Part shown: positions 1 through 64,000 of the stretch, piece after piece
Layout of the letters: each line of letters starts with the position of its first letter
How positions within the stretch are numbered: position 1 is the stretch's first letter
Source: a virus
Strand: one strand, 5' to 3'
Virus record (IMG/VR): IMGVR_UViG_3300028920_000006
Span: 7,843 to 71,842 of that record
Length of the DNA stretch: 64,000 bases
Translations under genes and position numbers: made by a program
The notes under the pieces: model-generated
What the model saw: the letters and a program-made list of their open reading frames with translations, nothing else
The model's database searches: none
What the model was told of the DNA's origin: nothing

Positions 1-153
1 ACTTGTCTGGAACTTGTGTGCCAGTGTCAACACACGGGATAAGAAACCGAAGATGACACCTGTAGCTAGATCATGGTGTGATAGTCCTCCCATGGTATAT
101 CGTACTGTGTACCCCAAGAAGTTGCAATCTAGTACGAGTGTCGGCGTTGTCAT
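1..153 (-). CDS. 5'-3' exonuclease / RNase H-like (PIN/FEN fold), N-terminal part, truncated by window edge
   Basis: Manual translation MTTPTLVLDCNFLGYTVRYTMGGLSHHDLATGVIFGFLSRVLTL resembles the Pol I 5'-3' exonuclease N-terminus; replication module context. Confidence 0.65.
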   Translation of the reverse strand, partial: MTTPTLVLDCNFLGYTVRYTMGGLSHHDLATGVIFGFLSRVLTLAHKFQTS

Positions 154-162
154 CTCTATTCC

Positions 163-399
163 TTATGATTTGACCCCGCAAGGTTCACCGTTGTACTGCT
201 CACAGGTGACAGCCAGTTCAGCCCACGTTATCTTCATGGGTACTGTCTTGTTTCCTGTTTCCATATCGTTGCACACCATTACGATCACGCCGGTCGGGCT
301 GATGGTGTTGACCAAGGACGCTCCTATGGGGTGTCCTTTGCGTCTGATATACAGCGGCTTGTCCTTCGGTACAGTTACATACGTCCACGGCTTTATCAT
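163..399 (-). CDS. hypothetical protein
   Basis: 78 aa ORF, GGAGG RBS, packed in operon. Confidence 0.6.
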   Translation of the reverse strand: MIKPWTYVTVPKDKPLYIRRKGHPIGASLVNTISPTGVIVMVCNDMETGNKTVPMKITWAELAVTCEQYNGEPCGVKS

Positions 400-411
400 G
401 TCTGTTCCTCC

Positions 412-1509
412 TTATGTGTATTTCCTCTTCCTGTTCAGGCGCAAACCCTCTTCCACTCTATCCCACGCCTTTTGGGCTACCTTGCGCAAATCCACTTCCA
501 AACCATCTTCTTCAATTGCCCTTATCAGTTTGTCCCGTTTGTATTCCATGTCCAGTTCTTTAGCCTTTATCCTACCGGACGTTTTCTTCCAATACTTGTT
601 ACTGTTTTCACTGGTCAGCCAATCTATTATGGAACCAACGTCATCTATCCCGTAGTCATAGTATATGGGGAAGTCTACACTACGAGCCTTGCCAGTGACC
701 CTATTCTTGGTCACATTAACACGACATTGCACGCCTATGATTGGACCACCTTTTGTTTTCCTAAGCTTCCCCACAATAGCCAACCACAATTCGTGAGTTT
801 CGTTGTGTTCCAGGGACTTTCCACCTGTCCTTCTGTACCGAGGCTGGAAAGGCATGTTGGTCAGATTCTCTCTAACCTGTGATACTATCAACAGCAGACC
901 ATTCACTTCTGCTACCCCTTGTATCATCAGACGCAGCATCTCACTGAAACCCCGTACCTTTTCTGTCTTCCATGATCCCTTTCCCTTTTCGGTCTTACCA
1001 GCATTCACAGACTTTGCGCGTTTTACCATGCGTTCTATTTCTTCATCACTGGTGAGACCATCAAAGGAATCCTCAACCCACACAAACGGCTCCTCTGCTT
1101 CTATCCTGTTCCACACACCAACTTGAAAATCATTGATGGTTTTGCTGTGTTCTACCTCCAACCTCTTGGCTAGCTTCGCCCCAAAAAGATATCTGATGTC
1201 ATATTCGATGGCAGCTTCAACATCATCATGGATAAGCCTGTAGTCTGCGAAACGTTTTTTGTGAGCCGCTTCTGCCAGACAAGAGTGAGCCAGAAAGGAC
1301 TTCCCTGTCCCTTTGTCTCCGATAAGGTTTACCATCTTACCAAGCATGAACCCACCGCTCCACATATCACTCAAGGCTAGGTTCAGCATGGTAGATCCCG
1401 TAGGGAGCATCATAGATGGTTTAAGTATAGATTCCTTGATAGGTTTCTCTGCGTGCTCTACTATCTGATCAACCACGGACTTTTTCTTCTTGGTGCGCTT
1501 GCGTTTCAT
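412..1509 (-). CDS. recA: RecA/UvsX-like recombinase
   Basis: PTGSTMLNLAL, Walker A GDKGTGKS, Walker B VWVEDS, SQVR, TGGKSL, KNRV, YGID motifs. Confidence 0.9.
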   Translation of the reverse strand: MKRKRTKKKKSVVDQIVEHAEKPIKESILKPSMMLPTGSTMLNLALSDMWSGGFMLGKMVNLIGDKGTGKSFLAHSCLAEAAHKKRFADYRLIHDDVEAAIEYDIRYLFGAKLAKRLEVEHSKTINDFQVGVWNRIEAEEPFVWVEDSFDGLTSDEEIERMVKRAKSVNAGKTEKGKGSWKTEKVRGFSEMLRLMIQGVAEVNGLLLIVSQVRENLTNMPFQPRYRRTGGKSLEHNETHELWLAIVGKLRKTKGGPIIGVQCRVNVTKNRVTGKARSVDFPIYYDYGIDDVGSIIDWLTSENSNKYWKKTSGRIKAKELDMEYKRDKLIRAIEEDGLEVDLRKVAQKAWDRVEEGLRLNRKRKYT

Positions 1510-1527
1510 ATGTATTCCTGAGTTAGT

Positions 1528-1621
1528 GCCGGGGTGACGGCAAGGGCAACCGTACTCTTCGCAACTGGCGAACGAAAAGCCTCCATATCGGGGGGATCCA
1601 ATTCCCCGGGAGCACCCCAGC
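1528..1621 (-). ncRNA. candidate structured cis-acting RNA between SSB and recA
   Basis: 9-bp closing stem (1621-1613 with 1536-1528, one G-U) enclosing three short hairpins. Confidence 0.35.
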
Positions 1622-1632
1622 GGCGAATACAG

Positions 1633-2641
<1,009 letters not shown>

Positions 2642-2658
<17 letters not shown>

Positions 2659-2785
2659 CAGTCTTCTCCCTTCTATACCTTGCTACTACCTTCCCTATAA
2701 TGTGCGCTGCGCAGTCTAGTAGGACGAGGAACCACAGACTACCAACCACTATCAACAGACCCAGTCCTATTGTGTTTCTCGTCAC
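2642..2785 (-). CDS. small putative membrane protein (47 aa)
   Basis: GTG start overlapping upstream stop; hydrophobic stretch IGLGLLIVVGSLWFLVLL; manual translation. Confidence 0.4.
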
Positions 2786-3294
2786 TTCCTCTTCCTCCTA
2801 ACCTTTGTCTTCCTATCTACCCTCCTCTCCATTCGTTTGTCCAGTTCCCTTCTCAAGTCCCGCGGAACAGATGGTGTGGCGAAGTATTCTTGGTTGCAGA
2901 GTTGCACCATATCCCTCAACACATCCTTCCTCTGCCTGAACGCCGTTACCGCGTCATACAGTATGTCCCGCTCGTACATGGCCCTATCCAATTCATCCTT
3001 AGCCGCCAGATGATCAGGGTGTGTCCTGTAATATGCTTCCAACTGCGGTCCTGTTGGAACCTTGCCGGACGCTTTAATCTTCTTGCTTACCAAACCTGGT
3101 CTGGCGATCCCCTTGTTGATCAGCTTGGAACGCATCACCTTTACTTTTTCTTCTGCCTGTCGTACCTTGCGTTCTGCACGACGGTAGAGCCTACTCCATT
3201 TCAGGAACAAGTTGGGCTGTATTAACAATTCCACATCCAGAGCTGAAGGGTCAATTGACAGTTCTTCTTCGTAATCGTATTTTGTTTTTCCCAT
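2782..3294 (-). CDS. UvsY-like recombination mediator
   Basis: Helical 170 aa protein (LSID..LD.E...QP, AFRQRKDVL) adjacent to SSB and recA. Confidence 0.55.
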   Translation of the reverse strand: MGKTKYDYEEELSIDPSALDVELLIQPNLFLKWSRLYRRAERKVRQAEEKVKVMRSKLINKGIARPGLVSKKIKASGKVPTGPQLEAYYRTHPDHLAAKDELDRAMYERDILYDAVTAFRQRKDVLRDMVQLCNQEYFATPSVPRDLRRELDKRMERRVDRKTKVRRKRK

Positions 3295-3310
3295 AGGTTC
3301 CCCCTTGTAT

Positions 3311-3319
3311 TATTATACG
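3311..3319 (-). promoter_or_regulatory. CGTATAATA -10-like promoter motif (copy 1 of 3)
   Basis: Identical 9-mer also at 15264-15272 and 18370-18378, each just upstream of an RBS and gene start. Confidence 0.5.
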
Positions 3320-3326
3320 TGCAGGA

Positions 3327-5426
3327 CTACTTGCTATTTACAATTTCAAAGCAGGAAAGGGTTAGACCAGTCTTCCCACTGTCATAGTAGGGTTCGCTGA
3401 AAGCCACGGCGATTTTGTATGCTCTCCCGTTCCCTTTCAACATGGCTGTGTTACAACAGGCTAGAACGATACGTCTTATGCTTTCCGGTTCGTGCTCTTC
3501 AAGCAGTTGCTTTATCTTATCAGCGACCAGCCGCCATGGTCTTTTCTTGATGAGCAGTATGAACAATTCGTGAGCACCTGACTGTTCTTCCTCAGCAAAC
3601 TTCACAGCCTGCTTCATGTCATTCTTGGGCAAGTCGATTATCTTGTCCATAAGCATGAGTGCCACACCCAGAGAACCTTCGCTGGTTTCTGCTATCTGTT
3701 CCCTGATGGACTTGGGAACATCCTTGCCATACTTCTTTGCGATACTCCTCAGATGTTTTACTATCGTTTCCTCGTTCACAGGCTTGACCACGTAGGGACT
3801 GCAACGCCGTTTTAGAGTAGGCCGTAGCTTCCCTGGATTGGTCGTAGCGAGGACGAAGAATGTGTGGCGGGGTGTATCCTCCAGCAATTTCAACAAGGCT
3901 TCCTGTGCGTCCCCTGTAAGCTTGTGGCAATTATGAACAAGAAACCCATTGGCAAAATAAGAAGGGTGCCCCTCTATTTCTAGATCATAAAATGTTACGA
4001 AGCCTCGACTTCTTTCGTTATCTCCGATAACACTCGCGAAAGATCTGTCATTATTTCCTCGTTGGTAAATCTCAACACTTTCCACCCTAACTTGTTCAAA
4101 GCTCTCGTCTTTTTCACATCTTTCGATATAATCTTTTTCGTCCTGTGCATTCTCCCGTCTACTTCTATGGCAATTAAATCCTTCTTTGACCCTATGTCCA
4201 CTTTGTAACAAGTCGGGAACCCCTTTTTCCTTGTTCCCAGAGATATGGCCACTTCCGTAGGCCAACCTAGAGCCATCGACAGTACTCTTTGAGGCTCTGT
4301 TATCTTTCCGTTCCCTCCCTGTTCTCCAGAGAACCCTTTCAGTGTACCATTCATCCTCTTCGTTGACCTCATCTTTTCTACCGTTTTCGGGTCGGACATC
4401 GGATTTTCCTTTAACATTCTTCTGGAAGATCTTTTTGCGTGTTCTTTGCCCTTTCTTGTCATCACATATTTCCGTAATGCTTGTGATAGCTTTTGTGCAC
4501 GTTTCTTCGTGTACATCTTTGCCCGAATTGACGGGACTTTCGTTCTCCATTTCCCCACACAATGCTGACTGCAAAACTTTGGTTTGTGAGGTTGTCTGTC
4601 TACTCGACATTTCTTTCTTGTTACTTTTCTCCCGCATTCCGTACACTGAAACGTCACCATTCGCCCCAGACCTTGGTCTCTGTCTCTTTGTGCCTTTGCA
4701 CACTTCTTCGAACACGTCTTTTGGGTCTGTTTTTTCAGCTTGAATTTCGTCCCGCATATTGGGCATGACTTGATTGTTCTTCGTCGTACTGTCATTGCTT
4801 ACCTCCCCTGTCTGTAAATTATTGGCTTGCATTGTATTACAAATGACGCAGGGGAGTAAAGCATTATTCTTCACTAAATTTTGCGCTTCGATCCAGCCCG
4901 TCTGTGTCAAGAACATATGTTCTTTTGTGGTGAACAAGACTCTGCCATTGCTGAATCTTACTTTGACCACTCGTTCCAATATGACATTGTTCCTGAAGAC
5001 AGACATCACCCTGGCATCTTCTCCTCTTATTGAAGATACACATTGCCCCGGTTCCACTTTTGATATACTTATGACACCGTCTCTAGTATTGACTTCTGTG
5101 TGCTCAGCGAAGCACTCGTCAAGCAGGTATACTTTGTTCTTGCAGAAGATTGGCTTGAGTTTGACTTGTGCGCGAATCTCACGTGCTGTTTCAACCCCGC
5201 GGAAGTCGGCTGTGTTAAGCTCGTGAAAGTCAACTCCCTTTGCGCCAAGAGAAGCTCCGACAATTCTCGCCAGTGTAGTCTTACCACATCCTTTAGGTCC
5301 AGTGAACAGGTATGCATGAGCTATCCCTTTCTTGCGACCAAGCATAGCCCGTAGTTCTGCAACCGTGCTTTCATTCCCAACAATGTCATCCAACGTCTGC
5401 GGTCTGTAGTCAAGGTGTAGTGGCAC
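3327..5426 (-). CDS. dnaX: DnaX/RFC-like clamp loader AAA+ subunit, intein-containing
   Basis: YRPQTLDDIVGN, HAYLFTGPKGCGKT, LLDE|CH Walker B after intein removal, ALLKLLED, LATT, RRC. Confidence 0.9.
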   Translation of the reverse strand: MPLHLDYRPQTLDDIVGNESTVAELRAMLGRKKGIAHAYLFTGPKGCGKTTLARIVGASLGAKGVDFHELNTADFRGVETAREIRAQVKLKPIFCKNKVYLLDECFAEHTEVNTRDGVISISKVEPGQCVSSIRGEDARVMSVFRNNVILERVVKVRFSNGRVLFTTKEHMFLTQTGWIEAQNLVKNNALLPCVICNTMQANNLQTGEVSNDSTTKNNQVMPNMRDEIQAEKTDPKDVFEEVCKGTKRQRPRSGANGDVSVYGMREKSNKKEMSSRQTTSQTKVLQSALCGEMENESPVNSGKDVHEETCTKAITSITEICDDKKGQRTRKKIFQKNVKGKSDVRPENGRKDEVNEEDEWYTERVLWRTGRERKDNRASKSTVDGSRLAYGSGHISGNKEKGVPDLLQSGHRVKEGFNCHRSRRENAQDEKDYIERCEKDESFEQVRVESVEIYQRGNNDRSFASVIGDNERSRGFVTFYDLEIEGHPSYFANGFLVHNCHKLTGDAQEALLKLLEDTPRHTFFVLATTNPGKLRPTLKRRCSPYVVKPVNEETIVKHLRSIAKKYGKDVPKSIREQIAETSEGSLGVALMLMDKIIDLPKNDMKQAVKFAEEEQSGAHELFILLIKKRPWRLVADKIKQLLEEHEPESIRRIVLACCNTAMLKGNGRAYKIAVAFSEPYYDSGKTGLTLSCFEIVNSK
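3930..5114 (-). mobile_element. intein (395 aa) inserted in Walker B of the clamp loader
   Basis: N-terminal CFAEHTEV, block B TKEHMF, C-terminal FYDLEIEGHPSYFANGFLVHN followed by +1 Cys. Confidence 0.92.
3995..4795 (-). CDS. Vsr/DUF559-like (EDxHD-type) endonuclease with Zn-ribbon N-terminus, nested in the +1 frame inside the intein
   Basis: CPICG..CSKKC and CTECG..FCSQHC; VDI..IAIEVDGRMH..D..K..LNKLGWKVLRFTNEEI; own GGGGAGGT RBS. Confidence 0.85.
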   Translation of the reverse strand: MTVRRRTIKSCPICGTKFKLKKQTQKTCSKKCAKAQRDRDQGLGRMVTFQCTECGRKVTRKKCRVDRQPHKPKFCSQHCVGKWRTKVPSIRAKMYTKKRAQKLSQALRKYVMTRKGKEHAKRSSRRMLKENPMSDPKTVEKMRSTKRMNGTLKGFSGEQGGNGKITEPQRVLSMALGWPTEVAISLGTRKKGFPTCYKVDIGSKKDLIAIEVDGRMHRTKKIISKDVKKTRALNKLGWKVLRFTNEEIMTDLSRVLSEITKEVEAS

Positions 5427-5661
5427 TTGCTATCTCCTCATAATATTCTGCAGTTTCACTAGCTGTATCCCACTGGAACAATCTGAACCTACGTACCTTG
5501 CATGAAGGACGCTCCTCTGGATCTTTGACCTGTGTATCCCCAAACATATCCACTAATGGTTCACAATACACTTCCGGTGGATTTATTTTGGGTTGGAACA
5601 CACCCCCTTTCGTGATCACTTTGGAACATCCACATTGCGTGTGAAGTATAATCCTAATCAT
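5410..5661 (-). CDS. hypothetical protein
   Basis: 83 aa, overlapping start/stop packing, GGAGGAG RBS. Confidence 0.55.
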   Translation of the reverse strand: MIRIILHTQCGCSKVITKGGVFQPKINPPEVYCEPLVDMFGDTQVKDPEERPSCKVRRFRLFQWDTASETAEYYEEIASATTP

Positions 5662-5933
5662 CTGCTTCTCCTCCTTCTCTTTGGCCAGAACTCTGCTTGT
5701 TTGGGATCAGGTACATCGTCTGCTTTTGTTTCCGGTATACAATCCACAGCTACTGACCAAGGGAATACTGGTTTGAATGTCAAATGGCTGAATTGATCAT
5801 TCATAGAACGCATCTGAAGGTTCTTACCATGACTCCATAGTTCAATCCTCATCCCGTTGTCCAGTGTGAGCATGAACTTCTTTATGCCCTTGCGGATGTA
5901 TTCCTTACCCTTCTTTTCGTACGTTATCTTCAT
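5658..5933 (-). CDS. hypothetical protein
   Basis: ATGA overlap with polA stop; start re-called at MKITYE. Confidence 0.55.
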   Translation of the reverse strand: MKITYEKKGKEYIRKGIKKFMLTLDNGMRIELWSHGKNLQMRSMNDQFSHLTFKPVFPWSVAVDCIPETKADDVPDPKQAEFWPKRRRRSR

Positions 5934-7312
5934 GCCACCAGTTCTACTCCTTTCGCTTTCCACCAGCTTTCACCCGGCCCCGCTACTTCTGCTTCTACTT
6001 CCAACTGTGTGATAATCCAAGGCCAGTGTTTCTTTATGGATACACACATTGTCTTCTGGGCGATTGCCAACACGTCATCGAGTTCGCCCATCGCCACGTT
6101 GATTATGATACTGTCATGTATCTGCCCTATGATACGTGACTTCATTTTGTGTTTCTTGAAATACTTGTTGAGTTGGATCAAGCTCCAGAGTGTGCAGTGG
6201 AATGCCACACCCTGAGAAGGATAGTTGATACATTCGTTCCGTGTCATAAACCCTGTGAATCTGAACCCGCTCAAACACTTCGTGTACCCCTTCCGCAAGT
6301 AATCCCTGTACCAATCCTCCCGCCATCGCCCATACTTTTCAAACTTCTCATTCCAGTACCAGTCCTCCACGGATTCTACGTGTGGTTCATATTCGTCCAG
6401 AGATTCTATCCTCTTGTTGGCTAAGTGATCCAACATTGGTGTCCCATCCGCAGTCACCAATCCTTCACCGGCATATTCCCACAGATCTTTTGCTGCGGCT
6501 TCGTATCCCCCGCCATACTGTTCCCGGAAGACGAACTTGTTCTTGGCACCCCACCTGATGTCCTTGTATGTATCGGACCCCTTCTTCCCCATCTCCTTGG
6601 CTTTTAGTTTGAACAGTCTCTTTGCCAAGTCCCTGTGGATGTCCCGTTTTGGGTCGGCGAGTTCAGCCATCATGTTTGGATCTTGGTGATACCAAGTTGC
6701 AGCATGGACTTCTAATCTACCGTAGTCCAGTTCCACTAACTGGTCTGATGGTTTGTGTGCTATGATGGCTCTACGGATTATCTTTGCCATGTCCTTCCTA
6801 CGCTTGTCGAAGTTATGAGGGTTAGGCCAAGACCCACTACTTCTGTAACTCTTCACAGTGTGCAGTTCCAAGAATGGATGCATAATACCATCCACAGATT
6901 CTCGGTACATGCCATACAGCTTCTTCCTGACCCGATCCAGTTGCTTGATACGGATAATCCTTTTAACTGTTGAATCGTCTATCTGTGCGAGCGCTTCTTC
7001 CTTAGCCGAAGGTTTGTTTGTCTTTGCTGTGAAGACCTTGGCTTTGTATCCCATATGATTGAATAGGATATCAGCAAGCTGCTCATTGGAATCAGGGTTG
7101 AACTTGTTTCCCTTGATCTTAGTCCACCGTTTCATTATCTTGGACTTCTTTACTTTGGCGCGTAGCTTGTCTATCTGCTTACCCAATCTCCCCAATTCAC
7201 ATTCACAATAGAATGTGTCCAACCTCATGCCAGTGTCTTCTATGTCTGCGAAAGCAATGGATCCTTCGTGGAACAGTTTGTATGCATCAAGCCGTGTTGC
7301 AATTATCTTCAA
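5930..7312 (-). CDS. polA: family A DNA polymerase, polymerase domain only
   Basis: YRSS..PNPHN, motif A LDYGRLE, motif B R..AKNKFVF..QYG, NYPSQG, motif C IHDS. Confidence 0.9.
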   Translation of the reverse strand: MKIIATRLDAYKLFHEGSIAFADIEDTGMRLDTFYCECELGRLGKQIDKLRAKVKKSKIMKRWTKIKGNKFNPDSNEQLADILFNHMGYKAKVFTAKTNKPSAKEEALAQIDDSTVKRIIRIKQLDRVRKKLYGMYRESVDGIMHPFLELHTVKSYRSSGSWPNPHNFDKRRKDMAKIIRRAIIAHKPSDQLVELDYGRLEVHAATWYHQDPNMMAELADPKRDIHRDLAKRLFKLKAKEMGKKGSDTYKDIRWGAKNKFVFREQYGGGYEAAAKDLWEYAGEGLVTADGTPMLDHLANKRIESLDEYEPHVESVEDWYWNEKFEKYGRWREDWYRDYLRKGYTKCLSGFRFTGFMTRNECINYPSQGVAFHCTLWSLIQLNKYFKKHKMKSRIIGQIHDSIIINVAMGELDDVLAIAQKTMCVSIKKHWPWIITQLEVEAEVAGPGESWWKAKGVELVA

Positions 7313-7512
7313 TCTCTCCTCCCCACTAATGCCACACCTTCAAACTTCTTTCGCAGAGCCGCCCATGACCGTTCACTGTCGATGATTAGAAAATATGGAT
7401 ATTCATCCACCAATTCCAACAAAGGATCATCATTCACCATAGCTTTGGCTTTCACCCTTAGTGATATGTCAGAACAGTTTATCGAAAACCGGTCCATCCC
7501 TTCTTTGGTCAT
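7309..7512 (-). CDS. hypothetical protein between the two polymerase halves
   Basis: 67 aa, 4-nt overlaps with both neighbours. Confidence 0.5.
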   Translation of the reverse strand: MTKEGMDRFSINCSDISLRVKAKAMVNDDPLLELVDEYPYFLIIDSERSWAALRKKFEGVALVGRRD

Positions 7513-8759
7513 TGTTCTACTCCCATCTCTCTTAGTTGATCTTCAAGCAACCAGAATTCCAACAGGGAATCACAACCACAATAAACAAGGAGTTGATCCA
7601 GTGGAGCGTTTTCAATGTCATTCATTGCATTAGCTCCTAACTTCTTGGGTGTCTCTAACCATTTTCGCATATGACTGGCGTAGTCCATCACTCCGTAACG
7701 CACACACCCTTGGAACTTGATACTGGTGATGCCTGACCGGTTGTCTTGTACATGGTTGCAGATCATGGTATCCCATCCCCATGGTCTTATTCTGTATCCA
7801 AGAATGGTTCTGGCCCATGACTCTTCAAAGTTTATCTTCTGAGCTACTTTCTTTATCCTCCTGTGTCTGAAAACTTTCCTAAGCAGCTTCTTATTTGCAC
7901 AGGACATAGGGAATACATACGCTTTGTCCCTACGCCAGCAAACGGACACACAAAGGATTCTGTGACCTTGTTTGTGTGGTTTAAGGCCCGTGGTTTCAAA
8001 GTCCGTTACAAGCCATTCTGGTGGGTTTCTAAGTATGTTTTGCAGTAGCTTTGTAACAGCCTTTTTGCTGGTAAGGCATTTAACCATGTCGCGGAGGTCC
8101 ACTCGTTCGGGTAGGGGTTTCTTTCTCTTGGCAATGGCTTTCTTAAGATGTTTGCGTATGAGCACTTCTGCTGCGTTTCCTTGTCTCTGTTCATGACGCA
8201 TAGCAAAAGAGGGATGGTACGTAGGGCAGACCCAAGCATTCACATCGTAGTCTGGTATTGTCCACCCTATCCATTGTGATATCTTCCCCATCCTGCGCTT
8301 CCACCTGTGACCGTACAGACAATCTATGGCAGCTTGTCCCATAGGTATGATCACTTTGGGTTTGACATCAGTTATGGTTTTCCACACACGAGGTCTACAT
8401 GCTTTGACCTCCCTACCGGATGGAGGACGGTTTGCTCCGCTCTTGTTTGTGGGTCTGCAATTGATAGCATTTATCTTAAAGAAGTCACGGTCTAGGTCAT
8501 ACCCCATATCATCCAGTATGTCACGGAAGTACTCCCCCACACGACCTACCAGTTGTACCCCTCTGAAGTCTTCTTCTTCACCGGGAGCTTCAGCTATGAA
8601 TAGGATCTTTTTCTTACCCTTACCGGTCACCTTCATCTTTGGTGACCGGACGTTACGATGCAAACCGCAATCAGAACAGGTCAGGGCATGTTTGCCCGCT
8701 CCCATACTGAATGCCTTGTTGGACCTCTGCGGCCAGAAAAACCCTTCCCGCTCAGCCAT
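7509..8759 (-). CDS. family 4 uracil-DNA glycosylase-like domain fused to DnaQ-like 3'-5' exonuclease (SPO1-type polymerase N-half)
   Basis: CSDCGL, AEAPG.EED, NCRP..NRPP..EVKAC, TYHPS; then ExoI DFETTG, WDTM, ExoIII YCGCD. Confidence 0.88.
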   Translation of the reverse strand: MAEREGFFWPQRSNKAFSMGAGKHALTCSDCGLHRNVRSPKMKVTGKGKKKILFIAEAPGEEEDFRGVQLVGRVGEYFRDILDDMGYDLDRDFFKINAINCRPTNKSGANRPPSGREVKACRPRVWKTITDVKPKVIIPMGQAAIDCLYGHRWKRRMGKISQWIGWTIPDYDVNAWVCPTYHPSFAMRHEQRQGNAAEVLIRKHLKKAIAKRKKPLPERVDLRDMVKCLTSKKAVTKLLQNILRNPPEWLVTDFETTGLKPHKQGHRILCVSVCWRRDKAYVFPMSCANKKLLRKVFRHRRIKKVAQKINFEESWARTILGYRIRPWGWDTMICNHVQDNRSGITSIKFQGCVRYGVMDYASHMRKWLETPKKLGANAMNDIENAPLDQLLVYCGCDSLLEFWLLEDQLREMGVEQ

Positions 8760-9105
8760 CTTTTTTTACCTTCTTAGTTTTGTCCAACAGTGATATCAAT
8801 GCGTCCGTCTGTTCCAGTGCACATGATGCCACTTGATATGCGAACGCTGTTTTGGATGTACTGTTACGATGACTACAAGCCTGTTGCCTACAGTCTTCTA
8901 CCAAAACAGGGTTGCTTAGGATCCCTACCATTGCCGCCTTCGCCATTTCTTCTCTGCGTACTTTTGTATTTTCTTCACACAATACACACTTCTTTTTTCC
9001 TTTCACTACTGTGGTTAAAACTCCGCAGTCTGGACATTCTATTTGTTCATATTCCTCTACCATTATATACCTCTCTGTTCCGTTCAGTGGGATGTATTTG
9101 ATCAT
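8752..9105 (-). CDS. hypothetical Zn-ribbon protein
   Basis: CPDC..CVLC, operon packing. Confidence 0.55.
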   Translation of the reverse strand: MIKYIPLNGTERYIMVEEYEQIECPDCGVLTTVVKGKKKCVLCEENTKVRREEMAKAAMVGILSNPVLVEDCRQQACSHRNSTSKTAFAYQVASCALEQTDALISLLDKTKKVKKDG

Positions 9106-9557
9106 CCCTCCCTCACTTTTTCCTGCTCCGCGTCGGGCTGGGTGAGAATAGCCTTGATACGTTCATCCACATCGCAGGCGGCATCGTAGGCGACGAGCTT
9201 GGATTGCAAATCATCAATGTGCTCACGAGAACCTTCTAAGGTATCACGTATCTCCCCAATCGTCTGTTCCGATTCTACAACGGTATTGTAGAACTGATCT
9301 ACCTTATTTTCTAACAACCGCTCAATCACGCGGTCCTTCACCGCGCAGTCGGGGCAACCCTTCTGCATCCTGCTCTCTGTCGGTATCAGCTCAACGGCCA
9401 GCGTAACCAATGTGCCACACGCACAGTGCATCATAGCCTGCACGCCATGCTTGATCGGCACGGATTCCAACACGCCTCCACAGGCAGGGCAAGTGCTGCG
9501 CACCGTCTGCTTGCCGTGCTCTGATGGGTCCAGCCCGAAGTGTGGTCCCTCGCTCAT
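9102..9557 (-). CDS. hypothetical protein, Zn ribbon plus coiled coil
   Basis: CPAC..CAC..CPDC, ATGA overlaps. Confidence 0.55.
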   Translation of the reverse strand: MSEGPHFGLDPSEHGKQTVRSTCPACGGVLESVPIKHGVQAMMHCACGTLVTLAVELIPTESRMQKGCPDCAVKDRVIERLLENKVDQFYNTVVESEQTIGEIRDTLEGSREHIDDLQSKLVAYDAACDVDERIKAILTQPDAEQEKVREG

Positions 9558-10063
9558 TCCGCCCTCGCTCTCTCGTCGTATTCCCGCAGCTTGCGGCCTG
9601 CCTCTTCCCAGTTGCGGTTTGCTTCGTCCAACTTGCGGTCTGCCTCGTTCCGCTTGCGATATGCCTCATCCCGCTTGCGGTCTGCCTCGTCCCACTTACG
9701 TTCTGCCTCGTCCCACTTACGTTCTGCCTCTTTCCACTTGCGGTTTGCCTCGTCCCAGTTGCGGTTTGCTTCGTCCAACTTGTGGTATGCCTCGTTCCGC
9801 TTGCGGTTTGCCTCATCCCACTTGCGGTTTGCTTCGTCCAACTTGCGGTATGCCTCGTTCCGCTTGCGGTTTGCCTCATCCCGCTTGCGGTCTGCCTCGT
9901 CCCACTTGCAGTCTGCTTCGTACCACTTACGTTCTGCCTCTTTCCACTTGCGGCCTGCTTCATTCCAGTTGCGGTTTACTTTGTCCCACTTACGTTCTGC
10001 CTCGTCCCACTTGCGGCTTGCCTCTTCAAACGCCTTAACCAACTTATCGCGTTCGTCGCTCAT
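9554..10063 (-). CDS. heptad-repeat coiled-coil protein (about 21 x EA.RKW.-type units)
   Basis: 21-bp tandem unit; paralog at 28145-28381; AGGA RBS. Confidence 0.7.
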   Translation of the reverse strand: MSDERDKLVKAFEEASRKWDEAERKWDKVNRNWNEAGRKWKEAERKWYEADCKWDEADRKRDEANRKRNEAYRKLDEANRKWDEANRKRNEAYHKLDEANRNWDEANRKWKEAERKWDEAERKWDEADRKRDEAYRKRNEADRKLDEANRNWEEAGRKLREYDERARAE

Positions 10064-10316
10064 GCTTTCCTGCCTTTCGTCTCGACCATCCCTGCCATCT
10101 TAGCGCACTCCATGCAGGCTGTTCCGCCGTCGCCATCTGACTACGCGTACCTTGTCCATCACTTACCTCCCTGTTCTCCCGGTTGCCAATTGACCATAGA
10201 CTAGTTTCTGGCCAAGCGGATTCGTCAATCTAGTGTACTCCCCCATAATAAATTATCCTTCGGGCTCTGTACCGGAATGGCGGTCCGGTATGGACCGCCC
10301 CCCGGACCTCTCACCC

Positions 10317-10631
10317 TTACTCTTTTGGCAGGTACTCCTCAAGCAACTCCTTCAGCTTTTCAGCCGCGTCAGGATTCCCTTCAATGACACTGCTGATTGC
10401 CGCCGCAGGAGGAGACTCCACTATCAATACTGCATTGTCGTATATGATAGCGAGTTCCTCCTCGCTGACTTCCATATCCTCTTCCGCAGCGAGCTCCAAC
10501 CCCTTCTGAATGAATGCCGCCTTCGTCTGGGGATTATCGGTAATCCCACTCATCGTGCTACATCCAGCAACGGATATAGCAACAATCAGAATTATTGCAA
10601 TCATCCAGAGCATGTCTGTTAATGTCTTCAT
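10317..10631 (-). CDS. putative lipoprotein
   Basis: Hydrophobic signal ending in lipobox VAGC; AGGAGGT RBS. Confidence 0.65.
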   Translation of the reverse strand: MKTLTDMLWMIAIILIVAISVAGCSTMSGITDNPQTKAAFIQKGLELAAEEDMEVSEEELAIIYDNAVLIVESPPAAAISSVIEGNPDAAEKLKELLEEYLPKE

Positions 10632-10635
10632 ATTA

Positions 10636-12081
10636 TCACCTCCTTTCAGTTTGGTCTGTTGTTAAGTCTATACCTTCCTCAGCCCATCTACCTTCCCATT
10701 CGGATGGGTTGTACTTGTAGATCAAGTTCCCTTCGGTGTCCTTGCCCACAGGAAGCATCTTACCAGCATAGAAGTTCCGCGGGTTGCCTCCACTGTTAAG
10801 ATTGTTCCACTGCTCCCTGAGTATATGCCGCAACGTAATGACGGCCCTTTCCCCTGTAGTTCTCCCTATGACACCGACGTGTTCATTCCCCAGCCTGGGA
10901 TCGTCCAGGTATGTAGAATCCTCAGAGAAAATTTGACTGAAGTAGAATTTCATACGCTTGCCGGTTTTGGCATAACGACGTCTGGCTTCTACCAAGAAGT
11001 TTGAAGTCTGGTTTTTATTCCAGTTCAATAGACCGGGGTTCAACCCCGTGTGAGGTAGAGCACAACAGTTCCCACTCATGGACAATTCTTTGAAGTCTTG
11101 GTCATAGTTCGTAAACAGAATCCCATTTTTCTTACAGAACAGGTACAGGCGTTTAGAATGTTCTTCCTTCAGGAGTCGGTTGGCTCGTAAGTATGCTCCG
11201 CGTTGAGGGTAAGAAAGAGCTTTGTAGTGTGCCAACAGGTTCTTTACCCCAATCAGTCTGCCTATATGATCCCACCTGAGCTTCGCATTGCCGGAAGCCC
11301 TTATGTCCACACATAGATATCCAACGGTCAAGCCTCTTATCTTGGCTTCAGCAAGCCTTTCCAACATGTTATCTATCCCAATATCACTGATCCCTATTAT
11401 ATACGGGCGCAGACGTGCTATGGTCCAATATCCCATGTCTCCCAGCATCGCAAGGGTTTCGATTCTCTGGGATGTCGTGGGGGCTCCTATTTCTACTTGT
11501 CGTGCCAGCTTGTCGTCTGGGATTGTGACTGTACCTTGGAACGCAAAATTACCTTGTTTGGCATACCTTTCAAAGACTTTGCGGTACTCCTTGTCCATGA
11601 TCGTTCTGCCTTTGAAACAGAAGACACAAGGGTAATTCATTTCTCCTAGAGCCTCTATGAATCGCAATCCGAACTTGTTCTGCTTTTCAAACCCGCAGAA
11701 AGGGTCCGTAAGTGTACCCCAATGGAGAGGGAACTTCTTACTGTAGAAATGTTCGTACATAGCATCATCATATCTAGAATTGGATTCCCCCTTAATGGCC
11801 TTCATCTGCTTGTCCACGTCAATACCCTGCAGACCTATATCCTTCCCTCTCCATGTAGGGTTCGACATCTTAGATATGTGGGAAAAACAATAGCAGCAGG
11901 ACATCGCACACATATTGTAGCTATCGAAAGCAAGAGGCATGGCACATTCCATCAACAGTGTAGGGATGTGTGCTCCCTTGTATCCTTTCTTGGCCCGTTG
12001 CCCTTTTACTCGCTTCAACCAATAGAAAGAATCCTTAATTACGTCTTGTCCTGGTCCGCTTCTTTTTCTTTTCCTTTTCAT
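10636..12081 (-). CDS. radical SAM protein, spore photoproduct lyase-like
   Basis: DSYNMCAMSCCYCF (CxxxCxxC), TDPF, E.GAPT...R, RLRPYIIG. Confidence 0.8.
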   Translation of the reverse strand: MKRKRKRSGPGQDVIKDSFYWLKRVKGQRAKKGYKGAHIPTLLMECAMPLAFDSYNMCAMSCCYCFSHISKMSNPTWRGKDIGLQGIDVDKQMKAIKGESNSRYDDAMYEHFYSKKFPLHWGTLTDPFCGFEKQNKFGLRFIEALGEMNYPCVFCFKGRTIMDKEYRKVFERYAKQGNFAFQGTVTIPDDKLARQVEIGAPTTSQRIETLAMLGDMGYWTIARLRPYIIGISDIGIDNMLERLAEAKIRGLTVGYLCVDIRASGNAKLRWDHIGRLIGVKNLLAHYKALSYPQRGAYLRANRLLKEEHSKRLYLFCKKNGILFTNYDQDFKELSMSGNCCALPHTGLNPGLLNWNKNQTSNFLVEARRRYAKTGKRMKFYFSQIFSEDSTYLDDPRLGNEHVGVIGRTTGERAVITLRHILREQWNNLNSGGNPRNFYAGKMLPVGKDTEGNLIYKYNPSEWEGRWAEEGIDLTTDQTERR

Positions 12082-12851
12082 ATATACTCCAGTATCCCTC
12101 CTTTGTCAGATTTACTTAAAAAGTCTTTCACTGCTTTTTTGTTGTTCTTATCTAAAACTCTTAGTGCTGCTATCTCACAATACTTTTCCTCGATCTCGAT
12201 GCCGATTGCCTTGCGGCCAAGGTCTTTCGCAGCGCGCAGCGTCGTGCCGCTGCCCATGAAGGGGTCGAGGATAGTGTGCAATTTACCGCCCTTGTGATCC
12301 GCCACGCCAATACACCAAGAAATAACCTCTGTTGGCTTTTGTGTCGGGTGTACACGTGGCTCCTTGCGCCGTCCCGGTTCCTGCAGCATACCGTTCCATC
12401 GGTATTTCACCCGGCGTACCGCCCCAGGCAGGTTGGTCCAAGCTAATTCGCAATCGGCAAAGTCCCCAGTATTATCTTTGTCCCACACTAGCCAGCACGA
12501 CGACGCGGGAACGGGATAATAATTGCCGCCGAAACAAATAGCATGCGCCCCAAGCGTTAATAGTTCCCAAAGCAACCCCCACTCGACCGCCTGTTTATCC
12601 CATTCGTTCGGCCCGTAATCAGTTGCTGCGGCCAGTTTTGTCCGCGAGAGTTGCCGCCGCTGATCGCCAGCGTTAATTCCATACGGCGGATCCGTCAGCA
12701 CCAGATCCACCTTCGGCAAGTCCGGCAGTATCTCGCGGCAATCTCCGTGGTAGATTGTTACCAGTTTGTCTTCGTAGTATGGCTTAGGAAGAGTTCCTTT
12801 TTGTCCGCTTCCTTTTCTTGATGAAGAGTACTTTGTCCTTTTCCTTGTCAT
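12078..12851 (-). CDS. DNA N6-adenine/N4-cytosine methyltransferase (beta class)
   Basis: TDPPY, HPTQKP, LDPFMGSGTT, IGIEIEEKY. Confidence 0.92.
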   Translation of the reverse strand: MTRKRTKYSSSRKGSGQKGTLPKPYYEDKLVTIYHGDCREILPDLPKVDLVLTDPPYGINAGDQRRQLSRTKLAAATDYGPNEWDKQAVEWGLLWELLTLGAHAICFGGNYYPVPASSCWLVWDKDNTGDFADCELAWTNLPGAVRRVKYRWNGMLQEPGRRKEPRVHPTQKPTEVISWCIGVADHKGGKLHTILDPFMGSGTTLRAAKDLGRKAIGIEIEEKYCEIAALRVLDKNNKKAVKDFLSKSDKGGILEYI

Positions 12852-13182
12852 ATCTGATCTTCCCACGTTTGAACTCCCGTAGGATTGCCATGAACGGTCT
12901 TATGTTGGAAACAGAACGGTTTGCTTGATGACTCACATTAAACACTTCTTCAAACATTTTAATGGAATCATCATCAGGGAATACAAGCGTCACTGATCTA
13001 CCACTGGCGGGATGTCTGGCTTCGTACTCAGCTTCTTCCCCTGTATAAGTCGGTAAAGATTCCGGCTTGAGCAGAGTACGTTCCAACTTCCGTATCTCGG
13101 CTTGTGACTTGCACTTCTTCTTAAGCCGATGGAACTTGACCACCCTGCTTTCGGTGTCAACAAAGTCACTGATGCCCATCAC
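12784..13182 (-). CDS. hypothetical protein
   Basis: 132 aa ORF directly after clamp gene. Confidence 0.55.
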   Translation of the reverse strand: MMGISDFVDTESRVVKFHRLKKKCKSQAEIRKLERTLLKPESLPTYTGEEAEYEARHPASGRSVTLVFPDDDSIKMFEEVFNVSHQANRSVSNIRPFMAILREFKRGKIRYDKEKDKVLFIKKRKRTKRNSS

Positions 13183-13183
13183 C

Positions 13184-13885
13184 TTACTCCGCGATAGGCG
13201 TCAGCGCCCAGATGTTCTTCTTGTTCAGCCGCAGTATCACAGGCTTGTTCTCACCCACGTACACGGCGGGGAGTTCGTTCTGTAACTGCAAGCAGGTCTG
13301 GAGTATCTGCAACAGGAAGTCACCGTTGACTTCTACAGACACATCAGTGTCCAGCTTTCCCAGCTTGATACGGAACTGCTCTTGGTCGCTGGACTTGCTC
13401 TTAAGGTACAGAACACCCTTGGAAGTTTCAAACACAACTCCCTTACTCTTAACCAATCCCATGTAGTATACGAAGTCCTGCATGGCGTCAGAACTTATAC
13501 CCACGTTCACTCCCTTGTGCTTCAGGAGCTTGTCCTTGGCCTTTGTATCACTGACTGCGGTGGGTACTTGATCCACTTCCAGCAGGAGAGAACGTAGCCG
13601 TCCATGTCCCTTTCTTGTTATGGTAAGCCAGTCACCCTTTACCGTGATCGTGACTTCATCTTCACCTGCGTCGGCAAGTACTTTGCAGATAGTGGGGAGG
13701 TTGCCTATCCCAAGTGTTATATCTTCCATGTCTTTGATCTTCCTGCTCAAAGACAAAAAGACGGTGTTGGACATGTCTATTGCGTCAACACATCCAACAC
13801 CGTCCTTGACTACCAGTACACATTCGCGGAGCAGACCATTCAAATGCACCCCGCGCAGAAGATCTCCCAATGCCTTTGTATCCAT
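13184..13885 (-). CDS. PCNA/gp45-like sliding clamp
   Basis: 233 aa two-domain size; ECVLVVKDG..VDAIDMSNTVFLSL resembles PCNA N-terminus; clamp loader present. Confidence 0.6.
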   Translation of the reverse strand: MDTKALGDLLRGVHLNGLLRECVLVVKDGVGCVDAIDMSNTVFLSLSRKIKDMEDITLGIGNLPTICKVLADAGEDEVTITVKGDWLTITRKGHGRLRSLLLEVDQVPTAVSDTKAKDKLLKHKGVNVGISSDAMQDFVYYMGLVKSKGVVFETSKGVLYLKSKSSDQEQFRIKLGKLDTDVSVEVNGDFLLQILQTCLQLQNELPAVYVGENKPVILRLNKKNIWALTPIAE

Positions 13886-13899
13886 GACTATCTCCTAAA

Positions 13900-13940
13900 T
13901 CAAAAGAGGATGGGGAACCCCGCGTGCACGGGGTTCCCCA
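13900..13940 (-). terminator. GC-rich hairpin, probable terminator or processing site
   Basis: 12-bp stem TGGGGAACCCCG/CGGGGTTCCCCA (13911-13940) followed by TCCTCTTTTG on minus strand. Confidence 0.55.
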
Positions 13941-13957
13941 GACGAGTTTAGACGGTG

Positions 13958-15033
<1,076 letters not shown>

Positions 15034-15034
<1 letters not shown>

Positions 15035-15213
15035 TATGATACCTTCTTTCCTTTGATGATTGCGATGTTAGTGACATTGAATGCTTTTAGTTCTTCCACC
15101 CTCCTTTTCATGTTCTTCTTGTTGTACGGCCCGTCGAGCACCGTATCCATTGTTCTTCTTCCAGGGACCACGATCCAGTAACCCCTGTCTGCCACTGCCA
15201 GTTCCTCGTCCAT
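15034..15213 (-). CDS. hypothetical protein (59 aa, below ORF track cutoff)
   Basis: MDEELAVADRGYWIVVPG...; AAGGAG RBS; TAATG overlap with next gene. Confidence 0.55.
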
Positions 15214-15263
15214 GTCTTCTCTCCTTCTTGGTTATGTGATTCCAGTTAGTTCCGTACCCGAAG

Positions 15264-15272
15264 TATTATACG
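15264..15272 (-). promoter_or_regulatory. CGTATAATA -10-like motif (copy 2)
   Basis: Exact repeat of 3311-3319 at a gene boundary. Confidence 0.45.
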
Positions 15273-15445
15273 TTAGTAACCTCCTTTCGCTTGTGGATTT
15301 TCTGGGTGCCGTGGCAAACACAGCACAATGTCAACAGATTGGCCATTGCACAGTTAGTCTTGTCTCCATCCTTATGATGAACATGAAACCTCCTCTGTCC
15401 CCGAACCCATTTACAACCGCAGATTTGACAAGTAGTGTAAAGCAT
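15266..15445 (-). CDS. minimal HNH endonuclease (59 aa, below ORF track cutoff)
   Basis: MLYTTCQICG...HVHHKDGDKTNCAMANLLTLCCVCH, manual translation. Confidence 0.7.
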   Translation of the reverse strand: MLYTTCQICGCKWVRGQRRFHVHHKDGDKTNCAMANLLTLCCVCHGTQKIHKRKEVTNV

Positions 15446-15452
15446 TATTCTA

Positions 15453-16994
15453 TCACCAATACGAAGCTATTAGTGGTCTACCCACTTGCAGACACTGGAG
15501 TATTTTTACTGTCCTCCTAGGATCAAATTCTTCTTCCCTAGCCAAGACAGCGTTTACTCTGAACAGCCCCGCCGCTTTCTCCTCGTCGGTTTGGTTCAGG
15601 CCAAACATTACAGTGACATGTCCATACTTGCGTTTATCTTCTGAAAAGTGTTTGCGTTGCATCAGTGTGGCTTCATAGGAAGCAGCGTCCGTCTGTGTGG
15701 CACTGATTACCAGACAGTGACGTTCCTGACTTAGACGCCGCAAAGCCTTCCAAGTGTTGTTCTGCTGATCCCTTATGTCCTTGCGTTCGTCCCCCGGTTC
15801 CGGGGCAAGGATATCTGCATAGTCAACAGTTATGACATCCGGCACAAACCCTTCGTAGATTTCCCACCTGTCTAGTATTGCGGTGATGTCCTGTACATTT
15901 ACAGAACCATTGGGGTGAACAGATAGTCTGAAGTCCCCGGCTACGTTCCGCATGAACCGTCTGCCCTTTTTGTAACCCTCCCGCCATGGTAGAGGCTCCA
16001 CAGGCTTCCGTATTTTGTACCACACTGCTCCGCGAAACTTATAGCGTAGCCTAGCTTTGTTACTTTCATGACACACTGTGCAAGGTCTGTATCCTCTGGG
16101 TGCATCCTCAAACCGTTCCACCCCTTGTAAGTCCCGTGTACACTTCCGCGCCGATCTACTGCATGACCCTTGTTGGTTGCGCTCACAGTCCAATACAGGT
16201 ACAAGAATCTCCCCACAATATCTCAGCCGGTTACTTCTACCCGCAAGACGAATGTGGGTTCTCACTGTCATTTGTGGTCCTGACATATCACCCACTTGAA
16301 ACTCAGCTACGTTACACTCGCTCGGCATCGCCCTGTGACCTAGTTCGTGTATCATCCACGTCTTACCAATTTTTTCCTTCCCCATAAATCCCACAAGCCC
16401 TTCACGCACAAAGAACTCATTCATCAATTGACCCGCCGCTCCCGGCAATGAGAACAATGGTTCTTCGTTCTGTTCAAAAGCATGGCGTATACGAGCTACA
16501 TCCGTGTATGGGTTAAACCCGTCCGTAGTGGGACGTTCAACTCTCTTGTAGTTGACAAGGGCTTGCTCTGCCCGCTTTGCATCCCCCTTGGTTAGTGCTG
16601 CTTCTATATCTTCAGATAAATGTTTCAGGCTAGTAGATTTGAATGTTTCTTCTGCTTTGTCCAGTATGAGACTAGCGTTGAACTTCTTTGCACGTTCGTA
16701 CTCACCAGATAGCCCTTCCAGGAAATCACCTATCAATTCTACATTGGCATTGTCAGGATGCTTTCTGGTCCATGAATTGTAGATGTCCTGTATATGGAGG
16801 CGGGGAGGCTTTTTGTATCTGCGGTAATAGTCCAGACACCACTGAGCCACTTGTGGTCCAAAAGGGATTTGCAAGAACTCTGGTTTGTAGATGGGTTCAA
16901 TCTCACGGCATACTCTACCGGACACAATCATGCCGGTGAGTATCTGACGCTCATCAGCATTGTCTATGCGTTTCCTCTTAACCTTAGCCATCAC
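15453..16994 (-). CDS. dnaB: DnaB-like replicative helicase with Cys-rich insertion
   Basis: GKEKIGKT, ITVDYADIL, ISATQT, FSEDKRK. Confidence 0.8.
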   Translation of the reverse strand: MMAKVKRKRIDNADERQILTGMIVSGRVCREIEPIYKPEFLQIPFGPQVAQWCLDYYRRYKKPPRLHIQDIYNSWTRKHPDNANVELIGDFLEGLSGEYERAKKFNASLILDKAEETFKSTSLKHLSEDIEAALTKGDAKRAEQALVNYKRVERPTTDGFNPYTDVARIRHAFEQNEEPLFSLPGAAGQLMNEFFVREGLVGFMGKEKIGKTWMIHELGHRAMPSECNVAEFQVGDMSGPQMTVRTHIRLAGRSNRLRYCGEILVPVLDCERNQQGSCSRSARKCTRDLQGVERFEDAPRGYRPCTVCHESNKARLRYKFRGAVWYKIRKPVEPLPWREGYKKGRRFMRNVAGDFRLSVHPNGSVNVQDITAILDRWEIYEGFVPDVITVDYADILAPEPGDERKDIRDQQNNTWKALRRLSQERHCLVISATQTDAASYEATLMQRKHFSEDKRKYGHVTVMFGLNQTDEEKAAGLFRVNAVLAREEEFDPRRTVKILQCLQVGRPLIASYW

Positions 16995-17344
16995 ATTCTC
17001 CTTTGCGACCCGATGTTGATGCCTAGATTCGATTCCGTGTGGTCCTCAGGCTGGTTGTCCAATTCGTCTTCCCATCTGCGCTGGTACAACCACGTTCTGG
17101 GATGGGGTATGTACCTGAGTTTCGCTTTATCTTCCTTGTCCCATTCGTTGTGCTCCGCGTGCTTCTCTACGATACGGCATAAGATATTGATGGGAGGTAG
17201 TACCGAATAGATACGAGGCCAGAGAATGACACAAGCCTGTTTACCCACCTTCCGCGGGTATGTCTTCCAGAACTTATCGAAGTCCTCCTGCATCTTGTTT
17301 CGCAGGTCCAATGTCTTGCTGAACTTGGTTCGCCTCCTTTTCAT
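16991..17344 (-). CDS. replication initiator / helicase-loader-like C-terminal domain protein
   Basis: FDKFWKTYPRKVGKQA and YIPHPRTWL.QRRWEDE motifs; GAGGAGG RBS. Confidence 0.65.
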   Translation of the reverse strand: MKRRRTKFSKTLDLRNKMQEDFDKFWKTYPRKVGKQACVILWPRIYSVLPPINILCRIVEKHAEHNEWDKEDKAKLRYIPHPRTWLYQRRWEDELDNQPEDHTESNLGINIGSQRRM

Positions 17345-17629
17345 TGTGCCTCCTCTATCCAAAAATATATCCAAAAATTTGCCTCATATATAATACATCA
17401 GAATATGAGGGGTGAATATTCACAGGGGAGATAATAATAGTACCCTTTAGGGTACTACTATTATTATCCCCCTTGTGGGATGAATTTTTACGCCGAATTC
17501 GACAAGATGTTGGGTTCCTTAACAAAACAACAAAAAGACCTTCCCATAAGACCCCGACTGGTAGGTAGACCCAGAGCACAGGGGGTCATTGCCGGCGACC
17601 ATAATGGTTGTGTCCATTGCTTACTCCTC
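17345..17629. promoter_or_regulatory. AT-rich intergenic region with long imperfect inverted repeat; candidate origin or control region
   Basis: Hairpin 17421-17477, palindrome GTGAATATTCAC 17412-17423, ATCCAAAAAT twice. Confidence 0.35.
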
Positions 17630-18022
17630 CTACTTTGTTTCAGTCAACAAGTACACAGTCTTTTTCTTTGCCTTACCCATCCACTTGATGAACGTCTTGC
17701 ACTTCTGCAATACACGATCAGATTCTGTATCACCGAATGTCATTTTGGTGACAGGGTCTACAAAGTTCCATTCACCATACCCATAGGGATCATCATATGG
17801 TTCAAGTACATACTTGATCAGTACCAGCATTTCGTTAGACCCCGGGACGTAGTGGGAATACATTGTGATCCTGATATACTTGTCTTCTTCATCAAGTGAC
17901 ACACCCAATGCTCCAGACAATTGATCAGAACACAAGTGGCTACACTCCCGGAACTTCTTGTTTGTGAATCTGTAGTAGTTACGTCCAGCCCTCTCCATCC
18001 AACCAGTCGTTGCCAGTTTCAT
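17630..18022 (-). CDS. hypothetical protein
   Basis: 130 aa, ATGA overlap. Confidence 0.55.
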   Translation of the reverse strand: MKLATTGWMERAGRNYYRFTNKKFRECSHLCSDQLSGALGVSLDEEDKYIRITMYSHYVPGSNEMLVLIKYVLEPYDDPYGYGEWNFVDPVTKMTFGDTESDRVLQKCKTFIKWMGKAKKKTVYLLTETK

Positions 18023-18354
18023 TCTCCTTCCTCTTCATGTTGTATGATCAATGTAGCCCCTTCTCCAAGGACACTACAGACCAAGTTGACTTCCTGGTAT
18101 CCCGCGACCTCCGCCATCGGATCTAGTGAGGTCACAACATTTTCACCTATATCCATGACGAATATTTGTGATGCTGGTCTTGGTTCCCCTCCAATAACCA
18201 CAATCCCGACTCTGATATAAGGACCTGTGTTACCCAAGGATTCGTCCGGCCGGTCTTGGCGGGGGAATATCTCCCCCAAGAACCCCTGTCCGAATGGTAG
18301 GTCCTTTACTTTCCTTGTCCCGTTTGTTCCCTTACCACCATACTTGACTTCCAT
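18019..18354 (-). CDS. hypothetical protein
   Basis: 111 aa, AGGAGG RBS. Confidence 0.6.
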   Translation of the reverse strand: MEVKYGGKGTNGTRKVKDLPFGQGFLGEIFPRQDRPDESLGNTGPYIRVGIVVIGGEPRPASQIFVMDIGENVVTSLDPMAEVAGYQEVNLVCSVLGEGATLIIQHEEEGE

Positions 18355-18369
18355 AGTCCGCCTCCTGTG

Positions 18370-18378
18370 TATTATACG
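18370..18378 (-). promoter_or_regulatory. CGTATAATA -10-like motif (copy 3)
   Basis: Exact repeat, intergenic, directly upstream of AGGAGG RBS. Confidence 0.5.
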
Positions 18379-18396
18379 CTCCCGCTGACCTTTGCC

Positions 18397-19299
18397 TTAT
18401 GATAACAGTTCCTTCACCAATGCCTTCGCTTCCTTTGCCGGAAGATCTGCTGGATCTGCGCAGTCCTCCAGTTGTACCACTTCTACCTCCTTCCCTAGTG
18501 CCGCCATGTAGTGAGCCATCCTCTCTGCCTGTTTCTGTGCCTGAGGCTCTCTGTCAAACAACACGAACACCCCGTCGAATTGTTTCAACAGACTAACCTG
18601 CTCCTGTGTGAATATGATACCGAACGTCGCAACAGCCCCCGGTCCCAGACGCCAGACGTCTGTAATACCTTCCACGACTATGACCTTTGATCCCTTAGCT
18701 TGGTCCAGTCCATAGAGACAGTGTTTGTGATGCCTCACTTCATCTTCCATACGACATGCCTTGTAGCGGAGCCTCGCTTGGTCTGAGTAATCCCTGCCCT
18801 GATACGACACAAGTTTACCTCTGTGATGTATGGGAGCAATGATACGACAACGGTAGTCACCGACGCCGATAGTGCTCTTAAGACCCCATTGTTGGGCTAG
18901 GGTACTGGGTTTGTACCCCCTGCGGCGCAAATACCGCTTAGCAGGAGCCCCTAGATGGCCTGTACCGGACGGTAACTGTACAAGGCTAGGGTGTTGTACC
19001 CCTAATTCCGCGGAGGAATTGTAGGGCATTTTGCGCTCCCGCTTGTAATAGGGCAATAGTTCCCCTATTTCTTGCCGTTGGAACCCCGTTATCCCCTGTA
19101 ATATATCCATGAAGGGCATAGGACCACAAGCCCAACATCTGAAGTACGAATCCTCCAGTGACCAGCCAAGGTGAAGATTGTTGTACTGTTCACAAGAGGG
19201 ACAATGAGTTTGTACCCATCCTGGTGTACAATGCTTGTCCCCCTCTTCTACTGTTTCCACCCCGAAGTCTTCTGCGAACCTTATGAAGTCAAATGGCAT
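18397..19299 (-). CDS. dnaG: DNA primase (Zn finger plus TOPRIM)
   Basis: CPSC..H..CWAC, SYQGR, LYGLD, VVEGITD, LFD, DPAD. Confidence 0.88.
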   Translation of the reverse strand: MPFDFIRFAEDFGVETVEEGDKHCTPGWVQTHCPSCEQYNNLHLGWSLEDSYFRCWACGPMPFMDILQGITGFQRQEIGELLPYYKRERKMPYNSSAELGVQHPSLVQLPSGTGHLGAPAKRYLRRRGYKPSTLAQQWGLKSTIGVGDYRCRIIAPIHHRGKLVSYQGRDYSDQARLRYKACRMEDEVRHHKHCLYGLDQAKGSKVIVVEGITDVWRLGPGAVATFGIIFTQEQVSLLKQFDGVFVLFDREPQAQKQAERMAHYMAALGKEVEVVQLEDCADPADLPAKEAKALVKELLS

Positions 19300-19305
19300 T
19301 ATTAT

Positions 19306-19812
19306 CTAACTCCTCATGAACTTTGGCAGCATCTTGTGTGCCGGTTCCTGTTCTTGGCTCATGTAGCGTTCAGTCAGCAGATCATTGTCACGCCACTGAG
19401 TCCTCCTTGCTGCGGTCTTTTCTGCCTTAATAACAAAGACATAATCCCAGCCAGTCGCCACCATCTGATTCTTGTATGCATCTATTTGCTGTTGTGTGAC
19501 CAGAGGATGCAGGTTAAACAGATGCACGAATGTATCTATCATACTCTGCATTGTGGGCCTGGACCACTTTGTTCTTACCCTGTGACCGTTATCCTTCAAC
19601 GGGCGTTCCTCCCGGAGCCTTGACCACTTGAAGGTCTTGTGACAGTATCTACACTGTACTCGCCTTGTAACAAGTCTCTTCGACTTATTCCCGGGGACTA
19701 TGTCCATACGGCATAAGACTCCGTGACAGTATGGGCAGTACCCTATCAGCTTTCTTCTGGGGTTACTCTTTAAGAGAGTTTCGTCCTTACCTCGTGCTCG
19801 CCTCTTTGCCAT
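19306..19812 (-). CDS. hypothetical Zn-ribbon protein
   Basis: CPYC..CRYC. Confidence 0.55.
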   Translation of the reverse strand: MAKRRARGKDETLLKSNPRRKLIGYCPYCHGVLCRMDIVPGNKSKRLVTRRVQCRYCHKTFKWSRLREERPLKDNGHRVRTKWSRPTMQSMIDTFVHLFNLHPLVTQQQIDAYKNQMVATGWDYVFVIKAEKTAARRTQWRDNDLLTERYMSQEQEPAHKMLPKFMRS

Positions 19813-19940
19813 TGTGTGCTCCCATCAGTTTCCGTGCGTTATGAATGCCGCTATTCCCAGAAACACTATCATGAGGAAGAACCCCCACAGCATCTTTATG
19901 TCTGCTATGATCCCTGCCAGTATTACCAGTTCCATCTTAA

Positions 19941-21602
19941 TCACCTCCCTTGTAGTTCTTTCACCAGTTCGTCCACCAAGTTGAAGTCTGCTGCCTCCTT
20001 TCCGTCTACCACCTGTGCGAACACATCCCGTTTCCTGTCAAGCAGTTCCAGTATCTTAATCTCGACCGTACCCATAGCGGCCAGATACCAACAATTCATC
20101 TTATCCGCGGTCTGCCCTATCCTGTCCATGCGTGCATCTGCTTGATCATGATCTGACGGGGACCACATAAATTCTATTGTGGCTGTGTTGCTAGCCGCCG
20201 TCAGGTTCAGACCTAGGGAAGCCGCTTCTATGTTGCCTATGAACAGACGTACCTGATCATCCTTCTGGAAAGCCTTCTGTGCCTTGTGCCGCTTCTTAAG
20301 GGGTACCGAACCGTCTACCCGCACTGCTATGGATTCAAAGTGACTGTGGATTGTCTTCACTACACTCTTGTGAACACAGTATAGGATTAGCTTTTCATCT
20401 GATGCCAAGAAGCTTTCCACCCACTGTATCACAGCTTTGGTCTTGCCCTTTACGGCAATCTGTTTCAGGTATTCCACCTTTGTCAGTGCTTCATTACTGG
20501 TAGACTTGTCAACACGCTCTTTGGAATACCCCTTGTCCTGTAGCCATGACTTGAGGTCTCGTTCTGCTTTACGGTATTCACCCTTGTTGTCTATCTCCAT
20601 GGGGATAACACTGCGTGTCACAGGGGGTAACTCTTTTAACACATCCCTCTTGCGCCTGCGTAACATCACAGACTTGTGTAATATCTTGTGTAGCTCTTGG
20701 GAGTTGTCATCCCCTTTGAAGTCCCATGACCAGCCGTTCCACTCTGCTCCACAATACCTCTGCATGTAATACCAGAACGAGGGGAACAGTGAAGGTGCTA
20801 TGATACTCAGGATGGTGAACAGTTCAAATGATCTGCTTTTGATTGGTGTGCCAGTCAGCCCTATCACGTGAGGTACGTCACGTGAGATAGATATAGCTGC
20901 TCTAGTACGTTGTGCCTTTCTGTTCTTTACGTGATGTATCTCATCAAACACTATGACTGAAGGTTGCAGCTTGCGAATCTGCATCTTCCACTGGAAGAGC
21001 ACAGCATAGTTGATGATGTAGATACCTTCGCGTTCCAGCTTGTGTGCACGCTTGCCGGAAAGTATTGTGGTCTTCTCCTTCTTGGGCATCCACGCCCGTA
21101 TCTCACGCTCCCAGTTGTACTTCAGATAGCCCGGTACTACGACCACCACAGGACGGTGCTTCTTGCGTAGCTGTAGCCAAGCGATGGTCTCGATTGTTTT
21201 GCCTATACCCATCTCGTCTGCGTTGAGGAACCTACCATGGCGACTCTCGCAGAACCACACTGCTTCCTTTTGGTATCTGCGCAGTTTGCACTTCAGCCCC
21301 TTGATCTTCACCTTCTTGATCGTAAGCCCTTCCCACGGTGTCAGGTCCCCACCTGCATCCATGATAAGCAGATTGGCTTGCTTCTTGTAGTTCTTGCCCT
21401 TTTCTAGACGTGTTTTGAGTGACTCCAGTTTGAGTACATTGGCGACGCAGAAGTCTGCTATCCAGTGGGGTTTGGGATCAGGTTTGTACTTCCTGCCTTG
21501 TAGTGTACGGACCATCCCGATTAGGTTCTGATCACGGTGTGACATTCGTATCTTAATCTTTGTACCCTTACCGCACAGACCGACCCATACTCTAGCCGAC
21601 AT
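19941..21602 (-). CDS. SNF2-family helicase/translocase (HARP-like)
   Basis: ADEMGIGKT, DEIH, LTGTP, GLNLT, QADARMDRIGQ. Confidence 0.92.
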   Translation of the reverse strand: MSARVWVGLCGKGTKIKIRMSHRDQNLIGMVRTLQGRKYKPDPKPHWIADFCVANVLKLESLKTRLEKGKNYKKQANLLIMDAGGDLTPWEGLTIKKVKIKGLKCKLRRYQKEAVWFCESRHGRFLNADEMGIGKTIETIAWLQLRKKHRPVVVVVPGYLKYNWEREIRAWMPKKEKTTILSGKRAHKLEREGIYIINYAVLFQWKMQIRKLQPSVIVFDEIHHVKNRKAQRTRAAISISRDVPHVIGLTGTPIKSRSFELFTILSIIAPSLFPSFWYYMQRYCGAEWNGWSWDFKGDDNSQELHKILHKSVMLRRRKRDVLKELPPVTRSVIPMEIDNKGEYRKAERDLKSWLQDKGYSKERVDKSTSNEALTKVEYLKQIAVKGKTKAVIQWVESFLASDEKLILYCVHKSVVKTIHSHFESIAVRVDGSVPLKKRHKAQKAFQKDDQVRLFIGNIEAASLGLNLTAASNTATIEFMWSPSDHDQADARMDRIGQTADKMNCWYLAAMGTVEIKILELLDRKRDVFAQVVDGKEAADFNLVDELVKELQGR

Positions 21603-21879
21603 CGTCTACCACCCTTTCCCATTCAATCTGCCAGCGTAGGCATCTCTTGTCCACTCCTCCGCAAGCGTACAGGTAATCACGTTCAAACTCGATCTTGCTT
21701 ACTTGCACGTCTGGTATTGGAACGCCACAGGCTTCACGAATGGTGTCTTGTAGCAGTATGATCATGCGCGGTAGTCTTACGTTCTTTAGTGAGGGGCAAA
21801 ACTGCACATCCCGTTCGTCAGTGTTGACCTTGAACAACTTCGGTTTCATTTCACCTAGAAACACAAGGTTGATATTCAT
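21592..21879 (-). CDS. hypothetical protein
   Basis: GGAGGAGG RBS before MNINLV. Confidence 0.55.
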   Translation of the reverse strand: MNINLVFLGEMKPKLFKVNTDERDVQFCPSLKNVRLPRMIILLQDTIREACGVPIPDVQVSKIEFERDYLYACGGVDKRCLRWQIEWERVVDDVG

Positions 21880-22042
21880 TTCAGTTCCTCCTCCAGTTTT
21901 TGTACTGCATCTTTCAACCTGCATCTATCCCTGTGGAGAAAGGCGGGGTCACCACGATCTTCTATAGCATATCGTGTCAGGGATCTATATATGCTTTTCA
22001 GTTCCATTGTTATTTTCCTTAATTTTTCTAGCTTCTCAGCGG

Positions 22043-22567
22043 TCATCTAAACACCCCTTTCAGTTCTCTAAACGCTTCCCAGATAGTAGCATGGCACCAC
22101 CCTATCTTGAGCAGATAGCGTTGGATGGCACCTCGTATCATCTTAGGAGGCTCTGTTCCTATTATCCCTAGTGTCTCTACCGGCGCATCCAGTAGTATAG
22201 ACACAATCTCCTGTGCTTCTTTGGACAAGCTATAAAGCAGGTCCTTGAAAGCACAAACCTTCATAGGGGTGTTATCCGTCACCGGCTCCTGTATATACAC
22301 ACTGTCAGGACTCACCGGCGCGTCGTGCCGCCTCATGTAGTCTATGAATCCTGTGCGTAGTTTGATGGTGAGTATGGTGGAGAAAGAACCCCTACTTGAA
22401 TCCCACTTGTCAACGGCATCCATGAACAGTTTGTGACCCAGCGATTGCAGGTCTGATTCAGGGATGCCTGTAGTCGCTGCGAACTTGTGCGCAGCAGATG
22501 TGATCATGTTTGTGTACTTGCTGTACAACCTTTCAGTCGTTACAGGGAATCTAGTACGTCGCATCAA
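22043..22567 (-). CDS. sigma70 region 2-like protein (phage sigma factor, no obvious region 4)
   Basis: LYSKY..MI..AA.KF..DLQ.LG..AVDKWD..RGSFST..R..FIDYMR matches sigma region 2 pattern. Confidence 0.7.
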   Translation of the reverse strand: MMRRTRFPVTTERLYSKYTNMITSAAHKFAATTGIPESDLQSLGHKLFMDAVDKWDSSRGSFSTILTIKLRTGFIDYMRRHDAPVSPDSVYIQEPVTDNTPMKVCAFKDLLYSLSKEAQEIVSILLDAPVETLGIIGTEPPKMIRGAIQRYLLKIGWCHATIWEAFRELKGVFR

Positions 22568-22812
22568 TATACCTTTTCTTTACGCTTCTGTTCACGTATC
22601 CACTTGGAGATGAGATATTCCAGTGTGTTACCAGCAGTCTCTCCCCGTTCGTGACACATGGCTACGAACTTCCTGCGCAATTTGCATGGGAAGTTCTTGA
22701 TACCCCAGAACGTGCTCGTAGCGGTTGGTGTTTCCTTCTGCTTTTTCTTTTTGCCCTTTTTCACGCTTTTCCTTGTCCTTTTCACTTTGTCCTCCTTCTT
22801 TTCTTGTCCCAC
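22564..22812 (-). CDS. small basic protein, possible ribbon-helix-helix DNA binder
   Basis: WGIKNFPCKLRRKFVAMCHERGET..LEYLI. Confidence 0.5.
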   Translation of the reverse strand: MGQEKKEDKVKRTRKSVKKGKKKKQKETPTATSTFWGIKNFPCKLRRKFVAMCHERGETAGNTLEYLISKWIREQKRKEKVY

Positions 22813-23441
22813 TTGGCTTTCTTTGCCTTGTGTCGTTTCAATACATATTCTTTCTTACCTTTCAGAAGTTTGACTGGTAGAACCCTACCACAGACAGGGC
22901 ATCTAGCGCGTAGCCCATTCACCCACGATCTATGTATACGTACTTTCACTCCTCTCTTCAATGGGTTCTTCCCACGTATGATAACAGCATCTTCAAGTGG
23001 GATGTATTTCCCAAGATTACACTTATCAGGATACAATTTATCTTCACGTTTTACCTTGAAGATAGAATCTTTTATATGACATACCTGATCAAATGTTTTT
23101 TCTCCCTCTATTTCGTATCCATATATGGCAATAGCTTTCGGTGTCCAGTATTGTGGTACTCGTTCCCACGTCTCGGCGGATACCAGTGTGAAGTGTGGTT
23201 CTTCAGTCAGTGGTTTGTGATCGTCAATAATAATTAGCTTGCAAGCTACCCCCTCCTTCCCAATTATAGAACCTACCCTATACGGGGGGATCCGTATGGC
23301 TCCGTGGGGTAGCTTGTGTGTCCGTGTTCTAGTGGCTTTAATGTTTGTACTACCCTTACTACGCCTTGTCCGCTGTAGGCCATTGTGCGGAGCCCTTGTC
23401 CTATGGCGCTTTGGGGGTTTCCGTGTGCGTGCTCTTTTCAT
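22782..23441 (-). CDS. hypothetical protein with Arg/Thr-rich N-terminus
   Basis: 219 aa; AGGAG RBS; CPVC. Confidence 0.6.
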   Translation of the reverse strand: MKRARTRKPPKRHRTRAPHNGLQRTRRSKGSTNIKATRTRTHKLPHGAIRIPPYRVGSIIGKEGVACKLIIIDDHKPLTEEPHFTLVSAETWERVPQYWTPKAIAIYGYEIEGEKTFDQVCHIKDSIFKVKREDKLYPDKCNLGKYIPLEDAVIIRGKNPLKRGVKVRIHRSWVNGLRARCPVCGRVLPVKLLKGKKEYVLKRHKAKKAKWDKKRRRTK

Positions 23442-23571
23442 ATGTGCTCCTTTGCTGTAGAACTCCGGCGAACAATGCTTCCAAGATCATATACGCGGTT
23501 AGTACTGCGCCGACGAATGCTACTACAGTGATCACCCAATCGTACTTGTGCTTCTTTCTGTTGGGTATCAT
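23401..23571 (-). CDS. small membrane protein
   Basis: MIPNRKKHKYDWVITVVAFVGAVLTAYMIL; ATGA overlap. Confidence 0.45.
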   Translation of the reverse strand: MIPNRKKHKYDWVITVVAFVGAVLTAYMILEALFAGVLQQRSTYEKSTHTETPKAP

Positions 23572-24365
23572 CTGATAGCCTTTCTTGCGTCGTTTCGCAT
23601 TGTCCGCCATGTCACAATGATACCAGACTCCACCGCCTCCGCCGCGCTCGCCGCCATCGCCGTCGCGCTCGTCGCGCTCGCCGCCATCGCCGTCGCGCTC
23701 GTAGCGCTCGCCATCGCCGTCACCATCGCCGTCGCGCTCGTCGCGCTCGCCGCCATCGCCGCGCTCGCCGCGCTCGCCGCCGCCTCCGCCGCGCTCGCCG
23801 CGCTCGCCGCCGCCTCCGCCGCGCTCGCCGCGCTCGCCGTCATCGCCGTCGCCTCCGCCGCGCTCGCCGCGCTCGCCGCCATCGCCGTCGCCACCGACGC
23901 CACCGACGCCGCCATCGCCGTCGCCATCGTCACCGTCAACCATGGTGTTGTGATTGTGTCACTCTTGAGCCATCGCAACACAGTTCTGTCAGTATCGCAC
24001 ATCCGCATAAGCGGGTAGACGCGCAATGTCACCAATCGTGAAAACTTAATACGTTGTTCTGTGGTGATTTCTGGCAGATCCATTTGATACACTGTCGTCA
24101 GGCTAGTACATCCACACTTGTCGGCTTGATCTAATCCAACTATCCCATCACACACCCATAAGTGAGGGTTGCTCAGATTCGCATGGACCGGGTTCATCAG
24201 GACAGCCACATATGGATCCCGGTATGCATGTATCCATTCATCGTTACAAAGATACATGGAGCACCCATTTGCAGTATGAGTGACGCCTGATCCCCATTGG
24301 GTTTCATTATACTCACCAGTCCGAGTCTTGTCGTTCTCATCAGTCAGTTTGTATAGTGTGCTCAT
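23568..24365 (-). CDS. phage protein with Ala-rich tandem repeats
   Basis: Globular N-terminus (LYKLTD..TQWG..LC..WIHAY..P..A.LMNP.HA), then AMAASAAS/AAEA repeats at 23633-23940. Confidence 0.7.
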   Translation of the reverse strand: MSTLYKLTDENDKTRTGEYNETQWGSGVTHTANGCSMYLCNDEWIHAYRDPYVAVLMNPVHANLSNPHLWVCDGIVGLDQADKCGCTSLTTVYQMDLPEITTEQRIKFSRLVTLRVYPLMRMCDTDRTVLRWLKSDTITTPWLTVTMATAMAASVASVATAMAASAASAAEATAMTASAASAAEAAASAASAAEAAASAASAAMAASATSATAMVTAMASATSATAMAASATSATAMAASAAEAVESGIIVTWRTMRNDARKAIR

Positions 24366-24988
24366 TAGATGTACTCCAGTATGCCCTTGACCGGGTGTTT
24401 AGGGATATCAATCCCCATGTTGTTCTTGAATATCTTGGTGTCCACGTGAGGCCGCAGTGCCATGATAAACGCTGCCCTTGTGCTGATATGCAGATTGCGC
24501 ATCAGATCTATCTTCACACCTGCTTTCCAGCAAGTGCGGTAGACGTTCAAGCCAAACCCTGATGTGATGATCACATACTCCGGTCCTGCTTTGATGGCCA
24601 TCTGTATGCTCTTCTTCTTGACCACGCTCACCAGACTGGACTGCCACAGCCGCAGATTACGGCATTGTCTTGGTGTCCAGTCAGGCCATCTGGCCTGCAT
24701 CCGCCGTTCCTGTTCGTCTACATCAAACCGTGACCACACCATCCACACCGGCTTGTCCAGATCGAACAAGTCACTGAGTTGCATGTTGTGTGTAGCATTG
24801 TTCTTGCAGATGCGATTACGCTTGTCACCCTTGCCCAGATAGTTGGGACACCCTTTTGGATGACCGGGGTATGGCATGCCACACCAATGAGCACACTGTT
24901 TTATAGGATGCTCAATGATCCATTCCCGCTTCATCTTCTTCACATAGTGACGCATACGCTTTCGCAGGTGTTCCTTCATTTCTTTCAT
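24365..24988 (-). CDS. DUF2284-like Cys-rich metal-binding protein
   Basis: WCGMPYPGHPKGCPNY..C, QCRN..LWQ, GLNVYRT. Confidence 0.55.
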   Translation of the reverse strand: MKEMKEHLRKRMRHYVKKMKREWIIEHPIKQCAHWCGMPYPGHPKGCPNYLGKGDKRNRICKNNATHNMQLSDLFDLDKPVWMVWSRFDVDEQERRMQARWPDWTPRQCRNLRLWQSSLVSVVKKKSIQMAIKAGPEYVIITSGFGLNVYRTCWKAGVKIDLMRNLHISTRAAFIMALRPHVDTKIFKNNMGIDIPKHPVKGILEYI

Positions 24989-25194
24989 TGTTTTGTTATC
25001 CCTTCTTAGTTTCGTTTGTGTAGGCAGACGCGAAGCTCAGTTGTACTTCCAGCGCCTTGCACTCTACATCCGTTGCGGCTATGCTGTGATAACCGTCTTC
25101 GTCGGTTATCTGCTTTACCAGACTCCCGTTCGGGTCCATGTGAAACCACCCCGCTTCGTCCCGCGTCAGTATAGCGAAGTACCTAGTTTGTTTA

Positions 25195-25581
25195 TCAGGA
25201 ATGACTTATCTCCAGTTTGGTCTTCAATTCAAATGCCTCCATACGCGTCTTGTATACCGTTCCGTCCACAGCCCACTCGTCATGGTCCTGCGTAACTATC
25301 CATCCAGTTCCATCCCTCTTGTCACGGTGAGTCTGCTTCAGGTGGTACTTCGGTATGTGAGGGGGATGGAACACCTTCGTCGCCGGACTGAACAGGTCCT
25401 GCAGTGTGAGATCAATAGACTCTGCTCCTCTACAGGCTACACACCTGACTTTACCAGTTTCTCTTGAGCGGTAGAACCGCCTGATGAAGAACAACCCCTT
25501 CACACCCTTTGTCTTGGCTATGATGGGGGCGAGGTCTACCGCCATGCCTATCATCTGCTGTTGTGTTTTGAACTGCTTCAT
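25195..25581 (-). CDS. hypothetical protein
   Basis: Start re-called at MKQFK (ATGA overlap). Confidence 0.5.
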   Translation of the reverse strand: MKQFKTQQQMIGMAVDLAPIIAKTKGVKGLFFIRRFYRSRETGKVRCVACRGAESIDLTLQDLFSPATKVFHPPHIPKYHLKQTHRDKRDGTGWIVTQDHDEWAVDGTVYKTRMEAFELKTKLEISHS

Positions 25582-25946
25582 TTCGCCGGTCCTTCCAGTT
25601 TGTTCTGTTCTTCCTCTAGGTGACTTGCCGCATCCACCCCTGCTCTGTCCAGTTGCTCCTGATACCCTGCTTCGGTCATGCATACGCCAGTTTTCATGAC
25701 ATCACAGACTGCTTCACATACATGTCTTTGCAGTCTGAGCGCAGTCGGTATGTCCAGTGTGACATGGAGAGCACCCCTTGGATAGAAGAAGGTGATTTCT
25801 ACTCCGCCTCGTGTGATGGGTATCGCCTTGATACCCACGTATTCTTCGACAACTATCGACTCCACATACGGTTCATTGTCGCTGGCCACCACGGAATTAA
25901 CTACCCTGAGACCGTTGATGCTTCTTGGTTGTACTTCCTTGTTCAC
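25578..25946 (-). CDS. hypothetical protein
   Basis: GAGGAGG RBS, GTGA overlap. Confidence 0.55.
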   Translation of the reverse strand: MNKEVQPRSINGLRVVNSVVASDNEPYVESIVVEEYVGIKAIPITRGGVEITFFYPRGALHVTLDIPTALRLQRHVCEAVCDVMKTGVCMTEAGYQEQLDRAGVDAASHLEEEQNKLEGPAK

Positions 25947-26143
25947 TTCGTTATCCTCCTCAGTTCTTCTTCCGTCAGGTCATGGACAGAAAACGATACC
26001 AAGTCCCTTATTGCCTTGTGAAGATATGTGGCCCGGTCCTCCACCATCTCCACTATCGAAGCATCGTCCTGATCCACCTTGTCCAGTACCCTTGTTTCCC
26101 AGTCGTTGATCACCTTATCCAATAGGATTGTATCAACTATCAC
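25943..26143 (-). CDS. hypothetical protein
   Basis: GGGAGGT RBS before GTG; upstream part of the track ORF runs through non-coding DNA. Confidence 0.45.
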   Translation of the reverse strand: MIVDTILLDKVINDWETRVLDKVDQDDASIVEMVEDRATYLHKAIRDLVSFSVHDLTEEELRRITK

Positions 26144-26159
26144 CGTTATCACCTCCCTT

Positions 26160-26470
26160 CGTAGCCCTCCACGTAGCGGTCTACGTAGCGGTATTTCTTT
26201 CCATCTTTCTTGCACTGTATTCAGATTGATGCCTGTTAGTAGTGTCGTCGTGCTCCCTTGCCTTGCCATACCAGTCGCCCAAAGCACCCACAATAGCAAA
26301 ACCCTATGCCCTTTGCAAGCCCTAAAAAACGGCCTACAATGGCGCACAAAGGACAAACACAAGCAAAGGTATAGCAACACCTTACCCAAACCCCCGGTCC
26401 GCTGTAGGGCATTGTAGCGTGTTATACGTGTGTGGCTTGTGCAGGGGTTTAACTACAGGGGGTTAACCCA
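26160..26470. promoter_or_regulatory. non-coding element related to 30730-31200
   Basis: Shares 19-mer CGGCCTACAATGGCGCACA (26330-26348 = 30965-30983), CTACGTAG and GGGGTTTAAC; low GA/TC. Confidence 0.5.
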
Positions 26471-26941
26471 TTAAACCACACTGAAGATCTCATGAAATTC
26501 CCCGTCTTCTTTGTAGTACCCACAGGTCACGTTACCATGGTCGTTTACCACGCAGAACGTTTCGTGAGGTTGTACCGTCGGCGGGCATTCCGGTTGATCC
26601 ATTGTGGGCATGTCGTTGAAGACAGGGTTATCTTCCTTTGCGCTCTCGACTGCAATGTACAGCCCAAAGTCACCCTCGTACCACCCCCAATAGTGGTACT
26701 CTCTTTCTTCCAGTGTGTTAAGGTAGTCTTCGGCTTCCTGTACCACATCGAAGAGGACGTAGTGGTCTTCCTGTGTTAAACCCTCTCGTCCTCTTTCCAC
26801 TATGCGGTCTGCGTCCCCTTCGGGATCTTCGTATCCAAAGCCTATAGCCATGGATATCACTTCGATACCAATGTCTTCTGATCCCCTCGCGCTGTCGAAG
26901 TAGCAACCGATCGGCGGTTCACCATAGTCTTCTTTGCTCAT
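26471..26941 (-). CDS. acidic hypothetical early protein
   Basis: GGAGGAG RBS; D/E-rich, VVNDHGNVT. Confidence 0.6.
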   Translation of the reverse strand: MSKEDYGEPPIGCYFDSARGSEDIGIEVISMAIGFGYEDPEGDADRIVERGREGLTQEDHYVLFDVVQEAEDYLNTLEEREYHYWGWYEGDFGLYIAVESAKEDNPVFNDMPTMDQPECPPTVQPHETFCVVNDHGNVTCGYYKEDGEFHEIFSVV

Positions 26942-27162
26942 CTGTCTCTCCTCCACTGTTCTGCCGCGCACAGTTTAACCAGATTGTCGTTTAACCTCCG
27001 GTCTAGTGGCGGCATATCTTCGGTCACCATCCTTATCACCTCTTGCCTGTAAGCTGCCAGTTTTTCGTCTGACAGGTCTATCAACCCCTCCCATTCTTGC
27101 TGCCAGCAAAAATCACCATTGCAGTTCTCATTAAACTGACAGTCTTCGCACATTGTTGTCAC
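26938..27162 (-). CDS. hypothetical protein (CxxC)
   Basis: 4-nt overlaps on both sides. Confidence 0.5.
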   Translation of the reverse strand: MTTMCEDCQFNENCNGDFCWQQEWEGLIDLSDEKLAAYRQEVIRMVTEDMPPLDRRLNDNLVKLCAAEQWRRDR

Positions 27163-27323
27163 AGTGTTTCCTCTGTACTGGATAACATGAATTTACGCTT
27201 GCCCTTGACCGACCAGACTTTGTTTGGTTGTGTCTTCACCTTCTTGGTCTTTTTGTGTTCTGCTCTGACTTGTTTACGCCAGTTCTTGTGCATCCAACCC
27301 GTTCTTTTCTTTTCTATAGTCAT
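27159..27323 (-). CDS. small basic hypothetical protein
   Basis: Start at MTIEKKRT. Confidence 0.45.
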   Translation of the reverse strand: MTIEKKRTGWMHKNWRKQVRAEHKKTKKVKTQPNKVWSVKGKRKFMLSSTEETL

Positions 27324-27340
27324 CTTTCTTCCTGTATCTT

Positions 27341-27658
27341 CTACGGGCCTATGTGGATGGCCGTTTGCAATTCGTGTTTCGATAGGGTTATCTCTGTACC
27401 CAACTGACATTCTATGTAATAACGTTTGTTTCTGTCCACATAGTAAACGATGCTATGCCATCCCGCCATCTTGTGAGGTTCGTAGTGTTTTCGTTCTCGT
27501 GTGTACCAACACATCCCTACGTGTGGTTGATGACTTCTGGCACTTAACCATGCAAGCGAAGATCGCACACAAGGAGTGCCATATGGTTTGCTGTTGATAC
27601 TGGTACAGCCAGTCAACAGCAAAACCATACAGATGATCACTACTATGATCGCCTTCAT
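27341..27658 (-). CDS. putative lipoprotein
   Basis: MKAIIVVIICMVLLLTGC lipobox. Confidence 0.6.
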   Translation of the reverse strand: MKAIIVVIICMVLLLTGCTSINSKPYGTPCVRSSLAWLSARSHQPHVGMCWYTRERKHYEPHKMAGWHSIVYYVDRNKRYYIECQLGTEITLSKHELQTAIHIGP

Positions 27659-28032
27659 TTCTGCTTCCCTTCTCCTTTAAACGAAATGATAGCGGTACGC
27701 TCCCTCTGCCTGTACCACTTCTGCTGTCGTGGTGTCATTCTGCTGAACCTGCGTCGCCCCAAGAGACCATTGTTCTCGTGGAACATGGCATTCGGTTTGC
27801 ACTTCAGCTTGATGTCTTTGGGAATGATCCCGGCCTTCACCAAGATGTTTCCTATCTTGGTTTTGAAGGCTTCTTGACCCGCCGGTGTTTTGTCGGCGTG
27901 CAGATGGCTTATGCGTATCGTGTCATCACTGTACAGATAGACACTCCACCATTCCCAACGACCACACACCTTCTTGATCGCTGTCAAGCGGGGGTCGCGC
28001 TTGTGTGTAATGTGTGCTCTTCGTTCGTCCAT
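27655..28032 (-). CDS. hypothetical protein
   Basis: AAGGAG RBS before MDERRAH. Confidence 0.55.
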   Translation of the reverse strand: MDERRAHITHKRDPRLTAIKKVCGRWEWWSVYLYSDDTIRISHLHADKTPAGQEAFKTKIGNILVKAGIIPKDIKLKCKPNAMFHENNGLLGRRRFSRMTPRQQKWYRQRERTAIISFKGEGKQK

Positions 28033-28046
28033 TGTCTTCGTGCTCC

Positions 28047-28148
28047 TTATCTCATGCGCAGTGTTGCCCGCGGCTTCTTCTTTGACTTCTTCGTCGTCTT
28101 CCTTTTTACCCTCCTTTTCTTTTTCTTGTGTACTAGCCTGTCGCTCAT
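28047..28148 (-). CDS. 33 aa highly basic peptide
   Basis: MSDRLVHKKKKRRVKRKTTKKSKKKPRATLRMR; ATGA overlap; manual translation. Confidence 0.4.
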   Translation of the reverse strand: MSDRLVHKKKKRRVKRKTTKKSKKKPRATLRMR

Positions 28149-28381
28149 TGCTCACTGCCTTTCTTGTCGTATTCCCGCAGCTTACGTTCTGCCTCTTTCC
28201 ACTTGCGGTCTGCCTCGTACCACTTGCAGTCTGCTTCGTACCACTTACGTTCTGCCTCTTTCCACTTGCGGCCTGCTTCATTCCGCTTGCGGCCTGCTTC
28301 GTTCCGCTTGCAGTCTGCTTCGTACCACTTACGTTCTGCCTCTTCAAGCGCCCTAACCAACTTTTCGCGTTCGTCACTCAT
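28145..28381 (-). CDS. short paralog of the heptad-repeat protein (about 8 units)
   Basis: MSDEREKLV...KLREYD; GAGGAGGT RBS; near-identical 21-bp units to 9554-10063. Confidence 0.7.
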   Translation of the reverse strand: MSDEREKLVRALEEAERKWYEADCKRNEAGRKRNEAGRKWKEAERKWYEADCKWYEADRKWKEAERKLREYDKKGSEQ

Positions 28382-28386
28382 CGTGC

Positions 28387-28707
28387 TCACCTCCTCATTC
28401 GTGCTCTGCATTCCTTGCATCTACCAGTCAGATCGCGTTTATTCCTTTCTTTATTAGTGTTATTGCATCTCTTTTCGTCTTCGTAGTCCAATGGGGATTG
28501 GTGGTTGTATCCCCTCTTGACCATTTCTTTGGCACAGGCGTCGTGTCGCTGGCGTATCCTACCGGGATCAATAAACCCCTTGTCTTGCAAGCGACCTAGC
28601 TTATGCCCGTTCTTGATCCACTCTGCCGCCATATGCTGCTCTACGTGCTCGCCTAGCAGATGCTTTCGGCAGAGATACTTTGGGTGAATCCCAACCCATT
28701 GTCTCAT
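28387..28707 (-). CDS. denV: pyrimidine dimer DNA glycosylase / endonuclease V family
   Basis: MRQW..IHPKYLCRKHLLGEHVE, RHD..EM.KRGYNH.SPL. Confidence 0.78.
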   Translation of the reverse strand: MRQWVGIHPKYLCRKHLLGEHVEQHMAAEWIKNGHKLGRLQDKGFIDPGRIRQRHDACAKEMVKRGYNHQSPLDYEDEKRCNNTNKERNKRDLTGRCKECRARMRR

Positions 28708-28931
28708 CGCTTTCCTCCTTCGTCACGTCTCCTTACACGTATCGCTTCTACCATCGCTTCCCAGACGATGTCGTCGAATGTGGATGCAATGATCTCTTCC
28801 AGGGAAGCTTCTTCGCCGCACATAAGGTCTTCGTTGAGCAGGTCTTGCAGATCGAGCCAATGCTCTTCCAGTGTGCAATCGAATAGTTTTTCCAACCTTG
28901 CCTTTTCTTCCTGGTCTATTTTCATGACCAC
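28704..28931 (-). CDS. small acidic protein (possible DNA mimic)
   Basis: 75 aa, D/E-rich helical. Confidence 0.5.
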   Translation of the reverse strand: MVMKIDQEEKARLEKLFDCTLEEHWLDLQDLLNEDLMCGEEASLEEIIASTFDDIVWEAMVEAIRVRRRDEGGKR

Positions 28932-28954
28932 CCTTTCTTCTTTACACAGTCGTT

Positions 28955-29254
28955 TTAGTCAATCAATATTTCGTTGTCATCTAAGTCCCATACGCGCCCA
29001 TTATAGGAAACACACGCGATGACTTTTTTGCTTTTCGCTTCGGTAATCGTACCCGCGTTTCTGGCAAGATTCCCTGCACCTAACCCATTACGGGTAATCC
29101 ATTCGCTAAATCGTTCGGATGCTTCCTTCAGCGAAGAAACTGTAATGGTCTGGCTGTGAGGGTCTTCTGGTGATTGTCGGTATCCAGAACCATTACCTTG
29201 CCCCCACATCAAGTCTACGTTCTGACCGTGCGCTAGATGAAGTATGTATTTCAT
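28955..29254 (-). CDS. hypothetical early protein
   Basis: GGGAGG RBS; SLKEAS..W..NGLGAGN..VSYNGRVW. Confidence 0.6.
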   Translation of the reverse strand: MKYILHLAHGQNVDLMWGQGNGSGYRQSPEDPHSQTITVSSLKEASERFSEWITRNGLGAGNLARNAGTITEAKSKKVIACVSYNGRVWDLDDNEILID

Positions 29255-29808
29255 CGTTCGTCCTCCCGGCTTGCAACGGTACACTAACTGTAAGTGTGCC
29301 AGTTTACACGCTTAACAATCGCGCTGTAGCGATCGCCGTAGCGGTCGTTGTACCCATCTTCGGTTTAGGTACGCGCGATTGCCAAGTCGTGTGCTCACTG
29401 TTGTTCCTTATCGACTTTCTCATCCCCACATCCATCGTGGTTACGCCCAACACAGTCGTCGCCTCGTAGCCGTCCAGATGACCATCGTCGTCGTAGCCGT
29501 CAACGTAGCCATCTTTCTACGCATCTTCCTTATGCGCTGGTTACACTATGGTCTTCAAAGCAGCACCGCAATCGTCGTGTCTACGGTTCCACGTGTAGTT
29601 TGGCATATCGCTCGTTCACGTGCACTGGTAGTTATACGCGAAGATCTTGGTTGTCGAATCGCTGTATCTACTAACCATATGGCGTCGCCCTGTGTAGTCT
29701 TTCAGCTTGTGGGCTCACTCGTGGGTGTTGTCTACCAGTCGGGTCTCTACCTTGCTATTGTGTACACTGTACACGCAAGGCACTCTTCGTACTGGCCCCT
29801 CACTCTTT

Positions 29809-30127
29809 GTATTGTGCGCATATATGCGCCCTACGGGTTGTCGTTCTCTTCAACCTGTAACCTAAGCACATCTCTCTTCGCGTATTGCCAAAGCCACAGC
29901 CGCTTGCACTGTGGTATTGTGCAATGCACGCGCTAACTCGTGCTCGTCAATTACGTCTTGTTTTGTTGGCGTAAACAACCTGTCGTTAATCTCGCTAATT
30001 GCAATGGCAATTTCTTGAACAGCAAAATTAACATTGTCTTCGTCAAACATAACGTCGTCTTCGGTGTACTTTTTTGCCTTTGCCATACATACCCCCTAAC
30101 TATAGGGCGCATATATGCGCACAATAC
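29809..30127. repeat. perfect 25-bp inverted repeat pair (29809-29833 and 30103-30127) flanking one gene
   Basis: GTATTGTGCGCATATATGCGCCCTA and its exact reverse complement. Confidence 0.85.
29862..30086 (-). CDS. small acidic hypothetical protein
   Basis: GGGGG RBS; 74 aa. Confidence 0.6.
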   Translation of the reverse strand: MAKAKKYTEDDVMFDEDNVNFAVQEIAIAISEINDRLFTPTKQDVIDEHELARALHNTTVQAAVALAIREERCA

Positions 30128-30450
30128 TTTTACCGCCGCATAAGCCGGACGACCGACGATATTAGCCGTTGTGCCAGTGTGTTTGCCCTTAACCCAAGTA
30201 ACCCTAGGCAACCAACACGTAGTAGATCGTCGGGACTTTTATTACCCTGTAGCTGCTAGCCTAGCTGAGAAAGAACGAACGGCTTGTGGGGTATAACCCC
30301 TAAAACCAACGCTAGGGTAAACCGGTTTAACCCATAATGCAAACACTATTCCGGACGATTGCAAGTTTTTGCAACACCCTTGTATATGGTTAAACGCATA
30401 AAGTGTGCCACTCTTTCCCAACTCGGCCGGAAAAGGTATCACTTTCGTAG

Positions 30451-30730
30451 CCGTCCGCGTATCCGTCCGCGTATCCGTATCCGCCTGCGTATCCGTCCGC
30501 GTATCCGTATCCGTCCGCGTATCCGTCCGCGTATCCGTATCCGCCTGCGTATCCGTCCGCGTATCCGCCTGCGTATCCGCCTGCGTATCCGTCGCCATCC
30601 GCGTATCCGCCTGCGTATCCGCCTGCGTATCCGTCCGCGTATCCGCCTGCGTATCCGTCGCCATCCGCGTATCCGCCTGCGTATCCGCCTGCGTATCCGT
30701 CGCCATCCGCGTATCCGCCTGCGTATCCGT
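30451..30730. repeat. tandem array of 6/12/18-bp units built on CGTATCCG (23 copies of CGTATC)
   Basis: Direct inspection; could encode DT-repeat ORF 30242-30706 but no clear RBS. Confidence 0.85.
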
Positions 30731-30810
30731 CTACGTAGCCGTCGCTCGTTGTTTCTACGTAGCACTCACTCGTTGTATCTACGTAGCCGTCGCTCGTTGT
30801 ATCTACGTAC
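30731..30810. repeat. three 24-bp tandem repeats starting with palindrome CTACGTAG
   Basis: CTACGTAGCCGTCGCTCGTTGT-like units. Confidence 0.8.
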
Positions 30811-31212
30811 CACTAAATCGTCGTAAATTGCCAGTGGTTTAACCAGCTTACCCTAATAAAAATTATTATGGCTTTATACACCCCCTACACACCCCCGGTT
30901 TAACCCCCACCACACAAAACGCCCGCCAATACGCCAACACCCCCTGTACACACCCCACCAAAACCGGCCTACAATGGCGCACACGGCCTTAAAACGGCTT
31001 ACCCTATACCTACACATACCCCAATATTGCAGGCCCGTATAGCGCATTGTGGGGCATTACCCCCTACAATGGCCCACAATGCCGTTTAACCGGTTTAACC
31101 CCCCCCGTATAGGGTAGGTATAGGTGCACGGGGGGTGTAACCCCCTACAGGTTAAACTGCGGCCTTGTAGGGGGTGTTGTGGCGGGGTTTAACCTGTAGG
31201 GGGTGTAGGGGC

Positions 31213-31253
31213 AAACAAAAACCCCCTGCTACCCGGTATAGGTAGCAGGGGGT
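31213..31253 (-). terminator. rho-independent terminator
   Basis: 13-bp stem ACCCCCTGCTACC/GGTAGCAGGGGGT followed by TTTTGTTT on minus strand. Confidence 0.8.
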
Positions 31254-31290
31254 AAACCCTGCGGGGTGTGGTTAAACCCCGCGTTACGGG

Positions 31291-31608
31291 TTAGCTGGCC
31301 TTTGCCAGCTTGTGGGCCTTGGGGTTTATTTTGGCACCGTTAGCGGCCAGCTTGCGCAGTGCCAACCGCACGTTGCGGTTAGCCAGCGCCCAGCTTATAG
31401 GTGCAAACCTTTTTGCCACCATGTTAGCCAAGTGGCGGCGGCCCTTGTTACCGTGCTGTGCGTGTATGCTGGCCACGTAAGCCGCAATGGTTTGCTTGCC
31501 GTTGCGCGTACCCTTGGCTTTGCCCTTGCTGGCCTTGGCTTTGCCCTTGCTTGCCTTGTTGCTGGCCTTGTTGCCCTTGTTGCTTGCCTTTTTTGTGCGT
31601 GTTGCCAT
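31291..31608 (-). CDS. 105 aa Lys/Ala-rich basic protein with no Asp/Glu (H1-like)
   Basis: AAGGTG RBS, MATRTKKASNKG..., terminator immediately downstream. Confidence 0.7.
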   Translation of the reverse strand: MATRTKKASNKGNKASNKASKGKAKASKGKAKGTRNGKQTIAAYVASIHAQHGNKGRRHLANMVAKRFAPISWALANRNVRLALRKLAANGAKINPKAHKLAKAS

Positions 31609-31778
31609 TTTATACACCTTTATACAGTGGTTTAACCCATTGTGGGTTAAACCGGTTATACCGCTATGCGCAATACGGTATTGCGCATACCAAACCAACC
31701 AAACTATACCATAAGCGTACCCCTTAACTATGCCATGCCCCGTGGCCTTATACCCGTTACCAGTATGCGTAATGCGGT

Positions 31779-32042
31779 TTAACCCGCCGTTTTGCCCGCC
31801 AGTAGGTTTTGCACTGCTGCACGGGGTGTAGGCCCATACGCCACTACCCAGCCCATACCCGGCGGCCATGCCGCCCACCTGCTTGCACTGGCTGGGCCTA
31901 CCCGGCACAATACCGTGCCGCACTGCGCACACGTTACTGTTGCGTAGTGTGTGTGGCTGTAGGGTACACTGTGCACCCAATAATATTTGTATGGCATACC
32001 GGGCCTGTACATAACGGGTATGCCGTGCGTGTGTTGTACCAT
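31779..32042 (-). CDS. 87 aa Asp/Glu-free protein (CAQC)
   Basis: GGGGG RBS 7 nt before ATG; TAA stop. Confidence 0.55.
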   Translation of the reverse strand: MVQHTHGIPVMYRPGMPYKYYWVHSVPYSHTHYATVTCAQCGTVLCRVGPASASRWAAWPPGMGWVVAYGPTPRAAVQNLLAGKTAG

Positions 32043-32105
32043 GGTTTAACCCCCTGTTTGTGTGTTGTGGTTTAACCTGTTGTATACCGCTATGCGTAAT
32101 GCGGT

Positions 32106-32300
32106 TTAACCCGCCGCTTGCGTGGCCAGCATGGCCTGTACCTGCGCATGGTATGTAGGCGCATACTGTATGGGTTTGGTGTGCCAACCACGGCCTACCC
32201 GTATAATTTTTACCCTGCCCGCGCCCGCAGTTAAACCCGTACCCTTTGCCCTTACCCGCACTACCGTTACCTGCCGTGGTGCCGCAAACAATACCAGCAT
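32106..32300 (-). CDS. 64 aa Asp/Glu-free basic protein
   Basis: GGGGG RBS 5 nt before ATG; first ORF with an RBS after the promoter. Confidence 0.55.
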   Translation of the reverse strand: MLVLFAAPRQVTVVRVRAKGTGLTAGAGRVKIIRVGRGWHTKPIQYAPTYHAQVQAMLATQAAG

Positions 32301-32415
32301 ACACACCCCCTATGTTACCTGCAGGGGCAATACCACATAGCGCAATACCGTATAGCGCAATGCCTACCCCCACCGCGTTAATTAACCTGTATGTTACCCG
32401 TACCAACATGCCGCT

Positions 32416-32445
32416 ATAATAGGTTAAACCAGTTTAACCATGCAA
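32416..32445 (-). promoter_or_regulatory. sigma70-type early promoter TTGCAT-N18-TATTAT with A/T-rich upstream element
   Basis: Spacer is exactly two GGTTWAAC-like 9-mers; sits at the head of the leftward arm. Confidence 0.6.
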
Positions 32446-32802
32446 GTACTTTTTGCATAAAAACAAAGAATAGTTGTAAACCCCTACGGTTTAACCGTTT
32501 ACAAGGAAAGAAATAATTATTTATACACCCTAATAATTTGTAGCTATTTACAATACATGTAAATACATGGTATAAACCACGCCGTAGCGCAAGCTGTAGC
32601 CAAGCTGTAGCCAAGTGTATAAATAAATGCAAAAAATACATAACCGGTTAAACCATGTACAAGCATCGTCACCACTAGGCTATACCCCTACCCGTAGCAT
32701 ACCCAATAATAGTAGCGTGTGTGTGGGCCACAGCCCCACACAACACCCCAAAACTATGTTGCTGCACAGCCCTAACCATGCCCCGGTTAAACCGCAAAAC
32801 TA

Positions 32803-32850
32803 CCCCCATTACAAATACGTTATACACCCCCATTACAAATACTTTATACA
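32803..32850. repeat. 24-bp tandem duplication
   Basis: CCCCCATTACAAATAC(G/T)TTATACA twice. Confidence 0.75.
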
Positions 32851-32980
32851 CCTTAATACGCACGGCAGTTTGGGTTTGCGTGGTGGGGGTCGCTCCCCCC
32901 TCTACAACCATGATCTAGAAATGAGGATAAGTAACCGTGACCTCAATATCATCATCAAAAAAAATGGTAGGATGTGTCAT

Positions 32981-33637
32981 ATGAAACATATAGTGGGATT
33001 TTCAGGGGGGAAAGACAGCACGGCTATTCTACACTTGCCTCCGATATGTGATCTCCCCAGAGAAGACACTATTCTCCTCCACTTTGAATGTGACTGGGAT
33101 TTCCCTCAGATGGTGGATCATTTGAAACTGGTAGAAGAGAAAACAGGGCTGGAAATCGTAAGGGTACGCTACTATCGTCATTTCAATGAACAGCTTGGGG
33201 TTTTCGGTTGGCCCAGATCAAATGGTGGATGGTGTACAGCGTGCAAACAGATGACATGCCAAAAATATATTCGAGGGGTCAGAGGTCCCAAGACAGAGTA
33301 TGTAGGTTTTGCAGCGGATGAAGTACACAGGACGGAAACCAAATGGGTGAAGGAGAGAAAGTGGCCTATCTGCTTTCCGTTGATTGATTTAGGTATGAAT
33401 GAGAATGATGCCCTTTCGTTGTGTTTGGGGTTGGGATATGATTGGGATGGGTTGTATGATATCTTTGATAGAGTCTCTTGTTGGAACTGTGCCAAAGCTG
33501 GAAATCACAAGAGAGACAAGATTAAGAAGCATTTCCCAGAACTGGAACTAGAGTGGAAGAGGTTGGACATTATTGCAGCAAGAGCAGAGCAGGGAATAAA
33601 CAACCGGAGAGTTCGTACTCGGAGGTCCAGACAGTGA
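32981..33637 (+). CDS. PAPS reductase-like (PP-loop) protein
   Basis: FSGGKDS, WCTACK, GFAADE..R, FPL, RVSCWNC. Confidence 0.85.
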   Translation: MKHIVGFSGGKDSTAILHLPPICDLPREDTILLHFECDWDFPQMVDHLKLVEEKTGLEIVRVRYYRHFNEQLGVFGWPRSNGGWCTACKQMTCQKYIRGVRGPKTEYVGFAADEVHRTETKWVKERKWPICFPLIDLGMNENDALSLCLGLGYDWDGLYDIFDRVSCWNCAKAGNHKRDKIKKHFPELELEWKRLDIIAARAEQGINNRRVRTRRSRQ

Positions 33638-34275
33638 AGCGTACCCGTAGATCATCAAAAAAGAAAGCGAAACCCGAACCCGTAGAACCCGCTGAGCTAC
33701 TGAAACCCGAGGATAGACCCACACCTCCCAACTACGGGCCAGAGGCGAAGAGCTCATATAGGGAAATGCTGTTTGCGAATGCTTTCATAAGGCGGAACTT
33801 TAATGCGACCGATGCTGCCAAGGATGCAGGGTATAATGGCACTAGGGGGTCGTTGGCTGTATTGGGGTCAAGGCTGTTGAAGAAGGAGACTGTTAAGGGT
33901 CTTATTCAGAAGGCGTTGAATAAGCAGAACTACAGGTTTCAATTGGACAGTGATTTTGTTCTACAGAGTCTTATGGAAATTGTAGAACGGTGTATGCAGA
34001 AAGAGCCGATACGGGATAGGAAAGGGAGGCCTACGGGACAGTGGAAGTTTGCGGATAGAGGAGCGAATAAAGCCCTTGAGCTCTTAGGTAAGCATCTGAA
34101 GTTGTGGACGGAGCGTATGGAGATAACTGGTCCTGGGGGAGGTCCGATACAGTTAGCTCATTATGATCTGTCCAAGTTGGGTGCGGGAGAGCTGAAGACG
34201 TTGAGGAGGTTGCTGAAGAAGGCGAAGAAGGATGAGAGTGATATGGAAAGAGCTCTTAAGGGGAAAGTAGCGTGA
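33634..34275 (+). CDS. terS: terminase small subunit
   Basis: FNATDAAKDAGY..GSRLL, ALELLGKHL; GGAGGT RBS, GTG start. Confidence 0.85.
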   Translation: MKRTRRSSKKKAKPEPVEPAELLKPEDRPTPPNYGPEAKSSYREMLFANAFIRRNFNATDAAKDAGYNGTRGSLAVLGSRLLKKETVKGLIQKALNKQNYRFQLDSDFVLQSLMEIVERCMQKEPIRDRKGRPTGQWKFADRGANKALELLGKHLKLWTERMEITGPGGGPIQLAHYDLSKLGAGELKTLRRLLKKAKKDESDMERALKGKVA

Positions 34276-34409
34276 TGAGAGCAACCGTACCTAATATTCC
34301 CAAACCGCCTCCACCTCCAAAGAAGGAGAAACCTTCGTTGAGGAAGTCATTGATCAAAGCGGGTGTAGTTCCGCCTGAACCACCTCCGAATGAGTCAGTG
34401 AGGGTATGA
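34275..34409 (+). CDS. 44 aa proline-rich peptide
   Basis: Fills terS-terL gap with TGATG and ATGA overlaps. Confidence 0.4.
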   Translation: MRATVPNIPKPPPPPKKEKPSLRKSLIKAGVVPPEPPPNESVRV

Positions 34410-36163
34410 CCACAACCAGAAGAATACGAACCCGCAGATGCGGGAAGAGCAAGAGAGGGTTCAAGCGTAAGAGTATGCACTGGAAGAGTGACTATCTGCG
34501 GTTTAACGCTGAGAGCAGAGATGGTCCAGATATACTCGAACCGCTTTTGAGGTCCGAACCGATGCCTGAGGATGAAGACGAACTTTACCTCCCGGGCCTT
34601 GATGCTGTTGAACTTGCTCTGTGTGAAGTGTCCCTTTTGCAATTCCTTCAAAAAGTATGGCATACTGTTGAACCCAAGGAATTCGTATCTGGATTCCATA
34701 TAGAGGCAATATGCGACCATCTCGAAGCAATGGCTAATCTTCAAATACGCAAGCTGATAATCAATATCCCTCCGCGGTACATGAAGAGTCTTGGTTGCAG
34801 TGTGTTTTTCTGTCCGTGGATATGGTTGAAGGATCCTTCAAAGAGGTTCATGTATGCTTCGTATGCTCAGACCCTTAGTATAAGGGATAGCAGGAAATCC
34901 CGCCTTGTAATCCAATCCAAAGAGTATCAGCGTATGATACTGAGCAAATATCCTGACTTCAAGTTCAGTGGTGACCAGAATGCCAAGATGCGATTTGACA
35001 ATACGTATAATGGGTATAGGATCGCAACTTCGGTAGGAGGTATGACTACTGGTGAAGGCGGTGACTTCAACATCATAGATGACCCCCACAATGTAGTGGA
35101 CGGTGAGAGTGATGCCAAGAGGCTTGAGGCTTTGTTATGGATTGATGAAGCAATGAGCACACGGCGAGACTCACCGGAGGAAACGGCCTACCTGCTTATT
35201 ATGCAGAGGATCCACGAGAATGACATGACAGGTCATCTACTGGCGAAAGAAGCAGGGTGGGAACACTTGTGCCTCCCCCATAGGTATGAGGGGATGAACA
35301 GGTGTCATACGTCACTTAACTTCAAAGACCCCCGTAAGAAAGAAGGCGAACTGCTCTGGCCCACACATTGGACAGAGGCAGCGACCAAGGACGTAGAGGC
35401 TGAAATGTCTCAGTATGCTATCGCGGCTCAGTTGTATCAGCGTCCCAGTCCGCGAGGCGGTGGTATGATTCCCATATCCAAGTTCAACTTTGCCCACATT
35501 ATAGATCGTACCAAGATAGTATCATCTGTACGGTACTGGGACAAAGCAGCTACGGAAGCCGGAGGTAAGCGGACGGCCGGGGTGTTGATGCACAAGATGA
35601 GCAATGGTAGGTTCCTGATAGAAGACATTGTAAAAGGCCAATGGTCCACCGGGAACAGAGAAGCTCGTATAGAACAAGTGGCTACCTTGGATGCATCCCG
35701 TACAGTGGCTAGGGTAGAACAGATCGGCAAACCGGCACGCAAGGTCCCTGTGAAAATATGGATTGAGCAGGAGCCGGGTAGTGGAGGCAAAGAATCTGCG
35801 GAGAACACCATAACACGCCTCGCAGGTTTTGTGGTACACGCTGACAGGGTTACAGGTGCAAAAGAAGACCGTGCAGAACCCTTTGCAGTACAGGTAGAGC
35901 ACGGGATGGTAGATCTGTATATACCACAAAACAAGAAGGGGAATCTCAAGGATACTTGGGTAGGCGGTGACGATGGTTTTCTTCATGAGTGTGAATTGTT
36001 TCCTATGGGTAAGTTCAGCGATCAGGTGGATGCTGCGTCAGGAGCGTTCAACAAGCTGACCGGCAAGAAGAAGATTGCCCGGACGTGGGGTACAAGAAAG
36101 AACAAAGGTGTAGTTCGGAGGCGGAGGCAACGGGGGAAAGTCACTTCAGTGGCTCAGGCATAA
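34406..36163 (+). CDS. terL: terminase large subunit
   Basis: INIPPRYMKS, IIDDPH, IMQRIH, WDKA, EQEPGSGGK, DQVDA. Confidence 0.93.
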   Translation: MTTTRRIRTRRCGKSKRGFKRKSMHWKSDYLRFNAESRDGPDILEPLLRSEPMPEDEDELYLPGLDAVELALCEVSLLQFLQKVWHTVEPKEFVSGFHIEAICDHLEAMANLQIRKLIINIPPRYMKSLGCSVFFCPWIWLKDPSKRFMYASYAQTLSIRDSRKSRLVIQSKEYQRMILSKYPDFKFSGDQNAKMRFDNTYNGYRIATSVGGMTTGEGGDFNIIDDPHNVVDGESDAKRLEALLWIDEAMSTRRDSPEETAYLLIMQRIHENDMTGHLLAKEAGWEHLCLPHRYEGMNRCHTSLNFKDPRKKEGELLWPTHWTEAATKDVEAEMSQYAIAAQLYQRPSPRGGGMIPISKFNFAHIIDRTKIVSSVRYWDKAATEAGGKRTAGVLMHKMSNGRFLIEDIVKGQWSTGNREARIEQVATLDASRTVARVEQIGKPARKVPVKIWIEQEPGSGGKESAENTITRLAGFVVHADRVTGAKEDRAEPFAVQVEHGMVDLYIPQNKKGNLKDTWVGGDDGFLHECELFPMGKFSDQVDAASGAFNKLTGKKKIARTWGTRKNKGVVRRRRQRGKVTSVAQA

Positions 36164-36175
36164 GGAGATCTAACC

Positions 36176-36736
36176 ATGGCAATAGTATCACCAAGTAAGG
36201 AAGCGGGTAAGTTGATACAGGAGATCCACGATCTGGTAATGAAGCATACGGGGGTGGATTTCAGTACTGATGTATGTACGTTGAATCTGCATTGTGGTGT
36301 GAAGGAAGAATGGAACAAGATGACTGTGGTCTACAATGGTAAGGTTGAGACAGAACACGGTCGCCATTCACAGGGACAGCAGATCAACATATGGATGCTG
36401 CTCAAAACAGATGAGGCTCTTTACAACTGGTTGTTGGAAATTGCAGAGTTGGTGAAACGGTGGGCCAAATTTAATCCAGGGGCAGAATTGTATGAAGCCG
36501 TCATAAACATCCCATATGAAGATGTTGTCATGATGAGTGTCAATGTCTATGCACAGGATCCTATTGAAGTAGAAATCCCGGACTATACTGACTGTAAGCA
36601 CAGAAACCCTGAGAGGCCGGGAGGGTGTGACCACGGATATGTGAATTGTGAGCAAGGCAGACTATGTCTTTCTTACGAAGGGGGAGACCGTCCTGTTGAC
36701 AAGGCGGTGGAAAAGGAGATAGCTAGTCCGCAATGA
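36176..36736 (+). CDS. hypothetical protein
   Basis: AGGAG RBS; 186 aa. Confidence 0.6.
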   Translation: MAIVSPSKEAGKLIQEIHDLVMKHTGVDFSTDVCTLNLHCGVKEEWNKMTVVYNGKVETEHGRHSQGQQINIWMLLKTDEALYNWLLEIAELVKRWAKFNPGAELYEAVINIPYEDVVMMSVNVYAQDPIEVEIPDYTDCKHRNPERPGGCDHGYVNCEQGRLCLSYEGGDRPVDKAVEKEIASPQ

Positions 36737-36894
36737 AACTGATTTGTGATAGTTGTGAACACGAGTTCTACCGGCATCCGATACAATATTACAAGGTGCC
36801 GGAGATAAAGGTCTGCCCCAAGTGTAAGGAGGGGCAAGGGATACCGGCCGAGGAGAAGCCAGATGGCACAAGCGATCAAAAGAATAAGGACTAG
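36733..36894 (+). CDS. small Zn-ribbon protein (53 aa)
   Basis: CDSC..CPKC; ATGA overlap; manual translation. Confidence 0.45.
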   Translation: MKLICDSCEHEFYRHPIQYYKVPEIKVCPKCKEGQGIPAEEKPDGTSDQKNKD

Positions 36895-38374
36895 ACATTC
36901 CGGAGGCACTAATCCGGAGAAACTGCTGAAGCAGTTGGATAAGAGTGTCCTCTCCCGGATGCAAGCTCTTGCTTCGGCTGTCACATCCCGAGCACAGTTG
37001 CAATCCAAGCTGGGATTGTCCTACGAAGGGGACAGGAATCTCTATACGGCGCTGGGATACCCCACGTCGTTGACGTTCTCGCGCTATAACAGCCGCTTCG
37101 CTAGACAGGACATAGCGCGTAGGGTTATCACATGCTTCCCGGATGCAACGTGGAAGTCCAAACCCATTATTCGCGATGACCTAGAGAGTAAGCAAAGCGC
37201 CTTTGAGAAAGCCGTCAAAGACCTTGTGGACAACCATCAGCTTTACCACTATCTGAACAGGTTGGATATTCTCAGCCGTATAGGTCAGTATGGTGTGATG
37301 TTGATAGGGGTGTCCGGGCTTAGTGGCGAAAAAGGATTGGCGAAACCTGTATTGCAATCTCGTGGTAAGAAGGGGAAGGGTTACAATCTGCTGTACCTCC
37401 AACCATACAGCCAAGAACATGCGAACATTATAGAACTGGTGAAGGATGTTAAAGATGAGCGGTTTGGTCTCCCCAACTTGTATGAGGTCACCGTCAGTGT
37501 ACAGGACACCAACATCAGTTCTGTTACCAGTGGTCAAGTTGTTACGTCAGAGAGCCGTACTATCCCCGTCCATTGGAGTCGCTTGATCCATGTCACACCT
37601 GATGCAATGGAAAGTGATGTGTATGGTACACCCATCCTCAAGGATATCTACAACAGGCTACAGGATCTGGAGTTGGTAGCAGGTGGTTCCAGTGAAATGT
37701 ATTGGCGAGGGGCTTTTCCCGGCATCAGCTTTGAAGCAGAGGGGGATGTTGAGTTACCCAGCGAAAGTGACATGGAAGATGAGATTGAGGATTATATCCA
37801 CGGTGTATCTCGCTATCTACGTCTCCAAGGGGTGAAGGCCAATCAGCTTGAACCCAACATCGTACCGGCCAAGGATCAGATTGACATTATCATTTCACTC
37901 ATAGCAGGTGCCAAGGGTATTCCAAAGAGGATCCTTATGGGCAGTGAGCGAGGTGAACTTGCTTCCACACAGGACAGGGCGAGTTGGGATGATCGTGTGG
38001 AGGAACGCCGTGTCAACTTTGCTGAGCCTATGATACTAAGACCTGTCATCGACAGATTTATAGATCTGGGTATACTACCTGAGCCGGTGGAGGGTACATA
38101 TACGGTAACATGGCCTGATATCAATTCGCTCACGCTACAGGAGAAGAGCGAAGTTGCTGAACGGTTTGCCAAGTCACTCAAGGCGTATATCGAAGCAGGT
38201 GTGGATGAGATTATCACTCCTGTGTCATTCCTTGTTGACTTTGTGGGTGTGGAGCGCAGCAAGGCTGAGGAAATGGTTGCTGAGGCCATGGACGAATTGG
38301 GTCGCGAAGACGCCGACCGTCGTAAGTTGAAAGAAATTGACGAGGAAGAAGAAGACGAAGAAGAGGAAGTGTGA
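36863..38374 (+). CDS. portal protein (DUF1073-like)
   Basis: After terL; FGLP..Y, VHWSRLIH, GIPKRIL.GSERGELAS..D. Confidence 0.85.
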   Translation: MAQAIKRIRTRHSGGTNPEKLLKQLDKSVLSRMQALASAVTSRAQLQSKLGLSYEGDRNLYTALGYPTSLTFSRYNSRFARQDIARRVITCFPDATWKSKPIIRDDLESKQSAFEKAVKDLVDNHQLYHYLNRLDILSRIGQYGVMLIGVSGLSGEKGLAKPVLQSRGKKGKGYNLLYLQPYSQEHANIIELVKDVKDERFGLPNLYEVTVSVQDTNISSVTSGQVVTSESRTIPVHWSRLIHVTPDAMESDVYGTPILKDIYNRLQDLELVAGGSSEMYWRGAFPGISFEAEGDVELPSESDMEDEIEDYIHGVSRYLRLQGVKANQLEPNIVPAKDQIDIIISLIAGAKGIPKRILMGSERGELASTQDRASWDDRVEERRVNFAEPMILRPVIDRFIDLGILPEPVEGTYTVTWPDINSLTLQEKSEVAERFAKSLKAYIEAGVDEIITPVSFLVDFVGVERSKAEEMVAEAMDELGREDADRRKLKEIDEEEEDEEEEV

Positions 38375-38550
38375 ACAAGATTGGTTACTGTACAGAGTAT
38401 GACAAGCGTATGGTGCTGATACGTATACAGGAACTCCGCCTCACTGGTCTGTTTGTTATACCGTGGGGACATTCCGGTTGGGTAAGACGTACCTTTACGG
38501 ATGCAGTGACCGGTGAGATGATCAAAGACATTTTTCCAATACTGAACTGA
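38371..38550 (+). CDS. hypothetical protein (59 aa)
   Basis: Fills portal-head gap, GTGA overlap. Confidence 0.4.
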   Translation: MNKIGYCTEYDKRMVLIRIQELRLTGLFVIPWGHSGWVRRTFTDAVTGEMIKDIFPILN

Positions 38551-38552
38551 TT

Positions 38553-39674
38553 ATGGTATGCAATCATACAATTTCCCGTAGCCAGCGAGTGAGGGTCGGT
38601 GTTTCCAACGGTATCCGCCTAAACCGTGCCCTTGCCGCCGACCCTACTCGCACTACTACGATCAGGAAGAAGTTTGCGGCTGATGTGACTAGGAGGTTTC
38701 GGCAGCTTCAACGCGATATCCGCGCGACCATCGTTGATAACGATGCGTTTGGACTGCGCATTGGCACCGGCCCCCACGGTCTCACCGCAGCACCTGAACA
38801 TGCATTCGCTTGGAAGACAGACCCACAGAAGGTGGATCTGTTTATGAAGTGGTTGCAGGAGGAAATAGATTCAGGTATTCTTGAAGCTCAGTATGTAGAG
38901 ACTGGAAGCACTTATCCAGGAACCCCTTGGATGAACGTCCACATAGACAGTTCCTTCAAGAAAGGCCTACGACGGGGCAGGGCTGAACTCAAGAAGCAAA
39001 ACATACCAGTTGTGTCAGGTAGGCCAATAACCCCTCTAGACGACAATATAAACGCTCTATTCCTATCCCCTATGGCCGCGGAGAAAGTGGCTATGGTGTA
39101 CATCCGGGCCTACAATGAGCTCAAGGGTATCACAAACCGTATGGCCCAGAAGATAAGTAGGGAGTTGGCTGTAGGATTGGCGGAAGGACGAGGTCCTGTA
39201 TACATAGCACGGCAGATCACCAAGCAAGTGGATATAGAGCGTACTCGTGCCGTGGTGATGGCCCGAACGGAAGTCGTACGAGCACACAATATCGCCAACA
39301 TCATGACGTACAGGATGGCGGGGTTGGAGAAGGTCAAAGTGAAGGCCGAATGGTCCACCGCCGGTGATGACCGTGTCTGCCCTGACTGTGCCATGATGGA
39401 GGGAGAGATATTAACACTGGATCAGGCGGAGAGGCTGATCCCACTTCATCCACAGTGCCGTTGTGTGGTCTTGCCTTTCGTGGTGCGTTTCATGGAACCC
39501 AAGGGATACACTATTAGGGAGCGTATCGCGGGTGTTGGAAAACGCTATGTGGACAAGGACGGTTATTTCAAGCGTCGGGGTTTCTACGAGGACAAGATAG
39601 GCAGGAGGCCTCCGGGTGTACCTCCCGCCGGTAAAAAAGTCAAATTCAGAAAGAAAGTAAAGAGAGGGACCTAA
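38553..39674 (+). CDS. head morphogenesis protein (SPP1 gp7 / Mu gpF-like)
   Basis: ARTEVVRAHN, WSTAGDDRVCPDC, IPLHPQCRC. Confidence 0.88.
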   Translation: MVCNHTISRSQRVRVGVSNGIRLNRALAADPTRTTTIRKKFAADVTRRFRQLQRDIRATIVDNDAFGLRIGTGPHGLTAAPEHAFAWKTDPQKVDLFMKWLQEEIDSGILEAQYVETGSTYPGTPWMNVHIDSSFKKGLRRGRAELKKQNIPVVSGRPITPLDDNINALFLSPMAAEKVAMVYIRAYNELKGITNRMAQKISRELAVGLAEGRGPVYIARQITKQVDIERTRAVVMARTEVVRAHNIANIMTYRMAGLEKVKVKAEWSTAGDDRVCPDCAMMEGEILTLDQAERLIPLHPQCRCVVLPFVVRFMEPKGYTIRERIAGVGKRYVDKDGYFKRRGFYEDKIGRRPPGVPPAGKKVKFRKKVKRGT

Positions 39675-39676
39675 CC

Positions 39677-39853
39677 ATGACCCTTGACCCGAAAAAGAAT
39701 AAACCCATGACGAAGCACAATGAAGGCGACGTTAATCAAGCGGCTAGGAGAAGCATGGGGAAGCGGACAATGATGCATGATCCCATTGCCAATGCGAACT
39801 TCACAGAAGGCTGGGAAGAATATTGTAAACACAATCCGCAAGCTAAGAGGTGA
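39677..39853 (+). CDS. hypothetical protein (58 aa)
   Basis: GAGGG RBS; fills gap. Confidence 0.4.
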   Translation: MTLDPKKNKPMTKHNEGDVNQAARRSMGKRTMMHDPIANANFTEGWEEYCKHNPQAKR

Positions 39854-39856
39854 TAT

Positions 39857-41683
39857 ATGCCACTACCGAGACCAAGGAAGGGCGAGACGCAGAAGAAGTT
39901 CATAAGTCGTTGCATGAGTAATGATGTAATGAATAGTGAATTTCCTGATGAGGACCAGCGTGCCGCCGTATGTCACAGCCAATGGAGGCGTGCGAAGAAC
40001 AATTCTGGGGGCCTACAGTTCAATAAGAAGAGTGGTCCTCGCGTGAATCGGCTTCGACATTTGATGGCTAGTGAGATCCGGGAGGAGACACTCGACGGGA
40101 AAGAATACTTGGTGGTTCCCACAAGTATGATTGTGGAAGGGGTACACAATAATCTGATGTATCCTGCTTCTGAGCTTGCCAAGTTCCCGGATGCTTGGAA
40201 TGGTTGTCCTGTGGTGATAGTGCCTGAAGGACACCCCAAGGATGAGTTTGGTAATCCGGTTACTGCCAATAGCCCAGAGGAGTTTGAACTCCATAGGGTA
40301 GGTTATCTGTTCAACAGCGAGTGGGAGGATCCGAAGGGCAGAGTGTTGAGCGAGACTTGGTTGGAAGTAGCCAAGATGAATGAAGTGGACGGTGGGGAGA
40401 CTGTTCTCAAGATGCTGCGTGACGGTGAGAACATAGAGGTTTCCACAGGTCTTTTCACCGATGAGATTCCCGAGGAAGGTGAGTGGAATGGGGAAGAATA
40501 TGAAGCCATCCTCGTTAATTATAGGCCGGACCATCTGGCCCTGTTGCCCTTTGATAAAGGTGCATGTAGTTGGGAAGATGGAGCAGGTATGCTGAATGTG
40601 AACAAACGCGGGGAAGGTCAGGGGCAAGGAGGGGATAAACAGGGGGATGGAGGAACAGATACTTGCTCTTGTCCTGAATGTGGCGCGACGGCTTCTCATA
40701 AGAGGGGTGTTCCTTGCACTGAGCAGAAATGCCCCAAGTGTGGAGCTAGTATGACGGGGATGTCAGGTAACAAGGAGAAAGTTGCGGACCTGAAAGCGCT
40801 GATGGAGAAGGCTGCTGAGTTGGGCTGTTCAGTGAACATCTTATCTCATGGTGATATGTACAGTCGCCTTAATGACGAGATTCGGCAGATTGTCAAACCG
40901 AATGTTGCGAAAGGCGAGTATGTATACATCAGGGATATCTTCGATGGTTTTGCGGTATATCAGGTTGAGTCGCAGAACCAAGATGTGAAGATGTTCAGGC
41001 AGAACTACAAAGTGGACAAGGACGATAACGTGACACTGGATGGTGATCCCACTGAAGTAAAGGAGAAGCGGGAGTATGTGCCGGTGTCCAACAAAACTCA
41101 CGAACCAGAAGGAGGTAATCAGATGGATCGTGAAAAGACAGTGAAGGCCCTGATTGAGAATAAGGACAATGATTGGGGTGAGGAAGACCGTGAGATGCTG
41201 ATGGCCGCGACCGATGAGCGGTTTGAGCAGCTTACGAAACCTAAGGACGAGCCGAAGGACAACAAGAAGAAGGAAGAGCCGAAGGCAGAGCCGAAGGACA
41301 ACAAGAAGAAGGAAGAGCCGAAGGCAGAGCCGAAGGATAATGGGAAGGCAAAGGACAAACCCAAAGGCTTGAAGGAACTGCTGGAAGAGGCAGACCCTGA
41401 AACCCGTGGTGCTATCCAACGGGCTGTAAAGCGCGACAAGCAGATCAAGAAGGAAGTGGTCAAGGAGCTTGTCGAGAATACAGCTTGTGATTTCACCGAG
41501 GAGGAGCTGGAAGGTAAGGACCTTGATGAGCTCGAGAAGCTCGCCAATCTGGCACAGGTTGACGTAGACTTCTCAGGGCGGTCCATTGGGAATATGGACG
41601 ACGATGAAGATGATGATGAAGTTCCGGCGGCACCGAGTCTCTCGGATGCCATCAAAGAGAACTATCAGAAGAAAAATGCCTAG
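39857..41683 (+). CDS. prohead protease/scaffold (DUF2213-like)
   Basis: HP, EVSTG, PDHLALLP..GACS..DGAG; charged scaffold C-terminus with internal RBS and ATG at 41123. Confidence 0.82.
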   Translation: MPLPRPRKGETQKKFISRCMSNDVMNSEFPDEDQRAAVCHSQWRRAKNNSGGLQFNKKSGPRVNRLRHLMASEIREETLDGKEYLVVPTSMIVEGVHNNLMYPASELAKFPDAWNGCPVVIVPEGHPKDEFGNPVTANSPEEFELHRVGYLFNSEWEDPKGRVLSETWLEVAKMNEVDGGETVLKMLRDGENIEVSTGLFTDEIPEEGEWNGEEYEAILVNYRPDHLALLPFDKGACSWEDGAGMLNVNKRGEGQGQGGDKQGDGGTDTCSCPECGATASHKRGVPCTEQKCPKCGASMTGMSGNKEKVADLKALMEKAAELGCSVNILSHGDMYSRLNDEIRQIVKPNVAKGEYVYIRDIFDGFAVYQVESQNQDVKMFRQNYKVDKDDNVTLDGDPTEVKEKREYVPVSNKTHEPEGGNQMDREKTVKALIENKDNDWGEEDREMLMAATDERFEQLTKPKDEPKDNKKKEEPKAEPKDNKKKEEPKAEPKDNGKAKDKPKGLKELLEEADPETRGAIQRAVKRDKQIKKEVVKELVENTACDFTEEELEGKDLDELEKLANLAQVDVDFSGRSIGNMDDDEDDDEVPAAPSLSDAIKENYQKKNA

Positions 41684-41722
41684 GGAACAGTGATCCCCTA
41701 GCAAACCACAAGGAGGAAAAAC

Positions 41723-42181
41723 GTGGCTTACAAGACGATCACAATAATGGGTGACGGTGTCCGTAAGGAGGCTACTGCTACGGCAGTCGCAATCACTCCC
41801 GGGATGCTCGTCGAGCGTACAAGCGCCGGTCTTGTCCAGGCACATAGCAATGCTGGACAGCCCGCGCAGACGATGTTCGCGGTTGAAGATGATCTTCAGG
41901 GTAATGAGATCACCGACAACTACTCCGCATCAGCGATCATACAGTTCAATGTCTTCCGTCGTGGAGACGAAGTGTATGCTATCCTGAATGACGGTGAGGA
42001 CGTCAGCATAGCCGACTTCCTGGAGTCCGCCGGTAACGGTAAGCTCCGGAAGCATACGGCCAGTTCAGCGGGTGCTGTGGAGTATCCGAATTCCATCGTG
42101 GGTGTAGCGTTGGAAGCAGTAGACATGAGTGATTCGAGTGCGGCCGACCCGAGTGGCCGGATTCGTGTCGAGATCATGTAA
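41723..42181 (+). CDS. capsid decoration/cement protein
   Basis: Between scaffold and major capsid gene; ITPGMLVE, LESAGNGKL, VGVALEA. Confidence 0.7.
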   Translation: MAYKTITIMGDGVRKEATATAVAITPGMLVERTSAGLVQAHSNAGQPAQTMFAVEDDLQGNEITDNYSASAIIQFNVFRRGDEVYAILNDGEDVSIADFLESAGNGKLRKHTASSAGAVEYPNSIVGVALEAVDMSDSSAADPSGRIRVEIM

Positions 42182-42214
42182 GCCTGACGGCAACACAAAG
42201 AAAGGAAAAGAAGA

Positions 42215-43246
42215 ATGCCTAAGATTCGACTTCCTAAGAGACTGAACGTGAATGCCGGCGAAGTCCAGGCGATCGTTGATGCCATCTACAAGAAGCAAGC
42301 GTATGGTGACGCTGCTCACCGTCTGCTTGCGAGTGGGATGAATGTCAATGCTTTGCGTACCAACGACACTCTCCGCAAGGATGAGTGGAAGCATTATGAC
42401 ACCGCTCTGCTCAAGGTGGCACAGGAAAGGTTGATAGGTGTGGCTGACCTCATGGGTCGTGGTCTCACGTATAGTATCTCCAATGGTCTTGGTAAGACTG
42501 TGCTGGAATACGAGGACGTGTCCCAGATTGAAGCCGCGCAGATGTCTATGGACGCCGTTACTCGGGGCCGCAATGACCGGGTGGAGTTCAGCATCAACTA
42601 CCTGCCTCTGCCGATTGTCCATTACGATTTCCAGATCAACGCGAGGGTGCTCGCCGCATCCCGTACGACTGGTGAATCGTTGGACACAACGATGGCCGAG
42701 CTCGCAGCGCGGATGGTGTCTGAGAAGCTGGAGGAACTCCTGTTCACAGGGTCCAGCGACTACACGTTCGGCGGTGGGACGATCTATGGTTACACGGATC
42801 AACCCAATCGGAATACCGGTTCGCTCTCGGCGAACTGGGATGACTCAGCCGCGACCGGCAATACCATGCTGGACGATGTGCTGGCGATGAAGCAGGCGTC
42901 TATTGACGCGAAACACTACGGCCCGTGGATGTTGTACATCCCGACCAACTTCGAGACCGCAATCGAAGACGACTTCAAGGCCAATAGCGACAAGTCCATA
43001 ACGTCGCGGCTCAATGAAGTTCGTGGGTTGATCGACATCAAGGTCGCCGACAAGCTGACGGCCGATAACGTCGTACTCGTTCAGATGAGTAGTGACGTGG
43101 TTCGTTGGGTGGAAGGTCTGGCGATGCAGACCGTAGAGTGGCAGACCGAAGGTAACATGATCTACCACTTCAAGGTCATGACCATAGGTGTCCCGCAGAT
43201 TCGGGCAGATCAGGAAGGCAATAGTGGTCTTGTCCACTATAGCTAA
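42215..43246 (+). CDS. major capsid protein (HK97 fold, encapsulin/linocin M18-like)
   Basis: 343 aa; LPLPIVH.DF.I..R.L.ASR, YGPW.LY; position in head module. Confidence 0.85.
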   Translation: MPKIRLPKRLNVNAGEVQAIVDAIYKKQAYGDAAHRLLASGMNVNALRTNDTLRKDEWKHYDTALLKVAQERLIGVADLMGRGLTYSISNGLGKTVLEYEDVSQIEAAQMSMDAVTRGRNDRVEFSINYLPLPIVHYDFQINARVLAASRTTGESLDTTMAELAARMVSEKLEELLFTGSSDYTFGGGTIYGYTDQPNRNTGSLSANWDDSAATGNTMLDDVLAMKQASIDAKHYGPWMLYIPTNFETAIEDDFKANSDKSITSRLNEVRGLIDIKVADKLTADNVVLVQMSSDVVRWVEGLAMQTVEWQTEGNMIYHFKVMTIGVPQIRADQEGNSGLVHYS

Positions 43247-43309
43247 TAGTCTGTGAGCAGGTAAGGACTAACCAAGTCCTATCCTGTTCCTAACCAAGGA
43301 GAAAACAAA

Positions 43310-43873
43310 ATGGCAACACGCACAAGAAGAGCGAGAGCAAAGAAGAAAAAGAAGAGCAATAAACCTTTTATCCCCAAATACAGATTTCGTGTGATCAGTG
43401 GGAGGCATTACGAAAGGGTTGATGTACCCGGTAAGAAGAAGCGAATACAAGAGGTATTCACAGCCGGGATGGTATTTGAGTCTTTCCGGAGACTGGATAA
43501 GATATTTGGAAATAAACTCAGGTATCTTGGACTGTCCAAGGAAGAACCCGAAGTAGATGAGGTCGAAGAAGATGCCCCCGACACTGAGGAAGAGCGCGTG
43601 GATAGCGACGAGGACGAAGACGAAGACGCGGAAGAAGAAGAGGACGAGGAAGAAGACAACGACGATGACGAAGTAGATGGGGCTGACGACGAAGAAGACG
43701 ACGATGACGAAGACTCAAACGTTGTTCAGTACCGTATGAAACATCGAGGTGGTGGTCGATGGTGGGTAGTCCCATGCAACACAGTCACAGGTGATATTGT
43801 GGGCGAACCTGTCCACGACGGTTATCTCACCAGAGAAGCCGCTATCAAACTGCTTGAAGATATGGAAAGCTAA
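43310..43873 (+). CDS. basic N-terminus plus acidic tract protein after capsid gene
   Basis: MATRTRRAR..., about 55-residue D/E-rich tract; AAGGAG RBS. Confidence 0.7.
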   Translation: MATRTRRARAKKKKKSNKPFIPKYRFRVISGRHYERVDVPGKKKRIQEVFTAGMVFESFRRLDKIFGNKLRYLGLSKEEPEVDEVEEDAPDTEEERVDSDEDEDEDAEEEEDEEEDNDDDEVDGADDEEDDDDEDSNVVQYRMKHRGGGRWWVVPCNTVTGDIVGEPVHDGYLTREAAIKLLEDMES

Positions 43874-46800
43874 TGGCGGACACGAGACAGTTTGTATCGT
43901 ATTGGACCATCCCCATTCTGTGGCCTGATGCGACTGTATTCATAATTGGAGGTGGTCCCAGTCTAGAGGGGTTTGACTGGGACCCCTTCACCAAAAGGCG
44001 TGTGATAGGTTGCAATGATGCCTATACGCTGGGACCATGGGTCGATGTGTGTTTCTTCTGTGACTATTCGTGGTTCAAGGGTACTCACCATTTCCCGGGA
44101 CATGAACGTCTTGGTTTGATGGATTTCCAAGGTTTAAAGGTTGCTTGTGTAGAACACCCCTTATTTGACAAGCGTATAAAAGAGGTTCGCCGTCAGACAC
44201 GGCGTCAGGGTATCTGGGACCAGCCGGACAAGCTGTGCTGGAACTTGAATACGGGAGCCACTGCGATCAATCTGGCTGTGCATCTGGGTGCGAGCCGAAT
44301 AGTGCTCTTGGGGTTTGATATGAAACTGTCCCCCGAGGGAAGCATGAATTGGCATGAGAACAGCAAGGACCGTCCTAACCCCGGCGTGTTTGATAAATTC
44401 TATGAGGGGTTTAAGGCAGTGAAAAGAGACCTTGATGAACGGTGGCCTCAGGTGGATGTTCTCAATGCCGGTCCAGATAGTGACTTGGATGTGTTCCCCT
44501 TTGTGGATACGTGTGACATTCTTAAGGAAAAACCTTCGCGAAGGAAGAAGCGCAAAGTGAAGACATACATAGGACCGAGGAAGCCCAAACCTCCGGTAAT
44601 ATCTGTGCTGTGTCCAACCAGACAGAGAGCAAGGATGTGTAGGGACTTTGTGACAAGCTTCTACGAAAAGGCCGCTCGCCGTGATGCTTTGGAAATCATA
44701 CTGTACATTGATCATGATGATCCCGACATGAGAGAATACAGGAACTTGATCAATGATATCCACTGCAAGATGATTGTGGGCAAGTTGGGGCAGGAAGGTG
44801 GAGATGTGGTGGGTAAGGCGTGGAACCTGATGGCAAGGGAAGCCAAAGGTGAGTTCCTGATGATGGGCAATGATGACCTGTTTGCTGTCACACAAGGATG
44901 GGACAACATTCTACGCAAGAATGCTAAAGACTATGAGGATGGTATAGCTTGCTTCTGGTTCAACGACGGTATCCATACTACTGGGAAACATTGTGCGTTC
45001 CCCATAGTGTCTCGTGAGTGGTACGAGTGTCTTGGTTATTTCATGCCGGAGTGTTTTGAGTTCTTCTGCCATGACACGTGGGTCTTTGATATAGGCAAGA
45101 GGATAGGACGTTTGTGTTTCATGAAGGATGCTACAGTAGAGCACAGACACTTTTCCACAGGTAAATCTGAACGTGATTCCACTACAGCAAGGAATCGTGG
45201 CAGGAGTCAGAACAAACATGATCTGCAGACACTGAACAAAACGGCGGCGCAACGTGCTGAAGACGCCAAGAAGTTGATGGGTATCATTAAGCAGAGCTCT
45301 GATATATATGAATATGATACCAGACTCAAAAACATGCTCCATGGAAAGACTGTTGCACTTGTGGGGCCAGCACCTACTCTGATGGGCAAACGCAAGGGGA
45401 AAGAAATAGAGCAATACGATGTCGTATGCCGTGTGAACGAATTTGTACCATTCGGAGCAGAAGAGGATTACGGTAGTCGTACAGACATTGTGTTCAGTAG
45501 TGGTTCGGACACTGTGATGGCTCAGTTGGAAACAGCCATGGACAGCAATGCTTTCTTAGCAAACAAACTAGGATTCATGGTCGCAGCACAACTTGCTCAC
45601 AATGATGAAGGGAATGTGCTTGGAAACTTCCATAGGTTCTATGTGAAGTATGGAACTTCCATCCACCATGTTGGTGATGCATTCTGGCATTCCTTGGCGG
45701 CAGACATGGGGAGCAGTCCCACCACAGGATACGTCGCTTTACAGATGTTGAGGAAATACAAGGTCAAGAAGATACTTGTGGCCGGTTTCACCTTCTACGC
45801 AGATGAACTCAAAGTGAAGGGGGACCATCCTTATCACAGCCCTGCCTATGTAGAGTGGGGAGGTGAAATAGATAAGTCTATCCCGGTGAAATATCATCAG
45901 ATGGAGCCAGAACGCCAAAGCTTCGCTACGATGGCCTGTAAGGATTCGCGAATTTGGGTGGACAGTGTACTGGCTACACTGTTCAAACTGGACACAGAGC
46001 GCGTATGGGACGTCACAGAGGCCTCACCAGTGCACCCACTATACCATAAGCACAAGCAGCTTGCTGAACTTGTAGATGGGAAGCGTGTTGCTATAGTGGG
46101 TCCTAGTCCACATTTAATGGGTGAGGGGATGGGTAGAGAGATAGATGGTTATGATGTAGTTTGCCGTGTGAACGAACTATTGCCCTTTGGGTGCGAGGAA
46201 GACTACGGCAGTCGCACAGATATCATCTTCCATTGTTGTGGTCAGTACAGTATTCCCAAGTTAGAAAAGACCATGATAGCAAAATCGGATGTTGCAGATC
46301 GTGTCCAGCTTCTGGTCTGTCCACAAGATGTGACAAATGACCCGAGGGCAAACAACACTCCATTCCATGCTATAGGCAAAGACTACTGGTGGGATCTGAA
46401 CCGACGTGTGGGTGCGATTGGTTGTGCCACGGGACTCTTGTCTGTAGCTCTGTTACTAGAGAAATACAGACCCAAGGAATTGCTGGTCACAGGCTTCAGT
46501 TTCTACAGTCAGGGTTTGGAACCAGAGCAGCGGCACAACCCGGGATATATAAAGTGGGGCGGTGATCATTCTGCAAAACAGAAGATGGAGGATAATGTTC
46601 TAGCCCAAAACGCCCAACATAATCAAGCTCCGCAGAAAGCCTTCTTCAAGAAGCTTGCTAAAAAGTATCACAAAAAATTGCGGGTGGATTCCTTCTTGAG
46701 CGGTTTACTGCATCTGGATTCGCCTAATGTGTTGCAGTTGAGAAAACGTGTCTATGCTATCTATAGAGCTTTCTATGGTGCTGATTTCTTGGAACAGTCC

Positions 46801-47547
46801 ATACGTTCTATAATAGACCACGTGGATAAGGTGTTTGTATTCTGGACAAACAAAGCGTTCGCAGATGTGACTGAATGTGTGTTCAAGGGTAGTACTGTGA
46901 AGTTCCCACGTAAGATAGACAATGTGGTGGAAGTGGCAGAAGCCGTCAGGGAGGTATACCCTGATAAGGTGGAAGTGATTTTTGACCATTGGGGTCTACC
47001 GGATAACCAGTACACTCATCTGTTTAACGATCGTGTGCTTCCTTATCATCCTAGGCCGGATATGGTGATGTTCTGTGAACCTGATCAAGTGTGGAACGAA
47101 GCTCAGTTGATGTTGGCATTCAGGGAAATGGAAGAACTGAGAACGGGTGTCAGCAGACAGATTGAATTATGGAAGGACCTCAACTGGAGAATACCTGAAC
47201 GACCAAAACGGTATGGGACCATCTTTTGGAACCTTAGAGGTATGACTGAGATACCTGTGACTGGTAAGGGAGGGTCCATACGCACACGCGACCGGTTGGA
47301 TGCTCATGTCCACAACCTTGGGTTCTGTGTAAGTCCGGTGACCATGTTCTGGAAACATCTTCTTGCCATTGCCTTCAGTAAGAAGATAGGAGATAGTCAA
47401 CCAAACGAGGATTGGTATTTCGACAAGTGGGTTGGATGGAATGAAAACGGGAACAACAAGAACTTGGCAATCTCAAAAGGACACGAAGCAGACATTCCAT
47501 ATGCAGCACCGTATGATGGGGCTGGTCTGCCGGACGTACTGAAATGA
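43873..47547 (+). CDS. multidomain glycosyltransferase: DUF115/Maf-like + GT2 + two GT29 sialyltransferase-like + GT-A-like domains
   Basis: IIGGGPSL..GCND..LLGFD; LCPTR..IDHDD..GNDD; twice VG P..G.EI..YDVVCRVN..DYGSRTDI; C-terminal FLEQSIRSI..EPDQVW. Confidence 0.75.
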   Translation: MADTRQFVSYWTIPILWPDATVFIIGGGPSLEGFDWDPFTKRRVIGCNDAYTLGPWVDVCFFCDYSWFKGTHHFPGHERLGLMDFQGLKVACVEHPLFDKRIKEVRRQTRRQGIWDQPDKLCWNLNTGATAINLAVHLGASRIVLLGFDMKLSPEGSMNWHENSKDRPNPGVFDKFYEGFKAVKRDLDERWPQVDVLNAGPDSDLDVFPFVDTCDILKEKPSRRKKRKVKTYIGPRKPKPPVISVLCPTRQRARMCRDFVTSFYEKAARRDALEIILYIDHDDPDMREYRNLINDIHCKMIVGKLGQEGGDVVGKAWNLMAREAKGEFLMMGNDDLFAVTQGWDNILRKNAKDYEDGIACFWFNDGIHTTGKHCAFPIVSREWYECLGYFMPECFEFFCHDTWVFDIGKRIGRLCFMKDATVEHRHFSTGKSERDSTTARNRGRSQNKHDLQTLNKTAAQRAEDAKKLMGIIKQSSDIYEYDTRLKNMLHGKTVALVGPAPTLMGKRKGKEIEQYDVVCRVNEFVPFGAEEDYGSRTDIVFSSGSDTVMAQLETAMDSNAFLANKLGFMVAAQLAHNDEGNVLGNFHRFYVKYGTSIHHVGDAFWHSLAADMGSSPTTGYVALQMLRKYKVKKILVAGFTFYADELKVKGDHPYHSPAYVEWGGEIDKSIPVKYHQMEPERQSFATMACKDSRIWVDSVLATLFKLDTERVWDVTEASPVHPLYHKHKQLAELVDGKRVAIVGPSPHLMGEGMGREIDGYDVVCRVNELLPFGCEEDYGSRTDIIFHCCGQYSIPKLEKTMIAKSDVADRVQLLVCPQDVTNDPRANNTPFHAIGKDYWWDLNRRVGAIGCATGLLSVALLLEKYRPKELLVTGFSFYSQGLEPEQRHNPGYIKWGGDHSAKQKMEDNVLAQNAQHNQAPQKAFFKKLAKKYHKKLRVDSFLSGLLHLDSPNVLQLRKRVYAIYRAFYGADFLEQSIRSIIDHVDKVFVFWTNKAFADVTECVFKGSTVKFPRKIDNVVEVAEAVREVYPDKVEVIFDHWGLPDNQYTHLFNDRVLPYHPRPDMVMFCEPDQVWNEAQLMLAFREMEELRTGVSRQIELWKDLNWRIPERPKRYGTIFWNLRGMTEIPVTGKGGSIRTRDRLDAHVHNLGFCVSPVTMFWKHLLAIAFSKKIGDSQPNEDWYFDKWVGWNENGNNKNLAISKGHEADIPYAAPYDGAGLPDVLK

Positions 47548-48578
47548 AATCTACTGAAGAACATAAGTACACATCGACAGGTGTGAAGTTCTGGCGTCAC
47601 CCGGAACAGATGTTGAACTATCGAGAAGGTTGTGGTGAGACCGCGATTTCCACCCACATATCTCCGGAGGGGTCATGCAATCTGAATTGTTCTTACTGCT
47701 CAGTCAAGAAACGAAACAGTCGGAAACTACGAATACCCCTGAACACAATACAGTGTTATGTCTCAGAACTCCTGGACAGGGGTTTGAAAGCAGTAATCCT
47801 GACCGGTGGAGGCGAACCCCTCCTATACCCATGGATCAACGAACTTGTGGAGTGGTTGCTTGGTTGCGGGTTGAAGATAGGTTTGATCACTAACGGTACA
47901 ATGTGTGATAATCTACAGAAGTCTAATTGGCAACAGTTGTCGTGGACACGTGTGAGTTTGAACATGGGATATCTGGATAAAGTATACCTGCCAAGAGAGT
48001 ATACAAAGGATGTCGTTGTGGGATGTTCTCTGATAACAGAACGGCGGTATGACTGGAAGGAGTTTGTGGATGTGGCAGTGACAGCGACTTGTATAGGCGC
48101 AAAGTACATCCGCCTTCTTCCCAACTGTTTGTTGGATACAGAAGATATGGCACTGGAGCACGAGTGGTTGGAAAGGATCACTCCATTGCTTAAAGACACT
48201 GTGTCTAGTCTTTTCTTCCATCAACATAAAAACCATAGGGCTCCTGATTGCAGGACGTGTCACCAGTCTTATTTCAGACCATACCTCAGTGAAGAGAGGT
48301 ATTGGAGAACAGGCAAGCCGGGGAGTGTTTTCCCTTGTGACAGTGTTGTATTGAATAGTCATGCTGAGAAGTTCATGTCTAAGTTCCAACTCTGTTCTCC
48401 AAAGGAAATAGGAGCTTTCTTGGATGGGCACAAGTTACCACGGTTTGATCCTAGGAATGATTGTGCAGGATGCGTTTTTACGGATACAGTGGAAATGTTG
48501 GGTCGTTGGAAAGACAGGGGTACTGTGGATATGTTAGCCGAATATGAAAAGCCTGTCGTCCATGAGGAGTTTGTATGA
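47544..48578 (+). CDS. radical SAM protein with C-terminal Cys cluster
   Basis: CNLNCSYC, TGGGEP, ITNG, FPC..CAGC. Confidence 0.88.
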   Translation: MKSTEEHKYTSTGVKFWRHPEQMLNYREGCGETAISTHISPEGSCNLNCSYCSVKKRNSRKLRIPLNTIQCYVSELLDRGLKAVILTGGGEPLLYPWINELVEWLLGCGLKIGLITNGTMCDNLQKSNWQQLSWTRVSLNMGYLDKVYLPREYTKDVVVGCSLITERRYDWKEFVDVAVTATCIGAKYIRLLPNCLLDTEDMALEHEWLERITPLLKDTVSSLFFHQHKNHRAPDCRTCHQSYFRPYLSEERYWRTGKPGSVFPCDSVVLNSHAEKFMSKFQLCSPKEIGAFLDGHKLPRFDPRNDCAGCVFTDTVEMLGRWKDRGTVDMLAEYEKPVVHEEFV

Positions 48579-49219
48579 ACCCCAATAAATACAATGAGGA
48601 TTACTACGAGCGGGGAGTAGCAACCGGGTCCAGTCTCTATTCCTGCTACAGGTGGATCCCTGAGTTGACCATACCCCTCGCGGCGCGGCTAGTGGAGTCA
48701 CTTCATATTCACAGAACTGACAGGATACTGGACTTTGGATGTGCCAAGGGTTTCTTGGTCAAAGCATTGCGTCTTCTGGGCTATAATGCCTACGGGATAG
48801 ACATCAGTCGCTATGCCATAGAAAGCGCTCCTGTGGATGTACAGCCTTATCTGGAATGCACCGAGAGTGTGATAATGTCCCATATGAATCATTGGGATTG
48901 GGTGATAGCAAAGGATGTATTGGAGCATCTGGAGTCAAAAGCACTCAAAGGGATTTTGGCGGAGTTGGCAGGATCCACGAGACATCTGTTTGTGGCGGTC
49001 CCACTTGGGGTAGATGAGCGTTACAACATACCATCATACGAGTTGGACATAACCCACGAAATTCGGGAACCCCTCGCATGGTGGACACAAGCATTGACAA
49101 AGAGCGGATTTACGGTTTCTGTTGCAAAGTACAGGATGCCGGGGGTAAAGGATAATTGGGCGAAGTACGAGAAGGGGAACGGGTTTCTAGTGGCACACAC
49201 TGAAAGAGGAAAGAAATGA
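48575..49219 (+). CDS. class I SAM-dependent methyltransferase
   Basis: ILDFGCAKG, GIDIS, DVLEHL. Confidence 0.88.
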   Translation: MNPNKYNEDYYERGVATGSSLYSCYRWIPELTIPLAARLVESLHIHRTDRILDFGCAKGFLVKALRLLGYNAYGIDISRYAIESAPVDVQPYLECTESVIMSHMNHWDWVIAKDVLEHLESKALKGILAELAGSTRHLFVAVPLGVDERYNIPSYELDITHEIREPLAWWTQALTKSGFTVSVAKYRMPGVKDNWAKYEKGNGFLVAHTERGKK

Positions 49220-50646
49220 TACCGAAAGTACTCCATTTCGTGTGGATCGGTGAGCCTATGCAACCATGGCTCAGAGCCAATCTTAGTAGATGGCAAAAGA
49301 TTAACCCAGAATGGGAAATACGAATCTGGGGGCAAAATGCCCTTAGTAGGCGTTATGAATCCCTTTATGACCGAATACAGGTGTCACAACGGGCCTCTAG
49401 TGGCCCTGATGCACCGGACCTGTGTACCCGTTCTGACATACTACGTTTGTCCGTCCTGCGGCGGTATGGGGGATTCTACTTTGATTGTGATTTCGTACCA
49501 TTGCGTCCGATGTCTTATTTGCTGTCTAAATATGGGCGTATGGAAGGTGCTTTCTTTTCCAAGCAGTGGGAGGAAGGACCAAAGAGAATTGCCAATGGTG
49601 TAATGGGTATGATGCCCAAAACAGATGGTTCCCCTCTGTGGGATGCTGTTGACCGTATAGTTGAAGAACATTCGGAAGGTAAAATACAGAGGACTAGTTT
49701 TGGGCCGTTATTCACAACGCGTCTAACTATAGAATACCCTGAGGTCATAATTGGTGAAATAGATGATTTCTACAAGATACGCTTCCAGCCGAAAGGGAAT
49801 GCAGTTAAACAGTATCTGAAGATACTGAAGACTGATTTTGACGCACAGACGCTACGAAGTGTATTCGGACGGGAGCTTCCGTTTGCCATGCATCTATGGA
49901 TGGGGAGGCAGGATTATCACAACAAGGCTTTGAACACTCAGGCAAAGCATATGGAACAGATAACCGATCGTGGTATAAAATCTACCACGTCTGTTCCAAA
50001 GAAGTTTGCTGTGGCTTGTGTGTTGAAAGATGGCCCTGACTACAATGAGGAGTACGTGAGGCGGCTTGTCCATGGATGTGAATGTTCATTCACCGGGGAC
50101 CATGATGTTGTGTGTCTTTCGGACAAACACATTGACGTTCCATGCAAGGTTGTCAAACTTCGTCACAACTGGCCGGGATGGTGGAGCAAGATTGAGTTGT
50201 TCAGGCCAGATGTATTTGAAGAGTACGAACGTGTAATCTACTTGGATCTGGATACTGTGTTGGTGGGTAACACCGATGGTCTCGTGTCGCATCCATGTCG
50301 GTTTGCCATGCTCCACGGCTTCCGCAAACCTGAACGCCGTGCGAGCGGGATCATGGTATGGGAAGGAGACTTCAGTAAACTTTACTATCAGATGGTCAAA
50401 CAGGAACGCCAGATATTGGTGGATGAGAAAGCATGGGATCAAGTGTTCATAGCGGATAACGTGCGTGAGTACTACTGTGAACCTGATCTGGTACAGGATA
50501 TGATTGATGGTGTGGTTTCTTACAAGAACCATGTTCGCGGGAAGGGTGGTCTGCCAAAAGGAACAAGGATAGTTTGTTTCCACGGTAGACCCAGACCTAT
50601 GGCTGTATGTGATGAATACGACTGGATGAAGGAGTTTTGGGGATGA
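49216..50646 (+). CDS. two-domain glycosyltransferase (GT32-like + GT8-like)
   Basis: IPKVLHFVWIG, SDILRL..YGGFYFDCD; GWWSKIELF, YLDLD, FHGRPRP. Confidence 0.82.
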   Translation: MIPKVLHFVWIGEPMQPWLRANLSRWQKINPEWEIRIWGQNALSRRYESLYDRIQVSQRASSGPDAPDLCTRSDILRLSVLRRYGGFYFDCDFVPLRPMSYLLSKYGRMEGAFFSKQWEEGPKRIANGVMGMMPKTDGSPLWDAVDRIVEEHSEGKIQRTSFGPLFTTRLTIEYPEVIIGEIDDFYKIRFQPKGNAVKQYLKILKTDFDAQTLRSVFGRELPFAMHLWMGRQDYHNKALNTQAKHMEQITDRGIKSTTSVPKKFAVACVLKDGPDYNEEYVRRLVHGCECSFTGDHDVVCLSDKHIDVPCKVVKLRHNWPGWWSKIELFRPDVFEEYERVIYLDLDTVLVGNTDGLVSHPCRFAMLHGFRKPERRASGIMVWEGDFSKLYYQMVKQERQILVDEKAWDQVFIADNVREYYCEPDLVQDMIDGVVSYKNHVRGKGGLPKGTRIVCFHGRPRPMAVCDEYDWMKEFWG

Positions 50647-51287
50647 TGGCGAATTGGCAGAAACATGGTCTGATTTTGATGGGTATGGTGGAGGTCAAGG
50701 ACAAGACCGTCGCTGACATCGGATGCGGAGATGGTTGGGCTTCTGTTGAACTGAAACACCGTGGAGCCATCGTCACTGCTGTGGACATCCTTCCCGAAGG
50801 ACACTACAAGTTGGATAGGATAGTTGAGCAGGGTATACATTATTCCAGTCTAGGTATTCGTGGGTTGGAGGGGGAGCATTATGATCTAGCGTGGTGTTAT
50901 CATGTGTTGGAGCACATACCAAACCCTACACTGTTCTTGTCTGATATTCGCAAGGTGGCTGATGTGTTGTGTCTGGCCGTTCCCAAGTGTACTCCAGAAG
51001 GGTTTGCAAAAGGTCACATCAATATGTATAACATGCCTCTTCTTGTTGAACACCTGCGGAGAGGCGGCTGGGATGTTGAGCATGGTCAATACACTATCTA
51101 TCCTGGGCCGAAAGTAGGAGCACTCTGGACCATTGTGAGTAGTCACGAAGGTTACATGTTTGAAGACCAGTCTACATATGCAAAGTATCCTGAGCCTATG
51201 AATGCTCTTAATGTAGAGGGTGAGAATCATTTGCGGAATGAGATGTATGAATGGAATTGGAATGGTTCCATACGCAAAGAGGAATGA
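50643..51287 (+). CDS. class I SAM-dependent methyltransferase
   Basis: ADIGCGDG, HVLEHI. Confidence 0.85.
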   Translation: MMANWQKHGLILMGMVEVKDKTVADIGCGDGWASVELKHRGAIVTAVDILPEGHYKLDRIVEQGIHYSSLGIRGLEGEHYDLAWCYHVLEHIPNPTLFLSDIRKVADVLCLAVPKCTPEGFAKGHINMYNMPLLVEHLRRGGWDVEHGQYTIYPGPKVGALWTIVSSHEGYMFEDQSTYAKYPEPMNALNVEGENHLRNEMYEWNWNGSIRKEE

Positions 51288-51294
51288 AACAACC

Positions 51295-51960
51295 ATGCGA
51301 CCTATGCACATAACGATTTGTGGGTATCCTAGAGCAGGAACTAGTCTAATCCAACATATGCTCCAAGTTAGTCTAGGCCCCAACTTCGTATCTACCATGG
51401 GAGATGAAATATCTGCTTTGGATGCAGTGGGTATTGACGAACGTAGTCGGGTTACTAAGAGACCCCTGGACATATTTCGTATTGGTAACATACGTAGAAA
51501 GAACAAGAATGGGTTCAACAAACAATTAATCTTCCTGTTGATGGTGCGTGATCCCAGATTTGTATTGACTTCACGCCATGAAAAAGTTAATGGGAAGTAT
51601 CTCATTCGGTATGATATGGGCGGGGTTGAATCAGCAGGATTAGTAGCAACCCACAAGTCAGTCATACACCATAAGAATGATGGTGATTGTTTGGTGGTGA
51701 AATACGAATACATGATCAACAGTCTCCAAGCAGTTGAAGATAAGTTGAAGGGGTTTGGAGTGCCTATCATATGGCCTATGGCTGATTATGTGAAGGTTGA
51801 ACAATATCACCCCGGTGAGCAGCAGAAACCGTTACACAGACCGCTGTCAACCGCGAGGAAGGGATTGACCCCCGGTGACCAAGTCTATTTGAACAGGCAG
51901 ATTGCGGAGTGTCCATACATTAACCAGATGATAGAGGATTTCGGTTATGACCACACGTGA
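51295..51960 (+). CDS. sulfotransferase-like protein
   Basis: ICGYPRAGTS PAPS-binding loop, VRDPR..S, VKYE. Confidence 0.72.
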   Translation: MRPMHITICGYPRAGTSLIQHMLQVSLGPNFVSTMGDEISALDAVGIDERSRVTKRPLDIFRIGNIRRKNKNGFNKQLIFLLMVRDPRFVLTSRHEKVNGKYLIRYDMGGVESAGLVATHKSVIHHKNDGDCLVVKYEYMINSLQAVEDKLKGFGVPIIWPMADYVKVEQYHPGEQQKPLHRPLSTARKGLTPGDQVYLNRQIAECPYINQMIEDFGYDHT

Positions 51961-52525
51961 AGAAGTAATTCAAAAGTGGACCGGGCCAAAAAGTCTCAAC
52001 CTGTTGTATCCCGGGAAGTGTGTGTGGCCGGATTCTGATTGTGAAGATATGATCTTGGATTTGTGCACTCCTGGATTTGTTGCTGAGATAGGGTGTGGCA
52101 ACGGTAGGGTGGCGAACGTACTGAACCCGAAGATGTATATTGGGGTGGACATCAACGAGCGAGCTATAGAACAGGCAAGGAAGAATTGCCCGGAGCACAA
52201 TTTCCGCTGTATAGGTTATGATGATGATTACCCTATCGCAGATATGTACTTGTTCTATACAGTGCTACTTCATGTGAGGGATGAGGACTTACCTTCTGTA
52301 ATAGAAAGGTGTCACGAAGCCAACAAGGTAATAGTGTTTGAATCTATGTGTCCAAGACTACGAAATCATGGGGATGATTTCCAACGGGGTATGGATGACT
52401 ATGATCAGGTATTCAAACAATATGGATGGGAACTAGATTTTTACGTCAGGAAACTTTCTGATTCGTGGCCTCACTTCAGAGATTATGCTGTGTGGCGAAA
52501 CCTAACCAAAGGAGAAGAAGGATGA
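51947..52525 (+). CDS. class I SAM-dependent methyltransferase
   Basis: AEIGCGNG, GVDIN, VLLHV. Confidence 0.82.
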   Translation: MTTREEVIQKWTGPKSLNLLYPGKCVWPDSDCEDMILDLCTPGFVAEIGCGNGRVANVLNPKMYIGVDINERAIEQARKNCPEHNFRCIGYDDDYPIADMYLFYTVLLHVRDEDLPSVIERCHEANKVIVFESMCPRLRNHGDDFQRGMDDYDQVFKQYGWELDFYVRKLSDSWPHFRDYAVWRNLTKGEEG

Positions 52526-53784
52526 AGATAGGATTCGTAGGATTGGGTAAGTTGGGACTGCCGTGTGCGACGTGTGTAGATATGAAGGGGCATGATGTGA
52601 TGGGGTATGACCTGGATTCGTCACGCATGACCACGAAACGTCAGCCATACCAAGAAGCAGGTCCAGGGGGTAAAGGAGACTTCAACAGTTGGCTCGCTTC
52701 ATCCACTTTGAAGTTTGGTTCCTTGGAAGAAGTGGTAGAGCACGGGGAAGATCTTATCTTCGTGGCTGTACAAACCCCGCACGATCCTAAGTATGAAGGA
52801 GTTACCCCTCTACCTGATGAACGTAAGGACTTCAGTTACAAGTATCTTCAGAGTGCTGTTGGTACTATTGATAGGGTCTGCCGTGACAAAGGTATCAAAC
52901 GCACTGTTGTGATCATATCCACCTGTCTGCCGGGGACTGTTGACAATCTGAAAGAAGCTTGGCGGTATATAGACATAGTGTACAATCCGTTCTTCATAGC
53001 TATGGGAACAACCATGAGGGACTTCCTTAATCCTGAGTTTGTCTTGGTTGGTGTAGAAAAGGAAGCTCCTGCTCGTAAGGTGGGGCAGTTCTATAATACC
53101 ATGGTTGATGCGAAGATGTGGTTCATGTCTATCATGTCCGCAGAGCTGACCAAGGTGGCGTATAACACCTACATCAGCAGTAAGATAGCGTTTGCAAACA
53201 CAGTGATGGAGATATGTGATAACCAGAAGATGGACAAGGCTGATTGTGATGCTGTGATAAATGCACTGTCGGATGCTTCAACCCGTCTCATATCCCCGGC
53301 ATACCTGCGAGGTGGGATGGGGGATGGTGGGGGTTGTCACCCGCGTGACAACATCGCAATGAGTTGGTTGGCGAAACGACTGGGACTGTCCCATGATCTG
53401 TTTGAAGATATGATGAAGTGCAGACAGGATCAGAGTAAGTACCTTGTGAAGCTGGTAGTAAGGTTCAAAGAGAAGTATCCTGATCTCCCGGTTGCAATTC
53501 TGGGGTATGCATTCAAGCCCGAAACCAATCTCACAGTAGGATCCCCTGCCCTTCTGCTCAAACATCAGTTGGAAGATAGGGGTATGAAGCCGTTCGTATT
53601 CGATCATGTTGTGGAAGATAAAACCCCCTTGTGGCTGAACAGTCCTGCGATTGTGGTGATAGGGTGCAAACATGAATTGTACAAAGACTATCCGTTCCCC
53701 AAAGGTTCTGTTGTCATAGACCCTCACAGGTACATACCAGATAGAGAAGGTGTAGTAGTACACAGAATAGGAGAAGGAAGGTGA
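52522..53784 (+). CDS. ugd: UDP-glucose/GDP-mannose dehydrogenase family
   Basis: GLGKLG, AVQTP, AELTK..YN, GGGCHPRD, AFKPET. Confidence 0.9.
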   Translation: MKIGFVGLGKLGLPCATCVDMKGHDVMGYDLDSSRMTTKRQPYQEAGPGGKGDFNSWLASSTLKFGSLEEVVEHGEDLIFVAVQTPHDPKYEGVTPLPDERKDFSYKYLQSAVGTIDRVCRDKGIKRTVVIISTCLPGTVDNLKEAWRYIDIVYNPFFIAMGTTMRDFLNPEFVLVGVEKEAPARKVGQFYNTMVDAKMWFMSIMSAELTKVAYNTYISSKIAFANTVMEICDNQKMDKADCDAVINALSDASTRLISPAYLRGGMGDGGGCHPRDNIAMSWLAKRLGLSHDLFEDMMKCRQDQSKYLVKLVVRFKEKYPDLPVAILGYAFKPETNLTVGSPALLLKHQLEDRGMKPFVFDHVVEDKTPLWLNSPAIVVIGCKHELYKDYPFPKGSVVIDPHRYIPDREGVVVHRIGEGR

Positions 53785-54452
53785 AATCACCAATTCTAAT
53801 CACAGGTTGTGCCCGTAGTGGTACATCCATGACGGCTGGAATAGTCCACATCTGTGGTGCCTTCGGAGGTAGGATGAGCGGCCCGACTCCCCACAATCGC
53901 AAAGGGATGTTCGAGAACGCTGAGATACGTAATCAAATTGTGAAACCCTATCTTTCGGATGTTCTTGGTGTGGACAAGCTCGGACAGGATCCCTTACCAG
54001 ATGTGAAGAACCTTGTACCATATCCGCGTTTGAGGTCTCAGGTTGAGACTGTAATAAAGTTTCAGGGGTACAAAGATGGTCCTTGGTTCTACAAGGGAGC
54101 CAAGATGTGTCTGTTTTGGCCCATCTGGCATAGAGCGTTTCCTAATGCCAAGTGGATAATCGTACGCAGAGATCACAAGGGGATCATCAACTCCTGCCTG
54201 AAAACAAGCTTCATGCGTGCCTACAAAGATGAAGAGGGTTGGCAATCATGGATTGACCAACATGAAAGACGTTTTCTAGAGATGAAGACCGCTGGACTTA
54301 GTATAGCGGAAGTATGGCCTACGAAGTTCGTAGAGGGAGACTTCAGTGAGATTTACAGGGTGATCACAAAGTACCTACGACTTCGTTGGCGTGAAAAGAA
54401 GGTACGGGATTTCATAGAACCCGCTTTTTGGAGTACAATCAAAGATGCCTAA
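53781..54452 (+). CDS. sulfotransferase-like protein
   Basis: ITGCARSGTS, N.KG.FEN, FPNAKWIIVRR..S. Confidence 0.75.
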   Translation: MKSPILITGCARSGTSMTAGIVHICGAFGGRMSGPTPHNRKGMFENAEIRNQIVKPYLSDVLGVDKLGQDPLPDVKNLVPYPRLRSQVETVIKFQGYKDGPWFYKGAKMCLFWPIWHRAFPNAKWIIVRRDHKGIINSCLKTSFMRAYKDEEGWQSWIDQHERRFLEMKTAGLSIAEVWPTKFVEGDFSEIYRVITKYLRLRWREKKVRDFIEPAFWSTIKDA

Positions 54453-54843
54453 CAGAGTAACAGTAGCCGAAGTGGAGCAAATCATTGACCTAGATAGTTC
54501 GTTCACTGATGGGGATGTGACTATCCATATCAATGCGGCTAATCGTGTGGTGACCAAGATTGTCACAGATAGTAGCATGACCAGCGATGACAAGAAGGAA
54601 GTGGAGAGATGGTTAGCTGCTCACTTCTGTGCAATGGGACGCAATCCATATGCGGACAGGGAAGAAGCTGGTTCTGTGGCACAGACTATGGGACACAAGC
54701 TTGATCTTCGTTTGGACAACACACGATGGGGTCAGATGGCTATGATTATAGACACAGGCGGTGATCTAGCCAGGATGAACGAGGCCGGTAAGAAGGGCAA
54801 ACAGATGAGAGCAACATTCACCACGTTGAACCCGGAGACATAA
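54445..54843 (+). CDS. head-tail adaptor
   Basis: ERWLAAHF, L..TRWGQ; position. Confidence 0.7.
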   Translation: MPNRVTVAEVEQIIDLDSSFTDGDVTIHINAANRVVTKIVTDSSMTSDDKKEVERWLAAHFCAMGRNPYADREEAGSVAQTMGHKLDLRLDNTRWGQMAMIIDTGGDLARMNEAGKKGKQMRATFTTLNPET

Positions 54844-54845
54844 AT

Positions 54846-55196
54846 ATGATGCGGATCATCAAATCTATGTTGAAGCAGACTGCGGTCTATTGGGGAAACC
54901 CGGTGATGGATGGATACGGGAAGTACACATTCGACGCGGCTGTTGAACTCAGAGTTAGATGGGAAGACAAACAGGAACTGTTCATAGACCCGCAGGGTGA
55001 TGAAGTATTGTCAATGTCTATTGTGTATGTGATATCTGATGTGGACATTGGCGGGTACTTGTATCTGGGTATCGAAACCGACCTAGACAGTAATCACACG
55101 GACCCCCAGATTATCTCTGGAGCGTTCAAGATAAAGCAGTTCGGTAAGCTACCTACACTTTCTGCGACGCAGCATTTGAGGCAAGCATGGCTCTAG
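54846..55196 (+). CDS. head closure protein
   Basis: QTAVYW..DGYG, RWED; position. Confidence 0.65.
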   Translation: MMRIIKSMLKQTAVYWGNPVMDGYGKYTFDAAVELRVRWEDKQELFIDPQGDEVLSMSIVYVISDVDIGGYLYLGIETDLDSNHTDPQIISGAFKIKQFGKLPTLSATQHLRQAWL

Positions 55197-55966
55197 ACGT
55201 AAAAGGTCCTAGGAAGGGTTTGACGGTGAAGGGGCTTGATGACATCATGGAGAAATTAAACGCTTACATCAATGATGTCCCCTTTGTGACCAAAGTAGGT
55301 CTCATTGAAGCTGGACTGCTTATTCAAAAGGATGCTCAGTCCAGAACGCCGGTGGACCTTGGTAATCTCAAGGCCAGTGGTATGACCGTATGGAAAGGCA
55401 AGAAGGCCGTTCCAATGCCCGCGTGGAAGTCTTCGCGAGCAAAGGGAGCTAGCCCCAAAAAGAAGTCCAGCACGGAAGGACCAAGCTGGAGACGTAGGAT
55501 ATCTGTGGGAGAAGATAAGGTTGCTCTGCTTAGGGAAGGTCACACGTCAATGTCCAGTGAGTTGAAGCAACTAACGGGGTTGTCCGATGACTTCTGGAGC
55601 CCCACAGTGATGGTGGGTTTCAGTGCGTATTATGCTCTGTGGGTTCATGAGAATCTGCATGTATCTCATAGGGTGGGGGAAGCACAGTTTCTAAGACGAG
55701 CTGTCATATGCAACTTCGACAAGATACTTGCTGTTGTAAAGCAATCCAATGTGAAGGCGATAAGACGTGCTGGTCGTAAGAAGGCAAAGAGATTGAAAGG
55801 TGGGAAGGGGAGCGTTTCATTCGCCAGAGTATTACGAACGGCTGGAGTGAAGACAGGTGTGTCTGGTAGGATGGGACTTCCGGGTATGCCTGGAAAGACA
55901 ACCATCCCAAGAATACCGACACCACAATCAGTTTTACGTGCTGGTAGGAAGGGGAAAGTAAAGTGA
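55187..55966 (+). CDS. HK97 gp10-like neck protein with basic extensions
   Basis: TPVDLGNLKAS, YALWVHE, AQFL. Confidence 0.75.
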   Translation: MALDVKGPRKGLTVKGLDDIMEKLNAYINDVPFVTKVGLIEAGLLIQKDAQSRTPVDLGNLKASGMTVWKGKKAVPMPAWKSSRAKGASPKKKSSTEGPSWRRRISVGEDKVALLREGHTSMSSELKQLTGLSDDFWSPTVMVGFSAYYALWVHENLHVSHRVGEAQFLRRAVICNFDKILAVVKQSNVKAIRRAGRKKAKRLKGGKGSVSFARVLRTAGVKTGVSGRMGLPGMPGKTTIPRIPTPQSVLRAGRKGKVK

Positions 55967-56382
55967 ACACTGTTACTGAAGATGTAAAAGACTATCTGGT
56001 AGCACAAGCTATTGGTACTTTTGGAGACGGCACTGGATGGCGTATCTTCATAGCTGCCGAACCATCTTCACCAGATACCATCATCACTTTGTATGACACT
56101 CCAGGACCGAAGCCGGGGTATTGCTTCAACAAGGCTGTGAAGCCTATGAGGTTTGACAACATCGGAATTCGGGTACGTGGATTGACTTACAAGACTGCCA
56201 GAGCCAAGATGGATGAAATTGTGGATGCATTGAATAAGAGGGGTGCATTCAGTGTAGGGACTGTTCGCTACAGTGACATCCAGATGGTTGGGGATGTGTT
56301 TCCCATTGGCAGGGATGACAAGGATAGACCAGTCTGGTCTAGTAATTGGCAGGCATTCAGGGTAGATAGTAGTAGTTACTAG
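55963..56382 (+). CDS. tail terminator / minor capsid-like protein
   Basis: ITLYDTPG, IRVRG, IGRDDKDR. Confidence 0.7.
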   Translation: MNTVTEDVKDYLVAQAIGTFGDGTGWRIFIAAEPSSPDTIITLYDTPGPKPGYCFNKAVKPMRFDNIGIRVRGLTYKTARAKMDEIVDALNKRGAFSVGTVRYSDIQMVGDVFPIGRDDKDRPVWSSNWQAFRVDSSSY

Positions 56383-56391
56383 GAAGGATGA

Positions 56392-56745
56392 GTGATGAGT
56401 GCAGAAGAGAAAATGCCGGGATTAACCAAGACACAGGTCAAGCAGGTTCGGGTCACCGAATGGGCTGTAGCCAATGGATGGCGACCTGATCCCAACTTCC
56501 GTATTAATCCGCAACTGTTCGGCTTTGATGAAGAGAAGGGGGTGCGGATAAGGATAAGGTTTTTTGAACGTAGTATGACATTGGAAGAGAAAGTGCCTCT
56601 AAGTAAAGAGGAGAAAAAGGAAAGACCACTTCAGAATATGCAGTGGGTAGTGGTGGAAAAAAGATCCTATCCCAAGGTTACAATAAAAAATGGAGAGTTG
56701 GATTGGGGTAGGGTGGAGAAGAAGAAGGACAAGGAGGAAGAATAA
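56392..56745 (+). CDS. hypothetical protein
   Basis: 117 aa, TAATG overlap with tail tube gene. Confidence 0.55.
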   Translation: MMSAEEKMPGLTKTQVKQVRVTEWAVANGWRPDPNFRINPQLFGFDEEKGVRIRIRFFERSMTLEEKVPLSKEEKKERPLQNMQWVVVEKRSYPKVTIKNGELDWGRVEKKKDKEEE

Positions 56746-57119
56746 TGGCCTTCGTAGGTACAGGGACGACTATGACATGGGAATCAGGTTTCCACGCGGA
56801 AATCCTGGATCTGTCACCTCCGGGTGCGAGCAGAGTCTCAATCCAAACAAGTCATATGGGTACGACCACGGCACACACGTTCGTGCCCGGTGACCTTGTA
56901 GATTGGGGTGAGCTGACTGTTGAAATAGCACTCTTCCCGGGAACTACCATCCCGATTACGAGTGCGGCGTCTGAGGTTGTGGTAACATTCTCAGACAGTG
57001 GGTCCAGCACATGGACTTTCAATGCGTTCATGACAGGGTTTGAGTCATCTATTCCTCTGGAGGAACGGGCGACCGGAACGTCTACGTGTAAAGTCACAGG
57101 CGCAGTAGCTCAGGCTTAA
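56745..57119 (+). CDS. tail tube (major tail) protein
   Basis: TSH..F.PG.L.D.GE, WTF.AF.T; directly before chaperone genes. Confidence 0.75.
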   Translation: MAFVGTGTTMTWESGFHAEILDLSPPGASRVSIQTSHMGTTTAHTFVPGDLVDWGELTVEIALFPGTTIPITSAASEVVVTFSDSGSSTWTFNAFMTGFESSIPLEERATGTSTCKVTGAVAQA

Positions 57120-57149
57120 CAACAAGTGGAAAGTAGGAAAGGACTAACC

Positions 57150-57623
57150 ATGTCCAAAAATAAGAAAGTAGAGGATACAAAAGTGAACGAGTTCTTAACC
57201 AAAGAAGAGATTGAGCAGATCGAAGACATAGAGACAAAAGAAATAACCATTCCTGAATGGAATAACAAGAAGGTTCGCGTGCGTGGTATGTCTGGTACTG
57301 AAAGGGATATGTATGACAACATACTCGCCAACCACACAAAAGGCGAAGCCCCAAATCAGACATTGGATATGGAAGGCATACGAGCTGAGGTCGTATCTCT
57401 GTGTCTAGTTGACGAGCTTGGTGTTCGACTGTTCACCACACCTTCAGATGTGAACATATTGTCTGCCAAGTCAGGCGCGGCCATAAGTAGGATCTACGAT
57501 GTAGCTTGTGAACTAAGTGGGTTGACCCGCGAAGCACAGGACTTAGCGGAAAAAAACTCAAAAGCCGCCCAGAGCGGCAATTCTGGTTCCGGATCGCAAG
57601 AGCCATCGGCGGATGTACAGTAA
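57150..57623 (+). CDS. tail assembly chaperone (gpG-like)
   Basis: IPEW..V.VRGMSG.ERD, LVDE.G.RLF, AEKN slippery end. Confidence 0.8.
   Translation: MSKNKKVEDTKVNEFLTKEEIEQIEDIETKEITIPEWNNKKVRVRGMSGTERDMYDNILANHTKGEAPNQTLDMEGIRAEVVSLCLVDELGVRLFTTPSDVNILSAKSGAAISRIYDVACELSGLTREAQDLAEKNSKAAQSGNSGSGSQEPSADVQ
57551..57557 (+). other. -1 programmed frameshift site A AAA AAC (gpG to gpGT)
   Basis: -1 frame is open (LKSRPERQFWFRIARAIGGCTVTELQKRMSSKEFEEW) and joins ORF 57641-57922. Confidence 0.82.
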
Positions 57624-57922
57624 CGGAACTTCAGAAGAGGATGTCGAGTAAGGAGTTTGAAGAGTGGATGCTATACGACAGTATGTTCCCGAGCATGGAA
57701 GAGAGGATAGATTACGGCTTTGCGCGGGTACTGTGTGTATTAGCAAATATGTTCCGGGGGGAGAAAGAAAAGGAAATCCCTCTGGACAAGTTTCTGCCAA
57801 AGTGGGGAGAAGAACCCAAGGAGAAACAGCGACGTAGACCTGTGAAGGAACTGAAAAACAAGTTCCTCGCATGGGCGAGTGCACACAACCAATATCTCGC
57901 CAGTCAATTGAAAGAGAAATAG
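57557..57922 (+). CDS. gpT-like frameshifted part of tail chaperone
   Basis: MSS.EF.EW..Y motif, directly before tape measure gene. Confidence 0.75.
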   Translation, partial: LKSRPERQFWFRIARAIGGCTVTELQKRMSSKEFEEWMLYDSMFPSMEERIDYGFARVLCVLANMFRGEKEKEIPLDKFLPKWGEEPKEKQRRRPVKELKNKFLAWASAHNQYLASQLKEK

Positions 57923-57923
57923 G

Positions 57924-59870
57924 ATGCCAGTACAGAACATAGGCGGGATAGCAATATCCCTGAACGGTAAGGTAGCTGACTTCCAGAACAAGTTCAGAGG
58001 TGCTGGAGCTACTTTAACTCGCCTGAGCCAAAAAGCTGAGGCAGTAAGCGCCAAGTTTGAGTCTGTGGGCAGGGCTATGACCTACAATGTGTCTATGCCT
58101 ATTGCGGCGGCGATGGGGGCATCAGTCCGTGCTTTCAGCAATTTTGATATTGCCATGACTGAGTCACTAGCTATCATGGGTCAGGTTAGTGATCAGATGC
58201 GCAAAGAAATGAGAGATACTGCCCTATCTTTGTCGGGAGAAATCAAGTACTCAGCAAGAGAACTGGCTCAAGGTTACTTCTATCTAGCTTCTGCTGGTAT
58301 GGATGCTGCTCAGTCTATGCGTGCTCTGCCGACTTCCGCACGGTTCGCCATGGCCGGTGTCATGGATCAAGCTCGCGCCACAGAGCTATTGGCTGATTCC
58401 CAAGCTGCCCTTGGTTTGAAGGTCGCAGATTCTGAGCAGAACATGCGCAATATGACACGTGTTTCTGATGTACTGGTAAAAGCCAACACACTCGCACAGG
58501 CGACCACAGAACAGTTCGCAGAAGCTCTGGCTAACCGGGCCGCAGCATCTATGCGACTGTCCAACATTGAACTAGAAGAGGGTGTGGCTGTACTCGCGGC
58601 ATTCGCTATGCAGGGTAGAAAGGGGCAAGAAGCCGGCCGTGCTTTGTCCATTGTTCTGCGTGACTTGCAGAGGGTTTCTCTTAAGAACAAAGATATGTTC
58701 CAGATCATGGGCGTCCGTGTTTTTGACGCTGATGGTGCAATGCGGAAAATGGCGGATATTGTGTATGATCTTGAACGTGCTATGGATGGACTCAGTGTTG
58801 CTCAGAGACGTGCTTCACTTCAGACCATGGGATTCCAGCAGAGGTCTCTCGACAACTTGCTGACTATCATAGGATTCAGTAAAGAGATACGGGAATTCTA
58901 TAGGATATTGAAAATTGCGGGAGGTACGACAAAAGAAGTTGCTGACAAGCAGATGACAGCATTCGGCAACCAAGTCAAAATGGTCCGCAACCAAGTTGTT
59001 AATGTGGGAATAGACATAGGTAATAGGCTCCAACCCAAATTGCAGGGTCTGATGCAACGGGTATCAAAGGCTACTAGGACTTGGAGTAAGTACACTGATG
59101 CTCAGAAGAAGACACGCATACAGTGGGGTCTGTGGATAGCAGCAATAGGTCCGGGTGTTGGTGCTCTGGGAACAATAGGGAAAGTGTTGTTTGGTACGAC
59201 CATTCCAGCTTTGAAGGCGACATACAAAGCTATCATGGCCTTTCCGGCAAAGCATCCTGTGACTGCATTGATAGCAGGTAGTGCCGGGGCCGGTTATGCA
59301 GCAGGAATGGCCATACGTCAGATTCCAGCCGTACAACGTGTTTCCACAGATATATGGACGGGTTTCCTGGATATGATTGGGCATTACACACATGATGATC
59401 CAGGGATAAATTTTGATCCTGCTACCCGCAGAGCTCGCCGTCTGAACAGAGAAAGGTGGAAAAAGGAAGGTTGGAAAAAATACCTGGGAGCCACCAGACT
59501 ACAGGAAAAGTTGACCGAAGAGAACAGACAACGTCGTGCAGAAACACGTCTGACGGCACAACAGAGGGCCAGAGTAGCATTGGCATTCCGCCGTGATGAG
59601 TTGGAAGTTCTTGAACGGAGTATAGCGAATATGGCGAAGCACAGTCGCGAAAGAACCAACAAACAGTTTGCCGCAGCGGTCATGTTCGGAGCGTCGGGAT
59701 CAACTGCCGCAGCAGAGTCGCGTCGCACGCGCGAAAACAAAGCTCTTTCCAACATAGACCAAAACACCAAAGACCAAGTCCGCCTGCTCAAGGAGGAGAT
59801 AACCAAGTTGGAACAGGTGTTGGGTATTGTTAGCGGCGAGAATGTCAGGGTGTATAGTCTAGGAGGGTAA
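57924..59870 (+). CDS. tail tape measure protein (TP901 family)
   Basis: ELAQG.FYLASAG, DVL.KA, G.KG.EAG.AL; Ala-rich helical 648 aa. Confidence 0.9.
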   Translation: MPVQNIGGIAISLNGKVADFQNKFRGAGATLTRLSQKAEAVSAKFESVGRAMTYNVSMPIAAAMGASVRAFSNFDIAMTESLAIMGQVSDQMRKEMRDTALSLSGEIKYSARELAQGYFYLASAGMDAAQSMRALPTSARFAMAGVMDQARATELLADSQAALGLKVADSEQNMRNMTRVSDVLVKANTLAQATTEQFAEALANRAAASMRLSNIELEEGVAVLAAFAMQGRKGQEAGRALSIVLRDLQRVSLKNKDMFQIMGVRVFDADGAMRKMADIVYDLERAMDGLSVAQRRASLQTMGFQQRSLDNLLTIIGFSKEIREFYRILKIAGGTTKEVADKQMTAFGNQVKMVRNQVVNVGIDIGNRLQPKLQGLMQRVSKATRTWSKYTDAQKKTRIQWGLWIAAIGPGVGALGTIGKVLFGTTIPALKATYKAIMAFPAKHPVTALIAGSAGAGYAAGMAIRQIPAVQRVSTDIWTGFLDMIGHYTHDDPGINFDPATRRARRLNRERWKKEGWKKYLGATRLQEKLTEENRQRRAETRLTAQQRARVALAFRRDELEVLERSIANMAKHSRERTNKQFAAAVMFGASGSTAAAESRRTRENKALSNIDQNTKDQVRLLKEEITKLEQVLGIVSGENVRVYSLGG

Positions 59871-59871
59871 T

Positions 59872-60822
59872 ATGTCTGTGTCGTCTATAACTGAACTCCC
59901 CCAGAAATCAGGTACAGAAACCATAGAGGGGCGGGAGTACATTCGCAAGTTCCATGTCTTCACTGATGACATAACTGATGATCAGTACACCATATTCAGT
60001 ATCCTGGGTACTGAAGTGACCGGTGTAACAATCCCCAAACCGGGCAAGGAACACCCTAGTGATGATTCTGTAACAGTGCGTAGTGTGAGACCTGTACAGA
60101 ATCCTGAAAAACGGTCGATGTGGGATGTTTTGGTAACGTATCGCACACGCGATGTTTCATCTCCAGGAACAGGGGAAGAACAAGTCTTACCAACGGAACT
60201 TCCTCCGAGGGTATCGTTTGGACATAGGCTGTACAGCCGAGAATTAGATCGTGCTTACCAAGCAGGAGATAATGCCGGTGAACCATCCAAGGCTGTGAGG
60301 AACAGTGCGGGGGATCCATTTGATCCACAGCCTATGCACGACGTATCTCATATGATCATCAACATAGCTCGCAATGAAACTATGGATGAATTCTCCTCAG
60401 AGCAAACGGTCAAGAAGTACAAGAACACACTCAATTCAGTCGCCATAACAATCGGTGGTGTATCAATAGGGATACACGAAGGTAAAATGGTGAAGGTAGC
60501 CGGGGACAAGAGATGGGATTATGAAGGTAATCCCTACTACGAAGTCACCTATGAAATAGAAGTTGCAGATGAAACCCATCTTGGGTATCTGTTGGATAGG
60601 GGTTTCTATCAGAAGATAGGTGACAATGATCACAGACGTGTTTTGGAAAGTGATATTGGTACTGTCGTAAGTGGGAAGGACCGTCCAGTTAGTGAACCTG
60701 TACTTCTGGACGGTGCTGGTTTGATACTGGCTGACGATGATCCAGCGGGACCACAATGGCAACAATTCCAACCACTGTACGCTCTGAGTTGGGCTATGTT
60801 GGATCTACCTGTGTCGGAGTAG
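59872..60822 (+). CDS. distal tail / tail tip protein
   Basis: First gene after tape measure; NSAGDPFDP, LLDRGF, PVLLDG.G. Confidence 0.55.
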   Translation: MSVSSITELPQKSGTETIEGREYIRKFHVFTDDITDDQYTIFSILGTEVTGVTIPKPGKEHPSDDSVTVRSVRPVQNPEKRSMWDVLVTYRTRDVSSPGTGEEQVLPTELPPRVSFGHRLYSRELDRAYQAGDNAGEPSKAVRNSAGDPFDPQPMHDVSHMIINIARNETMDEFSSEQTVKKYKNTLNSVAITIGGVSIGIHEGKMVKVAGDKRWDYEGNPYYEVTYEIEVADETHLGYLLDRGFYQKIGDNDHRRVLESDIGTVVSGKDRPVSEPVLLDGAGLILADDDPAGPQWQQFQPLYALSWAMLDLPVSE

Positions 60823-60826
60823 AGTT

Positions 60827-62341
60827 ATGCCCCTAGAAAAATGGACATTTGATAAGCAGTCTGCCAGACGCATAGGAAGAGCCACCTTAGAAGTGGAGCA
60901 TATGCGTCGCGGTAAGTACCCCCGTGGATCAAGACACAGGGATTTTGAAGATGTGTCTTATTGGGACATGTTTGAATTTGAGTATGATGGCACCACGTCT
61001 ATCAAAGTCCATGCAGGTTATTGGATCCGGTGGGCTAATGGACATGATCATTGGGTGCCGTTGACCACTGATAGTGGAACAAGTGGTGATCCTGATGATT
61101 ACTATACACTCACTGGGATAACATCCACAAAACTAATACTTGCCAAGTTGAGCAAAGCGGCCAGTTCATCCAGCAATGAAGCCAATGCTTTGGATCCAGA
61201 CACATTGGAAATCACCACAGCCGCTTCGATCCCTGTGGATGATGACTACTTCGAGTATTTCCCTCTTGGCGTGGTGACTGCATCTGGTGGAGTGATCACC
61301 AATGTTAGGAACTACCACACCGGGGTCATCGGGAACTATATGGCCATACTGGATGGCAATTCCCTTAACTATGGAGAGGACCGCACCGAACAGATTTACG
61401 ATTGGGACGTAGCAGCAAGCGGGGGGTCTATGCCTACCGATGCTCTAATCCCTTACCACAATGATATCAATGATGACCTATTGTATGCCGACCAGTCTGA
61501 CTTCGGAGATTGGATTGCGGAGTACTTCAACAATGGGGGAACGTGGCCGTATCAGGAGTGGAGTGAATTGTTGGACACGGTTGGTGATCCCGAGGTGTCT
61601 TGGAATGAAGGATACATACCAGTCGTCACCCATCAGGGTGATAGCACGTTCAAGTTGGAATTGATTGATCCGGACCTTATGGGGAATTGGTGGAAGCTTG
61701 ATGGGAACTATGACGAAGCATATGGTCCGGAGATTGGGAACAGTGGTGGGGCTGACAAGGTGATCGATCTGGATGCTGAGCAGTTATTTCCTGCCGGGTA
61801 TGCATGGACTCTGGACTGGGACGCGAGGCAGTTTGACGGAGATGATTGGACATTTCTTGCCGGGACGGTTGCGAAGGTAGCGGATACAACAGCCGCAACC
61901 GCGAACGATACGGGAGCACTACAAGTCAAGGGAGGTATCAACGCACAAGATACTTGCTATTTTGACGACGGAACCTATGTTGTTGAACTGTTATCTAGTG
62001 GCGAATCCTCGGCTGGATATTTCTATGAAAGCCCTTTCCAAGTCTACATATGTGGTCAAGGTAGTGGGTTGTTTGCATGGGATGGTGATTACGGAGTACG
62101 ACTTGCGAATCAAGTTGAAGCTGGCAACTTTCAGAGTTCTACGGAAACGGTGCGTCTGGCAACTGCATCTTATGGGGTGGACGTAACCGACGGTGTGGGG
62201 ATCAATGTGCATTCAGGAGGTGATTACTATCACAATGACGTACAAGGAGCAACACAGACAGACCCCGCACTTACAATTCTGGATGTTAATGGGGGAGCGC
62301 ACACCCTTTACTTAAGAGGAGGTATATTATGCGCATCATAA
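60827..62341 (+). CDS. tail tip / fibre-related protein
   Basis: Acidic, Gly/Trp-rich; TGALQVKGGI fibre-like motif. Confidence 0.55.
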   Translation: MPLEKWTFDKQSARRIGRATLEVEHMRRGKYPRGSRHRDFEDVSYWDMFEFEYDGTTSIKVHAGYWIRWANGHDHWVPLTTDSGTSGDPDDYYTLTGITSTKLILAKLSKAASSSSNEANALDPDTLEITTAASIPVDDDYFEYFPLGVVTASGGVITNVRNYHTGVIGNYMAILDGNSLNYGEDRTEQIYDWDVAASGGSMPTDALIPYHNDINDDLLYADQSDFGDWIAEYFNNGGTWPYQEWSELLDTVGDPEVSWNEGYIPVVTHQGDSTFKLELIDPDLMGNWWKLDGNYDEAYGPEIGNSGGADKVIDLDAEQLFPAGYAWTLDWDARQFDGDDWTFLAGTVAKVADTTAATANDTGALQVKGGINAQDTCYFDDGTYVVELLSSGESSAGYFYESPFQVYICGQGSGLFAWDGDYGVRLANQVEAGNFQSSTETVRLATASYGVDVTDGVGINVHSGGDYYHNDVQGATQTDPALTILDVNGGAHTLYLRGGILCAS

Positions 62342-62459
62342 AAGTATTAGCGGTTCTGATCGTTTTGTTGAGAGTATCAGTTTGTGAAGCTGGTGTTCGC
62401 CCAAGTGGATGTGAGTGGGACCTATACATTGGTCCCTTAGAAACGTAAGGAGGAAAGAA

Positions 62460-62747
62460 ATGCCACAGATGAGAAAAAGTACAGAGGCGAAGATCAGGGA
62501 AATAAGGGAAGAGGAGCAACAGTTCCAACGTGCGAAGGAAGGGGCCTTCGCTCAGGCGGAACGGGAGCACTGCAAGGATGAAGACATATCCAAACTGATA
62601 GGGAAGAGAAACGATCTGATTGAGGAACGTATGACCCTGCAGAAAAGGCAGAAGCAGATTGGAATGGAACTGGCAAGGGTAGCTGAAGATATACGTGGCT
62701 ATCTGGAACAGTTCGTACCAGAGGATTACAGGGAGGAGAAGGACTGA
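62460..62747 (+). CDS. coiled-coil protein (possible fibre chaperone)
   Basis: AAGGAGG RBS; heptad pattern. Confidence 0.5.
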   Translation: MPQMRKSTEAKIREIREEEQQFQRAKEGAFAQAEREHCKDEDISKLIGKRNDLIEERMTLQKRQKQIGMELARVAEDIRGYLEQFVPEDYREEKD

Positions 62748-63241
62748 TGTCCAAGCGGGTGACTACAGTTTATTGGGATGTCAACCTGCTCACCCATTAT
62801 GATTCATCTGGGGTCAGGTTGAAAAAAACGTCGTGGCCTTATGTCATATACAAGGAGAAGATGCTGATAAACATCTACCTTGTCACAGATGACAGCCTTA
62901 CAAGCTTCACCAGATTGAGCAATACAGACGTTTTTGCGGCAGCGATAGATGATGCGTACAATGTACAGTCATCTGCGTTGCTGATGGCGAGTACCGCTAA
63001 TGCCGGGATTAATCAAGCCGGTGATTGGGCTGGGAGCAGTAATGGTCAAGCTGATGAAACACAGGGAGAGATAAGTATAGAGATAGATGCGACTGGTAGT
63101 GCCTTCGGTACTGCATTAGGGTCAAACAAGAGTGAAGATTGTATCTTGGAACTACAGGCATTTGATGGGGCAAGTAGCCTCAATCTCACCGCTGTGTTTC
63201 AGATACCCATTATCTGCTACAATGTAGTAAACGCAACATAG
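62747..63241 (+). CDS. putative baseplate/fibre-attachment protein
   Basis: Beta-rich 164 aa in tail module. Confidence 0.45.
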   Translation: MSKRVTTVYWDVNLLTHYDSSGVRLKKTSWPYVIYKEKMLINIYLVTDDSLTSFTRLSNTDVFAAAIDDAYNVQSSALLMASTANAGINQAGDWAGSSNGQADETQGEISIEIDATGSAFGTALGSNKSEDCILELQAFDGASSLNLTAVFQIPIICYNVVNAT

Positions 63242-63257
63242 GAAAAGGAGAAGAGAA

Positions 63258-63608
63258 ATGCAGAAGTTCACAAGTTGGTTCGGTGGGTTAGTTCTTGGGG
63301 TGATTATCACTGTCGGCGCAGTGTATGGAATGGTGTTGGCTTTGGATGTGAACAGCACAGATGACATGAAGAAGCTCACATTCAACAACCTTCCTAGCAC
63401 CAAGGACGCCGGGATGATGATGAAGTATGCACAGTGCTATCAGTTGGAGGAGGCAGGTAGCGATACATACTACAAGAGATGGAACAGCGGATCAGGGTCA
63501 AACCTTATCATGAGGATAAAGAAGTCAGGTGACATCTGGACCTATGAAAAGGCTACGGATACATGGGCGAACAGAGCGACTGCCACGTATTCCGCAATCA
63601 ATGAGTAA
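63258..63608 (+). CDS. tail-module protein with N-terminal hydrophobic segment
   Basis: FGGLVLGVIITVGAVYGMVLAL; C-terminal WANRA..TY. Confidence 0.55.
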   Translation: MQKFTSWFGGLVLGVIITVGAVYGMVLALDVNSTDDMKKLTFNNLPSTKDAGMMMKYAQCYQLEEAGSDTYYKRWNSGSGSNLIMRIKKSGDIWTYEKATDTWANRATATYSAINE

Positions 63609-63636
63609 CTGAAGGGACAACACCACAAAGGAGTGT

Positions 63637-64000
63637 ATGATGAAAAAGGTTGTGACAGTGATACTTGCTTTGCTTCTCAGCTTCAACGTGGCTCAGGCCG
63701 CAGGGAAGTTTGATGCACTGCTAGGTGAACTGAGAGAAGAGGACACTACTTCTCTTACAGGATATGCCAAACTGGCAGGGACAAACACCTGGACCGCCAC
63801 TAACACGTTCAGCAAGCGAGTAATTATTGACGGGACCGATGACAAGATGCTTGATGTGATTACCACGGGCACGAACGGTCCGGCCGTGCGCATAGTTGTG
63901 CCGGATTCCATGGCGGGGAATGCGGATTGCCTCTTAGTCGAGCAAGCAGACGGCACCGACATCTTTAAGGTTGACGAGGACAAGGATGTTTATATCGGGC
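63637..64000 (+). CDS. tail fibre-like protein with predicted signal peptide, truncated by window edge
   Basis: MMKKVVTVILALLLSFNVAQA|AGKFDALLG; YAKLAGTNTWTATNTF; manual translation. Confidence 0.6.
   Translation, partial: MMKKVVTVILALLLSFNVAQAAGKFDALLGELREEDTTSLTGYAKLAGTNTWTATNTFSKRVIIDGTDDKMLDVITTGTNGPAVRIVVPDSMAGNADCLLVEQADGTDIFKVDEDKDVYIG

Follow-up and report, generated by a model that had tools for sequence, protein, structure and literature searches.

A selfish genetic unit, combining an intein with a homing-endonuclease gene written over it in an overlapping frame, very probably occupies the Walker-B motif of a phage clamp-loader gene. The gene lies on the minus strand, as do all features described here, of a 64,000-nt stretch of viral DNA (the window; IMG/VR record IMGVR_UViG_3300028920_000006, positions 7,843 to 71,842). 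The intein is one contiguous reading frame with intact splicing residues, while its middle is predicted to be disordered in the intein frame and encodes a complete Vsr-type nuclease in the +1 frame. The evidence comes from sequence families, predicted folds, stop-codon statistics and comparison with related loci.

The clamp-loader precursor and its intein

The precursor ORF comprises 699 codons from a GTG start (3327..5426, minus strand) and encodes an N-extein, the intein and a C-extein. Its product matches the Pfam families DNA_pol3_delta2 (1.4e-15), Intein_splicing (4.4e-12) and AAA (1.8e-11), as well as the clamp-loader family phrog_5846 of PHROGs (1.9e-57). In translation, the N-extein (residues 1-104; 5115..5426) carries a GPKGCGKTT P-loop and closes with the Walker-B residues LLDE. 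The C-extein (3327..3929, stop codon included), delimited by translation and by its relatives, begins with CHKLTGDAQ. Sequence comparison finds an unbroken ..DE|CHKLTGDAQ in intein-free clamp-loader relatives, and the insertion point of the intein is the Walker-B DE|CH site of the clamp loader.

The intein extends over 395 codons, from Cys1 to His394-Asn395 (Cys105 to Asn499 of the precursor; nt 5114..3930), and is followed by the Cys+1 codon at 3927-3929. An earlier note on this DNA had described it as open throughout, with intact splicing motifs, and comparison bears this out: C1, H66 of block B, D377 of block F, H394 and N395 are invariant across 13 aligned inteins, T or S stands three residues ahead of H66, and Cys follows Asn395. 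These are the residues of a class-1 intein (Cys1, block-B T/S-x-x-H, block-F Asp, His-Asn and Cys+1). Foldseek agrees with this assignment, as the top matches of the intein model are inteins, with 29 matches at E <= 0.001, and the best is the gp41-1 intein 6qaz (E 4.7e-7, rmsd 1.8).

In the AF2 model, the two halves of the intein are predicted to form a Hint fold. The N-terminal subdomain (residues 1-90; 4845..5114) is modelled entirely as beta strands, with pLDDT means of 79-96 over 10-residue blocks. The C-terminal subdomain (residues 322-395; 3930..4151), which holds blocks F and G and ends in ..LVHN, has block means of 75-95 and is conserved in 13 of 13 inteins. Between them, the intein-frame linker (residues 91-321; 4152..4844) is hydrophilic and unconserved, and is predicted to be disordered, with pLDDT below 50. 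The Pfam search of the 699-codon ORF found no family match in this middle, which is as featureless as the earlier note had it. Freedom from stops is the only property maintained in the linker. A canonical full-length intein with an in-frame endonuclease was considered and rejected, the middle having no family match and the nuclease lying in the +1 frame.

The nested nuclease gene

Within the intein ORF, a second gene of 266 codons and a TAA stop (3995..4795, minus strand) is assigned to the homing endonucleases by Pfam, profile and fold comparison. It lies in the +1 frame of the precursor, since (5426-4795) mod 3 = 1. The earlier note had read it as a Zn-ribbon plus Vsr/DUF559 nuclease with its own ribosome-binding site, start and stop, and each of these elements is found. 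Pfam matches DUF559 at residues 196-263 (7.1e-14), so that the HMM search of both frames which had been proposed returns a family in each, Intein_splicing in one and DUF559 in the other. The nuclease profile matches 3hrl (1.7e-9) and 3r3p (2.7e-4) in the PDB. The AF2 model of the nuclease has a mean pLDDT of 84.8, whereas the same DNA read in the intein frame (residues 91-321) remains below 50, and its best fold match in Foldseek is I-Bth0305I (3r3p; probability 1.00, TM 0.60 on target, identity about 24%).

Alignment delimits two Zn-ribbon modules (C11, C14, C28, C32 and C51, C54, C75, C79; 4559..4765), whose eight cysteines are all invariant in 11 nuclease sequences. The predicted catalytic domain (residues 196-263; 4007..4210) agrees in sequence and fold with the Vsr-like/EDxHD type (DUF559, PF04480), as indicated by the Pfam match, the alignment, and the profile and fold matches. 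Four of its residues, E211, D213, H217 and D226, do not vary among the 11 sequences and are read, from the alignment to 3r3p and 3hrl, as the probable EDxHD residues; an RFTNEEIMT stretch is also conserved. The label ‘HNH endonuclease’ for the nuclease N-terminus (PHROGs phrog_1271, 3.3e-9) was rejected, because the match is limited to the Zn-ribbon and helical region and Pfam returns no HNH family. No further copies of the nuclease were found elsewhere in the phage genome.

Signals for separate translation are located within the intein coding frame. A GGAGG Shine-Dalgarno motif, identified by eye (4802..4806), stands 6 nt upstream of the nuclease ATG, and a TAA in the nuclease frame stands two codons ahead of this ATG. 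Purine-rich motifs similar to GGAGG precede the ATG in most related loci, and in most of them the nuclease frame is open only from a few codons before the start. Both the upstream stop near the ATG and the late opening of the nuclease frame fit independent initiation. The region also contains a weak sigma-70-like promoter match (9/12, at 4860->4831, minus strand) and a weak hairpin (3975->3960, minus strand), a candidate terminator. Promoter-like sites number 8, against 3.5 +/- 1.7 in shuffles, which is too weak for the claim of an own promoter or terminator. Among sequencing runs, a search listed no RNA run containing this stretch.

Selection on the two frames

The 266 overlapping codons contain 0 stops in the intein frame and 25 in the third frame. 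The expected number of stops in the intein frame is 9.3 when synonymous codons are permuted within the ORF, 11.8 when codon order is shuffled, and 18.1 when synonymous codons are resampled with the codon usage of the window. Absence of stops was reached in 0 of 20000 trials of each of the three kinds of shuffle, and stop avoidance in the intein frame is far beyond chance. In the nuclease frame, T-ending codons are followed by a codon starting with AA, AG or GA in 0 of 35 cases, with 90 of the 266 codons starting in this way.

Selection was gauged from codon-position divergence and from identity per frame. Over 55 pairs, mean pairwise divergence at nuclease codon positions 1, 2 and 3 is 0.443, 0.384 and 0.558, respectively, and amino-acid identity is 0.445 in the nuclease frame versus 0.271 in the intein frame; in the linker region the corresponding ranges are 0.33-0.55 and 0.20-0.28. 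Substitutions track the nuclease frame, the one under protein selection, and their pattern fits purifying selection.

The end of the overlap (3995..4151), where nuclease residues 216-266 lie over the folded intein residues 322-373, is constrained differently. Divergence at nuclease third codon positions is 0.39 there, down from 0.59-0.62, and reaches 0.29 over the final 31 codons, and intein-frame identity goes up to 0.47-0.60. Constraint acts on both frames across the final ~50 codons of the overlap. That the nuclease 3′ end covers the C-terminal Hint part had been seen correctly in the earlier note. Its further proposal of 800 nt of dual coding, with a junk translation removed by splicing, holds for the overlap itself and for the disordered middle, but not for these last ~50 codons, which are not junk and encode a folded and conserved intein subdomain.

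Nested, free-standing and decayed relatives

Related loci were found via conserved nuclease peptide patterns. Of those examined, 38 further loci share the layout, with a clamp loader or an SF2 helicase as host. Nesting at +1 recurs in 16 of 16 IMG/VR loci, in both of 2 further intein-bearing clamp loaders, in all 3 phage records inspected among the 40 GenBank records that match, and in 17 of 34 genome loci, the remaining 17 nucleases being free-standing. Because the search used nuclease peptides, ‘always nested, always +1’ holds only for loci that such patterns can find. Nuclease identity among the 38 loci, which come from separate assemblies, is 30-55%, and 11 aligned nuclease sequences are 34-50% identical to the nuclease of 3995..4795.

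The nested loci have 0 host-frame stops in 29 of 29 counted, over 200-340 codons, as against 9-29 stops in the corresponding frame of the free-standing homologues (n=17). Permutation supports stop avoidance in 14 of 14 loci tested (0 of 5000 trials each). Of 23 clamp-loader relatives retrieved by way of the C-extein, 21 lack the intein, a sporadic distribution such as would be that of a mobile element, and 19 intein-free alleles share a conserved candidate target, GAYGAR|TGYCAY. A nuclease tree built by a quick method, leaving out L002, L005, L014-L016, L044, L056 and L057 (duplicates or near-copies) and L013 (a remnant), roughly tracks the clamp-loader type inside the clamp-loader clade.

Loci L013-L016 encode a mini-intein of 178 residues that has lost the first ~190 nuclease codons by a deletion in phase with the intein frame; the linker is gone and one continuous ORF is retained. 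They are a decay form of the intein/nuclease unit. What they keep of the nuclease is exactly its C-terminal third.

Two database proteins, P0040, from a ‘near’ search, and P0076, the sole match of a longer-protein search, read from the host frame through the linker into the nuclease C-terminus. They were rejected as true in-frame inteins and are taken to be frameshifted or erroneous, because both terminate where the nuclease does. Annotation of the three GenBank phage records shows only helicase or hypothetical CDSs over the nuclease match, which leaves a widespread endonuclease family unannotated.

Proposed mechanism and alternative explanations

These observations can be assembled into one scheme. 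Ribosomes would traverse the 395-codon intein in the clamp-loader ORF without a break, and the Hint halves (1-90 and 322-395) would fold around a disordered linker of ~230 residues. The exteins would then be spliced into a clamp loader of ~304 residues, as the intact catalytic residues and the predicted fold suggest. The linker DNA, one base out of step, also encodes a complete endonuclease, in which two Zn ribbons and a helical region for DNA binding precede the Vsr/EDxHD catalytic domain; it is probably translated from its own ribosome-binding site and ATG on the same mRNA. By analogy with I-Bth0305I, this enzyme would cleave alleles that lack the intein, near GAYGAR|TGYCAY, and repair would copy the intein together with the nuclease gene into the cut allele. 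Selection bears on three things, namely the nuclease protein, the stop-free intein frame and, in the last ~50 overlapping codons, both proteins. For the unit as a whole, we infer splicing, separate translation and homing.

The earlier note had itself named what would overturn the overlap: two compensating indel errors of assembly or sequencing, shifting an in-frame nuclease out of the intein frame. No support for such an artefact was found. An error-made frame would hold about 9-18 stops where none is seen, and the recurrence of the +1 nesting in 38 separately assembled loci with divergent nucleases (30-55% identity) points the same way. A Logan contig, made by a different assembler from the same probable source run and so not an independent sample, is identical over 3900-5200 at a depth of ~100. 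The comparative data refute this explanation, which is excluded for all practical purposes. Under programmed ribosomal frameshifting, with a +1 shift to the nuclease frame and a later return, the product would be an intein of canonical form that contains its nuclease domain; the offset of +1 in every locus examined agrees with this, and P0040 and P0076 show that host-to-nuclease read-through does appear in databases. It is nevertheless highly improbable, as ribosomes leaving frame 0 would not keep 200-340 codons free of stops in 29 of 29 loci and two precise shifts would be required. A stop just upstream of the nuclease ATG, at this locus and in several relatives, and the conservation of the Shine-Dalgarno-like motif and ATG also argue against it, and no common slippery site was seen in the alignments by eye.

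A further explanation holds that the intein halves are made apart and joined by trans-splicing, as in ‘fractured genes’, the continuous ORF being incidental. The nearest solved intein, gp41-1, does come from a fractured gene with a free-standing endonuclease, as described in PMC2677866. Yet a stop after the N-terminal half occurs in 0 of 29 loci, which is unexpected unless read-through is needed, and the mini-inteins of L013-L016 keep one continuous ORF; this mode is very unlikely. It is also unlikely, if to a lesser degree, that the +1 ORF has lost its homing role or combines it with another, as a relic or as a nuclease recruited, for example, for competition between co-infecting phages. The truncated copies in L013-L016 speak for such a fate, as does the tree that roughly follows clamp-loader type, although vertical descent also gives that pattern. 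Against it stand the catalytic residues and eight Zn ligands, invariant in 11 sequences of 34-50% identity, substitutions that fit purifying selection on the nuclease frame, and the absence of the intein from 21 of 23 relatives, as for a mobile element; all of these would be compatible with a second role.

The favoured reading, an intein united with an overlapping homing-endonuclease gene, can be extended by a more speculative proposal, which we consider possible but doubtful: the +1 overlap, more than a chance by-product of invasion, would have arisen once as an interlock resistant to loss or swap, and would have spread among unrelated P-loop enzymes (clamp loaders, SF2 and SNF2 helicases) by targeting their common Walker-B DE|CH coding sequence. 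The nuclease gene could not be cleanly lost or swapped without harm to splicing, because its catalytic C-terminal third, the part retained in L013-L016, overlies the essential C-terminal subdomain of the intein.

Relation to known systems

The ‘distinct architecture’ claimed in the earlier note is indeed distinct from that of canonical inteins, but it has been described before. Out-of-frame and antisense intein endonucleases are reported in two bioRxiv preprints (10.1101/2025.01.02.630785 and 10.64898/2026.09.14.751524), both of which credit ‘Non-canonical inteins’ (Gorbalenya 1998) with first proposing that the endonucleases of inteins may lie in alternative ORFs. As cited there, the 1998 cases are of LAGLIDADG type, antisense ORFs among them; the present one is of Vsr type and on the same strand. 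The locus has the marks of a non-canonical intein, with a contiguous intein ORF between whose splicing blocks a whole nuclease ORF is set in a different frame, a nuclease frame that fits purifying selection and a predicted unstructured middle in the intein frame.

The cyanobacterial dnaX intein of Phillips et al. (2026; 10.64898/2026.09.14.751524), as presented there, resembles it in being contiguous within a clamp-loader gene, in its same-strand endonuclease ORF over a disordered middle, and in its frame-dependent selection, sporadic distribution and mini-intein forms. That endonuclease is a LAGLIDADG enzyme in a ‘+2 ORF’ of a cellular host (cyanobacteria), whereas the phage enzyme here is of Vsr/EDxHD type, carries Zn ribbons and is encoded in the +1 frame, at the Walker-B DE|CH site. 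Spl DnaX (7cfv), the only solved dnaX intein, gives a local match to the mini-intein (1.2e-4).

The actinobacteriophage inteins described by Gosselin, Arsenault and Gogarten (2025; 10.1101/2025.01.02.630785) likewise have an endonuclease outside the intein frame, an unstructured middle and Vsr-like nucleases. In their account the Vsr-like genes are on the antisense strand, unlike here, an endonuclease VII-like gene ‘in frame 3’ represents the same-strand arrangement, and the inteins reside in DNA polymerase, minor capsid, terminase and thymidylate synthase genes; no Vsr-type gene placed +1 on the same strand of a clamp loader or helicase is described in the passages covered. It proposes as origin a mini-intein invaded by a free-standing endonuclease gene, and discusses extein switching through nucleotide-binding sites.

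In fractured genes, as described by Dassa et al. (2009; PMC2677866), which are mostly phage replication genes, the two halves of a split intein are separated by a free-standing endonuclease gene of Vsr-like or GIY-YIG type. As here, the same nuclease family sits between Hint halves on the same strand, and the nuclease 3′ end covers the C-terminal intein part, there by 6-69 bp. In those genes, however, the host is split into two trans-splicing ORFs, whereas here one 699-codon ORF runs through and the whole 801-nt gene is overlapped. Two host ORFs flanking the nuclease are not found, and the host frame is free of stops in each of the 29 nested loci that were counted. The founding member of the EDxHD homing endonucleases, I-Bth0305I (Taylor et al. 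2011; PMC3239194), has the same order of an N-terminal DNA-binding region and a C-terminal Vsr-like domain; it resides in a recA group I intron and relies on NUMOD/HTH modules, in place of which two Zn ribbons are encoded here, inside an intein ORF. In the part of the literature covered, no paper was found on a same-strand Vsr/EDxHD gene in Walker-B inteins of clamp loaders or helicases. As far as these sources go, the architecture differs from that of canonical inteins, but the layout is already in print for other nucleases.

Implications

A gene nested within a longer ORF on the same strand goes unreported by gene callers, and inteins with such a nested nuclease may be scored as having ‘no endonuclease’. 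The nuclease family offers a clean natural case of long dual coding with a built-in control, since nested homologues have 0 stops where free-standing ones have 9-29, and along the overlap a gradient is visible from a ‘stop-free only’ constraint to a true two-protein constraint. In practical use, the Hint halves would accommodate a disordered insert of ~230 residues, if splicing proceeds as proposed, and the nuclease is a candidate long-site cutter for a conserved ATPase motif. The nested family connects split ‘fractured genes’ with contiguous inteins, and bears on how inteins acquire nucleases.

Overlapping genes in the clamp-loader locus

The virus record of the window is complete (71,842 bp, with direct terminal repeats), and the neighbours of the intein locus form a phage replication module comprising a UvsY-like protein, the clamp loader and a family-A DNA polymerase. 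The clamp-loader ORF (3327..5426, minus strand; 699 residues) matches Pfam DNA_pol3_delta2 (1.4e-15) and AAA (1.8e-11) as well as phrog_5846 (1.9e-57). An intein extending from Cys105 to Asn499 (nt 5114..3930, minus strand) is inserted inside the Walker-B motif, with LLDE upstream and CHKLTG downstream, in exact agreement with the coordinates 3930-5114 of an earlier note on this DNA. That note had also described the endonuclease as a separate +1-frame gene with its own RBS, lying within an intein with a featureless middle, and all of this is borne out. HMM searches of the two frames returned Intein_splicing (4.4e-12) in the host frame and DUF559 (7.1e-14, residues 196-263) in the +1 frame, where a nuclease ORF of 266 codons (3995..4795, minus strand) overlaps the equally intact intein frame. 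GGAGG lies 6 nt upstream of the nuclease ATG and a TAA in the nuclease frame two codons before it (both read by eye).

The AF2 model of the nuclease (mean pLDDT 84.8) finds as its top PDB match the catalytic domain of I-Bth0305I (3r3p, probability 1.00, TM 0.60 on the target), an enzyme characterised by Taylor et al. 2011 (PMC3239194, consulted in part), followed by 3hrl and Vsr; a profile search returned 3hrl at 1.7e-9 and 3r3p at 2.7e-4. In the intein model, residues 1-90 and 322-395 are predicted with confidence and linker residues 91-321 fall below pLDDT 50; the top structural matches of this model are inteins, gp41-1 first (6qaz, 4.7e-7).

By consensus match only, a sigma-70-like site (4831-4860, minus strand; 9-of-12) ends 36 nt upstream of the nuclease ATG, and a weak terminator-like hairpin (3960-3975, minus strand) lies directly 3′ of the nuclease stop, within the clamp-loader ORF. 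Elsewhere in the module, the family-A DNA polymerase occupies two minus-strand ORFs ~200 nt apart (5930-7312 and 7509-8759), one for a protein of 416 residues that combines UDG-superfamily (5.3e-22) and 3′-5′ exonuclease (5.7e-6) domains, the other for a polymerase domain of 460 residues (DNA_pol_A, 5.6e-35). A 341-residue protein (1633-2658, minus strand) ends in an Asp/Glu run of ~100 residues and a Lys-rich tip; PHROGs gave no match, and Pfam only a low-complexity one below cutoff (BUD22). Because it adjoins the UvsY-like gene (2782-3294; phrog_231, 2.4e-5), a role in replication or recombination is suggested.

Selection in the two frames

Within the overlap, selection keeps stops out of the intein frame and acts on the protein sequence of the nuclease frame. 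Stops number 0 in the intein frame and 25 in the third frame; three null models predict 9.3, 11.8 and 18.1 in the intein frame, and 0/20000 trials under each of them reached 0. The mechanism of stop avoidance is visible in the codons themselves: the nuclease has 35 codons with a final T, and in no case does the next codon begin with AA, AG or GA, although such codons make up 90 of all 266. Permutation at 14 loci gave 0/5000 trials with 0 stops at each locus, and a direct count found no host-frame stop in 29 nested genes (those inside a longer host ORF) versus 9-29 in 17 free-standing homologues.

Eleven nucleases borne by clamp loaders, compared in 55 pairs, diverge by 0.443, 0.384 and 0.558 at positions 1, 2 and 3 of the nuclease codons, and their amino-acid identity reaches 0.445 when read in the nuclease frame against 0.271 in the intein frame; the coding pattern therefore belongs to the nuclease frame. 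Eight Zn-ribbon cysteines, E211, D213, H217, D226 and RFTNEEIMT are invariant in the nuclease alignment.

Dual-coding constraint is uneven along the overlap. Over the linker, third-position divergence reaches 0.59-0.62 and intein-frame identity only 0.20-0.28. Where nuclease residues 216-266 overlie folded intein residues 322-373, the values are 0.386 and 0.465, and for the last 31 nuclease codons 0.286 and 0.596. In the stretch TTT ACN AAC GAG GAA ATA ATG, synonymous sites are near-frozen among sequences 34-50% identical to the window's nuclease. Since third-position divergence falls and intein-frame identity rises over residues 216-266, sequence comparison indicates that ~150 nt are under simultaneous constraint from two proteins. 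The earlier picture of 800 dual-coding bp thus holds for the two intact frames, but the intein translation is not junk throughout.

Relatives and distribution

A scan of IMG/VR with a nuclease peptide pattern yielded 16 loci (32-55% identity), including near-copies (L002 of L001, L005 of L004, L014-L016 of L013), and each of the 16 has its nuclease match inside a long ORF (509-748 codons) whose frame places the nuclease in +1. Pfam scanning of 14 host ORFs (L034, L035, L046 and eleven of the 16 loci above) identified clamp loaders in every case, 13 of them reaching Intein_splicing at 1e-6; intein boundaries in these relatives are always DE|C..VHN|CH.

The intein is patchily distributed and also exists in a decayed form. 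A C-extein scan, which relied on the peptide CHKLTGDA and is biased accordingly, gave 23 loci, 21 of them lacking the intein (DE|CHKLTGDAQ) and two carrying it together with +1 nuclease ORFs of 263 and 260 codons. In L013-L016, a deletion in phase with the intein has removed the nuclease start, the Zn ribbons and the ~190 first codons; the last 76 codons, including the doubly constrained stretch, are retained in a still open frame. These loci, whose clamp loaders are close to that of L012, hold a 178-residue mini-intein at the position that the window's intein occupies (e.g. L013:3505-4038), and the L013 mini-intein matches gp41-1 by sequence at 9.8e-7.

Nuclease matches were also obtained in 34 genome loci. 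The 17 closest are nested in +1 within host ORFs of 606-1064 codons (two of them, L044 and L057, duplicate IMG/VR contigs as judged from their length), and the 17 more distant are free-standing, with only 3-31 codons open in the host-equivalent frame. Besides clamp loaders and ResIII/Helicase_C helicases, the nested hosts comprise a helicase-DNA methylase fusion and an SNF2-related protein. These last two kinds of host carry the same unit of intein and +1 nuclease and are found at L054:2313-5504, L060:2-1819 and L047:879-3797, and the post-intein residue is Ser instead of Cys (VHN|S) in L054, L055 and L047.

GenBank phages contributed 40 matching records. Three of them were examined (Vibrio phage CP-T1 gp10, Corynebacterium phage phi673 gp43 and Vibrio phage 1.088.O); in each, a helicase-like CDS is annotated over the match, which lies in +1 relative to it. 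The CDS carries an intein at ..DE|CF..VHN|CHH, and a nuclease gene is annotated at the match in none of the three.

Two database proteins, P0040 (435 aa) and P0076 (480 aa), begin as a clamp loader or a helicase, run on through the intein linker, then continue in the nuclease frame as far as the nuclease stop; frameshifted alleles or errors in the reads probably account for them. The nuclease is present once in the window's phage genome. In sequencing run X1, besides a high-depth contig identical to the window over 3900-5200, a 744-nt contig (depth 7) and a 151-nt contig (depth 2) match window 4052-4174, where they cover the conserved C-terminal block of the nuclease only in part, and the sample may hold at least one diverged relative of the element.

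Evolution and proposed mechanism

A maximum-likelihood tree built by a quick method from 47 nuclease sequences (short search, no bootstrap), with the free-standing genes found by the scan as outgroup, has a branch (SH-aLRT 99) that separates all of the 30 nested genes from the 17 free-standing genes. It groups 17 clamp-loader-borne genes (96) and 11 helicase-borne genes with L047 (98), and the host label changes once. These sequence data fit a nested state that arose once and an element that passed at least once from one host family to another through the DE|CH site common to both. The intein would splice in cis across its disordered ~230-residue linker, and the nuclease would be translated by internal initiation at the +1 ATG. 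It would then cut the empty GAYGAR|TGYCAY site, into which the element would be copied.

The layout, once put forward as a distinct architecture, is confirmed, but architectures of this kind are already in print. The portions consulted of Gosselin, Arsenault and Gogarten (10.1101/2025.01.02.630785) describe inteins whose endonuclease is either antisense to the intein (LAGLIDADG and Vsr-like cases) or in another frame (an endonuclease VII-like gene in 'frame 3'), and those of Phillips, DeSimone and Gogarten (10.64898/2026.09.14.751524) a '+2 ORF' LAGLIDADG gene with frame-dependent selection in a cyanobacterial dnaX intein; both cite Gorbalenya 1998. A Vsr-like family between split intein halves appears in the part consulted of Dassa et al. 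2009 (PMC2677866). Within the literature searched, covered partially and without supplements, no description was found of a same-strand, +1, Vsr-type nuclease family in Walker-B inteins. The family to which the window's element belongs is large and for the most part unannotated.

What the first reader, a model, noticed from the sequence alone, without database searches (positions are those of the whole stretch)
30823..32889. A complete early transcription unit written without the dinucleotide GA/TC
Seen: from 30823 to 32468 there is no GA and no TC. Equal base frequencies would give about 200, and AG/CT, TT and CC remain common. Only 5 occur from 32468 up to a sharp return to normal composition at 32890. 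The tract is functional-looking DNA: promoter, three genes, terminator. Every signal avoids GA: the -35 is TTGCAT rather than TTGACA, RBSs are GGGGG or AAGGTG rather than AGGAGG, all stops are TAA, and no Asp/Glu codons (GAN) are used. It heads the early arm at the strand divergence. Inference: this is the first-injected (pre-early) DNA under absolute selection against a 2-nt motif. Option (a): it evades host systems that read GA/TC, such as many restriction sites (GATC, GANTC, GAATTC), Dnd GAAC/GTTC, DarT TNTC ADP-ribosylation or TC-specific deaminases like DddA, until inhibitors are made. Option (b): the phage modifies its own DNA at GA/TC and must leave this part readable by host RNA polymerase. 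I know of no described case of total dinucleotide exclusion in a phage leading region.
Basis: partly seen in the sequence, partly recalled or inferred. Interest (0 to 1): 0.95.

Follow-up and report, generated by a model that had tools for sequence, protein, structure and literature searches.

The report
Phage gene cassette without GA/TC steps
An uncultured marine-sediment phage keeps a 1.65-kb control region and gene free of the two-letter DNA step GA/TC on both strands, even dropping all aspartate and glutamate from the protein, so something in the infected cell must read or mark exactly that step.

Summary
Window 30823-32467 (1645 nt) has no GA and no TC. About 207-225 are expected, and simulated genomes give gaps of at most 78 nt. 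Only five occur up to 32889. An independent assembly of the one public run that holds the tract reproduces it without a difference.

The tract lies at the strand divergence of a complete 71.8-kb phage genome, just upstream of terS/terL. It holds:
- a weak promoter;
- a 372-codon open frame with no Asp or Glu, whose last 105 codons are the only clearly coding part;
- a strong terminator;
- 400 nt of structured non-coding DNA;
- 14 of the 16 clustered GGTTWAACC sites (genome total 18).

Selection acts on the DNA itself: 42 synonymous GA/TC codons are expected in the frame and none is present.

What reads GA/TC is not identified.
- My leading guess (0.38) is an island exempt from the phage's own dinucleotide-specific DNA mark. 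None of the five enzyme families tested is encoded.
- Evasion of a host reader by a pioneer cassette is nearly as likely.
- "First-injected" could not be tested.
- "Three genes" is not supported.

The protein has no homologue, and no close relative of the phage was available.

Earlier notes of this scan report similar islands in other phage genomes. I found no such case in print.

The parts
30823..32467 (.). Tract with no GA and no TC on either strand (1645 nt)
   Evidence: 0 observed against 207-225 expected. The longest gap in 100 simulated genomes is 78 nt.
32468..32889 (.). Nearly GA/TC-free, AT-rich zone reaching the first rightward gene. It holds 5 GA/TC in 422 nt, direct repeats (an 11-nt unit x3.3 at 32584-32619 and a 24-nt unit x2.1 at 32802-32852) and copies of GGTGTATAA.
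32416..32445 (-). Promoter-like site TTGCAT-N18-TATTAT. Its -10 ends 6 nt before the ATG at 32409, which implies a leaderless or near-leaderless message. It overlaps the inverted repeat ATGCAA...TTGCAT.
   Evidence: Read. The scan did not list it, because the -35 matches only 3 of 6. This part is inference.
31291..32409 (-). 372-codon open frame with no Asp or Glu. It has a hydrophobic N-terminus, a Gly/His/Thr-rich middle and a Lys-rich C-terminus. It is an orphan.
   Evidence: Frame: 6 stops in this frame of the tract against 25 and 33 in the other minus frames. Open length: 380 codons against 1000 dinucleotide shuffles with mean 132 and maximum 339. Homologues: none. Families: none in Pfam or PHROGs. 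Coding signal in the first 267 codons is weak.
31291..31608 (-). Best-supported gene: 105 aa with its own RBS (AAGGTG, 7 nt before the ATG). It has a disordered Lys/Ala/Ser tail and a three-helix bundle, and ends in TAA.
   Evidence: positive coding score only here; pLDDT 65; helices 41-52, 57-68, 73-90. The fold search gave no significant match (best E 0.6). No homologue was found.
31221..31253 (-). Intrinsic terminator with a 14-bp stem (9 GC pairs) and a T run, 37 nt after the stop codon
30823..31220 (.). Structured non-coding DNA. It holds an 18-bp perfect inverted repeat (31140-31157 / 31187-31204) and a plus-strand promoter-like site TACACA-N17-TACAAT at 30947-30975.
   Evidence: One search folded 30823-31295 (473 nt) as minus-strand RNA: z = -4.51 against 100 shuffles, none of which folded as well.
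30324..32793 (.). Cluster of 16 exact GGTTWAACC sites, in both orientations, out of 18 in the genome. Fourteen lie inside the GA/TC-free and nearly free zones. Two (30324 and 30836) lie at or beyond the left edge.
   Evidence: 17 sites in the window against 0.41 expected, and at most 3 in any of 100 shuffles.. No extended consensus was seen around the 9-mer.
30446..30825 (.). Tandem array (12/30/42-nt units CGTATCCGYCYG, then a 24-nt unit x4) abutting the left edge of the tract. It is rich in TC and has no GA on the plus strand.
26275..26483 (+). Second, small GA/TC-poor element with 2 internal GA/TC in 208 nt. It shares the 19-mer CGGCCTACAATGGCGCACA with 30965-30983. It carries a promoter-like site TTGCAA-N16-TACAAT at 26313-26340 and is preceded by CTACGTAG repeats.
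   Evidence: The promoter was read by eye.
12078..12866 (-). Orphan beta-class N6/N4 DNA methyltransferase. It is the only recognisable DNA-base-modifying enzyme in the genome. It is a candidate reader, not a shown one.
   Evidence: The nearest solved relatives are CcrM (E 3.4e-16) and DpnA (E 1.5e-14).
32981..33637 (+). PAPS-reductase-like PP-loop protein, the first gene to the right of the tract. It is context only and its role is unknown.
   Evidence: PF01507, E 1.6e-9; phrog_424, E 7e-32.

Best explanation
The tract is a self-contained "pioneer" control-and-gene cassette at the divergence of the early and late arms. It consists of a promoter, a gene for a basic protein that looks DNA-binding, a terminator, a structured non-coding segment and a cluster of binding-site-like GGTTWAACC motifs.

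Purifying selection at the DNA level keeps the cassette free of the step GA/TC on both strands. A factor that acts on double-stranded DNA at that dinucleotide therefore cannot touch it.

Under that model:
- the roughly 9,500 GA/TC sites in the rest of the genome are marked as protection;
- this island, and a 200-nt mini-element at 26.3 kb, stay ordinary DNA;
- host RNA polymerase and sequence-specific proteins can therefore use them on the incoming, marked genome.

Shown: the exclusion, its DNA-level nature, and the anatomy of the cassette.
Inferred: that a modification exists, which enzyme makes it, and why the island must be exempt.
For: Selection acts on the DNA, not on the protein.
- Given the frame's own amino-acid content and the codon usage of 15 reference genes, 42.0 synonymous GA/TC codons are expected. 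None is present.
- At the reference rate of 0.142, about 53 codon junctions should read GA/TC. None does.
- Asp plus Glu make up 0% here against 13.3% in the reference genes.

The exclusion is symmetric and goes beyond the message.
- Both GA and TC are absent on the same strand.
- The tract runs from 23 nt upstream of the -35 to 400 nt past the terminator.

The rest of the genome does not avoid the step.
- Observed/expected is 1.11 for GA and 1.08 for TC.
- GATC reaches 0.78 of expectation and TCGA 0.59.

A second GA/TC-poor element contains a good sigma-70-like promoter.

Phage enzymes with exactly this dinucleotide specificity are in print.
- The DpdA of phage iggy has a strict GA motif (PMC10484667; listing and passages).
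- The T-dioxygenase 5mYOX97 prefers NTC (PMC13229309, section 8).
- Thymidine hypermodification shows a TG/TC context (PMC6449724, passages).

The iggy genome itself has five GA/TC-free patches of 100 nt or more, the longest 171 nt. By the annotation tables, two of them are intergenic. In 100 Markov simulations the mean number of such patches was 0.04, and no simulation had five.
Against: None of the five tested enzyme families for GA- or TC-context modification is encoded. Pfam TGT/DpdA, QueC, ThyA-type thymidylate synthase, ThyX and Tet_JBP each gave 0 matches at E <= 1 (E <= 10 for Tet_JBP). 5-HMUDK was not searched.

The other candidates are weak.
- The methyltransferase is an ordinary beta-class enzyme of unknown specificity.
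- The neighbouring SPL-like radical SAM gene is a common part of such replication modules. A clamp gene was found in the same locus in 31 of 56 loci and a matching methyltransferase in only 3 of 56.
- Eight of nine full genomes that carry this radical SAM gene show no island.

Known phage DNA marks do not block host RNA polymerase (recalled, for T4). It is therefore unclear why a whole gene body, and not just the binding sites, must be exempt.

All other early genes contain GA/TC and yet must also be expressed.

The iggy patches are ten times shorter than this tract and could reflect local composition.

No modification data exist for this phage.
Confidence: 0.38

Rival explanations
1. Evasion of a host reader. 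A host defence acts on double-stranded DNA at sites that contain GA/TC. Candidates are a nuclease or set of restriction systems, a TC-specific deaminase, a DNA ADP-ribosyltransferase, or a CRISPR system with a TC-type PAM. The cassette is the unit that must survive intact long enough to be expressed, and its product then protects the rest of the genome. One version adds that this DNA enters first and that the adjoining tandem array acts as an injection stop, as in T5.
For: - A whole transcription unit is site-free, not only its binding sites. This fits "must be expressed before it is hit".
- There are precedents for leading regions without recognition motifs.
  - Murciavirus phages escape a Type I system when the motif is missing from the first-injected region (PMC12455610, abstract).
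  - In T5, only sites or targets in the first-step-transfer region are sensitive to EcoRI and to CRISPR (bioRxiv 10.1101/866236, abstract and section 26).
- The tract abuts a dense repeat array. It lies where cos or pac sites usually are, just upstream of terS.
- No known GA/TC-modifying enzyme family is encoded by the phage.
Against: - I know of no nuclease with a 2-bp specificity (recalled). A host with one would have to protect all of its own GA/TC sites.
- The rest of the genome shows no avoidance at all.
- The cassette protein has no homologue and no resemblance to any anti-defence family.
- The mini-element at 26.3 kb lies 4.5 kb inside the early arm.
- E. coli-type DnaA boxes, a hallmark of the T5 stop signal, do not cluster here. 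There are 25 matches with at most 1 mismatch in the window against 16.7 expected. One lies in the tract and none in the array.
- The packaging genes resemble headful-type ones (the link to headful packaging is recalled). That would give no fixed leading end.
Confidence: 0.3
2. RNA-level or single-strand-level reader. An enzyme attacks GA in single-stranded RNA (CmdT-like) or TC in single-stranded DNA exposed during transcription. The cassette is transcribed on both strands, so both transcripts or both displaced strands must lack the word.
For: - CmdT ADP-ribosylates adenine in GA dinucleotides of single-stranded RNA and blocks translation (PMC11618068, passages).
- Promoter-like sites exist on both strands of the tract: on the minus strand at 32445-32416 and on the plus strand at 30947-30975.
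- The ribosome-binding sites avoid GGAG and GAGG.
Against: - A single reader of RNA GA does not require UC to be absent from the same message, yet both are absent.
- Transcription of both strands across all 1.65 kb is unproven.
- The exclusion covers 400 nt beyond a strong terminator and the region upstream of the promoter.
Confidence: 0.08
3. No selection for absence. The tract is either a by-product of low-complexity or repeat composition, or of TC-targeted hypermutation, or it is an assembly or synthetic artefact.
For: - The tract has many short repeats and a motif cluster.
- TT and AA are mildly enriched, at 1.26 and 1.28.
- The tandem array at its left edge is not bridged by the independent contigs.
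Against: - The tract is not a simple repeat. It carries a 380-codon open frame, an RBS and a terminator.
- Its G+C content (53.7%) is higher than that of the genome, which is the opposite of what C-to-T decay would give.
- An independent assembler reproduces 30748-35000 with 0 differences and links the tract to terS/terL.
- Dinucleotide statistics exclude chance.
Confidence: 0.04

Closest known systems
Site-poor leading regions of phages: the T5 first-step-transfer DNA and the early-injected region of Murciavirus/T7-like phages
   Same: Both show local absence of a recognised word, limited to a defined early region while the rest of the genome keeps it. Both sit at one edge of the early genes. 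In T5 a complex repeat region adjoins the site-poor DNA (10.1101/866236, abstract; PMC12455610, abstract).
   Different: In those phages the avoided words are 6-8-bp restriction or Type I motifs, a few sites in all. Here a 2-nt step is avoided, about 210 expected sites, and the protein's amino-acid content is rewritten as a result. Entry order is unknown here. There is no cluster of DnaA boxes and no identified anti-defence gene.
Dinucleotide-context DNA modification by phages: iggy DpdA (dPreQ0 at GA), T-dioxygenase 5mYOX97 (NTC), and 5-hmdU-derived hypermodification at TG/TC
   Same: The same two-letter word, GA on one strand and TC on the other, is the unit those enzymes recognise on double-stranded DNA after replication (PMC10484667, PMC13229309, PMC6449724). 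The iggy genome has more GA/TC-free patches than chance would give.
   Different: None of the five tested families (TGT/DpdA, QueC, ThyA, ThyX, Tet_JBP) is encoded here; 5-HMUDK was not searched. The parts of those papers that I read (passages and one section, not the whole texts) do not mention a kilobase-scale exempt island. The iggy patches are 171 nt or shorter.
CmdTAC defence (CmdT ADP-ribosylates A in GA of single-stranded RNA)
   Same: It is a known antiviral enzyme whose specificity is the dinucleotide GA (PMC11618068).
   Different: It reads RNA, so only the message strand would need to lose GA. Here the exclusion is symmetric and extends outside the transcript.

Membership tests
Motif avoidance in a first-injected (leading) region | Local absence of the recognised word while the rest of the genome keeps it | tested here: met
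   0 in 1645 nt, against observed/expected of 1.08-1.11 elsewhere.
Motif avoidance in a first-injected (leading) region | The region is the first DNA to enter the cell (fixed genome end) | not testable with these tools
   Only contigs of one run were available. No read ends could be seen. The IMG/VR 122-bp end repeat lies inside a gene and says nothing about the physical ends.
Motif avoidance in a first-injected (leading) region | The avoided word matches a restriction-type recognition site (4-8 bp) | tested here: not met
   Every GA and every TC is absent, whatever its context. Other palindromes such as GGCC, GCGC, CATG and TTAA are present in the tract.
Motif avoidance in a first-injected (leading) region | The region encodes an anti-defence function | tested here: inconclusive
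   The only protein is an orphan. It has no Pfam or PHROG family, no homologue among 1.84 billion representatives and no significant fold match. The PADLOC library was not searched.
T5-type two-step injection | A stop signal made of repeats and palindromes with an ordered set of DnaA boxes | tested here: not met
   A repeat array and palindromes are present. With at most 1 mismatch, TTATCCACA has 1 match in the tract and 0 in the array. The consensus used is the E. coli one and was recalled; the host is unknown.
T5-type two-step injection | Long terminal repeat that carries the pre-early genes | tested here: inconclusive
   There is a 2.25-fold depth step across the array: 178.6 for the contig covering 28315-30480 against 79.5 for the contig covering 30748 to about 41278. 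This could be a collapsed repeat or a second strain. Its boundaries were not mapped.
Dinucleotide-context phage DNA modification (DpdA / 5mYOX / 5-HMUDK pathways) | The genome encodes the modifying enzyme family | tested here: not met
   Pfam TGT, QueC, Thymidylat_synt, Thy1 and Tet_JBP each gave 0 matches in the complete genome. 5-HMUDK was not searched, because I did not know its accession.
Dinucleotide-context phage DNA modification (DpdA / 5mYOX / 5-HMUDK pathways) | Virion DNA carries a non-canonical base at GA/TC | not testable with these tools
   No native-DNA signal data or nucleoside analysis exists for this uncultured phage.
CmdT-type RNA GA targeting | Strand-specific loss of GA from the message only | tested here: not met
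   GA and TC are both absent on the same strand. The plus-strand GA gap is 2038 nt and the plus-strand TC gap is 1845 nt.

The most novel reading that the evidence does not exclude
This cassette would be one instance of a general, undescribed rule. A phage whose DNA is marked (or attacked) at one dinucleotide writes a single pioneer transcription unit in a reduced alphabet lacking that step, so the unit is the only ordinary, readable DNA on the incoming genome.

In this phage the GA/TC-directed system would itself be new, since DpdA, QueC, ThyA/ThyX-based and TET/JBP-type enzymes are all absent. Candidates are the orphan beta-class methyltransferase, the PAPS-reductase-like PP-loop protein next to the island, or the nine-gene glycan island. 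The acid-free, basic, three-helix protein together with its 16 GGTTWAACC sites would form the bootstrap switch.
Probability: 0.25. Interest if true: 0.92.

Novelty: new variant of a known kind. Interest (0 to 1): 0.8.

Why it matters
Total local exclusion of a dinucleotide is far stronger than any restriction-site avoidance in print. It is strong enough to remove two amino acids from a protein. It implies a reader of a two-letter DNA step that matters greatly during the first minutes of infection.

Either way the question becomes directly testable. One can use native sequencing, or recode the island in a cultivable relative.

Earlier notes of this scan suggest that the feature recurs in unrelated phages. 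That would make it a class rather than a curiosity.

Tried and rejected
Homology of the tract and its protein.
- No DNA match in the phage collection.
- The 372-aa frame found only itself among 1918 candidates and among 1.84 billion representatives.
- The 105-aa protein scored with 0 of 12 candidates and with 0 PDB sequences at E <= 10.
- No Pfam or PHROG family. No Rfam family above threshold; the best was anti-hemB at 18.9 bits against a gathering score of 49.5. No tRNA.
- Structure models were weak: pLDDT 41.5 for the 372-aa frame and 65.1 for the 105-aa protein. Foldseek found nothing at E <= 0.001. The weak rows were winged-helix-like proteins.

Relatives of the phage.
- TerL in IMG/VR gave 8 loci. 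Most are 28-48% identical. One is 84% identical, but its contig starts inside terL.
- The PAPS-reductase-like protein gave 9 loci, not syntenic with this genome.
- TerS gave 1 locus.
- TerL in metagenome contigs gave 21 loci, at most 55% identical.
- None of these loci has a dinucleotide-free tract. Conservation of the tract therefore could not be tested.
- A scan for paired GGTTWAACC motifs gave 47 unrelated loci.

Radical SAM lead.
- The single protein found no IMG/VR locus. An alignment of 24 of the 79 homologues found 56 loci.
- No GA/TC gap exceeds 139 nt within 10 kb of the gene.
- I read 9 whole records and half of a tenth, 701,480 nt in all. I chose them by length and completeness from the 24 records of 50 kb or more.
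- Only one of them (G021) has a GA/TC-poor control region: AT-rich, about 950 nt, 16 GA/TC, longest gap 281 nt.
- I therefore dropped the idea that the radical SAM/methyltransferase pair is the GA/TC modifier.

Other checks.
- The 233-aa neighbour is a sliding clamp.
- RNA evidence: no RNA holder is listed for the tract.
- Contigs cannot show read ends or termini.
The long metagenome contigs carrying radical SAM homologues could therefore not be read. I used the IMG/VR route instead.
- Supplementary files of papers were not opened. Motif tables in the supplements of PMC10484667 and PMC13229309 may bear on the dinucleotide specificities quoted here.
Full report
OBSERVATION

The window has 8450 GA/TC positions, about one every 7.6 nt. 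One gap of 1647 nt runs from 30821 to 32468. It is followed by gaps of 156 and 221 nt up to 32890. Every other gap is 87 nt or less.

The 1645-nt tract has an ordinary base composition (A342 C492 G391 T420). It should hold 207 GA/TC by that composition, or 225 at the rate of the rest of the window. That gives log10 P(0) of about -105.

None of the other nine strand-symmetric dinucleotide classes has a gap above 391 nt. One hundred Markov simulations of the genome give longest gaps with a mean of 57.5 nt and a maximum of 78 nt.

- 149 nt in 86 loci (791,393 nt);
- 139 nt in 56 loci (1,004,097 nt);
- 55-133 nt in nine of ten further records and 281 nt in the tenth (701,480 nt).

AG and CT are present but depleted (0.55 and 0.65 of expectation). 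TA and CC are enriched (1.64 and 1.44).

The exclusion is symmetric. Plus-strand GA is absent from 30430 to 32468, and plus-strand TC from 30821 to 32666.

IS THE SEQUENCE REAL?

The window is bases 7843-71842 of a 71,842-nt IMG/VR virus record. The record has a 122-nt end overlap and is rated complete.

One public run holds the tract, a marine sediment metagenome. It may be the window's own source sample. In that run's Logan assembly a 10,533-nt contig covers 30748-35000 with no difference. The tract is therefore physically joined to the PAPS-reductase-like gene, terS and terL.

The tandem array to the left of the tract is not bridged by the listed pieces. The contig on its far side has 2.25 times the depth, 178.6 against 79.5. 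I could not explain this depth step.

CONTEXT

Leftward genes, on the minus strand, form a T4-like replication and recombination set:
- RecA/UvsX-like and UvsY-like proteins;
- a clamp loader with an intein, and a sliding clamp;
- a split PolA and a UDG-exonuclease fusion;
- a DnaB-like helicase, a primase and a replication initiator;
- an SNF2 helicase and a sigma-like factor;
- a pyrimidine-dimer glycosylase;
- an SPL-like radical SAM protein and a beta-class DNA methyltransferase.

Rightward genes start at about 32981:
- a PAPS-reductase-like protein;
- TerS and TerL (at best 38% identical to Roseobacter and Rhizobium phages);
- portal, a Mu-F-like protein and capsid;
- a large glycan-synthesis island;
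- tail genes.

The tract fills the divergent control region between the two arms.

ANATOMY, READ ON THE MINUS STRAND

- Promoter. The site is TTGCAT-N18-TATTAT (32445-32416). Its -10 ends 6 nt before the ATG at 32409. The -35 is weak, and the scan tool did not list the site.
- Open frame. One frame is open from 32409 to 31291.
  - It has 6 stops across the tract, against 25 and 33 in the other two minus frames.
  - Its 380 open codons exceed all 1000 dinucleotide-preserving shuffles (mean 132, maximum 339).
  - A codon-position score is clearly positive only over the last 105 codons.
- The 105-codon unit. It has its own RBS (AAGGTG) and start at 31608 and ends in TAA. A 14-bp-stem terminator follows.
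The safest description is therefore one well-supported 105-aa gene that forms the C-terminus of a significantly long 372-codon frame.
- Beyond the terminator. About 400 nt of GA/TC-free DNA follow, rich in inverted repeats. Folding 30823-31295 as RNA gives z = -4.5. This stretch includes a plus-strand promoter-like site.
- Left edge. The tract ends exactly where a TC-rich tandem array begins.
- GGTTWAACC sites. The exact 9-mer occurs 17 times in the window against 0.41 expected. Sixteen copies lie in 30324-32793, in both orientations, inside and outside the frame.
- Mini-element. A smaller element at 26275-26483 shares a 19-mer and other blocks with 30.9 kb. It is itself GA/TC-poor and carries TTGCAA-N16-TACAAT.

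THE SELECTION ACTS ON DNA

The frame has no Asp and no Glu, against 13.3% in 15 reference genes. Given its own amino-acid content, 42 codons would be expected to be GA/TC-containing synonyms, and none is. About 53 codon junctions would be expected to read GA/TC, and none does.

This is not a feature of the genome as a whole. Outside the tract, GA and TC stand at 1.11 and 1.08 of expectation, and no GA/TC-containing palindrome is strongly avoided.

Decay by TC-to-TT mutation is unlikely, because the tract is richer in G+C than its surroundings.

THE PROTEIN

It has no relative anywhere and no family. The 105-aa part is modelled as a disordered Lys/Ala/Ser tail followed by three helices (pLDDT 65). 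Foldseek gave no significant match. Its weak rows are mostly winged-helix-type proteins. A DNA-binding role is a guess.

WHAT READS GA/TC?

Three properties point to a reader that acts on duplex DNA rather than on the message:
- the exclusion is symmetric on both strands;
- it extends outside the transcript;
- its edges are sharp.

Phage enzymes with exactly this specificity are published:
- iggy DpdA acts at GA (PMC10484667);
- 5mYOX97 acts at NTC (PMC13229309, section 8);
- thymidine hypermodification occurs at TG/TC (PMC6449724).

I scanned the iggy genome. It has five GA/TC-free patches of 100-171 nt, two of them intergenic. Simulations expect 0.04 such patches. This supports the idea of exempt patches in a modifying phage, but at a tenth of the scale seen here.

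Against the self-modification reading in this phage:
- TGT/DpdA, QueC, ThyA, ThyX and Tet_JBP are all absent.
- The only base-modifying enzyme is a beta-class methyltransferase whose nearest solved relatives are CcrM and DpnA.
- The radical SAM gene next to it is a common replication-module gene and is rarely paired with a methyltransferase (3 of 56 loci).
- Eight of nine complete genomes that carry this radical SAM gene have no island. The ninth has a 950-nt AT-rich control region with only 16 GA/TC.

The rival reading is that a host reader is evaded until the cassette's product acts. It has good precedents for leading regions (PMC12455610; T5, 10.1101/866236). It also explains why a whole unit is site-free. 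Its weaknesses are these:
- it has no support from entry order, which I could not test;
- E. coli-type DnaA boxes, typical of the T5 stop signal, are not clustered here.

An RNA-level reader such as CmdT (GA in single-stranded RNA, PMC11618068) does not explain the loss of both words on one strand.

COMPARISON AND NOVELTY

My searches found no paper that describes a kilobase-scale dinucleotide-free island or the resulting acid-free proteins. They covered only the held library and a few word sets.

Earlier AI notes of this scan report similar GA/TC-free transcription units in at least a dozen other uncultured phage genomes. Some of those genomes carry thymidine-hypermodification genes. I treat these notes as leads. 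None concerns a relative of this phage.

I file the feature as an extreme new variant of motif avoidance. It is not a member of the T5/T7 leading-region class or of any known modification system, because defining features of each were either not met or not testable.

VERDICT

- The tract is a functional cassette under DNA-level selection.
My odds are 0.38 for exemption from the phage's own mark, 0.30 for host evasion, 0.08 for an RNA or single-strand reader and 0.04 for an artefact or by-product. The remainder is unknown.
- Interest 0.8.

Noticed in passing
window 28315-30480 versus 30748-41278: The mean k-mer depth of the independent contigs differs 2.25-fold (178.6 against 79.5) across the tandem array. 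This could be a collapsed terminal repeat, a second strain that shares the segment, or noise.
   Followed up: no
window 43873-54452: A large glycan-synthesis island lies inside the structural operon. It holds a 1224-aa protein with GT29 sialyltransferase-like repeats, a GT32/GT8-like protein, three methyltransferases, two sulfotransferase-like proteins, a radical SAM enzyme and a UDP-glucose dehydrogenase. Whether it decorates the capsid or the DNA is unknown.
   Followed up: partly
window 10636-12081: The SPL-like ('DNA repair photolyase') radical SAM gene is widespread in phage replication modules. There are 79 homologues and 56 IMG/VR loci. A sliding-clamp gene was found in the same locus in 31 of the 56. 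Its function in phages appears to be unstudied.
   Followed up: partly
G021 (IMG/VR record behind L142), about 34254-35201: A phage that shares the radical SAM gene (43% identity) has an AT-rich non-coding control region of about 950 nt with only 16 GA/TC. That is 0.017 per nt against 0.131 genome-wide. The region is full of TTATAACATGTTACA-like repeats.
   Followed up: partly
phage Iggy MN029011: 42699-42870, 27693-27854, 39299-39456, 60073-60225, 3178-3286: This GA-modifying phage has five GA/TC-free patches of 108-171 nt, against 0.04 expected. By the annotation tables, two are intergenic and three lie inside small hypothetical genes.
   Followed up: partly
whole genome outside the tract: The six-letter palindromes GGTACC (1 against 15.3 expected), CAGCTG (0 against 9.0) and GTTAAC (1 against 8.5) are strongly under-represented. 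This looks like ordinary restriction-site avoidance.
   Followed up: no
window 3327-5426 and 7509-8759: The clamp-loader gene carries an intein. A family-4 UDG domain is fused to the PolA 3'-5' exonuclease.
   Followed up: no
many genes, for example window 412-1509, 10636-12081 and 34406-36163: Many unrelated proteins start with a short Lys/Arg-rich tag such as MKRKRTKKKK or MTTTRRIRTRR. It is unexplained.
   Followed up: no
window 30875, 31611, 32522, 32821, 32845 (minus strand) and 32615 (plus strand): The word GGTGTATAA recurs five times on the minus strand (AGTGTATAA once on the plus strand), and only in and around the tract. One copy forms the RBS of the 105-aa gene. It may be a promoter or operator element.
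   Followed up: partly

Follow-up and report, generated by a model that had tools for sequence, protein, structure and literature searches.

Between the two divergent gene arms of an uncultured phage from marine sediment (72-kb genome, 71,842 bp), about 2 kb of DNA are almost devoid of GA and TC, and the question arises what this DNA encodes and why it is written without these two dinucleotides. An initial annotation of the window, i.e., the whole stretch of 64,000 nt to which all positions given here refer, had placed three small basic proteins without aspartate and glutamate in this region and regarded them as candidate first-made anti-defence or DNA-coating factors.

Extent of the GA/TC-free island

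The left arm, located on the minus strand, carries genes for a sigma-like factor, a helicase, a primase, a DnaB-like helicase, an N6A methyltransferase, a split PolA, a clamp loader, and a UvsX-like recombinase. The right arm, on the plus strand, starts with a gene for a PAPS-reductase-like PP-loop protein (32921–33637), followed by terS, terL, portal, and head genes; the best PDB match of the PAPS-reductase-like protein was the entry 'PptA', on which nothing relevant was found in the literature. The island is thus a hub between a leftward early/replication arm and a rightward packaging/structural arm. As a whole, it fills the gap between them (30822–32889; 2,068 bp), ends about 30 bp before the point at which the PAPS-reductase-like gene probably starts, and contains five GA/TC (at 32468, 32506, 32510, 32666, and 32669) versus about 273 expected. 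Its uninterrupted part (30822–32468; 1,647 bp) contains none, with about 217 expected at the window density of 0.132 per position, and is the sole such run in the 71,842-bp genome. The next-longest GA/TC-free runs of the window, 221 and 156 bp, lie immediately to its right. None of the nine other strand-symmetric dinucleotide classes is missing over more than 391 bp anywhere in the genome, and among 116 unrelated viral loci (1,009,638 bases), which had been obtained as mostly chance matches to a paired-site DNA pattern and none of which carried an island, the longest GA/TC-free run was 147 bp.

With 9,484 GA/TC in the genome, the ban is local. Other intergenic gaps displayed a normal density of 0.10–0.16, the exception being a second small GA/TC-poor island (26275–26483) with two exceptions in 208 bp and the same sequence words as the main island; the ban therefore goes with this class of regulatory DNA. 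Genome-wide avoidance of GA/TC was rejected based on the normal density elsewhere, and a footprint of deaminase hypermutation was rejected as well, since the G+C content of the island (54%) is above that of the genome (about 49%) and a coding frame has been kept. A keyword search of open-access text found no description of GA/TC-free islands or of acid-free phage proteins.

Back-translation of the ORFs with the codon usage of the genome resulted in a mean of 14–88 GA/TC per ORF, and a sequence free of them was obtained in 0 of 5,000 trials for each ORF. Because synonymous re-coding did not reproduce the GA/TC-free state, the ban is placed at the level of the nucleic acid, where it operates on synonymous sites, codon junctions, and non-coding DNA alike. 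Since all Asp and Glu codons begin with GA, the absence of both residues from ORF105, ORF87, and ORF64 (0 Asp and 0 Glu in each) is a by-product of this ban. In this respect the initial annotation was correct, both in locating three ORFs without D or E and in explaining this composition by a GA ban that extends to junctions, synonymous positions, and non-coding DNA, as borne out by the re-coding trials and the 1,647-bp run. TGA is impossible in the island as well, which lengthens random ORFs; in GA/TC-free islands, small ORFs consequently need more than an open frame to be annotated. Altogether, the phage has rewritten a 2-kb hub without one dinucleotide step; 105 codons or more, perhaps 372, fall under this rule and are left with an 18-residue protein alphabet, which offers a natural test of how proteins evolve when acidic residues are missing.

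ORF105 and the control elements around it

ORF105 (31291–31608, minus strand, 105 aa) is the sole firmly supported coding segment of the island. It revealed a codon score of +11 to +21, a period-3 z of 7.0 (reached in 0 of 1,000 shuffles), and a Shine-Dalgarno sequence, AAAGGTG, 6 nt 5' of its ATG. Lysine and arginine make up 25.7% of its product versus 14.7% in 21 reference genes, and its pI is 12. The product consists of a Lys/Ala/Ser/Asn-rich tail and a three-helix domain. The tail is N-terminal, with K/A/S/N repeats over residues 1–40 and no predicted structure. Structure prediction, which had been proposed as a check together with the initial annotation, was run on ORF105 and yielded a helical domain at residues 41–90 (AF2 pLDDT 70–79) in a model with an overall pLDDT of only 65, for which Foldseek against the PDB returned no match at E<=0.001. 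Given this low pLDDT, the best Foldseek matches, which were of winged-helix type (RRE, Lrp, ArgR) and none of them significant, as well as linker histone 7dbp_K at rank 41 (E 4.1), are to be read with caution. The best ESM Atlas score of 0.83 likewise serves as a lead only, the nearest leads being of winged-helix/HTH type and none significant, and a PDB sequence search gave no meaningful match. The earlier description of the protein as H1-like holds for composition, i.e., for the K/A-rich unstructured tail; a Pfam scan at E<=0.1 detected no family, and hence no Linker_histone profile match, and the Foldseek results add no significant similarity. Judged from the model, a repeat tail joined to a small helical domain probably fits a DNA binder.

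The surroundings of ORF105 are rich in repeated sites. Sites similar to GGTTTAACC (at most one mismatch) gave 59 strand-counted matches versus 12.1 expected (0 of 100 shuffles), and 26 of the 41 distinct sites fall in 30290–32793; three of these 26 hub sites occur as palindromic pairs. One pair, GGTTTAACC-7-GGTTAAACC (31629–31653), lies about 14 nt upstream of the ribosome-binding site of ORF105, and the segment 31600–31800 revealed a fold z of -2.8 as RNA. Another pair, of the GGTTTAAC site (32422–32439), forms the spacer of a putative sigma-70-like promoter on the minus strand, TTGCAT-18-TATTAT (32416–32445). This promoter was read by eye, agrees with the consensus at 8 of 12 positions, and is absent from the list of a promoter scan; its -10 element ends 6 nt before an ATG at 32409, so that a leaderless start is possible. 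The canonical TTGACA itself contains GA. On the other side, a perfect 18-bp inverted repeat (31140–31204; 29-nt spacer, 100% complementary) includes the site of the 31629–31653 pair, and an intrinsic-terminator-like hairpin with a T-run (31221–31253, minus strand; 14 pairs, nine of them G-C) is located 38 nt past the ORF105 stop. A tandem array (30446–30825) with about 22 copies of a 12-bp unit followed by four of a 24-bp unit abuts the island and contains 48 TC but 0 GA on the plus strand, while direct repeats were found at 32584–32619 and 32802–32852. An RNA search detected neither an Rfam family at gathering score nor a tRNA. An early placement, as suggested initially, agrees with this anatomy, since the leftward early/replication arm begins with this unit, which ends at the strong terminator; its products may be the first made, judging from its position and from the promoter read by eye.

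We favour, at a little under an even chance, the reading that the island is a 2.07-kb regulatory hub between two gene arms, purged of GA and TC on both strands and carrying one self-contained leftward transcription unit, which would run from the putative promoter with its palindromic spacer to the strong terminator. We infer that ORF105 would act as a DNA-binding regulator or architectural protein on the repeated sites of the hub and may regulate its own synthesis. It may be made alone, and it may also form the C-terminal domain of longer products translated in frame from 31869 or 32409. Through the ban, the hub would escape an enzyme activity that recognises or marks TC/GA; the likeliest such activity seems to be a context-specific DNA modification by the phage itself, followed by a host activity that encounters this DNA before the rest.

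The entry of the genome provides a different cause, which we regard as somewhat unlikely: the island would be packaged last and injected first, and would have lost the target of a host enzyme acting on the TC/GA step, a loss that would protect it until the early products appear. Candidates for this enzyme are a TC-specific deaminase, a thymine ADP-ribosyltransferase, a nuclease, or a modification-dependent restriction enzyme. Sites for cos or pac are usually located directly upstream of terS/terL, and the island with its two direct repeats lies immediately upstream of these genes. That the ban is local and that our searches found no phage modification enzyme for TC/GA is in line with this cause, as is motif avoidance in leading regions, which has been published (PMC12455610). 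The 122-bp terminal repeat of the contig, however, may merely reflect circular assembly, and the second island, 4.3 kb inside the left arm, is not predicted by a leading-end model. Moreover, we know of no defence that reads a bare dinucleotide solely on incoming DNA.

Coding content upstream of ORF105

ORF105 forms the last 105 codons of a stop-free frame of 372 codons (ORF372; 31291–32409, minus strand), which corresponds to the public gene call P0001 and overlaps ORF64 and ORF87 in a different frame. Its length was reached in 0 of 2,000 shuffles. Its 267 codons upstream of ORF105 are free of stops, of which the two other frames contain 13 and 18 over this stretch; none of 20,000 shuffles matched this, so that this frame is held open by selection. 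An alternative in-frame start would give a product of 192 aa (31291–31869, minus strand) with AGGTG 6 nt upstream.

A reading as one acid-free protein of 372 aa, translated from a leaderless mRNA, with a hydrophobic helix at its N-terminus and a basic DNA-binding domain at its C-terminus joined by a long low-complexity linker, would make it a membrane-tethered DNA organiser comparable to p16.7 of phage phi29. Apart from the open frame, the gene call, and the -10 element 6 nt ahead of the ATG at 32409, this unlikely possibility is backed by the first 36 codons, which are codon-like (G1 0.46), and by a hydropathy peak of 1.64 at residues 11–29, where AF2 placed a helix at residues 2–26. The AF2 model as a whole is not usable (mean pLDDT 41.5), and residues 23–234 remained below 50 and are predicted to be unstructured (pLDDT 24–35). 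The codon score of the frame is positive from about 31820 downwards but negative over 32240–32120 and near zero down to 31850. Strong palindromes and pairs of a Shine-Dalgarno-like cluster and an ATG within the frame also speak against a single protein, as does the empty search for homologues. Such pairs are enriched in the unit: five of its six Shine-Dalgarno-like clusters have an ATG 4–9 nt downstream, a number reached by 15 of 5,000 shuffles, while none of 14 clusters outside the unit is followed by one. Two of the five pairs are the starts of ORF64 and ORF87, i.e., in a frame other than that of ORF372. The coding evidence upstream of ORF105 is thus conflicting, with the open frame on one side and these pairs and a periodicity in the phase of ORF64 on the other.

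ORF64 (32106–32300, minus strand) encodes 64 aa from an ATG with AGGGGG 5–6 nt 5' of it, or 66 aa from a GTG at 32306. It is moderately supported, with a period-3 z of 2.6, a G1-high/G2-low pattern in its own phase, and a codon score of +1.4 to +5.1, and may be a real small gene. ORF87 (31779–32042, minus strand, 87 aa) shares the frame of ORF64, which differs from that of ORF105, and is weakly supported: AGGGGG is located 7–8 nt 5' of its ATG, while its period-3 z is -0.8 and its codon score -0.4 to -9. It is probably not a gene. Dinucleotide-preserving shuffles of the island gave a longest ATG ORF of 119 aa on average, so that ORFs as long as these two (64 and 87 aa) would arise by chance. 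Their K+R content (14% and 6.9%, respectively) does not exceed the 14.7% of the 21 reference genes, and both are net positive only because acids are missing. Regarding the two ORFs as paralogues was rejected, as the similarity of their C-termini stems from a DNA repeat (about 32 nt) with the GGTTAAACC site and not from conservation at the protein level.

The original suggestion, by which infection begins with the synthesis of three separate acid-free proteins (64, 87, and 105 aa) that coat the genome, shield it, or inhibit a host activity directed at GA/TC, appears quite unlikely. The motifs 5–8 nt before each ATG, the enrichment of the pairs, the weak periodicity of ORF64 in its own phase, and the position of the unit at the head of the leftward arm are in its favour; a role of motif-free leading regions in deciding restriction sensitivity has also been published (PMC12455610). 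Of the three proposed proteins, ORF105 stands as coding and rich in Lys/Arg, an enrichment confined to this ORF. The other two are within chance length, ORF87 lacks a coding signature apart from its ribosome-binding-like site, with a periodicity and codon score that argue against its own frame, and the 372-codon frame, open across both (0 of 20,000 shuffles), spans all three. An anti-defence role received no support either: neither a family of this kind nor a homologue or structural match turned up in our searches. Ocr and ArdA, the best-known examples of anti-restriction proteins made first in infection, are acidic DNA mimics, whose strongly acidic surface imitates DNA phosphates; the candidate products with 0 Asp, 0 Glu, and a pI of 9.6–12 are unlike them and cannot act as mimics of this type.

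It seems improbable that ORF105 is the sole gene of a mostly non-coding hub, in which the 800 bp upstream would consist of operators, a structured leader, and promoters and the other ORFs would be compositional by-products. Dense operator-like sites and palindromes inside putative coding DNA, the fold z of the leader, weak upstream codon statistics, and the lengthening of random ORFs without TGA fit such a hub; the openness of the frame far above chance, a period-3 z of 3.4 for the 801 nt upstream of ORF105 (5 of 1,000 shuffles), and the enriched pairs do not. An assembly or sequencing artefact, which the origin from a single metagenome and a change in contig depth across the adjacent tandem array (178.6 versus 79.5) might suggest, is extremely improbable, as a Logan contig of 10,533 nt, assembled independently from the probable source run (depth about 80), covers 30748–33400 with 0 differences and the elements of the island line up as a transcription unit that bears a coding signature. 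A search of sequencing runs for this DNA listed one DNA run, probably the source, and no RNA run.

Relatives, DNA modification genes, and known systems

No homologue of ORF105 was found in a viral-contig scan or a word-indexed protein search, and phmmer against 1.84 billion representatives recovered only the protein itself. Residues 1–267 of ORF372 and the shorter proteins matched themselves or nothing in the word-indexed collection, and the genome of the phage revealed no paralogue (best non-self tblastn E 0.03). Relatives of its TerL (at most 51% identity, save one fragment without upstream DNA) carried the island in 0 of 8 viral-contig loci and 0 of 21 metagenome-contig loci, with a longest GA/TC-free run of 81 bp, and no TerL relative was found among genome contigs. 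The closest homologues of the PAPS-reductase-like protein (62–64% identity) had it in 0 of 5 loci (longest run 55 bp). For the protein of the left flank (27655–28377) no relative was found; cultured phages gave no match at the DNA level and at most 38% identity for TerL, and a DNA-pattern scan with a 21-nt repeated element resulted in 0 matches.

Regarding known modifications of the TC step, the literature describes two routes. The T-dioxygenase 5mYOX97 prefers NTC and belongs to a route with a TET/JBP-type dioxygenase, with or without a ParB-like activator (PMC13229309), while the 5hmdU route uses genes for a thymidylate-synthase-like hydroxymethylase, a 5hmdU DNA kinase, and transferases (PMC8989533, PMC6449724). 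For phages M6, ViI, and phiW-14, resistant restriction sites point to modified T in TG/TC (PMC6449724). A six-frame search of the whole genome resulted in 0 matches at E<=1 for PF12851 (Tet_JBP), PF02195 (ParB_N), the thymidylate-synthase-like PF00303, the TGT family PF01702 (7-deazaguanine, DpdA/TGT), and C5-methyltransferase families. Likewise, Pfam or PHROGs scans of all window ORFs of at least 60 aa and of 14 ORFs of at least 100 aa in the other 7.8 kb detected no hydroxymethylase, kinase, or transferase for thymidine hypermodification. An SPL-like radical SAM protein is encoded, which had no BLAST link to an M6-type enzyme. Judged by these profiles, the genome is without recognisable thymine, cytosine, or 7-deazaguanine hypermodification genes.

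A bolder possibility, which we find rather doubtful, is a new TC/GA-reading activity, either phage modification chemistry or host defence, for which the acid-free DNA binder would serve as a pioneer factor on the only exempt DNA. A part in such chemistry might perhaps be played by the PP-loop (PAPS-reductase-like) enzyme encoded next to the island, by the N6A methyltransferase, or by the SPL-like radical SAM protein. Should an enzyme that recognises one dinucleotide step be behind the ban, phages or hosts with such an activity could be spotted from sequence alone by their GA/TC-free islands, which would also mark the DNA that must escape it; an island without known thymine-modification genes is separated from that explanation and would point to something undescribed.

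In comparison with known systems, the favoured regulatory hub resembles repressor/operator hubs of phages, such as the divergent control regions of lambda type and the stoperators of cluster A mycobacteriophages, in having many copies of one short site, some of them palindromic, overlapping a promoter, and adjoining a small DNA-binding-like gene. Here, however, neither an HTH family match nor an integrase or other lysogeny gene was found, and those hubs are not known to be purged of a dinucleotide. ORF105 shares with linker histones H1/H5 and bacterial H1-like Lys/Ala-repeat proteins the Lys/Ala/Ser-rich repeat tail joined to a small helical domain. It differs from H1/H5 in the N-terminal tail, the missing profile match, and a structural similarity that is not significant, and the codon ban accounts for part of its high net charge.

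Local absence of a target is known from the first-injected part of other genomes, with motif avoidance in the first-step-transfer DNA of T5 and in the early region of T7. For Murciavirus, avoidance of a Type I RM motif in the first-injected region has been described (PMC12455610). As in these leading regions, the target is missing locally and not genome-wide, at the head of early genes. What those regions lack is a particular RM motif of several bases, and their entry order is known, while here a whole dinucleotide step is missing over 2 kb and a second small island lies inside an arm. Unlike in the 5mYOX97 and 5hmdU systems, no gene for a 5mYOX/Tet_JBP dioxygenase, ParB, hydroxymethylase, kinase, or transferase was found here, and the passages on 5mYOX97 and on M6, ViI, and phiW-14 considered here describe no modification-free islands (PMC13229309, PMC6449724). 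The likeness to these systems lies in the step itself: an activity on TC on either strand would explain exactly the missing GA and TC, and would leave TG/CA undepleted only if it were TC-specific.

Genome organization and extent of the GA/TC-poor island

IMG/VR record IMGVR_UViG_3300028920_000006 (71,842 bp, with our window at bases 7843–71842) carries a 122-bp end repeat and is rated complete. This stretch is present in a single sequencing run, from a marine sediment metagenome, which is probably the source of the phage sequence. Genes left of ~30,700 are located on the minus strand and genes right of ~32,900 on the plus strand, and the 2.2-kb gap separating the two arms is occupied by the GA/TC-poor island. 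Products of the left arm are a sigma-like factor, an SF2 helicase, a primase, a DnaB-like helicase, a DPPY (N6-adenine) methyltransferase, an SPL-like radical SAM protein, a split PolA, a clamp loader with an intein signature, and a UvsX-like recombinase; the 7.8 kb outside the window add a 5'-3' exonuclease, an SMC/Mre11-like pair, and a DnaJ-domain protein. The family match of the clamp-loader gene (3327–5426, minus strand) is divided into two parts that lie apart (residues 6–106 and 495–657), and one left-arm ORF revealed an Intein_splicing match (E 4e-12), which together suggest that an intein is inserted in the clamp-loader gene. The family A DNA polymerase is encoded by two minus-strand ORFs (5930–7312 and 7509–8759) with a 67-aa ORF between them, and one left-arm ORF showed a pyrimidine-dimer glycosylase match.

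The right arm encodes a PAPS-reductase-like PP-loop protein, terS, terL, portal, head genes, a cluster of glycan enzymes, and tail genes. The glycan cluster (43873–54452, plus strand, 10.6 kb), located between head and tail genes, comprises a 1,224-aa protein with GT29 (sialyltransferase-like) and MptE-like parts, a radical SAM protein, three SAM methyltransferases, a DXD/TcdA-TcdB-type glycosyltransferase, two sulfotransferase-like proteins, and a UDP-glucose/GDP-mannose dehydrogenase. Its glycosylation targets may be virion proteins or the cell surface, with DNA also possible. Genome-wide, three six-base palindromes were strongly depleted (GGTACC 1 vs. 16.6 expected, CAGCTG 0 vs. 10.1, GTTAAC 1 vs. 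13.5), which suggests ordinary restriction-site avoidance on top of the island.

Positions 30822–32468 (1,647 bp) contain neither GA nor TC, with c. 217 expected, and the island in its full extent (30822–32889, 2,068 bp) holds five compared to c. 273 expected. Directly to the right of the 1,647-bp run are the two GA/TC-free runs that come next in length within the window, with 156 and 221 bp. For other strand-symmetric dinucleotide classes, the longest free run genome-wide was 391 bp, and a set of 116 unrelated viral loci totalling 1.01 Mb had no GA/TC-free run longer than 147 bp; the deficit is real and far exceeds what chance would give. A Logan contig from the same run covers 30748–33400 with no differences, so that the island sequence is independent of any one assembler. 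Keyword searches of open-access papers yielded no description of such GA/TC-free islands.

Three minus-strand ORFs of the island, namely ORF105 (31291–31608), ORF87 (31779–32042), and ORF64 (32106–32300), lack Asp and Glu, as the initial annotation had reported, while these residues account for 13.3% in 21 reference genes of the phage. In these reference genes, codons containing GA or TC make up 60% for Ser, 66% for Phe, 33% for Ile, 22% for Gly, and 26% for Arg. Re-coding each ORF with reference codon usage resulted in a mean of 14–88 GA/TC and never reached zero (0/5,000 each). Thus, the target of the ban is the nucleic acid, with acid-free proteins as a consequence, which bears out the earlier claim that the loss of acidic residues is forced; selection on the DNA itself is a sound conclusion. 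Apart from one mini-island (26275–26483; 208 bp, two exceptions) between two left-arm ORFs, the GA/TC density of all other intergenic gaps was ordinary (0.10–0.16). Since this mini-island shares the words GTTAAAC, CCCCCTGTAG, and CTACAATG with the main island, the ban is not general to intergenic DNA or promoters, but tied to regulatory DNA of such a class.

Possible causes of the ban

Since GA on one strand equals TC on the other, a cause at the DNA level is the simplest. Published reports support phage enzymes acting at the TC step: 5mYOX97, a T-dioxygenase, is described to prefer NTC (PMC13229309), and sites that resist restriction in M6, ViI, and phiW-14 suggest that T is hypermodified in TG/TC (PMC6449724). 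The genome revealed no matches to Tet_JBP, ParB_N, thymidylate-synthase-like, TGT, or C5-methyltransferase families at E<=1, and Pfam or PHROGs scans covering the ORFs of at least 60 aa in the window and 14 ORFs of at least 100 aa in the other 7.8 kb found no thymidine-hypermodification families. The remaining modification candidates are the N6A methyltransferase, whose closest solved relatives are CcrM and DpnA (CcrM/DpnA class), the SPL-like radical SAM protein (PA0069/Rv2578c family, E 1e-12), the gene for which directly follows and overlaps that of the methyltransferase (10636–12866, minus strand), and the PP-loop enzyme adjoining the island. Upstream of the PP-loop gene, the island is absent in the five closest homologues (62–64% identity). 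The glycan cluster is possibly a further candidate; its position between head and tail genes suggests virion glycosylation rather than DNA modification. There is precedent for virion glycosylation with a cluster placed in this way.

Alternatively, a host activity may meet the island as the putative first-entering DNA. This would agree with the position of the island directly upstream of terS/terL and with a report stating that motifs of the first-injected region determine restriction sensitivity (PMC12455610), but the inner mini-island does not fit. A mutation footprint of a deaminase is unlikely, since the G+C content of the island (54%) is higher than that of the genome.

Repeats and palindromes in and around the island

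Within 30290–32793, we found 26 of the 41 distinct GGTTTAACC-like sites of the window (at most one mismatch), among which are three palindromic pairs. The first forms the spacer of a putative minus-strand promoter (TTGCAT-18-TATTAT), the second is located just upstream of the ribosome-binding site of ORF105, and the third, a perfect 18-bp inverted repeat, lies beyond the terminator. In the same region, TTTATACACC is present five times, along with several other repeats. A tandem array (30446–30825) abuts the left edge of the island and consists of c. 22 copies of the 12-bp unit CGTATCCG(Y)C(Y)G followed by four copies of a 24-bp unit, with 48 TC and no GA on the plus strand. It is iteron-like and open in four reading frames (a 'TD-repeat' ORF is found at 30242–30706), and may function as an origin or as an array bound by protein. 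The Logan contigs on the two sides of the array differ in mean depth, with 178.6 at 30000–30480 and 79.5 at 30748–33400, possibly because strains are mixed, a module is shared, or sequences were joined across the repeat.

The perfect 14-bp palindrome GCGCATATATGCGC occurs twice (29816–29829 and 30107–30120), flanking a small acidic minus-strand ORF with its start at ~30095, and probably represents another pair of operators. Direct repeats at 32584–32619 (11-bp unit, 3.3 copies) and 32802–32852 (24-bp unit, 2.1 copies) closely precede the PAPS-reductase-like, terS, and terL genes and are candidate terminase-binding (cos/pac) or late-promoter elements.

Open reading frames of the island and their products

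Random ORFs become long in the island because TGA cannot occur; the longest ATG ORF averaged 119 aa in 2,000 dinucleotide-preserving shuffles, so that lengths of 64 and 87 aa weigh nothing as coding evidence. ORF105 revealed a codon score of +11 to +21 (other frames negative), a periodic log-likelihood of +10.2 (-22 and -7 in the other frames), a period-3 z of 7.0 (0/1,000 shuffles), AAAGGTG 6 nt 5' of its ATG, and a terminator hairpin of 14 pairs 38 nt 3' of its stop. The ATG of ORF64 is preceded by AGGGGG, which corresponds to GGAGG without the GA. For this ORF, we obtained a modestly positive codon score and a period-3 z of 2.6, G1 being high and G2 low in its own phase, as is usual. ORF87 shares the AGGGGG-ATG arrangement, but its codon score is negative and it lacks periodicity (z -0.8). 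The C-terminal likeness of ORF64 and ORF87 was rejected as a protein-level feature, as it reflects a repeated DNA element of ~32 nt with a GGTTAAACC site and fades within 80 nt. A normal paralogue of an acid-free product was not found in the phage's own genome. Altogether, the proposal of three first-made anti-defence proteins is only partly supported: ORF105 is a firm gene, ORF64 a possible one, and ORF87 doubtful.

The public gene call uses a 372-codon frame (ORF372, 31291–32409, minus strand) that ends with ORF105. Its length was reached in 0/2,000 island shuffles, in which the frame averaged 131 codons and did not exceed 299. Over the 267 codons that precede ORF105, this frame is free of stops, compared to 13 and 18 in the other frames (0/20,000 shuffles), and these 801 nt as a whole showed a period-3 z of 3.4. 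The putative promoter upstream of ORF372 was read by eye and is not among the elements listed by a consensus promoter scan; the ban also precludes the canonical TTGACA. With the ATG 6 nt after the -10 element, the spacing would give a leaderless mRNA. Several features speak against one single 372-aa protein: its residues 23–234 are without structure in AF2, the codon score of its frame is negative over 32240–32120, perfect palindromes lie inside the frame, and SD-like motifs with a following ATG were enriched within the unit (5/6 clusters; five reached in 15/5,000 shuffles) compared to 0/14 in its flanks. An alternative in-frame ATG at 31869 (minus strand), preceded by AGGTG, would yield a product of 192 aa. 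Judged from these sequence features, nested in-frame starts together with one real out-of-frame small gene, ORF64, would be the simplest combined reading.

Only ORF105 is basic beyond the effect of acid loss: its K+R content is 25.7%, compared to 14.7% in reference genes, 13.7% in ORF372, 14% in ORF64, and 6.9% in ORF87. Modelled alone, ORF105 showed a disordered 40-residue K/A/S/N repeat tail followed by three helices (residues 41–52, 57–68, and 73–90; pLDDT 70–79). Pfam, PHROGs, NCBIfam, and PDB sequence searches were all blank. Foldseek gave nothing at E<=0.001; its top rows, all outside this threshold, were winged-helix or HTH-type domains, with a linker histone at rank 41. In the ESM Atlas, no neighbour scored above 0.83; DUF3489 and HARE-HTH clusters ranked lower in the list. 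We infer that ORF105 is probably a DNA binder. Its designation as H1-like in the initial annotation holds for composition, in which alone it resembles linker histone H1, and not for membership of that family.
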